A stretch of DNA of 64,000 nt from Sphyrna mokarran (lineage: Eukaryota), in assembly GCA_024679065.1 (NCBI GenBank), contig JAGIQG010000004.1:35588001-35652000 (forward strand). The letters run 5' to 3'. The notes under the pieces are model-generated. The model was not told the origin of the DNA. It searched no databases and was given only the letters and a program-made list of their open reading frames with translations. The position numbers and the translations under genes are program-made. Positions 1-64,000 of the stretch are shown one piece after another; the first letter of the stretch is position 1; each line of letters starts with the position of its first letter.

Positions 1-139
1 ACAAAATAGTACACACCTAAGAACATAGCATTCTAGCATATATCTCTAGTTAATTTTACTTGCCCATTCATTACCACCTTTCCCACAATTCTGTGCTGAG
101 CTTCTCCAATCACATTTTCATTTCTGCTACAGCACTGAG

Positions 140-530
140 ATGGTCCAAATCAAAGTTACAAAAGGCATCATGGTTCACTACCCCTCTTTATATTTCCCAA
201 TCCATCTGCAGCCTTTGACAATGTTGACCATGCCTGATTCTCTAATATCTCTCCTTTGTTGTCTAGTAGAGTGTATATACCATTGCAAAGTTCTGCCTTT
301 TACCATCCAGCCAAAACCAGAGAGTATCCTTCAATGCTTTCTTTGCCCCAGCTGCAATAATCCTTCTGCAATCTACCACAAGCCTAATTTTGTTCCTGTT
401 CCTATTTCTCATCTACGTGCCGCTCCTCAAGCATACCAAAACTATTGTGTCAGCTTCTCCATATATACTGATAATATATAGCTCTACCTCACCATCACCA
501 CCTTAAGTTTTCCAGTGTCTCTGTATAGCT
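140..530 (+). mobile_element. Degenerate L2-type LINE reverse transcriptase fragment
   Basis: Frameshifted remnants resembling 'VKVT..I', 'SAAFD.VDH' and 'SFSIY(A/T)D..(Q)LYL' RT motifs. Confidence 0.55.
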
Positions 531-539
531 TGTTTAGAT

Positions 540-2760
540 GTTTGTTAATAAGCAAGTGCGAGGCCTCTTATGTGGGTAAAGTTTACTCATGTGTAGCAGG
601 AGGAGTAGGTAAAGAAGTTACAATTATAAGAGTTATAGGATCAAGTTAATCTTTGATGGTGAAGAGATGAGGTGATATAACAGTTTTGATAGTGTATTGC
701 CAGAAAATTTGGAATTAATGAAGAAAAGAGTAGTGTTTTCTTATGTAAGATGAGGTTGGAGAGTCAGATGAAAAGTGCTGATGTAGCAGTAGGAGTAATA
801 GAGAAATAACCTTGTTCAGGAATACAGCTTATCCTGGGTAATGATATAGCTGGATCACAGGTGTGAGTGATGCCTACTGTGATTGAAAAGTCAATGGAAA
901 ATCAAACAACTGAGGGGTTGCAGGAAGCATATCCTTGGATTTTTCCTGACTGTGGTAACAAGGTCACCAAGTCACAGGTTAAGACAGGAGGAGAAGTTAA
1001 AGAGTAAAGATAAGGAGGTTGAAATTCAGTTATCTGAAACAATTCTTGGCCAGATGGTTGAAAGAGAACAAGAACAAATGGAGGACAAAGCGGATATCTT
1101 TATTTCAGGAAAGTTGATAGATTTACAACAGAAGGATCTAGAGATAAAGCTGTTGTATCAGAAAGCATATACAGAAGAAGAATTTGAGTGTATACTGGAG
1201 TGTTATTACATGAAAAATGGTGTCTTAATGAGGGATTGAAGACCTTTACATATTCAGACAGATGATAAATGGACAGATGTTCATCAAGACAAAATACTGA
1301 GGATGGTGGAATCTGAAAAAAAGTAGAAAATGCTGTAGAATCTCAGCAGGTCCGATAGTATCCTTGGAGAGAGAATAAAGCCAAATTTTTCAGACCGATA
1401 ACCCTTTGTCAGAGCACGTTGTATTACCAGTGGTATATAGAAAGGAGGTGTTGCAAGTAGCATATGTGATACCAGAAGGTCATTAGGAGTAACTGAAGCA
1501 AAAATACAAAAACATTTTTATTGGTCTGGATTCCACAAGCATGTAGAACTGCCCTACATGCCTAGTAATAGGAAAACATCAAGTGGGAATAAAACTAGCA
1601 CTCCTAGTACCTGTTCTGGCATTTAAGGAACCTTGTAGTAGGGTCCTAATTGATTGTACGGGACCCCTCCCTAAAATGAAAAGTGGGAATCAGTAGTTGT
1701 TAACCATAATGGATGCACCTATTTGATTTCTGGAAGTCATTCCATTAGGTAATATTACAGCTCTAAATGTTGCAGAGGGGGAGTTACTTTTCTTTAACTA
1801 CATACAGACTATACACAGAAATACAATCAGATCAAAGATCAAACTTTATGTCAAAATTATCCAGGAAAGTTTTGGATGGCTTAGGAGTAAAACAATTTAA
1901 ATCAACTGCATACTATCCAGAATCATGGTGAGCTTTGGAATGGTGGCATCAAACTTTAAAGACCATGTTGAGGATTAAGTTAAGATGATCCAGAGGATTG
2001 GGATAAAGGAATTCCATTTATACTTCTTGCAATTGTGGATGCATCTAGTGAGTCAACAAAATTCTGTCCATTTTATTTGATTTTTAGTCATGAAGTAAGA
2101 GGACACTTTAACTGACCAATGAGAAATTGGTGAGTCAACATTCTGAATCAACTACATTGTTGACTATGTGTCAAACTTTAAGGGGAAATTAACTAGGGCT
2201 GGTGAGTTGGCTCGTGAGCATTTAAAAATGGCACAGCATGGTGATGAAATAAGAAGCAGATGAGAAATCAATAATTCATAGTTTTGCTAGTGGGGATAAG
2301 ATATGATTATTGTTTTTGTCAGTGGTAGGTGAACCTTTCAAAGCAAGGTTCAGTGGGCCTTATCAAATCACAAGAAAATTGACTGAGGTAAATAATTTGA
2401 AAATAATAGCAGATAAGAGTAAAACTCACAACAGTGTAACTGTGTTACTTTCCAAAGGAAAATCAAAGTGACCTGAAAAATTATTACAATTGTATGGACA
2501 TGTATGTGGGAATAAATTGGGAAGCACTAAAATAATTGTACATGAGATAAATGTAGAAAATGCCGTGAAAATTGAGCAATATCCATATAGACTTGATCCA
2601 ATTTGGTGTAGGTTCAGAAGGAGAAGCTGGTGCTTACTCAGATTGAGATACAGCAGGCAAAAGTCTTGAACTAGATAATAGAGTGCTAATAGCGTGAAAC
2701 TAGAGGTTTTGAAAAATGAAGCCATATTTTTACATTTTTGGTTAATTTTTTAAAAGGGGC
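540..2760 (+). mobile_element. Decayed Gypsy (Gmr1-like) LTR retrotransposon internal region: protease tail, integrase, then start of RT
   Basis: Broken frames give 'LILGNDIAG', 'GH.GV...KIQKHFYW', 'EP..RVLIDC.GPLPK..SGNQ..LTIMD', 'IQSDQ.SNFMS', 'AY.PES....E.WHQTLKTML' and 'GPY', followed by an RT N-terminus-like 'GSTKIIVHEINVENAVKIEQYPYRL'; most of RT/RNaseH is deleted. Confidence 0.8.
1290..1415 (-). mobile_element. Short Penelope-derived terminal repeat inserted into the Gypsy integrase region
   Basis: Interrupts the integrase frame; resembles the common elasmobranch 'GAAAATGCTG..AATCTCAGCAGGTC..AGTATC..GGAGAGAG' repeat, with a decayed CTGAnnA..GAAA on the minus strand. Confidence 0.5.
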
Positions 2761-2761
2761 C

Positions 2762-3534
2762 TGTGTGAAGATACTGTTCCTTTAAGAAATATACTTATAT
2801 CATATTTCTCATGAAGACTATATTTAAGATTCAAGTCTATGTTACCAGGTACCAATCTGTTTATGAACCTGGCAGCCACATTCTGACGATGCAGGAGAAT
2901 AATTGGTTCTAGATATTGGGGTATTTATTTTAAGATGAGCCAGTGAAGTTTTGTTCATTTTTGTTTTTACTCCTGGGATTTCAGATTAGGATTTAATTAG
3001 GTTGATTGAATGAGTCATGCACTTATGGGAGGAGCTAGGTTTACAGAGACATGGAGGCAGATTTGGTTGGGTCTGCAAGAAGCAAGAAGTGCCTCTCACT
3101 TTCTCCCTCACTCTGGAGTTAGATATTTGGGAGCTGCTCAAAAATAAATCCAGACATGTTCTGGTAGCTTAAGGACTGGCAGCTCACATTGGCCAGTGTG
3201 TTTGCTAACTGATTTTGAAGAGGATTTTAAATTATGCAGAATATTGCTTAAATTGGAACTAATAGAGATAGATTAGCAACTAAAAATTGAATCTTGTCAT
3301 GTGTAAGTATTTCAATTAAAAGTTACTCACAATTAAAAGTTAAGCTAATTCATTTTATTATAGTTAAACTGTATTATTAAATAAAGTTTGTTTTGATAAA
3401 AACTTCTTAGTGCATTAATAGAATCACACTTGGAATGAAATAACTTATCCTCACATTAAATGCCAAAATAAGAATAGTTGAGATGTAGTCAAATTTGATA
3501 ACGTACGTTGGGGTTTCTGATCTGGTCTCTAACA
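2762..3534 (+). mobile_element. 3' LTR of the Gypsy element
   Basis: Purine tract AAAAGGGG immediately upstream, TGT...ACA termini, internal AATAAA near 3380; shares a segment (TATT.TTAAATA.AGTTTGTTT.GATAAAA) with the solo LTR at ~9.2-11.4 kb. Confidence 0.7.
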
Positions 3535-5900
3535 CTTGCCATGCATTTTGCTCACTCGCTGTCTATCTGCCTTTATACAGACAATCATTCGGAGAGATCC
3601 CAGAACAGGGAAATCAAGGTACTCTTTCAGTTTGAAAAATCGAGCCATAGAGCTGGTCAGGGAGGACATTGACCATACCTGCACCAATGATGAGATGGGC
3701 GGCGCACTGCCAAATATGGACTAAGCACCAGCTCATTCCTCAGACAACCATACCATGAGTGCTTTATCCCATTTCAGAGCCATCTTTTTAAAATTCATTT
3801 TGTGGAATGTGGACATCACTAGTTAGGCCAGCATTTATTGTCCATCCCTAACTGTCCTCAATTTCAGAGGGTGTTTGACATTCAATCACATTGCTATGGA
3901 TCTAGATTAACATGTATGCTAGATTGGGTAAGAATGGCAGGTTTCCGTAAAGGGCATTAATGAACCAGATGGGTTTTTATGACAATCGACAATGATTTCA
4001 GATTTTCATACTGAATTCAAATTTTATCATTTGCTACATATTAATCACCTCTTTCTTTCATAGGTGTCACTGGAAAACTCTGAAAGGCATTGTTATAAAG
4101 GGAAGGTTTATCCCTCTCTGAGAACTAACATCCAACCATTCAAAGAGGGGCACCTCACTTTATAATCTATTAAAAGTGTTGTGAAGCAGTACAATCTGCT
4201 CTTCAGCAACTTTTAGTGGTTAAATCAAAATAATTACCTGACATGCTCTCTAAAAATCAACAAATAATACTTTATTTATTTAACAGTGAATAAGTTAACT
4301 AAACTATTAACAAACTGAATAAAATATGTTTCTAATAGCATGGTGTCCAGATAAATATAATTCCCACTTGTTAACAAAAAAGAACAGAATTTTAGTGACT
4401 CCAGGTTATTTCTTCTGGAATATTCGAGGCCTTCTCTGTTGGATCTTCTGTTTGGACTTCTTTCTTCTTTGCTATCTTTGGTACTTTCACTATCAAGATA
4501 GTACTTTCTCTTAAGCCATAAATGCGAGCTATGAGAGCCAGTAAGTTTATCTCTCTTTAGCTGTGACAGGTGCTCTCCCAGTGCTTCTGTCTTTTATACC
4601 CCTGATGACATACCAATATTCCTACAATAAGATTGGTTTTAGGTTGCCAAAGCCATCAATTTCAAATTCAATAAGTGTTTGGTATCTAAGTGCCAAAAGA
4701 GATTGGTTAAATTCAAAAACAGCCACTTTCTTGGCGACACTGCTGCCTGGCCTCTCAGCACAAAGGTTTGAATTTTGACACTCCATGCACATGCAACTTT
4801 GTTTTAACTCTCCAAGCGCAGTGAGAAAAAACCACCTTTTTAAAGGTTCCATGCAATACTTTCATCTCTTAGATTTTACAATTTTTAAAATAATTTTACA
4901 AACACCAAATTCTAACATTCTACTCAACTTTGCAACAGCACCCACAGGACAGGCCCTCATTTCTATCCCTGATGATACCTTGGATGGGGAACCATGAAGA
5001 TATCAAAGTAGAAGACCTGTTACACACTCACCCACACCCTCCACCAGCACCAAGATGCAAATGTCAGTAAGTCCTAGTTCTAGAATAGACTCGGGATCAC
5101 AATCTATGACTACAGCACACAATTTCACCTATAGCAAGCAAAGCTGGGGATTATAGAAATTGTTGACACTTAGGATTGTTAAAGATCAGGATTTTGCTGA
5201 GTCCAAATCAAATGATGAGCCTTTATGCTAAGTGCTAATTCAGTTGGAGAAGCTGCAGCAACAGTCTTGAAACATCAGGAAAGGATTTCAGCCGCATTCC
5301 TTAGATTGCAATGGATGGTGGAGCAGTCTGTCCACCTTCAGCCTGATATTAATATCGACATGCCAATGCACTGAAGTCAACACTGTTAAGATGGCCACCA
5401 TGGAGATCTTGGTCCAGAACATCAGTCCCACACTGCTGCAGGAGCTACACTCCATTACTGTAGCCTTTGATAGCATCCATCAGTGGAGAGGGAAGCAAGG
5501 CCTTCAATCTCACTCTAGGCGCCCCTTCTTCTCAAGTACTCAATTTTGGGTCCTCTGGCATCCATAGGGAGAAGGATCACCAGCTCAAGCTCCCTGGTTC
5601 TATTCATCCTGGTGACTGCAGGACTCTTTGATCAATCTAAATCCTCTCTTCTTGCGAACCCATCACTTCTGCCAGCCAAGAAATGTGCACTTGCTCCTTA
5701 GGAGGACACCCAAAGCTGGTCTGTGTCCTCCAGTTCCTGACCTTCAGAGGACGCCCACCAAGGAAATCACAGACAACATAGCACACTGCAGGCTGCGTTC
5801 ACCTCTACTACGAATGGTAGGGATGAATGAAGATGTACTGATAGGGTTAGGAAAATTAAAAAGATTCAGGAGTGCAACAGTGGCACAGGTGTTCACAACA
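3535..5900 (+). mobile_element. Highly decayed DNA-transposon-like sequence (possibly Harbinger Myb/SANT accessory region), interrupted by other repeats
   Basis: Segments 3535-3780 and 4920-5900 resemble 25430-26580 in composition and words; no intact ORF. Confidence 0.3.
4091..4917 (-). mobile_element. Putative solo LTR
   Basis: TGTTA...TAACA termini, AATAAA on minus strand near 4272; no clear TSD. Confidence 0.45.
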
Positions 5901-6106
5901 TGTACATAATGCAAACAAATGTAAATACAATCACATCCATTTCATATCTCCTCTTGTGTATGCCTCCTTTCTCTGATGAGCTGTGTTGCTGTCAATCAGT
6001 TGTGATACCATGACTCCTTCCCTCACTGATCACAGACGTCACTATCATGCACCTCTTGCTTATATAATGTGCTTCCATATCAGTAATGTGTCGTCCTTTT
6101 TCAATT

Positions 6107-6300
6107 AAAAGTTTATTTATTTATCACAAGTAAAGCTTACATTAACACAGCAATGAAGTTACTGTGAAATTTCCCTAATTGCCACAGTCTAGCACCTGTT
6201 CAGGTCAATGCACCTAACCAGCACATCTTTCAGAATATGAGAGGAAACTGGAACACCTGGAGGAAACCCATACAGACACAGGGAGAACATGCAGATCATT
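6107..6300 (-). mobile_element. V-SINE/HE1-like SINE (5'-truncated)
   Basis: GGTTTCCTCCAGGTGTTCCAGTTTCCTC core and AATAAATAAACTTT tail; homologous to copies at 32.1 and 36.8 kb. Confidence 0.8.
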
Positions 6301-9179
6301 CTTGACATCACTGATAGTTGGACATTAACATTCAGTGTGCTTGTGGAACGAACCTTGTTCACATGTTTGCAGGGACATGACATATTTATTCTTTGGTGTG
6401 TAAGATTGAGGCAGAGGTGTTCTATCTCATTTGCTTTCAAGCTAATGTAGCTGTGCCACATCATGGTTTTTGACTGTCTCTCACTCTGTAATTGTGTCTT
6501 GCAGAGACAAGGCTCTCATCACAAAATCAGGATGCCACACTGCGCTTCCCCTCACCTAAGTACTCAGAGTTATTAATGTACAGCTGGACTCATACTTTTG
6601 CGGCCCCATGTGCTGCCTTCATGCCAGGACCCCCATGACATCATACCCCCTCACCCCCCCATGACATGATATCAATCCCTGCCGCACTCTGTCCACACCC
6701 ACCCTCAACTCCACAATGCAAGCCACAAAAATAGAGAAAAGTTCACAAATTACTGCTTCAGAGCTTTTTAACTTATGCAAACAAACCTGAAATTGATTAA
6801 TTCAAATCCATAATGCAAGCCACAGGAATCCAAAAAAGTACAGTACACAAATCACTGCTCACTGCTTCAATGCTTTCTAACTGATAACAAGCCTTTAATT
6901 GATTATTTGAAATCCAAGCCTACCTCTTGTCAACATGACAGTAGAGATGTTCAATATTGCGATCTATGTGTCTTAAGGTGAGCAAACATGGAACTGGCTG
7001 ATGAGCAACACAATGGAGAAATCAGCTGATGATATGACTGCAGCACAGCATAGGCCAAGATTATCCAGAAAAAGTCCAGTGCAGGAACAAATACTCCAAT
7101 TACATGGAGCTCAGTGAGTCCAATAGCTGTAGCTTTGCTGGAGACTGTCTGGCAGGATTCTATTCTTTGTCCAAAAGCAATTTTCTAAAGACCAGTATTG
7201 AGAATGATGAGGGATGGCAGTTACTCATCAGTTACAACTGTTTACATGAGACAGCCTTAATACTAGACCAATAAATAATGGTCTCATTTAAAAATATGAA
7301 TTTAAACAAGAAGATATGGATGAAGGACATTTTTTGAAGATTTTCTTACTTTTTCTGCACTTTTTCTTCACAAAATCAATATTATCATAGGTAAAATCTT
7401 ATAAGGATACATTTTCAATCATCAATATTGCTGAACTTGTCAAATGTTCCCATCTCATTGTATGTCACAGATAATTTTTAACTCTTTTCAATACAGAGAA
7501 AAATGTTCACCAGAAGTATTTGTGACAAGTATGGTTAAAAATACTTCCAGAATGGTTGCCTGCAAACCATCACGTACAGGTCTGTACAATTCAGCTGGTG
7601 ATCGCAAAGTACAGAACTCATCATTATCAATGAAATGAATGAATTGTTTCATTTCATTTTCAAAAAGATTTGTGTCCATGTCCTCCTGTTAGGATTCTGT
7701 TAATTCCTTACTGCAGCAGCTCTTAGCATTCTCATCAAAACTTCTGTCAAATAGCACAGAAAATAATTCAACAGTTTTCTTCAGAAATTCACTTCTACTC
7801 TGCAATTACAGTATTATTGTGTCACAAATAACATTGACAGACTCAATGATGGTATTTTCCTTCTCTTTCAAAGGGATTTAATTGTCTCTCGTTTCATCAA
7901 AAATTATCCTCATGCATTTTGTACAATTCTGATCATCAGAGGGGCCTGTATTTTTAACCTTATTGCCCCTGCTTCCACTGGGATATACTCATTTTGAACT
8001 TTGATGACAAAACTTTAATTGAGGCTAACAATTGTGAAGCATTCCATAAAGTTATATTAATATTTTGCAGTGATTTGTTGATGATGTTTATTCTTTGAAG
8101 TAAACGATTCTACAAAACAATAAAAACTGCAGTTTTATACCTTTCAAACTTCTCTGCTAAGAATTTTGCATCAGCTTTCACAGATGATTTCCCTGAATTG
8201 GATGTGGCTATGTCTGATAAGTATTCCTTTATAAATATCGACAAAGTTTAGTTTCAAAGCCAAAACATCATCTGCATGAGTGGACCACCTGGTGTCACAA
8301 ATTGCTTTAACTATCAAATGTTTTCCATGTACTTATTCCAAGTGTGATTGCATCACATTCCACCAATGCATGGAAGCTAGAAAAAATCAGGCAGACAAGT
8401 TTGGAACAAAATCAAAAAAATGTATGGCCACCTCACACATCTGCTACATTGAAGATTAAATGCAAGGAGTAACTGGAACATGGGATGAGTAATGCACAGG
8501 GTCTTGTATTGTTCAGTCTTGCTTATAGACCTGAACAATTTCCTACCATATTTGTTACATTATCAAAGCTTTGCCCACAACAATCTTTGGTGTCCAAAAC
8601 CTAAATTTTCAGTTTTTCTGAAACTATTGTATCCTGGCACTTAAAGGTATGGGATTGCAGCCGGACAAAACAGATTTCTCTACAACATGACCATCGCTGG
8701 TCACATATCTTGTTAATTGGTCCATATGACTCACTTCTGGTGTTGAGTCAACTGTTATTGATAGGATTTGGCATTTTTAACTTAATTTATTCATTGGTTT
8801 CTGAGCCTCTCTACCATTATAGTGATGAAGTCATCATAGGTTCTGTGCGTTAAAAAGTTGTTCTTCCCTGAAGCACAATATTAGTAACTTTTCAAATGTT
8901 CTTTGAGAAGCTTGTCACATTCACAAGACAGACTAAAAAATTATCTTTTCAACTTGATGCTGATGACTCATTATATCCTTTTAAAGGAAGTCCCAAGGAA
9001 GACAGCAATTTGACTGTGGCAATAACACATCTCAGCACTTTCCTTCAATAAGAACATTCCTTTTTGAACGCTGATAATGCAAAATCATTCTTACAGATGA
9101 TTTACATCTTTGAACAAACACAGACAAAGCTTTGTAATGTTAGTGTACCTTTTAAAAGTTTTTTTTAAATTCATGCTTA

Positions 9180-11438
9180 GAGCCTGAGGTGATGTCATGG
9201 TTGGGAGTAAAAAAAAACTACGGCTCAGGTGACAGAGATTTCATTTTCAGTCTTAGTTTGTAATTGCAATTTGAGTTTTTAATTTTAGAAGGGACAGCAA
9301 GCTAAGAAAGTGTGTTTTCCTTCTCTTCTTGTTTTTAAAATTCTGTGATTAATTGAAAGCCAGATCTTGATTTTCTGAAGGGTGAAAATCTGTTGTTTTT
9401 GGAGACTGGACCAGAGTCTCTCTGATGGTTTGAGAAGCTTTCTGAATCGCAAGAACATTTGGCTGCAGAATTCAGCTAACGACTTTGATCCCAGTATCAC
9501 GTGAGCATTAGTCTGTGCTGTGGTAAACCTGTGGTAAAGGGAACTTTGTCTATGGGATTGGTTTGATTGGAATATTGTAGAGATCTTTGTTAAGGGTTAT
9601 ACATTATCATGATTGTTTGTTTCTTATTTATAATTGATAAAAGTTATTGCTAATTTTCTTACTATAGATATTAACTGTATTGTTAAATAGAGTTTGTTTG
9701 ATAAAAGCTCCCTGAATCATACCTGAAGTGAAACATCTCAGGCCAGATTTTACCAATCAGAGGCTAAGGGCTGGATCTAGATATAAAACGGATCCAAACC
9801 TGGAATCCCCATTCCAGCACACCCATTCACTTTTTGCCAGCTGCGGTCCAGTCCGCACTGTGGCAGGGCTTAGAGCTGCCAGAACGATCAGAGCTCTGAA
9901 CTGCACATGCGCAGTTCAAAATAAATCTGAAGCAGTGTGCCTGGGCACGAGAAGCAAAACAAGAGAGCTGTGGGGGTTGAGGATGAGCCACGATCGGACC
10001 CCTCTGGCAGACACCACCCCCCCCCCCCCCCCCCTCCCCACTCGCGCGATCAGGCTCCCATCCTCCGAGAGCAGCCTGCCCCTCCTGCAATCCACCTCCC
10101 ATTGGAGGCAGGCCCACCTGACAGACCTCCCCTCACAATCAGACCCCCCTCAACAGAACGCACTCCTAACCTACCTCGATTGCTGCTGTCCTTCCACCAT
10201 CCTTCTGACCTGCGCTCATTGATATGGAGATGTTGGCATTGGACTGGGGTGAACACAGTAAGAAGTCTCATAACAAAAGGTTAAAATCCTGTTGGATTGG
10301 TGTTGTGACTCTTCTTACTGCACTTGTTGGACTTTCTGCAGCACCTTCCTGGCATCTGCTGGCATCTGCCGGAAGAAGGAGGCGAGATCAGATGGATCTC
10401 TGATTGTGGGGGAGGGGAAGGATGGTGGAGATTCTCCCAAGTCCATCCTCCCTCTGTCCTCCATCATCCCCACCCCCAACCAGAGATCCATCTGAGCTTG
10501 CCCCCCGCCTCTCCTCCGGCAGACGCCAGCGGAAGGCCAGGGAGGTGCTGCAGGCTGTCCAACTAGTGCAGTACAACATCTCACAACACCAGTCCAATAG
10601 AACTTTAACTTGCTGTTGAGACTTCTTGCTGTGTTCACCCTAGTCCAACACCGACATCTCCACATTAACGAGAGCAGACCAGAAGGATGGTGGAGGGACA
10701 GCACCAATCAAGGTAGATTGGGGGTGTGTTCTGCCGAAGTAGGGGATGGCCTGCCTCCCGGGGTGGGTGGCGGGGGGGCGCGTTCTGATCGCAGAGGAGA
10801 GGGGGGCTTGCCTTCCACGGGGGTCTGATCGTGAGGAGTGGGCTGCCTCCCGAGGGGATTTGATCATGGTGGGCAGGTGGGGGCTGTCTCCCAAGGGGAT
10901 GGATTGCGGGGGAAGAGATGTGCTCTGCTGAGAGGGGCCTGCCTCCGGGAGTGGGGGTGGGGTGGGGGGGGGGGGGGGGGGGGGGGGGGAGCAGGGGTGT
11001 CTGATCGTGGGGGTGGGAGTAGTGGGGTCTGGCGGAATGGTTAGTGGGGGTCTGTGAAGGTGTCCGCTTCGGATTTTTATTCTGCAGGTTGGTAACAGCA
11101 CGGATCTGAAACAGATCCAAAGATGATAAAGTGCAATTTGGCAGTGGAGTTGGGTGCGCAGTTCATTAAGTCAATTTGAATGCATGCTAATGCATTTAAA
11201 TTATCGGGCTGCCCGATTGGGGCGTAGACCGGTAAAGGCGCGATCTGCTCAGTTTCGGGTGCGGATCGCATTGCAGGCCGAATGCCTGAATTTACCGCGA
11301 TTTTGTGCCCGAAAATGGGTGTGAATTTTTGGTAAAATTGAGCCCCTTATATTTATTCTAGCCAAATTCAAAATGCAAAACTTATGATTGAGGCGGGCTT
11401 CATAAAACACTTTGGAGTTTCAAACCTAAACCATAACA
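9180..11438 (+). mobile_element. Solo LTR (Gypsy family) in two pieces, 9180-9740 and 11347-11438
   Basis: Similarity to the LTR at 2762-3534 on both sides of the foldback insertion; ends in CCATAACA. Confidence 0.6.
9741..11346. mobile_element. Non-autonomous foldback/MITE-like DNA element (Harbinger-type termini) with a long internal inverted repeat
   Basis: Termini GGCCAGATTTTACC / GGTAAAATTGAGCC are near reverse complements; arms ~10130-10430 and ~10457-10750 are clearly reverse-complementary; poly-C at ~10017 is mirrored by poly-G at ~10964. Confidence 0.75.
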
Positions 11439-14400
11439 GCTTGAAGAGCTTTTGGATATTTCATGATGAACAACATTTCTCCAATTAAATTATCCCTTGA
11501 CTGCCTTAGAGATTTAGGGGGAAAAAAAACACTCAATTTCTCCTTTCAATCATGCCATTCCTTTTCACTCTCAGAAAATGGGACCTATAAAGACTTGTAA
11601 ACTGCTTTCAGCCTCAAATCTCTTTTCTCAAATTTTTTCATATGTTTATTTATGTTCTCTGGTCAATTTATTACAAAATATTCAATCATACCCAGTGGAA
11701 TAGATTTTAGTCATAACACTGTATCTTCAGGATATGTTTCTTCTCTCACTTTGGCTGCAGAAGAATGAACTTGAGCAGTATCTTATAGTTCCATTTCCAT
11801 TTCAGAGTCCACTTCTGGGTCACATATTTCAGCAATGTGTTGTCTCTGAAAAATTGGCAAGTCAAAGCCATCAGAGAAGTCATCAAAATATTGTGGAGGT
11901 GAATGTGCAATTTGGGCACTGCTTAATATTTCAAAGCTTTTAAAATAAAGTGCCAAATTGTTCTTTTGCCTAGCTTTGTGCTCTTGCCTAGCCTTCATCT
12001 TTCTGTGTTTATACGGGGAGATTTACTGTCACTTCTTATTGACTGATCTGTCTTGATTTCAATGAATATGAATTTTCAGAAAGACCAAGCTTCGTTGCTC
12101 TCTTCACCCTGCTTACCTCAGTGACCTCACCTGACTGCTGGCTTAGGCTGTCTGACTATGGTATGGTCTCACCCTCACCTTGCCTCAGCCCTAACTTGAG
12201 CATCAAGCCATTCCTGCAGGTTGCAGCTACTTCTCTCAATGACCTATGCTCACGTGTACTAGTGGTCACTGCTGGCTATTTGGTCTGGCCTCTGCTCTCA
12301 CCCTCGCCAGTTTGGTTGCCTGGCTCTATTCACTCTTAACCCTGGCCTCATCATATCGCAACTCAGTGGAAACTATGCTGGCACCTGTCTGGCCCTTGCC
12401 TCCCTCCCCCCTGCTCATCTCTTGCTCGGGTGGCTGTGCATCAAGCCTCAACAATCACAAGTGCTCCTAACTGCCTGGCTGCTGCTGCTGCTGGCTTCAT
12501 CTGGCCTGCCTTGGCCTCTACTCTTACACTAAGTCAGCTGCCAGGCCTTCATAGGACAGGTTGCCGCCCAGCCCTCATACTTTCAAGTTCAGAAATTTAG
12601 CCAGACAATCAGGAAATAATCCAAACTGCTTTCAAGTTACCACTTCTCAGTGTCTGGAACAATGTTTTCAGGGGACTTCACCAAGCAGAGTTCAATGTTG
12701 TTCTGTATTACCTGCTGGAATGGGCCTATCAGAAAATTCAGAACATTGGTCTCTGATTGGTGCTCCCATAGCCATCTCTCAGTAACCACTGACCCCCCCT
12801 CTCAACCCCATTGCCCCATTGACCAGGGCCCTGCACTGCAAAACCATGTTTTTCACTATAAGTTGATGACTGCACTGATGACAATTCCAAATAGTGATTT
12901 CTGGAAGGCAGTAGAAGCTTTGAGCATCTGAAAGCACACGTTGTTGCTATAGACAGTGTGCTGGGGAGCAATGGGACAGGATCAAAGAAGGCCCCGAACT
13001 TCTTGAATAGCAAACAACATCGGATTAACACTCAATGCCAAATTACTTATGTTAAATCTTTTCTCAGCCTGACCATCTGACTCAGACTGGGCTAGATCTA
13101 GGCAGTGTCATGCACTTGTGGCCCAGCACCAAAGTGCAGAAGAATAAAGTGAACAGGCCATGCCTCTTTCAGGCCAGAGAGAAGGTAATTGTCAAAGGTC
13201 AGTGGATAGGAGTTGAAGGATAGGGTGAATTTATGGAAAATGGGGGGATTGAAGGTTAGTGGGAGGAATCAAAGGTCAGGAGTATGCGGAGGTGGGAAAT
13301 TATCTGGCCTAGGGGATTTAGATTGGGCTTTGGGATGGGGAGGACAGAGAGAGGAAAGAAAGAGGGCCTCAGGATGTGTAAAGGAGGCTCAGGCCTTGCG
13401 TAGGTGTCTGACCTGGAGGTGTGCGGTCACGTCTGAGGTTGGAACTCGAGGGCGTGGTCATTGGTGCTGAGGCATCCAGTGGAAGGATCAGATGGATGAA
13501 CACCTATGGGTGTGAAGTAGTTAGGGTTCAGAGGAACACCCCTGGAAAGTTGGGGGTGGAGTGTCAGTCTAGGTCTGTACAATATTTACCCAGAAGTTAG
13601 AATAGGGTTTTAATTCTTCTAAATCTTCTGAGGTAACTATTGATGTAACATAGTCAAAATCATCCAAAATTTGTTATATAAATTGCTTCCTTCATGGTCC
13701 CCAGTGCCGGGTATTTGCCCAAGAGAAATTTGCATTTCTGGGCAATTAACCTGCAAACCTTACCTGGGAATAGCTTATTTTTGCAGTATCTTGTAGGAGG
13801 CATTGGGGAGCTCAGAAATTATGGTCTGTCCTCTTTATTGGCAATGATATGTGTCTTTGAAGGCTTCATTATGATCGAGAATTTTGGAATTTGCAGGGGC
13901 ATGGGATAGCCATGAAGGTGTGATGCCTGCGTTGAAGAGAATGCAAATGTTTGACATTGCCTTGCTCACTTGGTGTGCATCCATATTAAGCTGTAGATAA
14001 ATGCAGCCCAGGATCCCCAGTTGAGTGTACCAGATGTCAAAGTGTGATTTGGAAGAATGTACCACAGATGACTGAATCATCTCTAAACGGATTCACAACA
14101 GCAGAATATCATCGGCTGCTTAGTCCCAGGTGTGAACTATCTGATTCACCATTGACGTTGTACAGAGTGCATAGCTCCATTGCTTGAAATGGATTTCCTT
14201 GAGGAGACTTGTCTGATTGAAAGTATATAGCACTGAGTCAACTGAGGATCGTATAACAGCTCCTGTCTCTTGTCAGGTTCCATTGTGACTGGGATGGTGT
14301 TTGAAGAAACAGTATCCTATGGCTGATATTGGGACACCCTCCTCCATTTAGCACTTTATCTCAAAATACGCATACTCCCAAGGTTCCTTCATCCTTCAGA

Positions 14401-14532
14401 GGATCAGGACCTTGTGAGCTCATATTGACATATATGGACGAAATGAGAGAACTGATAATACTGGTGTTCATGCTAGTCCATAATGGAGGGCATGCTTCCT
14501 TCCACTAGCAGAATCTGATGCAATGAAGGTTT

Positions 14533-14534
<2 letters not shown>

Positions 14535-14562
<28 letters not shown>
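14535..14562. repeat. (CA)n microsatellite
   Basis: Direct observation. Confidence 0.95.
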
Positions 14563-14563
<1 letters not shown>

Positions 14564-14751
14564 GCCTGCCTTATCTGGCCCATGCTATGGCCTCTTCCCC
14601 TATGGCCTTATCTTCATCAAACTCATCACCCTCATCCCTTTGAGGTTCTCCTCATTGGAGATTACATGTAGCTCTTCCATATCGTCATCTGCAAGTCCTC
14701 CCGCCTTGCAGGGCTAAGTTGTGCAGCATGTAGCAAGCCAAGTCATTCATG

Positions 14752-15680
14752 AGACAGTCACAGATTGCTGATTAGAATGCGAATCCTTACATCTAACCTG
14801 CTATTCAAGTGTTAAAGTGGCTAACAATGTGTGTGAAGGGAACACTGAGCGTTGGTTAGAGAAATGTGTATTTTCTCCAGACAGCACAGTAAGTGAGGTT
14901 TTTTGCTAATCCAGGCAAGTCACGGGGGTAACAGATAGTGTGACATGAAGCCAAGATCCCTGTTGAGACCGTCCTCATGTGTACGGAACTTGGCTATCAG
15001 TCTCTGCTCAGCGACTCTGCGCTGTCGTGTGTCATGAAGGCACCCTTGAAGAACATTTACCCGAAGGTTGGAGGCCGAATGCCCATGACTGCTGAAGTGT
15101 TCGCCCACAGGAAGGGAACTGTTTTGCCTGGTGATTCATCCACTGTCGTAGTGTCTGCATGGTCTCCCCAATGTACCATGCTTCGGGACATCCTTTCTTG
15201 CAACGTATTAGGTAGACAACATTGGCCGAGTTGCAAGAGTATGTACCATGTACCTGGTGAATGCTATCCTCATGTTTGATGATGTCGTCCATGTCTATGA
15301 TCCGGCATGTCTTGCACAGTTTGCTGTGGCAGGGTTGTGTGGTATTGTGGTCACTGTTCTCCTGAAGGTTGGGTAGCTTGCTGCGAACAATGATCTGTTT
15401 GAGGTTGTGCTGTTGTCTGAAAGCAAGAAGTGGGAGGGTGGGGATGGCCCTAGCCACTTTAACACTTGAATAGCAGGTTAGATGTAAGGATTCGCATTCT
15501 AATCAGCAATCTGTGACTGTCTGTGCTGATGTGTGCTATTGCAGACCAGAAAACTGCATTTGCCTGACGAAGACGAAAAGTCGAAAGCTCGCTGATTTAC
15601 TATCAAATAAATTGGTTGGATTTAAAATTGGTGTTGTAAAACTTTACTGAGTTAACCCCAATCCAACGCCGGCATCTCTA
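14752..15680 (-). mobile_element. Penelope-like retroelement 3' portion (GIY-YIG endonuclease) with inverted pseudo-LTR
   Basis: Minus ORFs 15032-15457 and 14920-15108: 'PCHSKLCKTC...YSCNSANVVYLIRC...WYIGETMQTLRQWMN' and 'HFSSHGHS...EQRLIAKFRTHEDGLNRD'; 72-bp inverted repeat 14752-14823 / 15451-15522. Confidence 0.9.
15556..15598 (+). ncRNA. Minimal type I hammerhead ribozyme motif in the Penelope pseudo-LTR
   Basis: CTGACGA (15564-70), A, stem II GAC/GAAAA/GTC, GAAA (15583-86), GCTC; palindromic AGCT minimal stem III; short stem I starting GC/GC. Confidence 0.7.
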
Positions 15681-16744
15681 CCCCAAGTGGCTTATGTCAT
15701 TCTTTAGAATTCTCTTGCCCTAGCCTAGCACTGAGCGCATAGTATTCCACATTCATCCCTTGTGTCTTGTCCAATTTTCCCCACTTGTAACTCTAGTGAG
15801 CCCGAACCCTCCAGCTTGAAGGCAGCTTCCCTCCCACCCAAACCCCAACCCCCTCCTCAGTACAGTCTTAGTGTCGCAGCTCACTTAAATATACCCCTGC
15901 TTACCGCTGGTCTAGTAGGTAGAGAATTACTTATGATAGATCTCCCTGACAGCAATATGGTGCTATGTGTGAACCCTGGTAATGATTCCCTTGAGCCCTG
16001 CACGATGCAAGGTAGTGAAGTAATCTCAACCTGACGAACGAAGTGCAGGTCACTAGGTGCACATTGCTTATATACCATTGTGAAACATGTCATTTTAATA
16101 GCACACTGACGTGCCCAGATGATCCAGCATGAGGCCAGATGATTCCAGTGAACAGTCATTGTAATGAGATGCAAAATGGCAGTAAATGTTACTCATTTAA
16201 TAGCTAGAACATACAATTGTGACTTCCTTTTGAGACAATTTAAAACAGTTTTTTGATCTTTTCATGGTATTTTCTGCTCCTGCTACTATAATGCTTACTG
16301 AGGATGGGAGCAGGTTTTCCAAGGCAAAAAACCTGCAATTCCTCTTCAATTTTGCACATGGGTGTGACTATTTTCACTTGCTTCCACTTTTACCTAACCC
16401 ACAGTGCCTTCTCTACTCACCTCTGAATTGATTCTCCAGCTGTTCATACTCCATCATCTCTGCCAGTAAGAATAAAGAATTTGACACTCAGCTAAATCTC
16501 CATTCACTGCAGTGGGAATGGAGAATTCCAACTGTGGGCGAGGCCGAAGAATCCAGCCCATTGTTTGCAGATTCCTGGTTATGGGACCATTAATATTTGC
16601 GAAAATTTCTTCTCCAAAATGAGCTGTATTGCATTAAATAAAAACTTTAGAAATAAGAGCACGTTTGTTTTTTTTTGATTTATTGTTGTCATATGCTTAG
16701 GTTTGAGTCTGTTTTGCTTTCCAATAAGATTATAGTTGGTCTGA

Positions 16745-16980
16745 TCATGGCTTCAGCTCCACTTTCCTATTTTCCCCCTGTAAGTTTTGATCAAAAAATG
16801 GTCTAACTCAGCTTTGAATGCATTCACTGACCCAATCTCCCTTATTCTCTGGGGTAAAGAATTCCAGAGATCAATGACCTTTGAAAGAGGAAATTCCTCC
16901 TCATATAACTTTAGGATGCCCTTTATTCTGAAACTGTGCTCCCTAGCTCTAGATTTCCCATGAGGGAAGACTCTCTCAGC
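16745..16980 (-). mobile_element. CR1 LINE 3' fragment
   Basis: 'SRAREHSFRIKG...V.DLWNSLPQR...SVNAFKAELD.FL' ORF2 C-terminal motif. Confidence 0.75.
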
Positions 16981-17294
16981 ATTCAAAGCAAATGCTTTTT
17001 TCAAACCATTTCCATGGAAAAAGCAATCCTTAACATTTGCTTGTGTCTCTGCACAAAAAGACAGTTTTACTTCCAAAGATATTTGAATACTCCATTATTA
17101 AAAATTCCTAACATATTTAACAACCTCAGTAATTGAAATGATTAGGAATTAATTTTGTGCAAACCCAGACGGAATAGTACATTGTTAGGGATTAGATCAG
17201 AAACTCCAAGATACATTATGAAGTTAGCCTAAACTCTAATTTATGCTTTTGATTTTGGCATTCGGGTGAGCATAAGGAGTTTCACTCAAAGTCT

Positions 17295-19610
17295 TTGATT
17301 TGGTTTATTATTGTTACATATATTGATATACAGTAAAAAGAATTGTTTTTTGTGTGCTATATTTTAAAAGCATACTGTTCATAGAGAAGGAAAGGAGACA
17401 ATGCAGAATGTAGTGTTACAGTTATAGCTAGGGTGTAGAAAAAGATCAACTTAATGTGAGGTAAGTCCATTCAAAGGTCTGATGACAGCTGGGAAGAACC
17501 TGTTTTTTGAGTGAGTTGTCCTCAGATTTTTGTATCTTTTTCCCGATGGAAAAAGATGGAAGGGAGTATGTTTAGGGTGCGTGGGTTATTAATATTGTTG
17601 GTGCCTTTTGCAAGGCAGTGGGAAGTGTGGACAGTATCAATGGGTGGGAGGCTGGTTTGAATGATGGACTGGGTTTTTGCATGACCCTTTTTAGTTTCTT
17701 GCAGTCTTCGACAGAGCAGGAGCCATATCAAAGTGCAATACAATCAGAAAAAATGCTTTCTGTGGTGCAAGTGTAAAGGTTGGTGAGTGTTGTAGTGGAC
17801 ATGCCAAATTTTCTTAGTCTCCTGAGAAAGTAGAAGGGTTGATGGGCTTTTTTAACTATAGTATCAGCATGGGAAACCAGGACACCCAAAAACGTAAAGC
17901 TCTCTATAATTTCTACTTCGCCCCATTGATGAAAACAGGGGCATGAGCTCCATTATGCTTCCTGAAGTTGACAACTATCTCCTTCATTTTGTTGTCATTG
18001 AGTGAGAGATTATTGTCTTTGCACCAGTTCACCAGACCTCTTCTGTACTCTGTCATTGTTTGAGATCCAACCCAATACAGCGGTGTCATTGGCAGACTTG
18101 AAAATCGAGTTGAGGAGAATTGGCCAGTCATAGGAGCTGAGGCGCTGAGGACACTGGTGTTGAGGATGATCATGAAGGAGGTATTGTTATCTATCCTTAC
18201 TGATTACAGCATGTAGGTTAGGAAGTTCAAGATGCAGCTGCAGAGGGAAAAGCTGAGATCCAGGCCACAGAGTTTGGAGACGTTTCATCAAAATAATGGT
18301 GTTGAAAGCTGAGCTATAGTCAATAAATAGGTGTTCTGGAGTTGAGTGCAGAGCCAGGAGATGGTGTTTGCTGTCGACCTGTCGCAGTGGTAGGTGAACA
18401 GTAGTTCTGGCCAATCTGAGAGGCAGGAATTGATTCGTGCCATGACCAACCTTTCAAAGCACTCCATAATGTTGAATGTCAAAGCCATCAGATGATAATT
18501 ATTAAGACACACTGGTTGGCTTTTCTTTGGTACCAGAATGACGGACAACTTCTTAAAGCAGATAGGGACCTCAGATTGTTGTAAAGAGAGATTGAAGCTT
18601 TCTGTGAATATCTCCCCCTCCACCCCAAGTTGATCCATGCAGGGTCTGAATTCTTGTCTGGGTACCCCATCTGGGCCAATTTCTTTTCGTAGGTTGACCT
18701 TCAAGAATGCTGCTCTGACATCTGCAATGGTGACTTTGGATAGAGGTTCATGCAAGGCTTCCAGGATGAAAGGCATGTTCTCGCTGACCTCTTGCTGAAA
18801 ACAGGCATTGAATACATTGACCTCATCTGGGAAGGGTGTGTTGGTACAGGTGATTTTACATGCCTTCATTTTGTAGCCTGGTATGTCTTGCAAACATTGC
18901 CATGGTCAGCAGAGAGTCAGTGTGGCTAGCCTGGGTCTCTAGCTTGGTTCGTTACTGATTTCTGGCATCTTTAATGAATCTCCTTAGATCATATCTGGCT
19001 TTCTTATATAGGTCAGGGTTGCCTGACTTGAACACCTCAGATCTAGACTTCAGTAAGAAGTGGATATCCCAGTTCATCCGTGGTTTTTGGTTGAGAAACA
19101 CACAGATTGCTTCTTTCATACACAGTCTTCTACACATTTACTAATGAAGTCAGTTACTGTATTGGCGTACTTGTTCAGGCTAGTTGCAGAGTTTTTCATT
19201 AATGACCAGTCTGCTGGCTCAAAGCAGCCCTTAGGAGATCATCTGACTCCTCAGACCAACACTGCACGACTTTTTTTGATGAAATCTTCCGTTTCAATTT
19301 TTGCTTGTAAGCCAGGAGCAGGAGCACAGCTTTGTGGTCTGAGTTGTCAAAATGTGGGCCGTGATCGCATATTACACAGGTTTGATATTTGTGTAGCAGT
19401 GGCCTAAAATGTTTGCGCCTCTGGTGACACGGGTGTTGGTTGTATCTTTGTAGATGCTCTTGATTAAGTCTTTGGCCACAGTGAACAAGGGATGTTCCGT
19501 CTCAAGACTATTTGTTGTGTTGCATATTTCATCCACTACAATCTTCATATCTGCATGGGTGAGATGTAAATTGCTGTCAGAATAATAGAGATGAACTCTA
19601 GTGGAAGGTA
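17295..19610 (-). mobile_element. Decayed Rex1/Babar-clade LINE (endonuclease remnant, RT, 3' UTR)
   Basis: 'GPDGVP', 'VPKK..P.CLNNY..MALT..IMECFERLV', 'LFIDYSSAFNTI', 'WCKDNNLSLN..K.KEIVVNFRK'; ends in AATAATAAACC tail. Confidence 0.8.
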
Positions 19611-19686
19611 GTAGGGATGGCATTTTATAGTTACTATTCTGAGGAGCAGAAACTCACAAATGTTTCTATGTCCAGACACCACAAGG

Positions 19687-21160
19687 TGTTAATCAGGAGG
19701 CAGCCCTTACCTCCCCAAGCTTTGCTTGAGTATGATTCCATTGATCCACCAGGAAGATTTTATCAAAACAAACTTTATTTAAGAACACATTCAGATTATA
19801 ACAAAAAGAATTAGCATAACTTTTACCAATTAAAATATTTAAACATGAAATACTCATGTTCCAGATTTCCCACTTCTTTTTATGAGTTTTGGATAAAGGA
19901 TGTATTTCTCCAGATCTGCAATCTTGAGAAATTTAATTCTCCTTGCAGACTCCCTGTCTCTGTGGCCAGAGCTCTGCCTCAGAAATGTAAAAGGTGTTGG
20001 TGCATTTCTTTGGAATTTGACTTTCAGGAATCATTTGCATATCTTTAAAGATAATGAAGCCCTTAATCGTTTTCTGAAGGCTAGCAATGTCTATAATTCC
20101 AATGTAAGCAACATGCCTCCATAGACATAAATCCTATTTTTAGAACCAGTTACCATCAGAAACATGTATGCTCACATGGATGCTAGATTTCAAATCTTTT
20201 TAACACCACTGAATATAGATCCAGACAGGCACCCATCTTCCAATTCTAACGCCGCAGTCTCCAGAGATTGATCCACCCAGAGAATCTCACAGAAATAGAC
20301 TTATTTCCTGGCAGATTCCTGTCTCTAAATTCAGAGAGAAGGAGAGAGAGACAGAGAAAACGACCTTTTTCTAAGGACCTCAAACAGGAGACTGAGCTTG
20401 AATTGTGCAAGCCTACCATTTTACTACTTAACAGGTAGCAGCAGAAAGAGCTCTGTCCAGGTAAATTGCCTGGAGCTCATCTACACTGTGTGCTACTGGA
20501 AACATCAGAACACCTATGTCAGTGCTATAAACCTAATTAATCTCTGAGTACCTTCTTCTATTATGGAAGTCCTTGCCTCTGGAAAGACCCTGATCACCCT
20601 GCGATCATTTCAAGTGCTAACCTCTGGAGGAATGCAACACTGGACTCATGTGAAACTATACTTCTTATTTTTATTGTGATCTTGCTCTATTCTCCTTTTC
20701 TTCCTTATTCCTTCTTTTATTGTATAACTGCAAAAGAGGCAAATATTGCAAGACTCCTTTCCTCATTTTATGTGTGTGTGAAATAAACCAACCCCCTTAT
20801 TTTATCTTATCTCAGAGTAACTAGGGGGGGTTATTAATAGAGGAATCCTCCAAACTGAAGAACTGGGAAAATATGCCACCACTTAAAAAGAGGGCAATCA
20901 GAAATCAAATACATCTTTCTGTTTTATAATAAGTCTCCAGCAGCAGAGGTCCCTGCACAAAAATTCCTTTTAGAGTGCTGTCTGTTCATAGTCTACTTCT
21001 GGAGGTGTCAGAAGAACTAATATTCCCAGTTAATACAATGCAAAGACTCCCTGAATGGCTCATCAATTGGACCCTTAATCAGGGAATTCATACTCCAATA
21101 GGCCAACTTCAATAGCCTGACTGAAGTCATTACATGTTTACAGATGGGTATATAACCTCA
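19687..21160 (-). mobile_element. Cluster of LTR-like sequences with a short gag-like remnant (probably nested)
   Basis: TGTTA start, minus-strand AATAAA at ~19774, coding-like remnant 19860-20250 ending in a PBS-like TGGGTGCC; boundaries uncertain. Confidence 0.35.
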
Positions 21161-21559
21161 ACTTCATATTTCACTTGTATTTGATAACTTTTTATCGTCT
21201 TGCTTATCAAGAATCTATCAACCTTTGTCTTCAAAATATTCAAATACCCCACTTGCACTGCCTTTTGAGGAAGAGAGTTCCAAAGACTCATAACCCACTG
21301 AAAGAAAAAAGTTCTCCAAGTCTCTTAAGTGGACAAACTCTTATTTTTAAGTAGTGGTTCCTTATACTAGGTTCTCCCACATGAGAAGTTGTACTAGATT
21401 CTACCAAGTTGCAATATCTGGCAAGTACTGTGTAAATAGGTTAAATCCTTTCTTTTTAGGCAGGCTGGGGGCAAGATTGAAGTTAGACTGGGGGATTTCA
21501 GCTAAGGGGCAAAGGATGTATTTGTTTCTCTTTGCTTTTTCTACCTTTCTCTCCCTTTA

Positions 21560-22360
21560 GGACTAGTTCTTACTCTACTACAGGAAAAGGATCTAGTTGT
21601 TTGATGAGAAGCTGGTGCATGGGGAACTTGGTAATGAAGTTAATAAAATATGTTAAAAACACCATAACTGAATAAATAGCCTAATTAAGTAATTGTTAAA
21701 AATATAGTGAGATAACAGGACCAGTAATATTCCAAGACTGAAGTATCTGGGTATTCCTGAATAGCATTTTGATCCAGGAAAATATGTCTTGCGGCTTGAG
21801 GAACTTTGATTCAGAGTTATTGAACTGGAGATTCAACTATAGGCTCTGTGACACATAAGGGAGGGGGAAAGTTACCTAGCTGCTTTGTACCAGGATGCAG
21901 TCCTGCCTCTTGGGATAGGGTCTTCTGATTTGGACAGTGGTCAGGGACAGGAGAGTGTGACTGTGAGCAAGGCAGATAAGGGGACCCAGAGGCAAGAGTG
22001 CAGGAGTGTCAACTTCTGCAGTTGTCAGTTCTCTCAGCTTGTGAGTTGATCAACTATAGCATCACAGTTCAGGAAACAATTCAAATGGAGAGGTGCATAT
22101 AAGAATGTAGTGATATTAGGGGACAGTATAGTGACCCCCTGTTGATACTGTTCTCTATACTGAGGCATATAAACTTGATTGAATTTTTTGAGGTGATCAG
22201 GTGTGTAGATGAGGGTAGTGCAGTCGATGTAGTTTATATGGATTTCAGCAACGTCTTTGACAAGGTCCTACATGGAAGACTTGTAAAAGTGAATGCACAT
22301 GGAATGTAAGGTAACTTGTTGAAGTGGATTCAAAATTGTCTCAGTTGTGACAGAGACTGA
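21560..22360 (+). mobile_element. Deleted CR1 LINE (ORF1 remnant joined to RT fragment)
   Basis: 'VVILGDSIV' ORF1 esterase-like motif, then 'NLIEFF...[21 protein letters not shown]'. Confidence 0.7.
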
Positions 22361-22364
22361 TGAC

Positions 22365-23050
22365 TCCTGGATGTCAAACTCAAATTTCTTCAGTCTCTTC
22401 TACCATCTGTCAAAATCCATAATATATTCCTCCATAGTTGAATCATCTGTTTTCTTAAAGTCTGACCAGGCGTTGTATACTTCCAATAAGTTATCCCTTT
22501 TGTAGAATTTATTCAAGAAATATAACAGAAGGTCTAGTCCCTCTTCATTGTCCAAACCATTCACTTCCCATTCTGAAAACACTTGCACATAATTTTGCTC
22601 TTTGCTGGCCATGGTAAAGCCAAAGCCATACCTTTCTTCTTTTTGTAATGAAGTAATCCATGTCCACATCTCAACTTCAGTTTTCCATTGCCCAAAAAGC
22701 ATTTCCAAGAAAATTGATGGAGAATCAAAGTCCAATATTTTGCATAATCCTTCTGCAATCCTGTAACTTAAATTTGTCAACAGCAGTATACTTCTTTTCC
22801 TTCAGAAGGTGAAGGCATAAGCCCACTTTTGCAGCAACTAATGACCATGGCTTAATGTTCATTCATTGCTTCTACTTGTTAATATCGTTTCTAGTATATG
22901 ATGGTGGAATAACACAGCAGCATATCTTTTACCTTCAGCAAGTTTACTTTACATCAAACTCAATCAAGGTAAAAATTCCTTATGAATCTTCCACACCAAC
23001 TGTTTCAGTTGTATCCACTGAAACTATTTTGGAGGTTGAGCCAATTATCA
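22365..23050 (-). mobile_element. LTR-retrotransposon gag N-terminal fragment with probable adjacent LTR
   Basis: ORFs 22400-22780 and 22561-22758: 'QWKTEVEMWTWIT', 'GMALAL', 'GLDLLLYFLNKFYKRD.LLEVYNAWSDF...MEEYIMDF'. Confidence 0.5.
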
Positions 23051-23089
23051 TCATTTGTATTTAATTAGGCAATTAGCTTGACAACATAA

Positions 23090-23640
23090 TTACCAAAGGA
23101 TGCACTTATATCGACAGGATATTTGGAAAATTGAAAACAATCGGGCAGAGTCAGTGATTTTACGTAAGGGAAATCATCTTTAACAATTTTATTGGAGTTT
23201 TTTAATGGAGTAGCATAGGCTGTGAATAATGGGGATCTGGTGGATGTACTAGATTTCCAGAAGACATTTGATAAGTTGCCATATCAAAGGTTATTGCAGA
23301 AAATAAAACCTCATGGTGTAGAGAGATAACATGTTCGCATGGATTAAAGAGTAGCTAGCTAACAGAAAACAGAGTTGGCACAAATAGGTCTTTTTCTAGT
23401 TAACAGGATGTAATGAGTAGTGTGCCACACAGATCAATGCTAAGCCTCGACATTTTCAATTTGTATACATGATTTGGATAAAGGAATGAAGGTATGGTTG
23501 CTAAATTTGCTGACAACACAAGGATAGGTAGGAAAGTAAATTGTGAAGAGGACATAATGTAAAAGAACATAGAAAGCTGGGTTAAGTGTGGGCAAAAATC
23601 TGGCAAATGGAGTATAAAGTGGACAAGTGTAAAATCATCT
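23090..23640 (+). mobile_element. CR1 LINE RT fragment
   Basis: 'LDFQKTFDKLPYQRLL.KIK.HG', 'AKFADNTRIG'. Confidence 0.75.
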
Positions 23641-23914
23641 CTCTAATTTTATGTACCCTATGCCAATTTGCACATGGTTCAGCTTTGAGTTTCTGCTTTC
23701 TAATTTAGTGCCTAGTTGCTAATACTCTCTACGCAAAATCACTTTTCTAGTTCTACCTGTATTGTCAATCCCTACATGAGTCACAATCGGATCCCTCCCC
23801 TCCTTTCGCAAATTCCTCTCCAGCCCAGAGCAGATGTCCCAAATCCTGATAGTTATGCTGCCTGCCCACTATCTGAACTCCCATGGTCACTTTCCTCAAT
23901 AAAATCCATAGCAG

Positions 23915-24680
23915 CATGAAAAAGTTATTTATGTTCTAATTGGTTTCATCCTGCACTTAAATTCACCTTTGAAATGGAGCAGTGAAAGGAACTTCCTTTT
24001 CTTGACATACTAGCTAAGAAACGTCAGGGGGTTCTCTACCATGGTCTATCATAAACCTACCTTCATTAGTTAATATATGCATTGTGATTCTGACAGTTCC
24101 ACAAGCTATAAAATTGCCAACATTGCAAATAGGGCTTAAGTCATTTGCTCACCAAGGAAGCTTGATACTGAATTAGGATGCACCAAAGACATCTTGCAAG
24201 ATAATCATTATCCTAATCAGATTATTTTGCGTATTGTGCAAACCTGTGAAAAGGCCCAAGACCATTTTTTTTTGGCCATGAAAAATACCTGTTATATCTC
24301 AGATTACACTGGATAGGCAAGATGTCTCAAACGTTTGAGCAACAGTTGAAGCTCACCATTTCACACTGCTACTATGCAAGAGCAAAGCAAGTGGTATTCA
24401 CCATTAGCAGGATAACACCGTCAAAACAAAAGACACTGCCAATCACACAAATCAGTAACATGATATATAGATTTCAGTACAGTGTGATGCTAGATGCATG
24501 GGTTGTATGTTCCAAAGATTGTTAGATCGTATCTCACAGCACGTCCCAGCACTATTCACAACAGGTAAGGTACACACTGTACCGGACCAGTGCATGCTCA
24601 TAAAACTCAAAACAATGCCCGACAATGGAAGTGATTCCGCAATTGGACAAATTTGCAAAATAATCCTCAGTGCTAAAAAT
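23915..24680 (+). mobile_element. Decayed Penelope RT/thumb fragment
   Basis: 'HPALKFTFEME...LPFLDIL', 'VYHKPT', 'NRA..ICS...L..EL...KDILQDNHYP'. Confidence 0.7.
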
Positions 24681-24719
24681 AGAGATACTTCCTCATTTTG
24701 TACCCTAAAAGTGGCAACC

Positions 24720-25310
24720 TAAGTAGCCAAGATATTAAGAAAACATATGATATGCTTACCTTGATCAGCTATGTTATGTGCAAGAGTTGGGAAATCATAT
24801 TGCAGCTATATAGAACCTTGGTTAGACTGCATTTGGAGTATTGGTCACCACAAGGACATGGATGCTTCAGAGAAAGTACAAAGGTTCACCAGGATGTTGC
24901 CTGATCTTGAGAACGTTGGCTATGAAGTTGAATAAACTAGGATTGTTTTCACTAGAATGAATGATGGAGGTTGAGAGGAGAACTGACTGAGATCTAAAAA
25001 TGAGTCTTTTTCTAAGGGTGGAAGTATCAATTACAAAAGGGCACGGGTTCAAGATGAGGGGGGGAAAGTTTAAGGGAGACACGCTGTGGGAAATTTTTCA
25101 GAGTGATTGGTACCTAGAACACTGTCAGAGGAGGTGGTGAAAGCAGGCAGATTAGCAACATTTAAGAGGCAAATGAATTGGGACATGAAAAAGGAGTGAA
25201 CAAAGGGATACAGATCAAGCACGGGTTGGAGGTTTTTCTTAAAAGTTCAGTTAAGATATCAAAATTGGCAGTCTTGGAGGGTGAAGGACCTGTTCCTTTG
25301 GAGTACTTTT
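24720..25310 (+). mobile_element. CR1 LINE 3' fragment
   Basis: '[14 protein letters not shown]', 'LGLFSLE' and CR1-type tail. Confidence 0.8.
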
Positions 25311-26919
25311 GACTTCAGAATCCTTATTCTGAAACACTCTCTAGCTCTAGATTCCCTACAAAGGAAAAATGTCCTTTTCAATCCCACTCGGTGAGATTTT
25401 CTCTGATATCAGTTCTTTATGCCTTATAGTGTAACTTATAATGCCAAATATTTGCATGCACAGATACCATGCTGTACCACTGGCGGTCTCTGATTCGGTG
25501 GAAGGAGATGAATGGTCATCACTTTCGATTCATTACACATCCATAGTGATTTTACTCAGTGCCAGCTCAAGGACACCAGTACTTCGTTCCCACACATACC
25601 TTCATGTCCCGTGTGGGTTGTGACCTTATCTATCTACAGCTCAACTCACCACCCACATATGCTGTATCATCTGGCCTGGCAACCATCCTGCTTAGTCTCT
25701 CCAACTATCTTCATGCAGAACAAGCTGGCACATAAGATGGAGGCATTCCAGATCCATCCAAGATCATCATGGACATTAGTAGTAGTTCTGCTGGCTGGCG
25801 AGGACAGCATAAACCAAATGAGAACTCAATACAGAGCATCTGCCTGATAACTATGCTGAGAGTGATGACTCCCCCTATTTATCTGGGCCCTGCTATGCAC
25901 TTATGACCTCCCTTTTCTTCTGTAGCACATTGGGAAGCAGCCTTGGGGGTCTAACAACAAGGTTTGAGACACCAGCTCAGAGGGCAGCACTAGTGCGTTT
26001 TCCAGAACCCTCAAGGGGAGACTAACACATTGCTCATTCACACCCTCCACCTGCAGAATGGGACCTAGTCTTTGAACAGCCTTGGGGTCAAATTGGTGGA
26101 CACATCACAATGTCTGATTCACAGCAGATGGAGGCAGAAACATTGCAGGATACTGACCCACTGGAGACCAGGAATCTGCTAAGTCAATCTGATGACAAGC
26201 CTCTGCACTCAGTCACACCACAATCACTAGATCTCCAAAATCAAGCTTAGCAAAAGCAGGAAGGGATGCCTATTGCACTTCTTGGATTGAAAGATTGCAT
26301 GGAGTAGTTACATCTGTCTTCAGTCTGAGGTGATTGCAATGATAGAGTGGTGGCCATTATAAGAGACTTTGGTGCAACACTTCCATCCAGCATTGCTGCA
26401 GGACATGCATTCCATGATATAGGCTGGGTTCCAGCAGTGCCAAGGGACAGCTGGACTTCTTGAGCTCACTCCAACTGCCCCTCCATCCCAAGGAGGAGAA
26501 AGCTAGGGGCTCTTGGATCAGAGCATCAATTGGTTCCCCCCACCAATCCATGCAGGTGACTTGAGTGTCTAGCCCATTGGAATTCTCTCTTCCTGTATTA
26601 TCTTTAAACTAGTCACAAATTCAAAATAAATGGGAGCTGGGGCAATTTTAGCTATTATATATCAAGACTAATCATATATGACTAAATTCACTGAAGGAAC
26701 TTGATTAACATAAGCATTAAATTTGCACTTCCATGCAGACAGTGAAACAAAAATTAACATTCCTTCCGAGGATCTCAAAACTGTCAAGATGTGCAATGTG
26801 TTTTTATCTCAAATGTAGAAACCGGAAGAGCGTTTAAAACATCACAGCTGGAACTTGAGAATCAAGATAAATTCAAAATATCAATCATATTGCACATCAA
26901 TGAAAATGAAGTCAAGAGA

Positions 26920-27210
26920 AAATGCACAGTTGGTTAACAATGCTGCCTCACAGCCACAGGGACCCAAGTTTGATTCTTGTCTTGGGTTAGTGTATATTTG
27001 TACATTATCCCAATGTCTGCATGGGTTTCTTCAGAGTGCTCTGATATCCTTGCACAGCCCAAGATGTGCAGGTTAGGTGGATTAACCATGATAAATGGAC
27101 AGGGTTACATGATAGGACAAATGGGAAGGCCTGGGTGAGATGTCCTTTCAGACAGTCAGTGCAGACTTGATGGGCCAAATGGCCCTTTTCTATACTGTAG
27201 AGATTCTATG
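26920..27210 (+). mobile_element. V-SINE with CR1-derived tail
   Basis: tRNA-like head (GGTTAACAATGCTGCCTCACAG...), V core, tail ATGGGCCAAATGGCC...CTGTAGAGATTCTATG. Confidence 0.75.
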
Positions 27211-27345
27211 GTTCTAAAGTATGAACTGTGCAAAAGATCACAATGTTTTTTCCACTTTAAGGCACAGGAATTTGCTTGTAGTTCATGTATTAGATCAAAT
27301 AATTTACATGTTCCAACAAATGCATTACAAAGAAAAAGGGAAACC

Positions 27346-27351
27346 TTTATT
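27346..27351 (-). terminator. Probable polyadenylation signal of the NCOA5-like gene
   Basis: AATAAA on minus strand ~0.8 kb past the stop, followed by a U/GU-rich tract. Confidence 0.55.
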
Positions 27352-28155
27352 AAGTTCAAACACCTACTTATTCTTCAGTTGTTACAGAAGACATCCCTTT
27401 AAAATATTATCACATTGTAACACACTGAGAACTAAGGTTTCTGAAGTGATTGTGGGTTTTTCTCCCTCTTCCTGCAAAATAATTAGAAACTTCATTAACA
27501 GAGGTGTATATCAATACATTAAAGAAATTAATTACTTTAATTGGGATATACTGAACATATTGTTTCTCATCAAATCAACGCAGCACTGTTACAATGCTCA
27601 GTACAAAAAAAGCAGTCAAGTGAACAGTTGTACAAATCTGGCCAAGATAATACTGTACGGTGATATTTACTCAGTTACTCCTGTTGATATAATTGCTTTT
27701 AGCTACAGAAAGATCCACATGTCAGAGTACTTTAAGTCTCCTTAAAGAAGTATCACCATACAATAAAATCTTTGAAAAAAAGTTCTCAAAACAGAATGGA
27801 GAAATAGTTAACAAGCATCTAACAAATGAAACAACCACCGCGAAAGATACATTTATCAAAGGTTTCTTCAACCCTTTCAAAACCATTCATGGCGACATTT
27901 AAAAGTTACAAAAAAATGGTCCTTATACATGACATTGGGCATACACCTTCAAAAAGGAACTTGAACTTACAATGGGATCCTTCTAAAATGCTAAAATACT
28001 ACAGTTTAAAATTCAGTCTGAGACTATTCATCAAGGTGTTTGCTGTATTCGTTCGGTGTGGTGTCTTGTACTTCTGGTGCTCTTCAAACAATGTTGTGGA
28101 TATACAAACTTTTCTTCAAAGCAGGGTGAATTCTGATGCTTCAAGTGGTCATTCC

Positions 28156-28196
28156 TTACTGCAGTGGGAGTCTAGCACCTAGTTTTAATGGATGAC
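28156..28196 (-). CDS. NCOA5-like: NCOA5-like terminal coding exon (GHPLKLGARLPLQ*)
   Basis: Acceptor TTTTTTCTGTTATAG, phase 1, TAA stop, downstream AATAAA. Confidence 0.6.
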
Positions 28197-31100
28197 CTAT
28201 AACAGAAAAAATTTTTACTTCCTGTACATGAATCTCCACACAATCATGTTCATGCTGCATCATTTTACAATGTATTTTAAAAAGCAATAAAGGCTGAAAG
28301 CACAGGGCAAGTTCATTCATAGCATCTCAATATGAATCATCTGGTGAACCTTCACTGCATCTCCTTGAAGCAAGTACGCCCTCGCATGCATAGAGACACA
28401 AAAATGGTGCAGTACTTCAAAGGTGTGGTCTCATCAAAAGGTCTCATTTCAGAAAGAACTTTGTTCTTACCCAAATCGCCATATTTAACATCCATTAGCG
28501 TTATTTTCTATTCTTCCTACCAAAAAGAGCAATTTAATTTTTCCTCGTCACTCAATCTGTTCTTCCTTTGCAGCTTTCTATCATCAGCAAACTTGGATAG
28601 ATCAGTCCCCTCAGCATAGTTATCAATATAGACCATAACTAGCAAAGACTAAGACACTGATCCTTGCCAAACCCCACCAGTTACAGCCTGCCAACTCAAA
28701 AACAACCAATTTAATTTTGCAGTTTGCATCACTGAGAGTATCCAAAAAAGATCAGAATTATCAACATTGAATTTCTAAACAAATAATTGTTTTTGTAGCT
28801 ATGCTTTGAGCTCCTTGTTTTACTGATTACTTCAGTCAGTTTCTGTATATTCCGTCTTTTGTTCCTCCCAGAAGCTCCAGCTTTATTTATTTTTTCATTT
28901 GTTAATCCATTTATATTTACCTTTACCTCATCAGTTGCTAATTCTAAAAATGTACTTTTTCTGTACCCTCAGCTTTTATTTTTATAAATATAAAGGATAC
29001 ATTTAATCTATTGATGCATTCTCAAATCCACTTGCTTCAAATTGTTCCTTCACTTCTTTTAAATTAGCCCCTTTAAAGATGCAAAAATAGCTCCCAGCAT
29101 TTGGTACATTTGAAGTAAAGATCATGGCCCAAACAATTCAGGTATTAGGATTATTGGAAATTGGATACAATTTGGGAGATGGATGTGAAGACTCTGGAGA
29201 TCCTGATACATACACATGTGCTGAAAATTTCCTTGAAAAGTTTAAATTACTGATTTCCACTGCCCCAGAACCCATCGTGAATGTCATGGACATTGAGCTG
29301 AATGAACAAAGCCTTCCAGAGTTCATAAATTAGATATTAACTAGCATAAGGTAAGGGATGGGGCTAGCATAACTCAGAGCACTATGATGGACTCCCCAAA
29401 TCATCTCAGCTCTAACCTGACCACAGACTCAATCATTGAAAGACTTGAAACATAAAATACTTGCTTAAATATTTGGCAGCTACTGTCATGGCAAGTTGGA
29501 AAACGCCCTATCTTTGTTCATCTATTTTTTGTGTTGTCTTCCTTGTGGATGTCTGACTGACCCAACGATCCTTCAACCAGGACGGGATGTCCAAGTTGAA
29601 AAATTGCAAAATGGTTGGGTTGTAGAAATCTTCATAGGCAGCGTCAACATGTGCACCGACACTGACATCAGTGTCGTTAGAAATGGGCACATGTTAAATC
29701 TGATCATTCTGTAATATTTCTCCACCAAAAGTAAAAGACCTGCCGTTTTCTGCTCCTTGTCAAGACATGGATCAAATTAAAAAACCTAGAAACCTATTTA
29801 GGAATATAGTCATTAAATAGAAAATAGACTGAAGTCATTTTTCAGCTGTTGAAAATTTGCTGGTGTTGCTGAGTGAAAATATAGTAGTTGAAGTAGTTCA
29901 GATAGTTACCACAAAATTGTGTGGATTTTTAACCACAACATGACAATACAGGAAACCATAAAGACATCCTTGAAATGTAAAGTTATTACTCTGAAAAAAC
30001 ATGCTCAGAAAATGACAATGATAAAGTGTAACATTCTAAAAGTTAGGCAGAATGCTGAAGATGAAGTAACTGGGAGAAAAATGCTAACCTGGAGCTGGCA
30101 AAAGGGCCCTGATTGGCCGATCACCCAAAAGTGGAGGTTTTTTCTGAGAAAGAGGTGCATGACCCAAAAGGGGTGGCCTGCCTGGTGTTGGAAGAAGGGG
30201 TTTAGGCTTGCTGGTGGGTTGTGCAACAGCGCCAACATCATAGTAACCTTCAGTTCCAGCGGGTTGAAGAGAAGCTGGAAAATAAAAGTTTAAACCATAA
30301 GTTTACACTAACACAGTTTGCACCCAATTTAAATCTTTTAAACACAATTCTACTTACTGCTGTTAATGTTTAATTCAAATTGCTGTATTTTGCACATTAA
30401 CTTGATGTTATCAGAAGACTACACAAGTAAAAAATCAATAACATTCTATAGATGATAAAGTACAATTTTTTTTTTTTACACATCCAAGATTAGAATAGAA
30501 ATTTAGTGAAGAAGGTCCCAAATAAGTTTCAATGTTCTTTTAGAAAGGAGCTGGATGCATTGAATAAAATAATGGAAATTGCAGCTACGCAATGCAACCA
30601 CTTCAAATTAACCATATAAAAATTGCACTGGAATCCTGAAATATGCTCACTTACCTTCATGTGGCCATTGATAATTTTCAGCTCCCCCTTCCTGAAAGTT
30701 TTGCCAATTACTGTTTGCCTCTATCAAAACAAATAAATATTGGGTTTGCAACAATCAAAAGTAACAACTTTCAAGGCATAAAAGAACAGAAATCAAGGCT
30801 CCAAGCCAGTGATTCAAATCAATAAAAAACTATAGCAGATATGCCCAAGCTGTATACCTAAAGCTACATATAGTCTGACCCCTTGGCGGTCTGGATAAAG
30901 CTTACAGAACAGAATTCTAATTGTGCTTATATTTCCCAGTCATCAAGTTTCAATGTTGTGCTTTGGAAGTTTTCAGCATGGGTGGACAAATCCTAAAATC
31001 TAAATACAAGGTGTGTTAATAAAAGCAACTTGAGATAAATATAAATTTCTTGGAAAATGGATTTAAATTACATGAGTATTAATGCAGTACACGGTTCTCT

Positions 31101-34100
31101 CTTTAGTTTCTGACATGCACTTATCAGAAACGGAAAACCACCAGCAGCTATCTACCACTGATCTATACTTTGCAGGATTATCCCCATGAAGTGAACATGA
31201 AGCCAATCTTTTTGTATTTGGAGCAGGCAATCTGATTGGTCTGCTGAGATCCCTAATTCAATGTTTAGTGCCAAGAAAGAAGAGCCTGCTAATAAACCTG
31301 TTATTGTATTTTGAGCATCAATGCAACAATAAGCAAGAGATTGTTACCAGCAATGATCAGAAAAACAATCTAGCAGCTCCTTTAACGACATGGCACTGAT
31401 CAGTTGTAATCTTTAGAAATTCAACCATGTCTCAATGTATCTTACCTATGAGATTTCTGAACAATGTTAACCAAAGAAGTGCTAAGCCATGATGCTATTT
31501 TCCATAAATGGCACATATAATAATCAATCTATATAACAGCTTGTAGTAATAAACAGCATTTATAATATTTAATGTTAGCAGTGAAATTATTTTCAATAGA
31601 CAACTGCTGAAATTGAGTGGATTCCAGTAATATGGACTCTGTACGCAGACAGAATTATTCATTCTTAACTAACCTCCTTCAAGATCCTCTTTTCTTTTGT
31701 TCAAATAGTCAACCACTTTTTGAAGCTCTTCTGCATAAAGATGCTTTCCATCACCTAGCAGAAAGAGAAGATGCCGAATGCTGCTTGGCACAACGTGACT
31801 TTCATCATAAGATTCACGATGAAGGTAATCATCTGCCAAATTTGCTGCTTTGTGAGCAATCTCAAGTCGTTCTTTCTCCAAATTTTCACCAAATATGCGT
31901 TGGTGCTCACGAGAAATCAGGTCCAAAGCATCTTCCAAAGGCATATTGCGATGTTCTGCTCAAGAAAGGTAACTTTATTTTTGATCTGATTGGAAAACTC
32001 TTCAGTGAGTTAAGTACACATTTTTATAATTTACTAGCATATATTTGGAAATAAACCAACACACTCACTGAGATTTCAACAAAATGTAATGAAATGGAAT
32101 TAGGGTAACAGAGGCTAGCATTGCTGTCTCAGTGCCAGAGACCTGGGTACAATTCCTGGCATGAGTCATTGCCTGTGTGAAGTGAGCATGTTCTCACTGT
32201 GTCTGTGGGGGTTTCCTCCAGGTGCTCTGGTTTCTTCCCACAGTCATAAAGACATGCTGGGTAGGTGCACTGACCATGCTAAATTCTCCCTCAGTGTACC
32301 GAAACAGAGTGTGGCAACAAGGGAATTTTCACAATAACTTCATTCTAGTGTTAATGTGAGCCTACTTGTGACACTAATAAATAAACTTAAACTTGATGAA
32401 AAAACAGCCAAGGTTTTTTTTTTAATGGACGCAATGAAGACACATAAAAACTAAGATTTTTCATTTACATAGTATGGAAGTGCTCAGGACACAGACTGCA
32501 ATCCAAATCAGCCTTCATATGAATCATAAGCTTCAAAGATTTTTAAATTTTGCATATGGCAAACTATATAACCCTTGGGAGCAGAAAACAAAATGAGAGG
32601 AAATTTAAGAGGTACTTCTGTGTATGCATGTGTCTCTGCAGGGAAGGACTTTACTCTTTGCGAATGAAAGGCTTATGTCACGTGTGCATTAGAATAAAAG
32701 TATTTGTGTATATCAAATCTTATTGCAATTTCTGTACAATAATGCTCGTGCCATACAAGAGCTTTGTTATATTTGATATATTCCAATACATAAAGATGGG
32801 GTGCCTCAGTTATAGGTTGAGTCAGGCACAGGGTTTTGACACAATGAGGTGATGAACTGTCTGAGGATGAAAGATATTATCGCAATGTTCTAAGAAACAG
32901 TAAACAACTAGTGAAACAATGCTTTAAAATGAAAGCTCTCCGAATCTGCAGATTAATTTTATTACTGATGAGAGTTTTTAAAAAATAGGTAATTGGAGAA
33001 AGTAACTATAATCCTAATTTTGAAAAGTTAGATATAGCATAGGGAAAGTTCAATGCCTTTAATTAGGGAAGTGAAAACAAAATTTAAGATCCTTCTATTA
33101 GCTGCCCAGTGATGCCTGGGACTTTAACCACATGGATACCATGAGCTTGTTAATGACAAATCCTTAGATTGAACATGATTATACATATTACTCAGGTTAA
33201 AAGAACCGTTATTTAGACAACAGAACCCATACCACAATGACAAGTGAAAAAACTACTATTCATATCAATACCAGCTTAAGTGACAGTGATGAGCTGATCT
33301 GAAAATAAAATAATCATCTCTCTTCACTGGAATGAAAATAATATGAAGGTTTACTGCAACAGTTTTGAGATTAATAATCACATCCTGCAAGTTTTGCCCA
33401 ATGCAAAAACAAAGTAACTTATTTTCTACCGACTCAAGATACTGCATATTAAATATGGTGTCTAGGAAAATGGATTTTGGTCACATAATCTCACAAATCT
33501 CATATTTACAAGGGATAAGGAATCTCAGTCTCGGACAGACATATGGCACGTGATATTAACTTTTTGCAGTATGGTTAGACCAGATTTTCAGTGAGCTGCA
33601 AGTTGAGCCAAATAGTTAAGTACCAAACAAAACATAGGAAAAATAAAAAGAGCTGAATATTATATTTGAGAGAGTGCAGAAAACTGTAGTACATGGAGTA
33701 CAGAAGGATTTGTAGGGGTTGAGGGATGCTGTCCTCATGCATAATTCAGGAGGTAATAGGGATGGCAAATGGAATTTTGGCTTTTACTTAAAAGGCAATT
33801 GAGTAAAAAAAATTGAAAGCCTCGCTAAAACAATACAAGACACTAGTTAGATTGCACAGGCAATCCCTTGAACAATTTTGGTCCCCTTATCTAAGGGGGC
33901 AGTCCAGAAAAAGTTCACTAGGTTGATCCCAGCTATTGAGGGATTTCATGAGGTTGAGCCTGGACTTATTGAGTTTACAAGAATGACAGGATTCTCCGAG
34001 GGCTTGACAGGGTAGATGCTGAGAGCTTGTTTCTTCTTGTGGAAGAGTCTAGGACCAGAGGCCATAATCTCAGAGTAAAGGGTCGCCCATTTAAGATAGA

Positions 34101-37100
34101 GATGAGAAATTTCTTTTGAGGGTAGTGAATTCTTTACCGCAGAAAGATGCAGAGGCTAGATCATTATGTTCATGGACAGATTTTTAATCAGTAAGTGCAT
34201 AAGGGTTATGGGGATAAGGTGGGAAAGGGGAGTTGAGGAATATCTCATCAGTCATGATGTCATCTCATTGAATGGCAGAGCAGACTTGATAGATCGAAAA
34301 GCCCATTTCTCCTCTGTCTTGCGGGCTTCATTACTCAAAACACCAAGGAGTAAAACAGTCAGTTCAAAATATTCAGACATTCTCCCTTAAAAGCAGAAAT
34401 CCACCAGCATGTTGTTTCTGTATCAAATAATAAACTGCACATGATGCAAGAATCAGTTTCAAATTTTTTTCCTAGTTTAAAAAAAAAATCAAAATACTTT
34501 GGAAAGAAATGCCTCAAAGCCACATGAAGAATGTAATTTGCCTCAGGAATAATGAGCGTTAAGTTAGATAAAAACACCACAAAGATCTCCATGAAAACAT
34601 AAGGACATCATCGAGGTTTTATATCTCAAGAATTCTAGGTGTATCTTTACAGAAAATGAATATGTACCTTTGTGGCCTGCATACAAAATAATCACTGTGC
34701 AAGACGAAAGAGACTGATGTTCTCCACCAACAACCACACAAAATGGGGAGCCTTCTTCTCGAACATCTTTCAAAGCAGTATCAAGAGCCAATTCTAATTT
34801 AAGGTACACAAGATCCACTAGAAGTCCCAGTTCTTGCACACGTCGCCCTACCAGTTTGGCATAATCCCTTAAATTGAAAGAGAATACTTTCCAGTTAGGC
34901 ACTCAAATAAGTTTGAAAATGCAATTTCACATAATTATTTTTAAAAAAAGTCACTGTAGTGCAAGACCCTAAAAGAACCACTAGGTTCTAACTAAAGCAC
35001 TAGGATTTTCTTAAAACAATTAATGGACAGAACTTTGTTTAAGTTCTTAATGGTAGTGGCTTTTTCCCAAATGCATAGATATTTAAGCTCTCATTCTTGA
35101 TTATCAATGCTTTCAAAACCAAGTCTGAAGGTTAAATTTAAACAGTATTTTATAGCAAGCATTGCATACAAGAGACTAATCACAATGTAACAATTTAATT
35201 AAAATACGTTCTGTTCTTAAGCAATTTTGAGTGCAAGCTTAATGTTGGACGATACACTCAATTTAAGCTTTTAGGTCAGGTTTAAATAGCTATATATTCA
35301 ATCTCTATTGCAACATAGGATTGATTGTCAAAATTAGTGGGATGGCTAGTTAGCCAACTGGAATTTAGAATCTAGAACCGATATTCATTGAGTTTATACT
35401 TGTGCATAGAACAGAACAGAAACGACTTCATTAAATTGAACTAAACCGCACCCCACTACTTCGACAAGTAGATATTTAAAACTAGATTCCTGCTCAAAAA
35501 AATTTAGATTATGCATCAATTGCAAATAGACAAAATGCTGTTGATCATAATGAAGTGTGTCTATCAACAATCTTTAGAAGCTGGCAATTCCACAGTGGTT
35601 CCAATTACACAGGGTTGCCCATTTTTCAGCTTACAGATCATCACAACGAAACACCCTACCACTGAAGGAAGCTATCCAGGTATCAGCAACCTTTTCCCTG
35701 CAATATTAATTCTATACAACTAAAGATCAATAAATTGTGAATTTTGAACATTTCAGCTTTCTTCCCCATACCAGTTTCAAATATAATAAAACCAATTTGA
35801 ACCCTTCTCCTTTAGCCATAAAAACACCTTCTTCTCAAATTCCAGTTTATAAAATCTGGTTTAAGTTTGCTGAAAACTAGCTACAGCTGATTTCCCAGTC
35901 AACTGATTGAAGTATTACATCTGAAGTAACTAAATCAATGTAATCACAGCCTTATATAAATTCTACTTCAAAATTAAATCCTGTTTCAGGATAAGAAAAT
36001 TTGTGAAATGAACATGCATAATTTACAAATGACAATCACAAATGTTGCAATGAGATTTATTCCCTCGTAACCTTTGTGAATCCCAAGAAGTACACAAATA
36101 TTTGCTCCAGCTATCCTGTAATAAGGCAATTTTTTACTAAAGGCTACTTTTTTTTGATCTGTTGCAGCTCATAAGGAAATAAGTAGTCATGAGATTAAAA
36201 AATAATTACTCTCAAAATTCACAAAACTAAACTTGATTTTTACCAACTTATTCAGCAGCAACATTACAATATGTTCTCCAGGCCTTTTACAGGCAGATTT
36301 GGTTTCCTGGTCTGGATATAGTGCTGCATATTTTCAGCCCATATTTGCATAATTAAAGAACTATGTGGTGGCTATTTCCTAGTAAAATTTTGCTTCTAAT
36401 TCAACCTCATTCATTGCACGAATCACCAGTTGACTTAAGTACTCAAATTAACAATGTTTCAGCCCATATTATGAATTTTACAAGAAATACAATGATCCAG
36501 ATTTTGCAATTTTAATGACAACAAAACTATTACTCACTGAAACGGATATCAATACCCAGCTTCTGCATATGCATGTTTTAACATGGAAATCCAGAAGTTG
36601 CTTCCTTGCTTCTCTATAGATTATGCTGAAGTCCTTGCTTTCTTTCACAGGTGTGGACATTATTGGTTGGCCAGCATTTATTTCCCATCGCTAACTGCCC
36701 GAAGTGATGAGCCACCTTCTTGAACCACTGCAGTCCACAAGTTGTAGGAACACACATCATTGTTTGGAAGGAAGTTCCAGGATTTTGACCTTGAAACATG
36801 GAAATCTTAGCATCATGGCAGTGATTAGCACTGCTGCTGCACAATGCCAGGAACCCGAGTTCAATTTCTGGCTTGAGTCACTATCGGTGCAGAGTCTGTA
36901 CGTTCTCCATATTTGTGTGGGTTTCCTCCCACAGTCCGAAAGACACGATGGTTAGGTGTATTGCCGTGCTAAATTCTTGCTCAGCATAACTGAACAGAAG
37001 CCGGAACGTGACAACTAGGGAATTTTCATTGCAGTGTTAACAATGTAAGCCTAGTTGTGACACTAATAAATAAACTTTAAATTGACAATCTTTTGTTTGT

Positions 37101-40100
37101 CCCATTGTAAAATCTTTCAACTTTTTGAATGAGATGTAACTGGGTTTAAACTGTGTACCAACTCATAATTACTCCTACCAGCGTCTCTGACCTTGGGGAA
37201 AAAAAACTTGCAAAATGCGAAACTATTGTTTCATTTTGATAAAGAATAGATTTTTAAAATAAAAATCACTTTTTCAACAAAGTTAATTTTTCAGTTCCTT
37301 TAAACCAAGGACTATGTCCCAATTTTTATTTCATTCTCTTAAAAAGATTATAAGTGACAGATAATTAGTGGTATTTACTTCCTGGTTGTGGCCTGAGAAT
37401 TTTTCCGACATTATTGGCTGCTCAGATTACTTGATGACATCACTGTTACCACATGACTAAGACTCCCTATATATGACACTTGAACAAAATTAATACTTGT
37501 AAAACGAAATCTACACAAGAGCACAAGATTGTTGCAGGCAGTATTCTTAGTGGCCAGATGCAAACATCATTTTACCACTGACCGCAAACTCGGCCATTAA
37601 ATGGATGAACTGATAAAACTGTTTTAGAAAATTTTGCAAATAGTCTGGTCAAACAATTTTTATAGACAATTTATCTCAAAATACTAAAACGAATATCCTG
37701 CATTGCATCGAAATTAAATAATGGAACTTTAAAGCAAATGCTAAACAATAACTCACAGTTGGTTCTCAATGGCTTAGATGATTAAGGCAGTGAACAAGTG
37801 ACACACAGATTCCTAGTGTGCATGAGTTACACATTTTGTCATACGAAGGTCCAAAATGTGATCCATGACTTGAACCAACTCGGGACACATGCCCATTGGG
37901 TTATCAAGCAGAAAATCGCTGGAGCTCCCACTCTGGGTTGTTATCCAGAGATCTGAGACACACGCACAAAAAATTAGCAAGTATGGATTCACAATTAGGT
38001 CAGACCAAGTTCTACAACCTCTGAAAGCTCAAGTATGAATAATGACTGACTATCTCCAGTGGAACTACATTCCCAATCAACACCATTAGGAGTGGTGGTG
38101 AGAGGGAAATGTGGAGACCAAGAATGATTATCCTTGACGCATTTTAAAAATAAAATCTTGAGGCCTCAGTCAGAGCTCTTAAGCATAAGAATTCTTCTAC
38201 TGCTTTCCATTTATATAGAATTATATATTAATTATTTTTATGGACTAATATTCCTCCAATGATTAAGAATGAGTATGGTCCTCATACATTCTCTTCACAT
38301 GACAGCATCAAATCAGTGTCTCAAATTGCAAATCAAACCTGCATAGAAGTCAGTTTAGTGTCAATTTGCAATATGCAACAAAGAGTACTAAAGTAATATG
38401 CCAAAGGAGGTTTACCCTTGTTGTTTGCTTAGAGCTATAACTACACAGTCAGCATGTTTCTCTCTATTGTAGTCATCCTCTATCTCTCTATAGAACTGCT
38501 GATAGAGCTCATCTCGGCGACTATCCTCAGGTCTGCAGCTGTCTTCTGTAAAAGAAGAACGTACAATTAAACCAGAATAGAAGTTTTATTTTTATCCAAA
38601 TATTTTTTTTAAATCAGATTCGCATTTATGTATTGCTTTTCATGACTATCATACAATCTAAAGTGTTAAATCACTGCTATAATATGGGGAACACAACAGC
38701 TAATTTACACACAGGAAGCTCTTAAACAGCAAGGAAAATGGCATCTAAAGGATAAAAATTAGCCATGACACGAGGTATAGCTACCCCATTACTCTTCATT
38801 TATATTCACCTGAGAGCACAGCTAACTCGTTACTTAACATCACATCTGAAAGACATTGCCTCTGGCAGTACAGCACTCCCTCAGTACTGCAATGGAGTTT
38901 CAGTCCAGATTGTTAAGCTCAATCCTGCCTCAGAGACAAGATTGCTATTAACAGAGTCTCATATGACGTGGTTTGGCAAGTATTGTATTAAATACAATGA
39001 CATAAAAGTATGCCCCTTATCATAGGATGGAGAGAAGATTAGCAAACTTGTTAGAATAACATAACAGTTAATAATAAATGGTTTGCCATTTATGTATTTG
39101 GGGCATGTTAAATTTTAAATAATGCCCTACAACTTCCCTCCTGTTGGTAATATTTTCATACCTGAAGTTAGGTTTAAAATAAAGCAGTATGCTTCTTTGC
39201 TCATATCTACAATCTGGGCAACTCCAAAACTACCATGAGTTTCAAAGCAATTAACAATTATTCTACACATGTATTAACATTTTACATCTTCATATTCACA
39301 ACTCTTGACTTCCTGCTGTCAGGAAGTTTTCTTGATAGTCAATGATATGTTGTTTATACAAGTTTGTTCTCCGGTAATTACACAAACACACCACTTGGTG
39401 GCTTTCTGGCTAATCTGAACAGCTACACAATACAATTCAAAAAAATATTACGCATCTATATTATTTTCTGCTTGTGTTAAGTTTTTCTTTCATGCTACTA
39501 GTTAGTGAATAATGGGCTGGCATGCACTACCACAATGATCAGTTGCCAGAGCAACTTGGCAACTGATGCTATTGCTAAAGAAACAGCCACTGGTAACATC
39601 ATATCTAGTGAGATAAAACCTCTCAACTTCAGTCATCAACAAAGATGCTTGACATGAAGAAATCCCATCTGAAAGGATTTGTTTACACTTTCCATCATAT
39701 TTCATAAATAAAAGGATGCTGGTACCTAATGTAATTTATTGCATTTTTCCAACTTGGCAGTTTCTCAGCAATTGGGTCATTAGGCTCACTGTTCCACTCA
39801 AAACTCAAACTATGTTTTATTCTCCTCCAAGTTTGAACACTTCAATTCTTTCCTTCCACTTGCCTGCACAACTGACAACTATAAATCTCGCACATTTATT
39901 TGCCAGCCAAAGTAAATGCTGAACTTTAATACCGTGGCTTAAAGTTGCAGGCTTCAGTTTGCACTGCTAACAAACATTTGACACAGCAGCGCTATACTGG
40001 AATACATGCCTGCAGTCATTGACAGAACAATGACTCTACCCTAAGAAAACAGTCAAATGGTACATGCTATTTAACACTTTATTCATCTCGCCCCATAAAC

Positions 40101-43100
40101 CTGACAAGTAATGTTTTCTCATCAGTGAACTGCAGGACGCACACCCCACTGAGAAACATTTCCTGATATAGAACTCCAGGACATCCTAAATATGATATCT
40201 TAAACCCACTGAGCAGCAGTTCAACAACCAAGCCACCAACTTGTTTATCCCTATCATTGCACAGATTTACATGGTTCATGTCCTGCTCCACATCAGATCC
40301 CATATTTTGCCCAATCAAATAGTGCCCTCACACTGATTTGTATGTCAATGTCTCAAAAGAATCCATCCTCCTAAATTAATAAGATGAGAAAAAATAGGCC
40401 ATTCAGCCCCTTGAGACTATTCCACCATCAAATAAGATCATGGCTGATCTGGTAACGGCCTCCAATTTCCTGTCTATCTACAGCCAAAAAACCCTTATGT
40501 TTCATGTGCACTGAATATGGAAATCTCATGAGGTATACAAAACCATCAAAAAAAAAGCCAACAGAATGCTGGCTTTTACATTTAGAGAAATAGAATTCAC
40601 GATGGTACCACAGAAAGGCTACATAGCACAGAAAGCAGCCATCTGACCAGTTGTAAAAGTTTCTTCTGCAAGTGGCAATTTATGCTAGGCCAATTGTTAA
40701 TTTTAAATCTAAGCTTGATCAGGAATATGGGGAAAGGTGGGGATGGAAAGTACATGGAATGATATCTTAGGTGAACAATGATTTCACTGAATGGTAGAAG
40801 CCTCAAGAGGCTAAACAGGATACACCTGTTCCTATGTTGCTAACACCTTTCTTGAAAGGTTTATCTTGCAGACAGCCCTATCACACATCATGATCTGATA
40901 ATTCTAGATGCAACTCATCCATTAAGCCACTGCCCCCTACCTCTTCTACAAGTTACCCCATTCAACTCTTCAGATCCTCCTCCTACCCTCTCCAACTATT
41001 CTCACTTTGCCATAAAATTACAGTTGGTAATATTTTGCCATGTGCTGCACCATAGATAAACAGCAAATTTTTCCCTCATGTGACATCTATAATCATCTAA
41101 ATTTGATTCTTAGATCCATAAAAGATAGAAATTGGCAATATAAACTTTCCATGTATCCACCACCATCCAAGTAGCGGTAAGTAAAGTCTGTTTTCCAGAT
41201 CTTCAACCTCTACTGCAGAGAAACGGTTATGCTCCAACCATTTCTGTTCATCCAATTTCCAAACTGATGCACACCTTCTATTTACCTACACAGGTCAGGA
41301 TTTATTAAAACAAGGACAGAATATCTATAATGAGAACTTATGTACATCAGAGCATCCTGGTCTAATTATGTTCCACTCTTAATCCCTAATGTGTCTGATA
41401 GTTGCAATTGGTCTTGACTCATATGTATAAGACAAGAAGTATCAACTAGTTTTTAAAAAATCTGTTAAAGAAAGGTAACAATGATCAATAGTGAAGGCCC
41501 TTAAGCTAACCCAAATAAAACACTTACCAAAACAAAATCTAAATAAAATGCCAAAATCAGAATGATTACCTACAAAATTACATGCATTCATTTATAGTAT
41601 TTTAGTTAATTGGTAAAATCTTATATAGATTTGGACCACATTTGGGACTTAATTTTATTATTGCTTCAAAAATAAGCCTAGCTTCGTGTTGAAGAAAAAT
41701 GGGCTCCGCTAGTAGATTTCTAAACAACGGCAGTCATTAAACATATATTGCTTTACATGCTTTTGTCATTGTGTTTTAGATGTTTTCTAAAGCAAATATT
41801 TGGTACACCATAAACAAGCAGATGCATAACATAGTCATACCGCTCCAGGTGTAGTTGTAATCCTCTGTGCTGTAAGGCTCAGTATAACCACCATAATATT
41901 CCAACACTTCCTGAGTCCTTAAAGGGGAGGAAATAACTGATTAACTTAGATGCCTAATTTACATCCACTATTACAAATCCTTTACTTACTTTAGTATTGC
42001 TCAAAAGAGACATGCTGTCTAAGTTCTGCATGGACAAATGACTATTTAGTTACTTTGCTTTCTTTTGATGGAAATGATTTCAAGTTTTGGAGTTAACTAT
42101 TTATAAAAAAAAATTTAGGAAGACCACTCTAAAATATTAATATAGTTCTGCATTGCAAGCTTCAAAACACCACTTATAAAAATTGATTTAATTGAGCAGC
42201 ATGTACTCACCATTCAGATGAAGCTGAAAATTGAAGGTGACCAAAGATTTGATCCTAGGAGTTTGCAATGGAGGACAAACACATCGACCAAGATTTTGTG
42301 GATGGAGTGAGTGACCTTTTACACTAACTTGCAGGAACTGGAAATTTATTTTAGTGCAGTGCCCTCTAAACAAGATCTGCAATTTGTATGAATAGGGCAA
42401 GCAACTATGCATCTCCTTAATTAGACTGAGGTCTTCGTGAGCAGCACAACATAAACCAGGAATGACAAATTAGTGTATTTAAATCAATACCAAATTGAAG
42501 ATGTAATAAACAGGGAAAAAAAGCTGGGATTAAGAGAAATTAAGGATAAAACAGGTTCTTTAATTATTTTATGACTCTTCTGTTAATAATTCCATCCAGG
42601 AGTCCATTTAATCACAATGAACTATTAGCCCCAAATTTGAACCTGTGAATGTGGTCCTACTCTACAAGCCAACAGCCTTAAGTGTAAAGGCCAGAATAAG
42701 GAAGAGTCTCCAAAACATGTTAAAATCTCAAACTCCGTGACATACAAGTTGACAATTATACTGATGACCCCAAATATAAGTATTCTTAAAACTTCAGGTC
42801 ACTGTGAAGTGAACTGTATTGTATCGTGGATTGCGTGAGGACATTTCTACTTGATCTGGTTTGGATAGTATGACATAATTTCCATCTGGAATGCAAAGAT
42901 CTCAAGTAAAACAAGTCTGGGCTGTTTCCAATACATGTTTGGGTAAGTATGTTATGAGCCACACAGACCAGGAATCAACACAAGGGTTAACTTAAATTTG
43001 TCACCTCTCCTCACCAATTAGTTGCAAAGTCACTTGGATTTTGGGAATGCTCAAAGCTGAAGTGTCAAAATGGAAAATACTCCATATTTACATTTAGAAA

Positions 43101-44673
43101 TGCCAAATTTTATCCTTGAAATTAGTGCAAGTATTGGAATCAGCAGAATGATATTTATCCGTCACCTGTAAGGATCAACTCTTTCAGCTCCCAAAGGTGA
43201 TCGGTCTCGCTCTAGATCTTGCCGAGTCGAGAGGATACTATTTAAAACAGAAAACTAACTTAAGTTGGTTAGCGTTTTCATTTAAAAGAAACATTTTAAA
43301 GATCATTACCAAAGAAACTCCTTTTCAAAGCAAAAGGAGTTTGCAGGGGCTTCGAGCCAAATATTCTTGATTTGGTACAGTGCAAAAGTCGCAGGTTACT
43401 CAATGTCATCTGGTGAATCATCTTATTCAAGGTCAGAATCTACAGACTACTGTTATGATCGATCATATCCTCAAATGAAACTTTTCCTCACTCATGATAA
43501 CTATTCTATGGCCGCTACTAAAATAATTGTATGATCACCTAAGACTCAGTCAAGTTCAGTTACAATAGTATCATTAACCAACAGCTTCTTGACACACTGC
43601 TACATAAATGGGCATGAACAAAGAAACTTTGGTGATTTGTGCCTTAAGAAGAGGCGCTTAATAAAAATAAACCAGGTGGAAGAAAACAAAACACCAAAGG
43701 CTGTAATTAACATGCAGTTGTATTGAAGTGTTGATTGCAATCACCCTCAAATCTGAATGCATGGTAAAAGTGGTCTTTTCATATCACTGCTGTGAGAAAG
43801 CAGTGGTAAGAATTAATGTCCACAATGTAGTAATAGTGGGTAAAACATTACTATGACCTAGATTTGCAGTACGTTTTAATGATGGCAAATGCATCACTAA
43901 TGAATCAAGAAGCCAATTTGACCTTTACACAAGTTTTAATGAGAAACATATGCAACTCACTTCATCTACTGTCAGTATTACACTACAATAAGATACAACC
44001 CAGTCTCCTCTCCACCACCCACAAAGTCCAGAGTGAATTCTTGTTCCATTTCCCAGACCAACACAATATTATTACAAATGCAATTGAACCATCTTTGTTG
44101 ATAACCTAGAATAAACTTGTCATACCTTGGTATGGATTCTCTTGGAACATTGTACTCTGCTGTTGCAAATGAACTGGAGGGAAGAGAAAAAAATAGCCAA
44201 GAAAAATCAATGTCCAGGTCTTTGTATTAAGCCTTTTCTGCAAATTTATTCTTTCCACTATTAGAGGGTTTCATCTGAAATGTAATGACATAGAACAAAG
44301 GAACAACTAACCAAAAACACAAAAGCTAAAAAGAAAAAAAAATTTTTTTACGACATACAATAATTACATGACATTGTTTTTGCCTACTGAATAGGTTCGA
44401 GGTTTGAATCCTGAATCAGACTGAACAATTTTCATTACAAGACTTTTTCCAGCATCAGCTAGCAATATTGTAATGATCGACTGACCACTAGATTAAGTTA
44501 GAACTGAAACAAAATTTCATTAAATTTAGAATATTCACAAATATTTGAATGAAGTAATAATCAAAAACTAAAGACTTCTCTGGGGTAACAGGCATTTAAA
44601 ATACTTCTCCTTACCTTCCATCTGGGCTGGGTCTGTGTGATGGACCTCCCCTAGACTTTATCCAAGCAGACAT
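28156..44673 (-). CDS. NCOA5-like: NCOA5-family protein (nuclear receptor coactivator 5-like), ~386 aa, whole-gene span. Coding exons: 44673-44615, 44173-44126, 43237-43166, 41917-41841, 38545-38416, 34867-34668, 31955-31674, 30720-30655, 30274-30089, 28196-28156
   Basis: All introns GT-AG with consistent phases; total 1161 nt = 387 codons; core 'RRDELYQQFY..I....REKHADCVVI..KQQ / DYAKLVGRRVQELGLLVDL...SCTVIIL / EHRNMPLEDAL...KERLEIA..AA.LAD...IRHLLFLL.D.KHL.AEE..KVVDYL..RKE' aligns with the NCOA5 core as I recall it. Confidence 0.85.
28330..28720 (-). mobile_element. Decayed CR1 RT fragment (intronic)
   Basis: 'LSKFADDRKL' and 'YCT.F' remnants. Confidence 0.55.
30089..30274 (-). CDS. NCOA5-like: NCOA5-like proline-rich exon (…KPKPLLPTPGRPPLLGHAPLSQKKPPLLGDRPIRALLPAP)
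   Basis: TTTTATTTTCCAG acceptor, CAG|GTTAGC donor, 186 nt, open in phase 1. Confidence 0.8.
30655..30720 (-). CDS. NCOA5-like: NCOA5-like 66-nt exon (EANSNWQNFQEGGAENYQWPHE)
   Basis: TTTGTTTTGATAG acceptor, AAG|GTAAGT donor, open, symmetric phase 1-1. Confidence 0.7.
31674..31955 (-). CDS. NCOA5-like: NCOA5-like exon containing the nuclear-receptor box (EHRNMP…IRHLLFLL…RKEDLEG)
   Basis: ORF 31669-31944; CAG acceptor, G|GTTAGT donor. Confidence 0.92.
32110..32392 (+). mobile_element. V-SINE/HE1-like SINE
   Basis: Head, GGTTTCCTCCAGGTGCTCTGGTTTC core, CCTACTTGTGACACTAATAAATAAAC tail. Confidence 0.85.
33580..34320 (+). mobile_element. CR1 LINE 3' fragment
   Basis: 'YKTLVR', 'QFWSPY', 'SRTRGHNLRVKGRPFK' remnants and tail. 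Confidence 0.75.
34668..34867 (-). CDS. NCOA5-like: NCOA5-like exon, anticodon-binding-like alpha/beta domain (DYAKLVGRRVQELG…SCTVIILYAGHK)
   Basis: ORF 34564-34902; 200 nt between AAG acceptor and AAG|GTAC donor. Confidence 0.92.
36810..37079 (+). mobile_element. V-SINE/HE1-like SINE
   Basis: Homologous to the copy at 32110-32392, same tail. Confidence 0.85.
38416..38545 (-). CDS. NCOA5-like: NCOA5-like exon (EDSCRPEDSRRDELYQQFY…DCVVIALSKQQ)
   Basis: TTCTTCTTTTACAG acceptor, GG|GTAAAC donor, 130 nt open. Confidence 0.9.
41841..41917 (-). CDS. NCOA5-like: NCOA5-like Tyr-rich exon (RTQEVLEYYGGYTEPYSTEDYNYTWS)
   Basis: Pyrimidine tract + AAG acceptor, G|GTATG donor; supplies the needed phase 2 to 1 change. 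Confidence 0.7.
43166..43237 (-). CDS. NCOA5-like: NCOA5-like exon (SILSTRQDLERDRSPLGAERVDPY)
   Basis: TAG acceptor, CAG|GTGAC donor, 72 nt; RDRSP motif as in the NCOA5 N-terminus. Confidence 0.75.
44126..44173 (-). CDS. NCOA5-like: NCOA5-like 48-nt exon (SSFATAEYNVPRESIP)
   Basis: Strong TTTTTCTCTTCCCTCCAG acceptor, AAG|GTATG donor, open. Confidence 0.7.
44615..44673 (-). CDS. NCOA5-like: NCOA5-like first coding exon (MSAWIKSRGGPSHRPSPDG); exon starts at 44679
   Basis: TTTTTTAG|GTTAAGATG start with A at -3; AAG|GTAAGG donor. Confidence 0.7.
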
Positions 44674-45289
44674 CTTAACCTAAAAAATTGGAAAACTGGT
44701 TAAGAAAACATGGCATTGCTTCAAGGAAGTAAATGGTATGTTGGCACATACTCCATTTGGAATTCATCCAATATCCTTAATTCCTTTAGATGCACTTGGG
44801 TTTCGTAACACTAATTGTAAAGAAACTGTGTTTTATCAAAATGAAGGCTGGAAAAGAGTAGGATGCTAAACTGCACAATAAACACCAAGAGATTCACAGG
44901 ATCTAAAATACACACTTAGATAATCTATCATTCAAAAAAAGTTGTTTTTGCACTAAATACTCGTGCTTGCACTACACAGATAATAGAGTAGCACTCAATT
45001 CTGGAGCTTAAAACTAAATTGCTGTCTTTGCAATATCTTTAAATTTTTCCCAAAATTTAAACACGCTTTTCTGATATTCAGCAACTCCAATGGTTCACTC
45101 AATCAAAAAAAAACATACAACAAACAGGATTTTCCAGCTATGAAATCGTATCCATTTATAAATCTAAACAAGGTGATATAATATCCAGATTACTTCGGAA
45201 ACGTCCTTCAAGAGTCTCCAAACTTTGACAAATAACACTGAATAAATTCAAGTGTCTCAGCACACTTATTGCCTTCATTTTCACATTTC

Positions 45290-45500
45290 AGAATCATATA
45301 ATCCCTACAGTGCAGAAGCAAGCCATTCAGCCCATCAAGTCTGCATCAACTGTCTTAAGGAGCATCTTACTCAGACCTTATCGCTGAGGTCTGATATATA
45401 TAGCAACATATTAGTTGCTAATCCCCTATCCTACATATTTTGGGATACTAAGGGGAAATTTAGCTCAACCAATCAATCTAACCTGCACATCTTTGGACAT
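45290..45500 (-). mobile_element. SINE/CR1-tail fragment
   Basis: ATCCCTACAGTGCAGAAG..GCCATTCAGCCCATC and CCAATC.ATCTAACCTGCACATCTTTGGAC words. Confidence 0.6.
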
Positions 45501-47929
45501 CTTTCAAATGTTAAAAGCATCGTGCTAGACACAAATGTTATTGAACATGGATGGGCCACCAACAATTCAAATCACTTAATTTGTACTGTAGGTATACTGT
45601 AGGTGTCCTGAATTCCCAAATCAAGGGTATTGTTATACAATTCAAACTCAGGCATCAAATAACTAAAAATTTCCAATATTTGGTAGGGTGACGGATTGCC
45701 ATGCTGAGTTTCTAACATCTGGTAAAACTAATATATACAAATTCAATCATTAATGGAACCATGGAATAATATTTTGCTTCAGTTTTTAAATCTGAAACAG
45801 GAACACTGCTTTCACACTGTTACCAATACACCTAAAATTGTTCTTCCTACTTCAGATTTGTAGACTATATTTTCATAATGGAAGTTACTTGGCTTGCTAA
45901 CCCTCAAATGACAAGGAAGCTTTTGCCAATATTTATCAATTCATACATTGAGGGAATCTAGGAAATCCACACAAGTGCAAATTCCCTTTTCATGTAGAAG
46001 AAAGATCTCATTCCTCAAATCCTAGCTGCATCTGCACAGCATGGTGATAAGACAGTACAGCAGGAAAAAAAAACAATCCAAAAATGGCAGTCTACTGTAA
46101 TCTGAATATGTTATAATAGTGCTGGCCTTGTTAATGATACATCACAGCAAGAATTATATACAATCTATCACTGGTATTCTAAATTGAAGCAACCTTTGTT
46201 TCATTATCAGATTGTTTGAATTTGTTTTAATTTTAGATTGTACGTATATAGCTTATCGCTCTCATTTTGTCTATTGTTTTGATTTGTGCTCTTTTTATTG
46301 TGCATGTTACTGAGCACCCTCCTGCAATTTGCATATATCAATTAAGTATCAGTCTATTAATCCACAAATTCATTTGAGACTGGTGTATCCAATACTTCAA
46401 CTCTTCCTTTTATTCTACAACATCCCTGCGGCCTCAACTAAAATGCTTCAAATTCTGACTCCAGGCAACTTTTAAGTTTCATCCACGAAAATCAATTTTG
46501 AGTTCAAGTCTGATTAAGCATTCACACTTGCAACACCATGATCTGTGTTTTCTTGATACAGAAAATGGGAATTATAACAGAACTTTGGTAAAAACAATTC
46601 TTTAGATGCGAAATATGGTTTGAAACTAGGTTAATGCATTTTCTTTTAAATTCTATACAAAATATATATACTGGAATTGTCAAAAAGTTTGTTTCCCTTA
46701 AAGCACTGATACAAATTGGACACTAGTTACACATTCCTCTAAATAGTTAATTTCTACATGCCTAGATAGGGAATAAAGACATCAGCCCAGTTATTCCTTC
46801 AATTCCCTCCCAAGAAATACCAACTGTAAAGGCTCTACATCTAACTCACCAAAGTCCAGGAACTTGAATTTGTTTATGTATGAAGATCTATTGCTATCAA
46901 TTGAAATACTGAAGGTCCCAGAAGTCTTGTTCTAAAAGTAGCTTATCTTCAATAATAAAATAACTGTGCTTTGACAGCCCAAGTTGGAATGATGCCTAGA
47001 CAAGTGTCCACCCGTAACCAAACTCAAGGTTAATTTCAGTACAATTTTTGAGTTTTGTTACATATATCCTCCCAAAATGCATAAAACTCAAAGGATTACA
47101 ACCATCTGAACTCACCTTCTGAATGTTAATTATAAATAAGGAGACTTCTCAATCTACACTGCTGAATCTTCAAGCTTTAACAGCAGAAACCAAAGAGAGA
47201 GATTAAAGTGGTAACAGAAGGGAGTGTTATACATACATGCTAATCTAACTTTTCTCTTCAGATTTGACTGATGAGAATCTCCAACAATTTTGTATTTTTG
47301 TTGCAGCTTACCAACATTTGTAATGTTAAGTGTTTGAGAAATGCAATATCTGAATCACTTTCTAAACGAAAGTGGGGAAATCATTGATAGTGCGTGCGCG
47401 TGAATGCACTAAGTTAAAAAAAAACTCGTCCGATACCAGGTGGCTGTAACGGCGCTGACTTTGGCGACTGTTGTTCGGTGAGTTTTTTTAAAAAAAAAAT
47501 CAACAGAATAAGAGACTCGATCAAATGGGAATCTTCACAACATGGCCATCGAGTCTGGGCCGAATAAAAGTTTGGGGTGTCGCTTTCGGTCACAGAGACC
47601 GAAATAAATCGGAGCGCGGTTCGAAGCGGTGCCCCCCCCCCACAGTCGCGGGGATGAGGCGGAGAGGCCGGGCGAGCGGCTCACAAAGCCTCCGCCTGGG
47701 GCAGCAGCGGCAGCCGGGCCTGGGCCTCCCAAACAAAGGAACGTTTCCAGCCAAAATTAAACCCGGAAGCGCGAGGGACGGCGCAGCAAGACTAAAATTA
47801 AATAGAGGGTCGGTGGTCCGGGAGGCGGCAGTGTTATGGATGGAGAAACTTCCCTCCCATCATATCAAAATGAAAGCCCGATTCACCTCCTGCTGCTTCT
47901 CGCTCTCCTCTTCAGGCTGCCAACCTGAT

Positions 47930-48110
47930 CCGGAAACACAAACCAACCGCTCCTCCTCACCCGGAAACACAAACCAACCGCTCCTCCTCACCCGGAAACA
48001 CAAACCAACTGCTCCTCCTCACCCGGAAACACAAACCATCCGCAAACCACCCCCCCCCGACCCGGAAACAGAAACGAACATTTCCTCCTCACCCGAAAAC
48101 ATAAACCAGC
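47930..48110. repeat. 31-bp tandem repeat (CCGGAAACACAAACCAACCGCTCCTCCTCAC), 3 full + 3 partial/degenerate copies
   Basis: CCGG(A/G)A starts at 47930, 47961, 47992, 48023, 48062 and degenerate CCGAAA at 48093. Confidence 0.9.
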
Positions 48111-48262
48111 CGCGCGAACCTACTTCCTTTCATCTCCACCAATCGGATCACTCCTTACATAGCTGACGCCGACATCCAATCAGCGGCGGTTTTCGGAGAG
48201 AGTGGGTGGGGGAGGAGCTGGAGGGCCCGGGGGGGAGGGGACAGCGGCTGCGGACTGTGATG

Positions 48263-48287
48263 ATGAATTCTCTGGAACAAGCTGAAG
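48263..48287 (+). CDS. CNEP1R1: CNEP1R1 coding exon 1 (MNSLEQAE); an in-frame ATG also lies at 48260
   Basis: AAG|GTAAAT donor. Confidence 0.93.
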
Positions 48288-51200
48288 GTAAATGGGGAAG
48301 GAGGAGGATGGTGTGTGTGTGTGTGCGCGCCCCTACAAGCCGGTTACTCTGTAGCGCAGCCTGTCAGATGGAGAATGTGGTTGTTTTGTCTTGCAGATCT
48401 CAAAGCTTTCGAGAGGAGGCTGACCGAATACATTTCCTGCTTACAGCCGGCGACGGGACGTTGGCGAAGTGAGTATTCACTGTGTGTGTGTGTGCGCGTC
48501 CGTCCGCCCACCCTTTTCATATTTCGTTTATTATCACATGTATTATACAGTGAAGAGTCTTGGTTCCTGTGCACTGTACAGACAAAGCATACTCTTCATA
48601 AAGAAGAGGGGTACAGTCATAGCGTACAGAAAGATAAACTTAATGCAAGGTAGGTCTGTCCAAGAGTCTGGTGGCAGAAGGGAAGAAACTGTTCTTGAGT
48701 TGGTTGGTTGGTACGTGACCTCAGACTTTTGTATCTTTTTCCCCGTGGAAGAAGATGGAAGAGAGAACGGTCCGGGGTGCATGGGGTCCTTAATTATGTT
48801 TGGCTGCTTTGCCGAGGCAGCAGGAAGTGTGGACAGAGTCAATGGATGGGAGGCTGGTTTCTGTGATGGATTGGGCTGCATTCATTACCGTTTCTTGCAG
48901 TCTTGGGCAGAGCATGAGTCGTGCCAAGCTGTGATACAACCAGAAATAATGCTTTCTGTGGTATATCTGTAGAAGTTGGTGAGATACACACGTACCCTGA
49001 GATGCATACTCGCCCTCGGTGAGTATCCAGAATATGTGAGTGTCCACACTCAGTGAATATCCAAAGGGTCTGCCCTTGGTGAAAGGAGAGAGAACTGGTG
49101 GGGGGTCTAATGCTGTAATTAGAAATGGAGGCAGTTTGGAGTTGCACTTCCAAATGCACTTTGTGGTAGGAATACATTCTCCAAATAGTAGTATCAAGTG
49201 GTCCGTTAGACACTCATACAAAAGGAAGGTATTGTAGGTGCTGGAAATCTGACATAAAAACAGAATATGTTGCAAAACTGAAATTCAACCAAAAAATTCT
49301 GAGAATCTGAAATAAAAACAAGATTATGTACATTCGAAATAAAAACAAAAGGTGTTGCAAATCTGCAATGCAAACAGAAAATGCTGCAAATCTGGCCCAC
49401 CTTGAAGTATTAACTCACAAATGCTAACAGATCTACAGATTGTTTTGAGTTTTTTTTAATTTTTGTTCTCATTAAATGTGCTGCAGATTCCTTTATACCT
49501 GGTGAAATATGTTAGATTGAAGTAATCACTGTCAGGACATTAATTCAGCACAGCACCTTGCTTTTCTTCATGTATAACAACTGAAATAACATAGTAATAC
49601 AACAAAAAAAGTCACTAGGATTTTCCAAGCCTAGCTTTGAGCATCTGTGTTGTACAGGACACTGTCTACATATGTACTTGAAGGAATACAATATGAAGAG
49701 AGGCAGTGTTGGGAAGCAGAAGGACTTTGGAGTTCATAGGACTCTTAAATCGGCCTCACAGGTGGAGGATGTGGTCAAGAAGGCGTATTGTGTACTGGCC
49801 TGCATTAATCGAGGGATTGAGTTTAGGAGTCGGGAGGTGATGCTGCAACTTTATCGGACCCTTGTCAGATCCCACTTGGAGTACTGTGCGCATTTCTGGT
49901 CGCCTCACTATAGGAAGGATGTGGAAGTTATTGAGAGGATGCAGAGGAGATTTACAAGGATGTTGCCTGGATTGGGAGGCATGCCTTATGAGGATAGATT
50001 GAGGGAGCTAGGTCTCTTCTCCCTGGAGAGACGAAGGTTGAGAGGCGACCTGATAGAGATTTATAAGATGTTGAGAGGTATAGATAGGGTGGATCCTCGG
50101 AGGCTATTTCCCAGGGCTGAAATGGTCACTACGAGAGGACACAGGTTTAAGGTGGTGGGGAGCAAGTTCAAAGGAGATGTCAGGAGTAAGTTTTTCACTG
50201 AGGGTGGTGAATGAATGGAATTGGCTGCTGTCAGTGGTGGTGGAGGCAAACTCGCTGGGATCTTTAAGAGATTCTGGATGAGTACATGGGATTTAATGGG
50301 ATTACAGATAGGCCTGGTAGGTGTGGATATGATCAGAGCAACTTGTGGGCTGAAGGATCTCTTTGTGCTGTACTGTTCTGTGTTCTATGCACTCGGGCAT
50401 TAAGAAGTCAACCTCAAAGTTTTCCTCTTTCTATCACAGCCTATAAAAAAATTAAAGAACTTCTATAATTGCTAAGATGTTCAATGGCTGGAAGGAATCT
50501 CATTTCAATATTTAAGGTACAAGCAAGTGTTAGTGTAGTATGGATCATCAATATGAGCCATACAGACCAGTAACGTCTAAGGTTCAATACCCTGAGCTTC
50601 ATTGTCTTTCAATATAGATGGGGAAAAATCAGCTAGGATTTCTGCTCTTTAGCAATGTTCAGTGACAATTGCAAAATTATAATGTTGTGAACTTCACATA
50701 GGGCAGGATTAGGTTTCAGTGCAATTTTCCATCATTCTGAAGTGTATGAAAAGCTGCTTTTGATCACAAAATCCTTTCACGATTGATTAATAAATCATGG
50801 CCACTAGGGCAAAATAACAAATTTCAGCAGTGTTGTGAGACTCAATCCTAGCAAAAATCGAAACCATCATAGATCAGGCTTTCAGAAATAATTTAGAACA
50901 GAAATTGCTTGAAGCAACCCACAAAATCTTATCAATTGCCTTCTGAATCTGTAAATTACCACTCTTTGAAGAACTCAACCAGGTTTGTAATATTGGGAGG
51001 ATGGTTAGAGCAACCAGTGTGTTTGCACATTGATGATATACTTATTGCAACTATGGGTGGCATTTTCAGCCCCACACACGACTAAGAGTATCTGGTCCTA
51101 CTGAAAGTCAATGGGCCTGTGGCTGGCTCACGGAGATACTCCCACAGAGGGGTTGAAAAATCTTGGTCTATGTCTTTCACAGAGAAGCATGCACCAACAA

Positions 51201-54200
51201 GGAGTTTATCAATAATACATTATGTCAAGGGCCTGCCAAATACATTTTCAAAGAACAAAACAGCACGGGAAACAGGCCCTTCGGCCCAATGAGCCCGCAC
51301 CGCCACCCCGATGTTCCCACCTCTACCCGCGATCTCTGTCCATGTTTATAGATCTATGGATTAAAAACCAAATTTGAGACAATTTAGGGAGAATTTGTTT
51401 TGCCAATTAGCCTAAGAGCACATCTTTGGAGGAAACCGGAGCACCCGGAGAAAACCCACACAAGCATGGGGAGAATGCGCAAACTCCCACAGACACAGGC
51501 CCAAATCCATGTATCCGCACAGCACAGCGATAGTCACTGAGCTGTCGTGTTGCCCATCAAGTGGTCCAGGTCAAGCGTGAAGCACCAAGATACTCTCGAA
51601 AGAAAAATCCAAAAGCAGCCCTCTCACGACCCATCGCGTGTATGCCCCTCGTTAGACAACAAGGTGGACCATAGCACCTATAGGATAAAAACAAGTACAT
51701 CAATATCATCATCTAATTATACACTTCCCAGGGACTCCCAAGGCTCATGATCCCTATTTTAAATCAGTTTTCTATACCCCTCCATTCCCATTCTGTTCAT
51801 GTGCCCATCTAAGTATTTAAATAACTCCAGAGTACCTGCCTCCACCACTTTACTTGGCAATGCATTCCATACCCCCACCACTCTCTGTGTGGAAAAAACT
51901 CCCTCTAGCATCCAAATTATACCTTACCCCCGTCACCCTAAGCCCGTGACCCCTCGTGCTATTCGAGTCCATCCTAGGAAAAAGCTTAACCCTGTTTACT
52001 CTATCTATACCCCTCATAATCTTGTATATCTCCATTAGATCTCCTCTAAGTCTACGTCTTTCCAAGGAAAACAGTCCCAATTTGCCTAACCTCTCCTCGT
52101 AACTCAGACCTTCCATACCAGGCAGCATCCTGGTAAACCCCCTCTGCACTGTCTCCAGAGTCTCCATGTCCTTTCGGTAGTAAGGCGACCAGAACTGGAC
52201 GCAGTATTCCAAATGAGGTCTAACCAACGTTTTATACAACTGCAACATTAAAGGCCAGCTCTTGTACTCTATACCCCTTCCTATAAAGGCTAACATACTA
52301 TATGCTTTCTTCACAACCTTCTCCACTTGCTCTGCCACCTTCAGAGACTTGTTCACCTGCACCCCCAGGTCCCTCTGCGTTTCTATACCCTTAATAGGTC
52401 TACCCTTTATCATATACCTCCCCCCTACATTCTTTCTCCTGAAATGCATCACCTCGCATTTATCAGGATTGAATTCCATCTGCCATCTGTCTGCCCAAGC
52501 TACCAGCCTATCTATGTCCTGCTGCATTGCCTGACAATGCTCCTCACTATCCGCAAGTCCAGCCATCTTTGTATCATCTGCAAACTTGCTGATCACTCCA
52601 CCTTCCAAGTCATTTATATATATTACAAATAGAAGAGGTCCCAGTACTGAGCCCTGCGGCACACCACTAGTGACTGACTCCAGCTAGAAAAACACCCACT
52701 ATTACTCTCTGTCTCCTATTACCAAGCCAGTTACTTATCTATCTAGCTACCTGTCCTGGTATCCCATTAGCCTTGACCTTCTCAACTAATCTTCCATGAG
52801 GGACTTTGTCAAACGCCTTACTAGAATCCATATAGACAACATCAACTGCTCGCCCTTCATCCACTGTTTTCGTCATCTCCTCAAAAAATTCTACCAGATT
52901 TGAAAGGCACGACCTCCCCTTAACACATCCATGCTGTGTATCCCTTATCAGATCGCAATGCTCTAAGTGCCCATACATCCTATCTCTAAGAATCCCCTCC
53001 AACAGCTTCCCTACCACTGATGTCAAACTCACTGGCCTATAATTCCCAGGGTTATCCCTACTACCCTTTTTAAACAATGGTACAACCTTAGCTATTCTCC
53101 AGTCCTCTGGGACCTCACCTGTGTCCAAGGAAGAGACAAAGATTTGCATCAGAGGCCCAGCAATTTCACCTCGCACCTCCCTAAGCAGTCTGGGATAAAT
53201 GCCATCAGGCCCAGGAGATTTATCAGTTTTAATGCTACCTAGAAGCTCTAACACTTCCTCCCTCGGTATGGATATTTCCCTCAATTAGTCCACAGCTCCC
53301 TCAGAGACAGGAGCTGTCAACAAGCCCCTCTCTTTTGTGAATACCGACGCAAAGTATTATGTGATGCTGAGCAGTGTTGTAGTTAATTATTGTGTTTGAA
53401 TTATGCTCAACTCAAAAGTAAACTTTATATCTGTCCGTGCATTATATAAACTAAAACTTGATCTTAATATGCAAAATATTTCAATTAGCATTTTTCAAGG
53501 GCATACAATACACCCCTCTACTGTTAGGTATGCATTAGAAATAATATGCCTGGCCTACTGTGTGCTTCAAGCTAGTTAAAATTCCAGGATGGAAGTTTGT
53601 GTAGCTCAGGTTAAAAACTATTAATCTGGATTGTGGAAAAGTAATTACATGGATGCAAGAACTAAGCAGAATTATTTAAAATATAGATATAATTTTCTTG
53701 TAATAAATATCTTTTGATATGCTTATTGATGAACTTGTGCCATTGTACTCTGACGATTCATAGCACCTTGGATCTGTCCTTCACAAAAACAAACCTTTGC
53801 AGAAAGCAGCCTCAGAAACTATATTTTAAATGATTTGAATGGTCAATTTTTTTATTCCTTCCTGGCCTGGCCACAATTTATTGCTGTTCCTACTTGTCCT
53901 TGAGAAGAAATGGTGAGCTGTCATCTTGAATTGCTGCAGTCTATTTAATGTAGAAATGCCGGCATTGGACTCACCTGATGAAGGAGCTTTGCTCCAAAAG
54001 CTCATGATACCAAATAAATCTGTTGGATTCTCACCTGGTATTGAGATTTCTTATTGCAATCTACATATTTTAGGAACACTGGAGTGCTGTTCAGAAGGGA
54101 GTGCAAGGATTTTGATCCAGCGAGAGTGAAGGAAAATAGACAAAGCTAACTTCTAGTTAGAAATAAAGGTTTCTTAAAGTAATTATGATAAGTACATTTA

Positions 54201-57200
54201 GAATTTGTTTTTTGGAATATAAATCTCTGATGTCTTACTGAACCGCATCATGAAAATATTGGTAACGGGAATTCAACTTTTTATTTGCAGTGATTCTCAT
54301 TGTTGTTTCGGTATGTACTGCCACAGGTGCCTGGAATTGGTTAATAGATCCTGAAACGCAAAAGGTAACTTGATGCTTTTATACTTAAAATTGTCAGAAA
54401 GTTATGTCCGGTACAAATAAGTGGAAGTACACTTTCAAAAGGTTTGTTTTAATTGATTTCTGTTTAACAACAGCTTGAGCAGATTTTCTTTTGATTCTTA
54501 CAAGTTTCAGAAAGAGGCTTTATTTGGAGAAATGCATTTTACATAAAAGTGAAACATCAGCCTCTCTGAAAATAAAGGATTCAAATTCAGTTAATTTTCT
54601 GGCATTTTGTAAGCCAGAAAATGGTCAGAAAGAATACCGAGTGATAGTGTTAATGTTTTGTTAATGGTTCATGTGAAATTACTGGCTTGTTTGAGCAAGT
54701 GTTATGGCGAGGTTTAGAGTATCCAAAACCTTGCAGGTTGTGCTCACCTGGCTTGAGGAGAGATGTTGCCGCGTATTTCGTTATAGATCTAAATCTTCCA
54801 ACTTTTCAATTATGAATTCATGATTTGAGTTATGAATGGAAAATAACAGTCAACTTTTGATCTGTTTAAAATTACAATGCCTTTCAGAAAGAAGGAAATG
54901 GACAAAGTTTCAGATTTCCTCTGCTTGTAATCTGATTTTTTTGTTTGTTCATTGGCCTGATGGCTGTGGCTTCTTAATTTGGTTATGCATTAAACAATTA
55001 AGGCTGCCTTTGTGTCAATCCTTTTCCTTTGCTTCCTTTGGATTAAAACGATTCCTGTTTCTTCTGTCCACGTGAAAGCATTAAAACAGTTCTGAGAGAT
55101 AATCTGGCTTGGATAGGCATGAGAAGTAGTACAAAATCAGTAAACAAGCTACAAAGTTTTGTAGCTTGACGTGTATCTGTCTAAGGTCAAATTTCTGTCA
55201 ATGATCTGGCATTCCTAAGAAATATTTGATCCCCTGCCCAATTTTTGAAAATGTTTGCAAAAATTCTGTATTCTAATATAAGGTATTTGTAAGAGAAATA
55301 AAGATCAACATGTAGCAAGTTTTGAAATGAATTGAATATGTTTCTCTAAATTGTGCATGTTGCTGGTGTACAGTCAATTACTTGGGAGCCTGAAGAGCCT
55401 GTTGCTTTCTCCATGGCTGTGGCTCAGTCTATGTTGACTTGCCAATGAATCAGTGCCCTTTTCTCCTGTGGTGTACATTGTTGTGATGTTTGGTAGTCTT
55501 GCATTTATTTTGATAAATGCAAGACAAAAAGCATCAACAATATGTTTCTCTCTTCAGCAATACTTTTTAAATCTTTTTAGGTATCTTTTTTCACATCGCT
55601 ATGGAATCATCCATTCTTCACCATCAGCTGTATAACTCTTATTGGTTTATTCTTTGCTGGAATACATAAAAGAGTGGTTGCACCATCAATGTATCCTTTT
55701 TTGGTATGTCATGGACAGAATTTATGGCTTTTCTTTTATTACTTGTGATCAATATGTTTCTGTGAGAGGTATATGTTTTGCCCTCACTGAGTGTGTCCCA
55801 ATTCAATAACTCCAGCAGCAAGATTTTTGTAAGTTACAAATGAAGAAACCTACCCCAAACTTAGCTCAATGTTTCATTCATTCATCTCTCACACACAAAG
55901 ATACAGGTGAATGTCCTATCTTGTTTCAGCTAATAATAATCTCAGTCTCTTTGGTGGCAGGCCAGTAAATTTTTAGATGCACTTGATGTCTTAAAGTTGA
56001 ATTGAAAATCTTGTAAAGTGAGTGATTCTCAACAGGCTGTGAGTTTTCTCGTCAAATTTCCAAGAGTCTGCTTCTCAGGTTCACTTTAACTGGAACAGGT
56101 TGGGGAATTACTTCAGTTATTTGAGTGACTTACAGGTAGTTCAATGTCATTTGATGGAACTCCATCTGCAAGCAGCTTGTAAGTTTTATAAGTAGATAAA
56201 ATTTTTCCCTCGTTATGTACTTCTGACAAGTTCGAAGTCCTTTTTCCAAACAATGGAGAATGCATATGTTGATTTCAATCATGTAGTGTTGATAGTTGAG
56301 ATTTATCCAGCCTAATTCGGATGGGAGAAAACAGTTATAATACAATGGAAGGTTGATGGGATCTATTCATATGTCTCACACACTTGGAGCTTTGAAGTCT
56401 CCATTTATCTAGAATGAAACAGAAAGTGAGGTTCTTTCCAAAGTCCTTTTTTTTTATGTTGATCCATCCTTAAAGGATTGAGTGAATGCTCTAGATGCCT
56501 GTGAATGTCGATAGTAAATTAGGTATTCTCTTGAAATTTAAGATGGTCTGAGGTTCAGATGCAAGAGGTTACATGATTTGCAGCAGCCATTTTAATATTC
56601 TGTCTAGCTTTTAAAGTATTGACTGAAAATTGATAATTACTGTGACATGACATGGTGTCTTTCAAATTGCTGTCAGCTTGATTTGCAGAATTAGATCAGT
56701 GCTGTGGTGTCTTTCCAAATGCTGACTATGTGTTTTTAAATTAACTTAGCTGAGATGAGTCCTGTCTTCGCTCAGTACCAATGCTTTGGAATGTTTGGTC
56801 TATTATTTACTGTTAAACTGAAAATTGCATATGTTTAACCAGGAGAGAAAGCCAACATTCTTTAGTTTTATAATAGTAGTTCAGTACAGTTTCCTTCACT
56901 GCATTCTGTTGGGTGATTTGTCATTCTTGTAGAATTAATGAATCTATAATTCTTTATGCAATCTCTTCCATAAGAACGGTCAATATTACATAATTCCAAC
57001 TTTAATTGATGAAAAATTGATTTTCTTTAACCTGTTGTTTATAGTATAGCTGCAAGATGTCGAACTGTTTTGGCAGAGTACAACATGTCTTGTGATGATG
57101 TAAGTATTTGTTTTCAGAGCCAGAGTGCCTGGAAAATTTAAGTTAAAATTGCATGGGTTTTAAATTTGAAGTCCTCGCTGATTTGAGTTGTCAAGCTATC

Positions 57201-60200
57201 ATTTGAATTTTTAGTATAAAGCACAAATGTTTTGAACTGTTTTGTGTTTTACTTTTTTAAGCCCTGTTGTGTGATTATGGGCATCGTATGCATCTTTTTC
57301 TTTGCGTAAATTTCTTTTAAGATTGTTTTAAACTTTCTCTCAGTGCATGAATAGTTGGCAAATTAAAGGGGGGACAAGGAGGTAAAAATAGTGACCAGTT
57401 TAACCATGTTTAAATGTGTGAGAATTGCTACTGATTTAGAAACTTGTACTTTTTTATGTATAATTTTAGACTTGGTATTTTGGTTGGTCCAATATGCACA
57501 ACAATATGAATCTGCTTTCATTTTTGTAAATTGCAAAGGAATTTTGTATTTTGTATTTTCATTTTGTATTTTCCACCTATCTTGGCCCTATACTCTTTTC
57601 CAATTTCCAATACGCCAATGGAGGAATGGAACAATGTAACAACTGTTGCTTGTTAATTGAGTTACTACAATTGCTATTTGACAAGAGATAAAATGTGCAA
57701 AGGTCTTTGACAAAGTCAACTATGAGAGATTATGGAGCATACTCCTCTATTTTGACTGCCCCCAAAAGTTTGCCACCATTCTCCCCTTGCACCGTAGTGA
57801 CATGTAAGCCATGGTGCTGATTAATGGGTCCGCCATAGACCCAATTCATGTTTGGACTAGAATCAAGCACCAACGTGTTTCTTGACCTTCCTTGCTAAAA
57901 TGGTCCACCTCGCCCTTATGTTCCTGCTGGAATGGAGCTAAACTGCAGAGAAAAAATGGCATCTGTTCTTCGCTGCCTGCAAGCAAGATCTAAGGTCATC
58001 TAAGGCCAACTTCTTTCGTTGAACAGCAGTATGCAGACAATACTTGCGTCTGCAGGTTATCAAAATCCATAACAAGGCCTTGGTCAATGCAAACCACTTT
58101 CCATACCTTGGGAATACACTGTTAGTAAGGACAGATGTCGACAATGAGATTCAACACCACTTTGTATGCCAGTGCAGGCTTCAGTTGTCTGAGCGAGAGA
58201 GTTTGAAGATCAGGACCTCTGACCCAGCAGCAGGCTCATGGTCTTTATAGCAGTAGTGAAACCCACCCTCCTAAATGTCTGAGATGTGCATTTATATACA
58301 GTCAACACTTCAGAACCCTGGAAAAGTGCCATCAGCACTGTCTCCACAAGATCCTTCAAATCCATTGGAGGGATAGGTACACCAATTAAGTTGGTTTATT
58401 TGTTTTGCCCTAAAAGAAAGACAGGCACGTCAAACAGGGTTTTCGCTCAGGCCAACGTCCCTAACACCAAAGCACTTATTATCTCTTATTAGCTGTACTG
58501 GCTTGGCCACATTGTCTGCATGCCTGATACAAGACTCCTGAAACAAATGCTTTAATTGGAGCTTTGACACAGTAAGCAAGCCTCAGGAGGGCAGAAGAAA
58601 CTGTTTCTGGACATCTTCAAAGACTCCCTGAAAAAGTGTAATATCCTCAATGACACCTGGGAATCCCTGATCCAAGATAGCCTGAAGTGGAGAAAAAGCA
58701 TCCAGGAAGGAGCTAAACACCTTGTTTCATCGCCGATACAAGCTGAAGCCAAGCACCAACGGTGAAAGGAAGGCATGATAATCTAGGTATCCCACCCATC
58801 CATTCCTCCAACCACCTGGGACAAATTGTAGATCACACATAGGTGACTGAGAAATTCAAAGAACTCATTTTTGAAATGGTAGCAAGTCATCCTCTATCCC
58901 AAGGGACTGTCTAAGGAAAACAATTCTTATTTGATAAGAAATAAAATTTACTGGTCAAAATTTGCCTTCAAATTAATTTTTTCTCTTCCAGAATTTATTC
59001 TTTTGTTTCGATTTCCTTGTTGCTGAAATTCAGTAAAAATTGAATCTCATCCAACAATTACAAATGTGGTGACTTGACTCTACTCATTTTTTGGTCAAAA
59101 GCATAGAACATAGAACATTACAGCACAGAACAGGCCCTTCGGCCTTCGATGTTGTGCCGACCAAAATAAAAAGCAATGCCCCTCCAAACTAAACATTCCC
59201 TTCTCTTCCATATACTTATCAATTAACCTCTTAAACGCCACCAAACTTGGCGCATCTACAACAGCTGCAGGCAGGGCATTCCACTCCCTATCACTCTTTG
59301 AGTAAAGAACCTACCTCTGATATCTGTCCTATAACTCATACCCCTTAATTTAAAGCTGTGTCCCCTCGTGCTAGCTTTCACCATCCTAGGAAAAAGGCTA
59401 TCACTGTCCACCCTATCTAAACCTCTAATCATCTTATATGCTTCAATAAGATCCCTCTTAGCCGCCTCCTTTCTAACGAAAACAACCTCAAATCCTTCAA
59501 CTTCTCTTCATAGGACCTGCCCTCCATACCAGGCAACATCCTGGTAAACCTCCTCTGTACCCTCACCAATGCCTCCACATCTTTCTTATAATGTGGCGAC
59601 CAGAACTGCACACAATACTCCAAGTGCGGCCGCACTAGAGTTTTGTACAGCTGCAACATGATGCTGCGGCTCCTCAATTCAATCCCCCTACCAATAAAAG
59701 CTAAGACTCCATAAGCCTTCTTAACAACTTTATCCACTTGACTGCCTACTTTCAGGGATCTATTGACACATACACCAAGATCCTTCTGTTCCTCAACACT
59801 ATTAAGAGCCCTACCATTAGCCCTATACTCTACACATTTATTGTTCCACCCATAAAAATAGCAAGACTGCTATTTTTGCTCTGCTACTGCTGGAAGATTA
59901 CATTCTTGGTTTCTAGCTCTTGATGCTTCAGGAAGGAAATGAATTTCATTCTTCACATGTTTATTGTTTTCTAAATTTGTCATAGTGATTTTTAAGTGGA
60001 TTTGTTCCATTATTTATATTACTGATGTAACTACTATCCAGGAAGTGTCAACTAACATTTAAATGTCAGCTTTTGGGTACATTTACATTATTACTAGCAT
60101 AAAACAATTTCACACTGATGCTCCAATTACAATGTAAATGGAACCTCATTCTGGGCTTGTGGATAGACCTGCCCTGACACTAAAGACCATTTTAAAAAAT

Positions 60201-61744
60201 TCATTTGTGCAATTATGGGTGTCGCTGGCTGGCCAACATTTATTGTTCATCCCTAGTTGCCCTTAAGGTGGTGCTGAGCTGCCATCTTGAATTGCTGTAA
60301 TCTACAATGCCTTTGGGGTGGAATTTCAGAATTTTAACCAGCATATGTGAAGGAACAGTGAAATATCTCCAAATCAGGATGATGAGTGACTTGGAGGGAA
60401 CTAGCAGATGGCAGTGGTGTTTCCATGTATCTGCTGCTTTTGGCCTTCTAGATGGAAGTGGCTGTGGATTTGGAAGGTGCTGTCCAAGGATCTTTGGTGA
60501 ACTTCTGCATCTTGTAGATAGTATACACTGCTGCTACTGAATACTGAATAGATGGAGTGAATGTGATGCCATCAAGCAGGTTATTTTGTCTTGTATGGTG
60601 CCAAGCTTCTTGTATTGTTGAAGCTGCACCCATCCAGGCATTTCATCTTGCTCCTGACTTTGTTTTGTAGATGGTGGATGAACTTTGGGGAGTCAGAAGA
60701 TGAGTTACTCGCCTACAGTATTCCTAGTATCTGACCTGTTTTTGTGCAGTGAGTCCAGTTGAGTTTCTGGTCAATGGTAACCCCAAAGATGTTGAAAGTG
60801 GGGGATTCAATGATGGTAGCACCACTGAATGTCAAAAGGTGGTGGTTAGTGTGTCTCTTGTAGGTGATAGTTATTGCCTGGTATTCATATGGCAAGTATG
60901 TTACTTGTCCCTTGTCACCCCAAGCCTGGATGGCCTCCATTTGGACATGGACTGCTTCAGTAGCTGAAGAGTCACAAATGGTGCAGAACATTGTGCAATC
61001 AATGAACATCCCCACTTCTGACCTTATGACTGAGGGATAGTTATTGATGAAGCAACTGAAGGCACTTGGGCCTAGGACACTATCCTGAGGGACTCCTGCA
61101 AAGATGTCCTGGAACTGGGATGGCTGACCCCATAACCATCTTCCTATGTATCAAATATAACTTTGCCCCCTGATAACCATTGATTCCAGTTTTGTTAGGG
61201 CTCCTTGATGCCACACTTGGTGGAATGCAGCATTGATGTCAACTATGAGAGAAATAGTGGGAAGTTAAACAATAGTAATTGTGGATAGAGGAACAGACAA
61301 AGCAGAACACAGAAGTAGAAAAAGGAATGGATGTTTAACGGATTTACTACTGCCAACTCCTTGATGAGTATAAGATTTTGAGAACAGTTGGGTTTTCTGC
61401 AAGAAAGTTGGGAAACAGTTAATCCAACAGTTTTGTTTACGTTCATTGTCAGAATAAACGGGCTTGAGGTCAGTAAGTGTGCTCTGAAGTCCCCATTTTG
61501 AGTGCTGCAGCTATGGTTTCAGTCCCTTTAGCTTTCACTCATGTAGGACATTACTGTCAGCCTAACTAAGGAACGGAACAGCTAATTAAAACATACATAT
61601 TGCATGTTGTAAGTATTTTGTGTACATTGTTTTGTTTTTGTGTGTTTGGAAAATACCTTTTTGTAACTTCAATTTTTAAAAAAATCTCTTTCATCTTTAT
61701 AGACTGGAAAACTAATATTAAAGCCCAGGCCCCATGTCCAATGA
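48263..61744 (+). CDS. CNEP1R1: CTD nuclear envelope phosphatase 1 regulatory subunit 1 (TMEM188), 125 aa, whole-gene span. Coding exons: 48263-48287, 48397-48468, 54291-54364, 55581-55690, 57045-57099, 61703-61744
   Basis: Spliced product [125 protein letters not shown]; 378 nt. Confidence 0.97.
48397..48468 (+). CDS. CNEP1R1: CNEP1R1 exon 2 ([24 protein letters not shown])
   Basis: TTGCAG acceptor, A|GTGAGT donor. Confidence 0.96.
48520..48985 (-). mobile_element. Rex1-type LINE 3' end
   Basis: Homologous to 17300-17800 ('[25 protein letters not shown]'). Confidence 0.75.
49690..50390 (+). mobile_element. CR1 LINE 3' fragment, relatively young
   Basis: 180-aa ORF '[22 protein letters not shown]...[20 protein letters not shown]' plus tail. 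Confidence 0.92.
51250..53357 (-). mobile_element. Young 5'-truncated CR1 LINE (RT) with extended 3' region containing a V-SINE-like core
   Basis: ORFs 52739-53284 and 51850-52662 ([29 protein letters not shown]), separated by a stop/frameshift. Confidence 0.93.
53945..54057 (+). mobile_element. Penelope terminal remnant with degenerate hammerhead motif
   Basis: CAC CTGATGA A GGAGC TTT GCTCC AAAA GCTC ATG then CAAATAAA.CTGTTGGA, as downstream of the 15.56 kb motif; core GAAA mutated to AAAA. Confidence 0.7.
54291..54364 (+). CDS. CNEP1R1: CNEP1R1 exon 3 ([25 protein letters not shown])
   Basis: TTTGCAG acceptor, AAG|GTAAC donor. Confidence 0.96.
55581..55690 (+). CDS. CNEP1R1: CNEP1R1 exon 4 ([13 protein letters not shown]…KRVVAPSI)
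   Basis: TTTTTAG acceptor; U12-type donor GTATCCTTT. Confidence 0.96.
55691..57044 (+). other. CNEP1R1: U12-type (minor spliceosome) GT-AG intron
   Basis: 5' splice site GTATCCTTT; branch-site-like TTTCTTTAAC ending 13 nt before the intron end; no long pyrimidine tract. Confidence 0.85.
57045..57099 (+). CDS. CNEP1R1: CNEP1R1 exon 5 ([18 protein letters not shown])
   Basis: ATAG acceptor, GAT|GTAAGT donor. Confidence 0.95.
57700..58915 (+). mobile_element. Decayed RTE (BovB-like) LINE
   Basis: '[20 protein letters not shown]', 'HFPYLG', '[14 protein letters not shown]', 'GGQKK...D..KDSLKKC.I...WE'. Confidence 0.75.
59104..59830 (-). mobile_element. CR1 LINE 3' fragment
   Basis: ORF 59429-59737 and (GTTCTAT)n-type tail at 59104. 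Confidence 0.9.
60190..61243 (-). mobile_element. Decayed CR1/L2-group LINE 3' part
   Basis: 'IQAWGDK.QVT', '[12 protein letters not shown]'; its tail is shared with fragments at 3790-4030, 36640-36800 and 53860-53940. Confidence 0.7.
61703..61744 (+). CDS. CNEP1R1: CNEP1R1 terminal coding exon ([13 protein letters not shown])
   Basis: TCTTTATAG acceptor; tandem TGA TGA. Confidence 0.95.
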   Translation, partial: TGKLILKPRPHVQ

Positions 61745-62704
61745 TGAATCTATATGCCAGTTCTGTGGCTCTTTTGGAAAACATGGAAGCAACCTCAAAT
61801 GCAACGCTGCACAAATCCACTGATGCAATGTTCCTTTTGATGTCAACATCATTGTTTTCAGCTCAAGCTCCCTAGGGCAGAAAAAATCTTGGCAACAGAA
61901 GTGTATTTTCTGAAAAATCTAATGATGCAGCGAACGGGTTAGAGATTTTGGAAAACTTGGTATAAGATACAATATTGAACTTGTATTTAAATCTTGCCAG
62001 GTTACTTTAATTTATTAGAAAGTTCTAGGTTCTTATATTTTAACTTCTGGGTTACACCGCTCATTTTATTATTAATATGTTTTTGTAACTATTTTGTGAC
62101 TCAAAGTACAACATCAAGGATTTAAAAAACTGTGACCGATTCCCATTGTGAGTTGGGCTGAACTATATCAGGAACTGATCCAACAAGATTGCTAAACCAT
62201 TGCATGTCTTTATTCTTCCAATTCATTACTTTTCCTTCATATAGAGGCTTTTTTATATATTATGAGAATGTTCTTTTGCGAGTTATTTTTACCATTCACC
62301 AATACGATTTATGAGGCATCTGTATTCTCATTCCATTTAGACTGGAGATAAATTAGAAATGGATTACTAATGCTTTGGGTGAGAACTTCCTTTGATCTGC
62401 CAAATTGTGTTGTGTATGAATCTATTTATAGAAAGAGAATTTGTTTCATTTGTATTGCAAACTATTGCGTATAAAGATTCTAATTTTACTTCTCAATTAT
62501 GCAGCCTTGTATAACCGTGTAGAAATGAATGTTTCAATTTTGTAGTTTATGTTCTTGCATTGCAATCTTAGAACGTATTGCAGTTCTACTTTTGCTTCTT
62601 TGTATTTTAATGACTTGAATGATTTCAACTTTTAAATTTTAAAAGCATCATGACTTTGTAAATGTTTTTCAGGCACTTGAATTTTGTAGGCCTGTGTACA
62701 TAGC

Positions 62705-62710
62705 AATAAA
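62705..62710 (+). terminator. Probable CNEP1R1 polyadenylation signal
   Basis: AATAAA after an AU-rich ~960-nt 3' UTR, with TGTA just upstream. Confidence 0.6.
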
Positions 62711-62779
62711 CAATTTATATGGAAAAGATTAAGAAGTGATCATAATGCTTAAATCAATCACGTATGCACAGATTAACCA

Positions 62780-63480
62780 AGAATGGAGTTTAGATATTTG
62801 AATTATGATTAGAAAAAAGTAAAAATGTTGTTGTACATGAACTTGAAATAACTCCAATTGAACACCCCGGCAGCTAAAGGAATGGTTTAAAGCTGTTACC
62901 AAAAACTCTAGCACCTCCTTTATCGTCCACACTTGGCCAATCATCCAGGATGTGTGAAATCTCAATCTGTTTGAGAAAGCCGAACTTCAAGTTAAATACC
63001 TTATCCATTCTTCACCAAGACTAGCTTCCTTCCATTTTCACAGCATTGTCTGCCTCCAACACACTGCTGGCAAAATACATATATTTTTCATCTACTGGCT
63101 CAATTTCGTGTTCCTGCCAACCATCTGACTTCCATTCTCCTTGAACTCCAACTCTTCCAAAACTTCACAGCTTGTTCTCTTTTTGTTCTTCCATCACCCC
63201 ATGCTCATTGATCCACAGTGAATCTTTGTTTCTAAAGCATTGAATAAAAAATATCAACCTTCTGCTCTTTGCAGGCTTGTCACTATTTCCTGACTTCCGT
63301 TTGCTCCTTTGACATCTCGCCTTCTGGTTCTGCACTTCAAAGTATACCTCCATCCCTCTCCCTTCAATCCACTATTAATAGCTGAGTCTCCTGCTACCCA
63401 GCCCCATCTGATGGTATATCTTCTCCAAATACAATTTCTGTTAACACTTCAATCTTTAAATATTCTCTTAAATCTCCTAT
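62780..63480 (+). mobile_element. Decayed L2-like LINE 3' fragment
   Basis: Remnants like 'LELQL.QN..A..L', 'ITP.L..LHW'. Confidence 0.45.
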
Positions 63481-63799
63481 CTGATAATCAGAGCTGGCTA
63501 GACTTTGGAAGGGGGAATTTTGTTTCCAAAAGGCTTATTTGATTGTTTTTATTCATTTTGATACTTCTATGGACATTTGAAGGGATTGCAACACATTATT
63601 ATAGGATCAAAAGTGAGCAATTGAAGGAATGTGTGAGCAGGGTGATCTGTGGGGGTGAACAGATTGGGGGTAAGGGGTCATAAAACTGTTCTATGTTACT
63701 TCATTTATTGGTTCAAGCTGCCAGTGTTCACATGCACGAAACAAGACTGCATCAACTTTTGACGGCATGGTATTGTAAGAGGGAGGTCGTGCCTTACAA

Positions 63800-64000
63800 A
63801 TTCAGTGGAGTTTTTTGAGGAGGTGACAAAAATGGTTGATGAAGGAAGGGCTGTGGATGTTGTCTATATGGATTTCAGTAAGGCATTTGACAAAGTCTGT
63901 CATGGCAGGTTGGTTAAGAAAGTTAAGGCTCATGGGATACAAGAAAAGGTGGCTAAATGGATAGAGAACTGGTTTGGTCACAGGAGACAAACAGTAGCAG
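63800..64000 (+). mobile_element. CR1 LINE RT fragment running off the window
   Basis: '[38 protein letters not shown]'. Confidence 0.9.

Follow-up and report, generated by a model that had tools for sequence, protein, structure and literature searches.

NCOA5 and leucine-pair ligands of RRM proteins

NCOA5 has been studied as a single receptor coregulator and is linked to liver cancer and glucose control. Structurally it is represented by the anticodon-binding-like core of NCOA5/CIA (PDB 1V95). Both coactivator and corepressor motifs are described for the human protein in the accessible part of one report (PMC5746116), and the available portion of another states that human NCOA5 co-purifies with SAFB1 independently of RNA, as do RBM12B and ZNF638 (PMC10901741). 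Two further systems involve short leucine-pair motifs that bind an RRM: the SETD2 peptide GKVLLPTP docks on the dorsal face of RRM2 in hnRNP L (PMC8575775), while the Raver1 motif [S/G][I/L]LGxxP binds PTB RRM2 (PMC3420021), as given in the accessible sections of these papers. The gene described here lies in a window of 64,000 nucleotides (the whole stretch of Sphyrna mokarran DNA analysed), and is almost certainly an intact sister copy of NCOA5 as found in jawed vertebrates, the gene of the si:ch211-216l23.2 or 'NCOA5-like' group.

Gene structure and transcript support

The gene occupies the minus strand, where 10 coding exons totalling 1161 nt encode 386 amino acids closed by a single terminal stop, and all nine introns are GT-AG. 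Transcript support comes from four public runs of four studies and four organisms, labelled 'RNA?' and available only as contigs. These bridge six junctions in 4/4 runs, and E1-E2, E2-E3 and E3-E4 each in 3/4, so that the intact reading frame proposed in the initial annotation was borne out at every one of its nine junctions.

Coding exon 1 (44615..44679, with the ATG at 44673 and the coding part at 44673-44615) has its exit junction in 3/4 runs. Exon 2 (44126..44173; 48 nt, phase 2-2) is without counterpart in the canonical gene model. Exon 3 (43166..43237; 72 nt, phase 2-2) is alternatively skipped, being included in the contigs of 3/4 public runs and missing in frame (72 nt) from a form present in 2/4. 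Exon 4 (41841..41917; 77 nt, phase 2-1) is rich in Tyr and acidic residues, and its phases match those of canonical exon 5. Exon 5 (38416..38545) encodes a helix running into the folded core, exon 6 (34668..34867) the bulk of the anticodon-binding-like domain, and exon 7 (31674..31955) a long helix followed by a predicted helical hairpin. Exon 8 (30655..30720; 66 nt) is a poorly conserved linker, with a conservation of 0.14 over aa 288-333 among 38 orthologs, and both of its junctions occur in 4/4 runs; a small exon once considered near 29.7 kb was ruled out, as the contigs place the exon at 30720-30655. Exon 9 (30089..30274; 186 nt) bears the motif array discussed below, and the coding part of exon 10 with the stop codon spans 28156..28196. 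The 3' UTR (27340..28155) has candidate poly(A) signals at ~27541 and ~27351, read from sequence alone, and the transcript contigs are unbroken down to 27500, the edge of the stretch compared.

Phylogenetic position and origin of the two copies

Two NCOA5-family loci were found in this genome: the window gene, which matches the NCOA5-family profile at E 2.3e-38, and canonical NCOA5 on another contig, to which it is 46% identical over 196 columns. In a tree of 45 rows and 195 columns, from which one short cyclostome-like row (P0158) was omitted, the window gene falls inside a 25-row clade (support 100/99) that branches as jawed-vertebrate phylogeny does and joins it with coelacanth, bichir, gar, teleost and tetrapod NCOA5-like proteins. 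Canonical NCOA5 forms a separate clade (97/95), so the window gene does not group as a canonical ortholog, and the stem of the window-gene clade is long (0.55 vs 0.17 for the canonical clade). Vertebrate rows separate from invertebrate rows at 100/99, and both paralog clades hold sharks and bony vertebrates. Forcing the chondrichthyan window-type genes together with canonical NCOA5 was rejected (AU p 1.6e-6). The early proposal of a second family member distinct from the canonical gene therefore stands, and the separate canonical locus that it named as a check is present, but its corollary of retention in cartilaginous fish and loss in mammals was wrong: the gene has orthologs in ray-finned fish, coelacanth, amphibians, reptiles, marsupials, platypus and many placentals.

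The gene is the same as that labelled 'NCOA5-like' or si:ch211-216l23.2 in RefSeq and UniRef, with examples in Chiloscyllium (P0003, 94% identical to the window protein over the length of P0003), Latimeria (H3AU59) and Xenopus tropicalis (LOC100145527); the shark tail is shorter than most tetrapod tails of the group. No mention of five ortholog-group identifiers was found in the literature searched, and the gene, auto-annotated as it is, is apparently unstudied.

The two copies probably arose by vertebrate genome duplication, as the initial annotation had suggested in calling the gene a possible ohnolog. Contigs C993 and C668, which hold the two copies, each carry an RB-like gene, a gene with three fn2 exons, an NDRG gene and an SLC12 gene. 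All four families were chosen as pairs between human 16q and 20q, a choice that was not blind and came without a chance rate, and all four are present on both contigs. The tree, in which cyclostome rows have no firm place, dates the duplication between the divergence of amphioxus and the parting of sharks from bony fish. Shark-specific duplication, a retrocopy and a pseudogene are ruled out by the gene model, the spliced junctions, the tree and the synonymous excess described below.

Upstream, head to head with the window gene, lies CNEP1R1 on the plus strand (48259..61750, exon edges approximate), identified by PF09771 at E 3.7e-11 on 55581-55688, with its first and last exons read from the sequence. 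A CpG island at 47400..48300 (GC 0.55, CpG o/e 0.88, compared with 0.35 and 0.20 over 40000-47000) is likely a bidirectional promoter common to both genes. In the caecilian model P0046, the CNEP1R1 exon-1 peptide stands before the start, an indirect hint that the two genes are neighbours there too.

Loss of the RRM and erosion of the N-terminus

The canonical shark NCOA5 has an N-terminal RRM, and the domain (PF00076, E ~1e-11) was found in ray canonical NCOA5 and in the amphioxus protein, a comparison which shows that the ancestral protein carried an RRM. It was detected in 0/4 paralogs scanned, and nothing in the window matched it at E 0.1; looking further upstream, at 44600-48300, for remnants of a decayed RRM yielded chance-level matches only (best E 0.034 among six queries, with no consistent one). 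Vole NCOA5 is likewise without an RRM. Translation of the paralog begins at the Met encoded by the exon that follows the RRM in the canonical gene: its exon 1 and the canonical exon directly 3' of the RRM exons both measure 59 nt from ATG to donor, exit in the same phase, hold RPSP in register at residues 14-17 and are identical at 34/65 nt. After duplication, the two RRM exons would have been lost and the translation start shifted to the Met at the RRM end. The initial annotation compared the gene with the short mammalian NCOA5 and therefore missed this loss.

It had also described short exons replacing the RD repeats of NCOA5. The scarcity of RD/DR dipeptides holds (4 in the window protein vs 15 in the canonical NCOA5 of the genome), but replacement appears not to, as exons 1, 3 and 4 seem to match canonical exons; the exons at the N-terminus resemble canonical ones that have eroded, not substitutes. 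Exon 3 in particular is likely a remnant of the RD exon in the canonical gene (141 nt, phase 2-2), judging from RDRSPL vs RERSPL, with a weak likeness overall (BLAST E 0.05-0.9).

Folded core

The anticodon-binding-like domain spans ~aa 116-215 in exons 5-7 and is recognized by PF03129 at E 6.8e-5 on the Chiloscyllium protein. The predicted core resembles PDB 1V95 (Foldseek E 3.4e-11, rmsd 1.7; VIA Z 18.2), and its exons measure 130/200/282 nt vs 124/200/315 nt in the canonical gene, with identical phases. When the helical module of exon 7 was folded on its own, no PDB entry matched it at E 0.001, a result that says nothing on the newness of its fold. An overlapping IxxLL/LxxLL box, in which IRHLL (255) and LLFLL (258) overlap just as first claimed, lies at 31756..31779 on the minus strand (aa 255-262), within a predicted helix at 253-263. 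The core, the subsequent helices with their LxxLL box and the core intron phases are thus shared with NCOA5/CIA, whereas the window protein is without the RRM and the LQxKIL and FDNPxVQKAL motifs, has eroded RD repeats, and ends in three tail exons with an LLPTP/LLGxxP array in place of one 656-nt exon.

A conserved leucine-pair array in the tail

The array lies at 30090..30209 on the minus strand (aa 334-373) and comprises KPKPLLPTP, LLGHAP, LLGDRP and LLPAP, four motifs that occurred together in 0/20000 shuffles of the tail. The tail had been described as Pro-rich, which is correct (17 Pro in the last 96 aa), but the conserved array within it had been overlooked. Among 38 orthologs the array scores 0.62 for conservation vs 0.54-0.61 for the folded core, although the tail is predicted to be disordered (pLDDT ~50). 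In an ortholog set gathered with a profile covering the tail, and hence biased toward tail-bearing rows, LLPTP is present in 88/92 proteins, the four others being from otophysan fish, LLGxxP in 84/92 and LLG[DE][RK]P in 73/92. LLPTP is found in 0/6 canonical and 0/22 cyclostome or invertebrate proteins, and the two canonical C-terminal motifs in 0/92 paralogs. The strict PRI pattern [S/G][I/L]LGxxP is matched by 0/2 shark LLGxxP copies, which have Pro at position 1, and by only 35/92 orthologs. A protein atlas gave no usable match for the tail.

A possible splicing adaptor and its alternatives

The best overall explanation, held tentatively, is that of an RRM-less NCOA5 sister copy whose Leu-Leu tail docks on hnRNP L/PTB-type splicing factors. 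The predicted docking surface for the tail is the helical back face of RRM2 in such factors; the protein would then be an adaptor in the nucleus and reach RNA via the RRMs of its partners instead of its own, while the core would keep its contacts, whatever these are, within NCOA5 complexes. The docking step itself is possible by analogy. With the SETD2 SHI motif bound to hnRNP L/LL RRM2 (PDB 7EVR, 7EVS), the tail shares the exact LLPTP, a disordered region and a Lys just upstream; the upstream flank is KPKP vs NAGKV in SETD2, and there is no SET domain. With the PRI motifs of Raver1, Raver2 and Matrin3 that bind PTB RRM2, it shares LLGxxP in several copies within a C-terminal tail rich in Pro, but the shark copies fail the strict first position, and Raver1 has three RRMs where the window protein has none. 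Several points count against docking: the accessible SETD2 data indicate that the flanks of the Leu pair matter and that a short peptide binds at only ~12 uM, PTB binding was weakened, in the available part of the Raver1 study (PMC3420021), by a polar residue at position 6, which LLGDRP also has, and the strict PRI deficit, the otophysan exceptions and the tail-biased ortholog set weigh the same way. The TIGR01649 profile found hnRNP L/PTB loci in the genome, where PF11835 found no match. When shark hnRNP L RRM2 (P0323 137-240) was modelled in complex with the Chiloscyllium tail (P0003 322-388), the scores were 0.14 and 0.09 against a mark of 0.34, without alignments or folded controls and by a method not validated for disordered peptides, a result that counts neither for nor against docking. 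The fuller account, in which a hitherto undescribed jawed-vertebrate splicing adaptor dropped its RRM at an exon boundary after genome duplication and recruits hnRNP L and PTB-type RRMs through a multivalent LLPTP/LLGxxP tail, is on balance doubtful.

The conserved features could be read in other ways. That the gene is a decaying duplicate of little function is suggested by partial or gapped records in several whales and rodents and by the lack of any primate or bird name among 120 listed of 148 rows; given that partial listing and the look-up by name of 30/150 representatives, the missing names are not evidence of loss. The window gene is under purifying selection: the 40 rows listed (321 more lie outside the listing) hold 20 coding differences, 19 synonymous and one R>K, an excess given that 23% of sites are synonymous (binomial p 1e-11). 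Together with 81% core identity to chimaera and full-length orthologs in gar, amphibians, reptiles, marsupials and carnivorans, this makes decay highly improbable; it is refuted for cartilaginous fish and may apply to some mammal lineages. A second nuclear-receptor coregulator, using the IxxLL/LxxLL box to bind estrogen receptor, Rev-erb or LXR as is reported for human NCOA5/CIA, would accord with the LxxLL kept at the homologous site in 85/92 orthologs and with the two motif types of the human protein. It is nevertheless unlikely, for the box sits in a high-confidence helix of the predicted hairpin (pLDDT 95-97), LxxLL occurs in only 3/7 canonical and 5/8 invertebrate rows, and, in 110 sequences that take in invertebrates, its leucines are conserved jointly with Y279 and R283 from the following helix, a pattern suggestive of a structural role.

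Two further readings bear on the tail and on the complexes joined. A phospho-regulated Pro-rich docking region (a CDK site, or WW or SH3 ligands) would be distinct from an RRM ligand. The CDK consensus is S/T-P-x-K/R, and R or K stands three residues beyond the Thr of the first LLPTP in 76/87 proteins; the invariant Leu pairs and LLG[DE][RK]P are left unexplained, which makes such a region decidedly unlikely as the whole account. Phosphorylation could coexist with RRM docking, as a switch. A Myc-type FBXW7 degron was also considered and is unlikely, +4 being Asn in 41/87 and Ser/Thr in 21/87. A role as competitor or heteromeric partner of canonical NCOA5, entering the same complexes without the RRM and the canonical C-terminal motifs, draws on the kept core fold and exon phases, the identity to the genome's own NCOA5 and the testis-biased RRM-less NCOA5 splice forms described for spotted scat in the accessible part of that report (PMC13604722). 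This role appears improbable, as the long stem branch speaks for a separate one, as does the new, conserved tail, and NCOA5 is RRM-less in the vole as well.

Implications

The sister gene is present in zebrafish, Xenopus, dog and cat and is thus relevant to model-organism work, in which NCOA5-like labels invite confusion. Without tail binding, the window gene would be an ordinary paralog, already catalogued. Were the tail to bind RRM2 of hnRNP L or PTB, that surface would gain a natural multivalent ligand, and the gene would be a clear case of a duplicate exchanging RNA binding for protein docking. Should the adaptor reading be true, the NCOA5 family would consist of RNA-processing proteins first and receptor coregulators second.

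Gene structure and transcription

The NCOA5-like gene of the window occupies the minus strand, where ten coding exons (44673-28156) joined through nine GT-AG introns encode 386 aa, as the initial annotation had read it; the model is 94% identical to a Chiloscyllium protein. Every splice junction is bridged, with CT..AC ends, by contigs from four public runs labelled 'RNA?', each from a different study and organism, six junctions in all four runs and three in three of them, and exon 3 is skipped in frame in two of the four. Run X1 is free of differences from the window in the exon pieces listed, and 19 of the 20 coding changes among the 40 differences listed (321 further differences exist) are synonymous. 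At 47116-47174 on the minus strand, 59 nt bounded by AG and GTGAGT form a candidate non-coding exon.

CNEP1R1 is the head-to-head neighbour, with a CpG island between the two genes. The gene past CNEP1R1 (locus L011:8685 onward; about 35.66-35.69 Mb on contig C993), with HEAT/Arm matches under the cut-off (E 0.014-0.042), is presumably HEATR3. The caecilian model P0046, alone among the proteins compared, carries the CNEP1R1 first-exon peptide directly ahead of the paralog start, the product of transcript fusion, of a rearrangement at the locus or of an error in the model. Positions 1-27000 hold mostly short frames that resemble retroelement fragments, among them the minus-strand frames 15032-15502 and 18288-18905.

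Canonical NCOA5 and the origin of the pair

A separate canonical NCOA5 is present in the same genome, on contig C668 at 28.47 Mb; its nine exons, ending in a single long one, encode 640 aa that comprise an RRM at the N-terminus, RD repeats and the core. Some 40 kb further along is an SLC12 gene, just as SLC12A5 adjoins NCOA5 in human. Two exon queries each returned two loci, the window gene and this one, with three candidates scored per query, a search that a very divergent third copy could escape. The two genes share 46% identity over 196 core columns. Downstream of canonical NCOA5, an SGNH/GDSL-like frame (C668:28483058-28483780, locus L007; PF13472 E 9.4e-5, under the cut-off), possibly a LINE ORF1 esterase remnant, is spliced onto NCOA5 in Mobula RefSeq isoforms; here the alignment is 63% identical and runs through stop codons.

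In a 45-row tree of the core alignment, the window gene groups with 'NCOA5-like' genes at 100/99, apart from a canonical clade at 97/95, which bears out its reading as a second family member. Constraining the chondrichthyan window-type genes to canonical NCOA5 gave a rejected topology (p 1.6e-6). The stem branch of the paralog clade has three times the length of its canonical counterpart (0.55 vs 0.17), and all vertebrate rows separate from invertebrates at 100/99, with cyclostomes unplaced. Hagfish and lamprey have several divergent family genes lacking LLPTP (P0138, P0150, P0155, P0161). RB-like, triple-fn2, NDRG and SLC12 genes have members on both contigs, in a targeted check of four families picked from human 16q/20q pairs. 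Tree and paired families fit a whole-genome duplication, in line with the proposal of an ohnolog, whose range is not confined to cartilaginous fish.

Among the 120 of 148 matching rows listed, 'NCOA5-like' genes occur in sharks, rays, chimaera, gar, amphibians, squamates, tuatara, turtle and alligator, as well as three marsupials, platypus, many carnivorans and a shrew. Look-ups add bichir, coelacanth and teleosts (three labelled si:ch211-216l23.2), together with pangolin, armadillo, anteater, two whales, lemming and guinea pig. Loss from mammals as a whole, earlier raised as possible, is thereby refuted, human and birds lying outside the comparison. Several placental models are partial, gapped or fused (lemming P0316-P0318, guinea pig P0322, whales P0126 and P0133; one is fused to a rhomboid protein), which suggests decay or mis-annotation in some lineages.

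N-terminus and folded core

Domain scans found an RRM in ray canonical NCOA5 and in amphioxus, and none in the four paralogs scanned or in vole NCOA5. The first coding exon of the paralog corresponds to the canonical exon that follows the RRM, both running 59 nt from ATG to donor with RPSP in register and start contexts of VKM and VNM, respectively. Lys precedes the start Met in 16 upstream-extended paralog models, an illustration rather than a rate, as the search pattern required it. The suggestion that four short exons replace the RD repeats needs amending: exons 3 and 4 match canonical exons 4 and 5 in phase, with weak likeness. From these exon comparisons, the N-terminus is probably a shortened, eroded form of the canonical one that gained exon 2. 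Vole NCOA5 (P0141), compared with C668:28443091-28457458, likewise has no RRM hit and begins at roughly the exon past the RRM with which the paralog starts, so the family may have lost this domain twice.

The core (aa 91-290) is modelled confidently (block pLDDT 82-98) and matches 1V95, the canonical NCOA5 core structure, and class IIa synthetase anticodon-binding domains, a common fold that says nothing of function. The overlapping IxxLL/LxxLL box IRHLLFLL, noted earlier, is indeed present, within a predicted hairpin helix; LxxLL is retained in 85 of 92 orthologs and absent from four of seven canonical rows.

Tail motifs and possible function

Residues 334-376 are predicted to be disordered, with conservation of 0.62 against 0.54-0.61 for the core and 0.14 for the linker. 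LLPTP occurs in 88 and LLGxxP in 84 of the 92 orthologs, which are hand-picked, about one per species, mutually related and collected by means of a profile spanning the tail as well. LLPTP is found in none of six canonical and none of 22 cyclostome or invertebrate proteins, and the two canonical C-terminal motifs are found in none of the 92 orthologs. Shuffling the shark tail yields LLPTP in 0.2% of cases and all four motifs together in 0 of 20,000. The hnRNP L linker after RRM2 (P0323 and relatives) carries PALLGDHP or PPLLGDHP, with 59 matches among 92 long sequences, resembling the paralog's PPLLGDRP. Two tandem hnRNP L-like genes, the second more divergent, lie at 10.83-10.91 Mb on contig C949 (L023, L026, L028, L030).

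The closest characterized motifs are SETD2 GKVLLPTP, whose Leu pair slots into hnRNP L RRM2 at its helical face (PMC8575775; preprint 10.1101/2021.05.22.445248), and the Raver1/Matrin3 PRI, which binds the same face on PTB RRM2 (PMC3420021, PMC4365034). Human NCOA5 is part of SAFB1 complexes (PMC10901741), and a review sets NCOA4-7 apart from the p160 coactivators (PMC12863189). The leading, tentative reading is of an RRM-less adaptor that would reach pre-mRNA via the RRMs of partner proteins. Against this, residues flanking the SETD2 Leu pair matter (10.1101/2021.05.22.445248), the shark LLGxxP copies fail the strict PRI consensus, and LLPTP is missing in four fish proteins. As a further point against it, the Thr of LLPTP fits a CDK site, compatible with a phospho-docking tail, itself unlikely. 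A nuclear-receptor coregulator, a role described for NCOA5 in PMC5746116, seems unlikely. Competition with canonical NCOA5, for which testis-biased splice forms of NCOA5 without the RRM in spotted scat speak (PMC13604722), is slightly less likely still.

Five paralog identifiers are absent from the open literature searched, a scope that leaves aside subscription papers and supplementary tables. Searches on NCOA5 in connection with paralogy, ohnologs, splicing, LxxLL boxes or hnRNPs, and on the LLPTP motif, gave nothing on the paralog in titles or abstract openings among the matches listed; it may well figure in expression tables of published work. The window gene is a real, selected and catalogued NCOA5 sister gene of jawed vertebrates, apparently unstudied, and its RRM loss and motif tail set it apart as a distinct variant.
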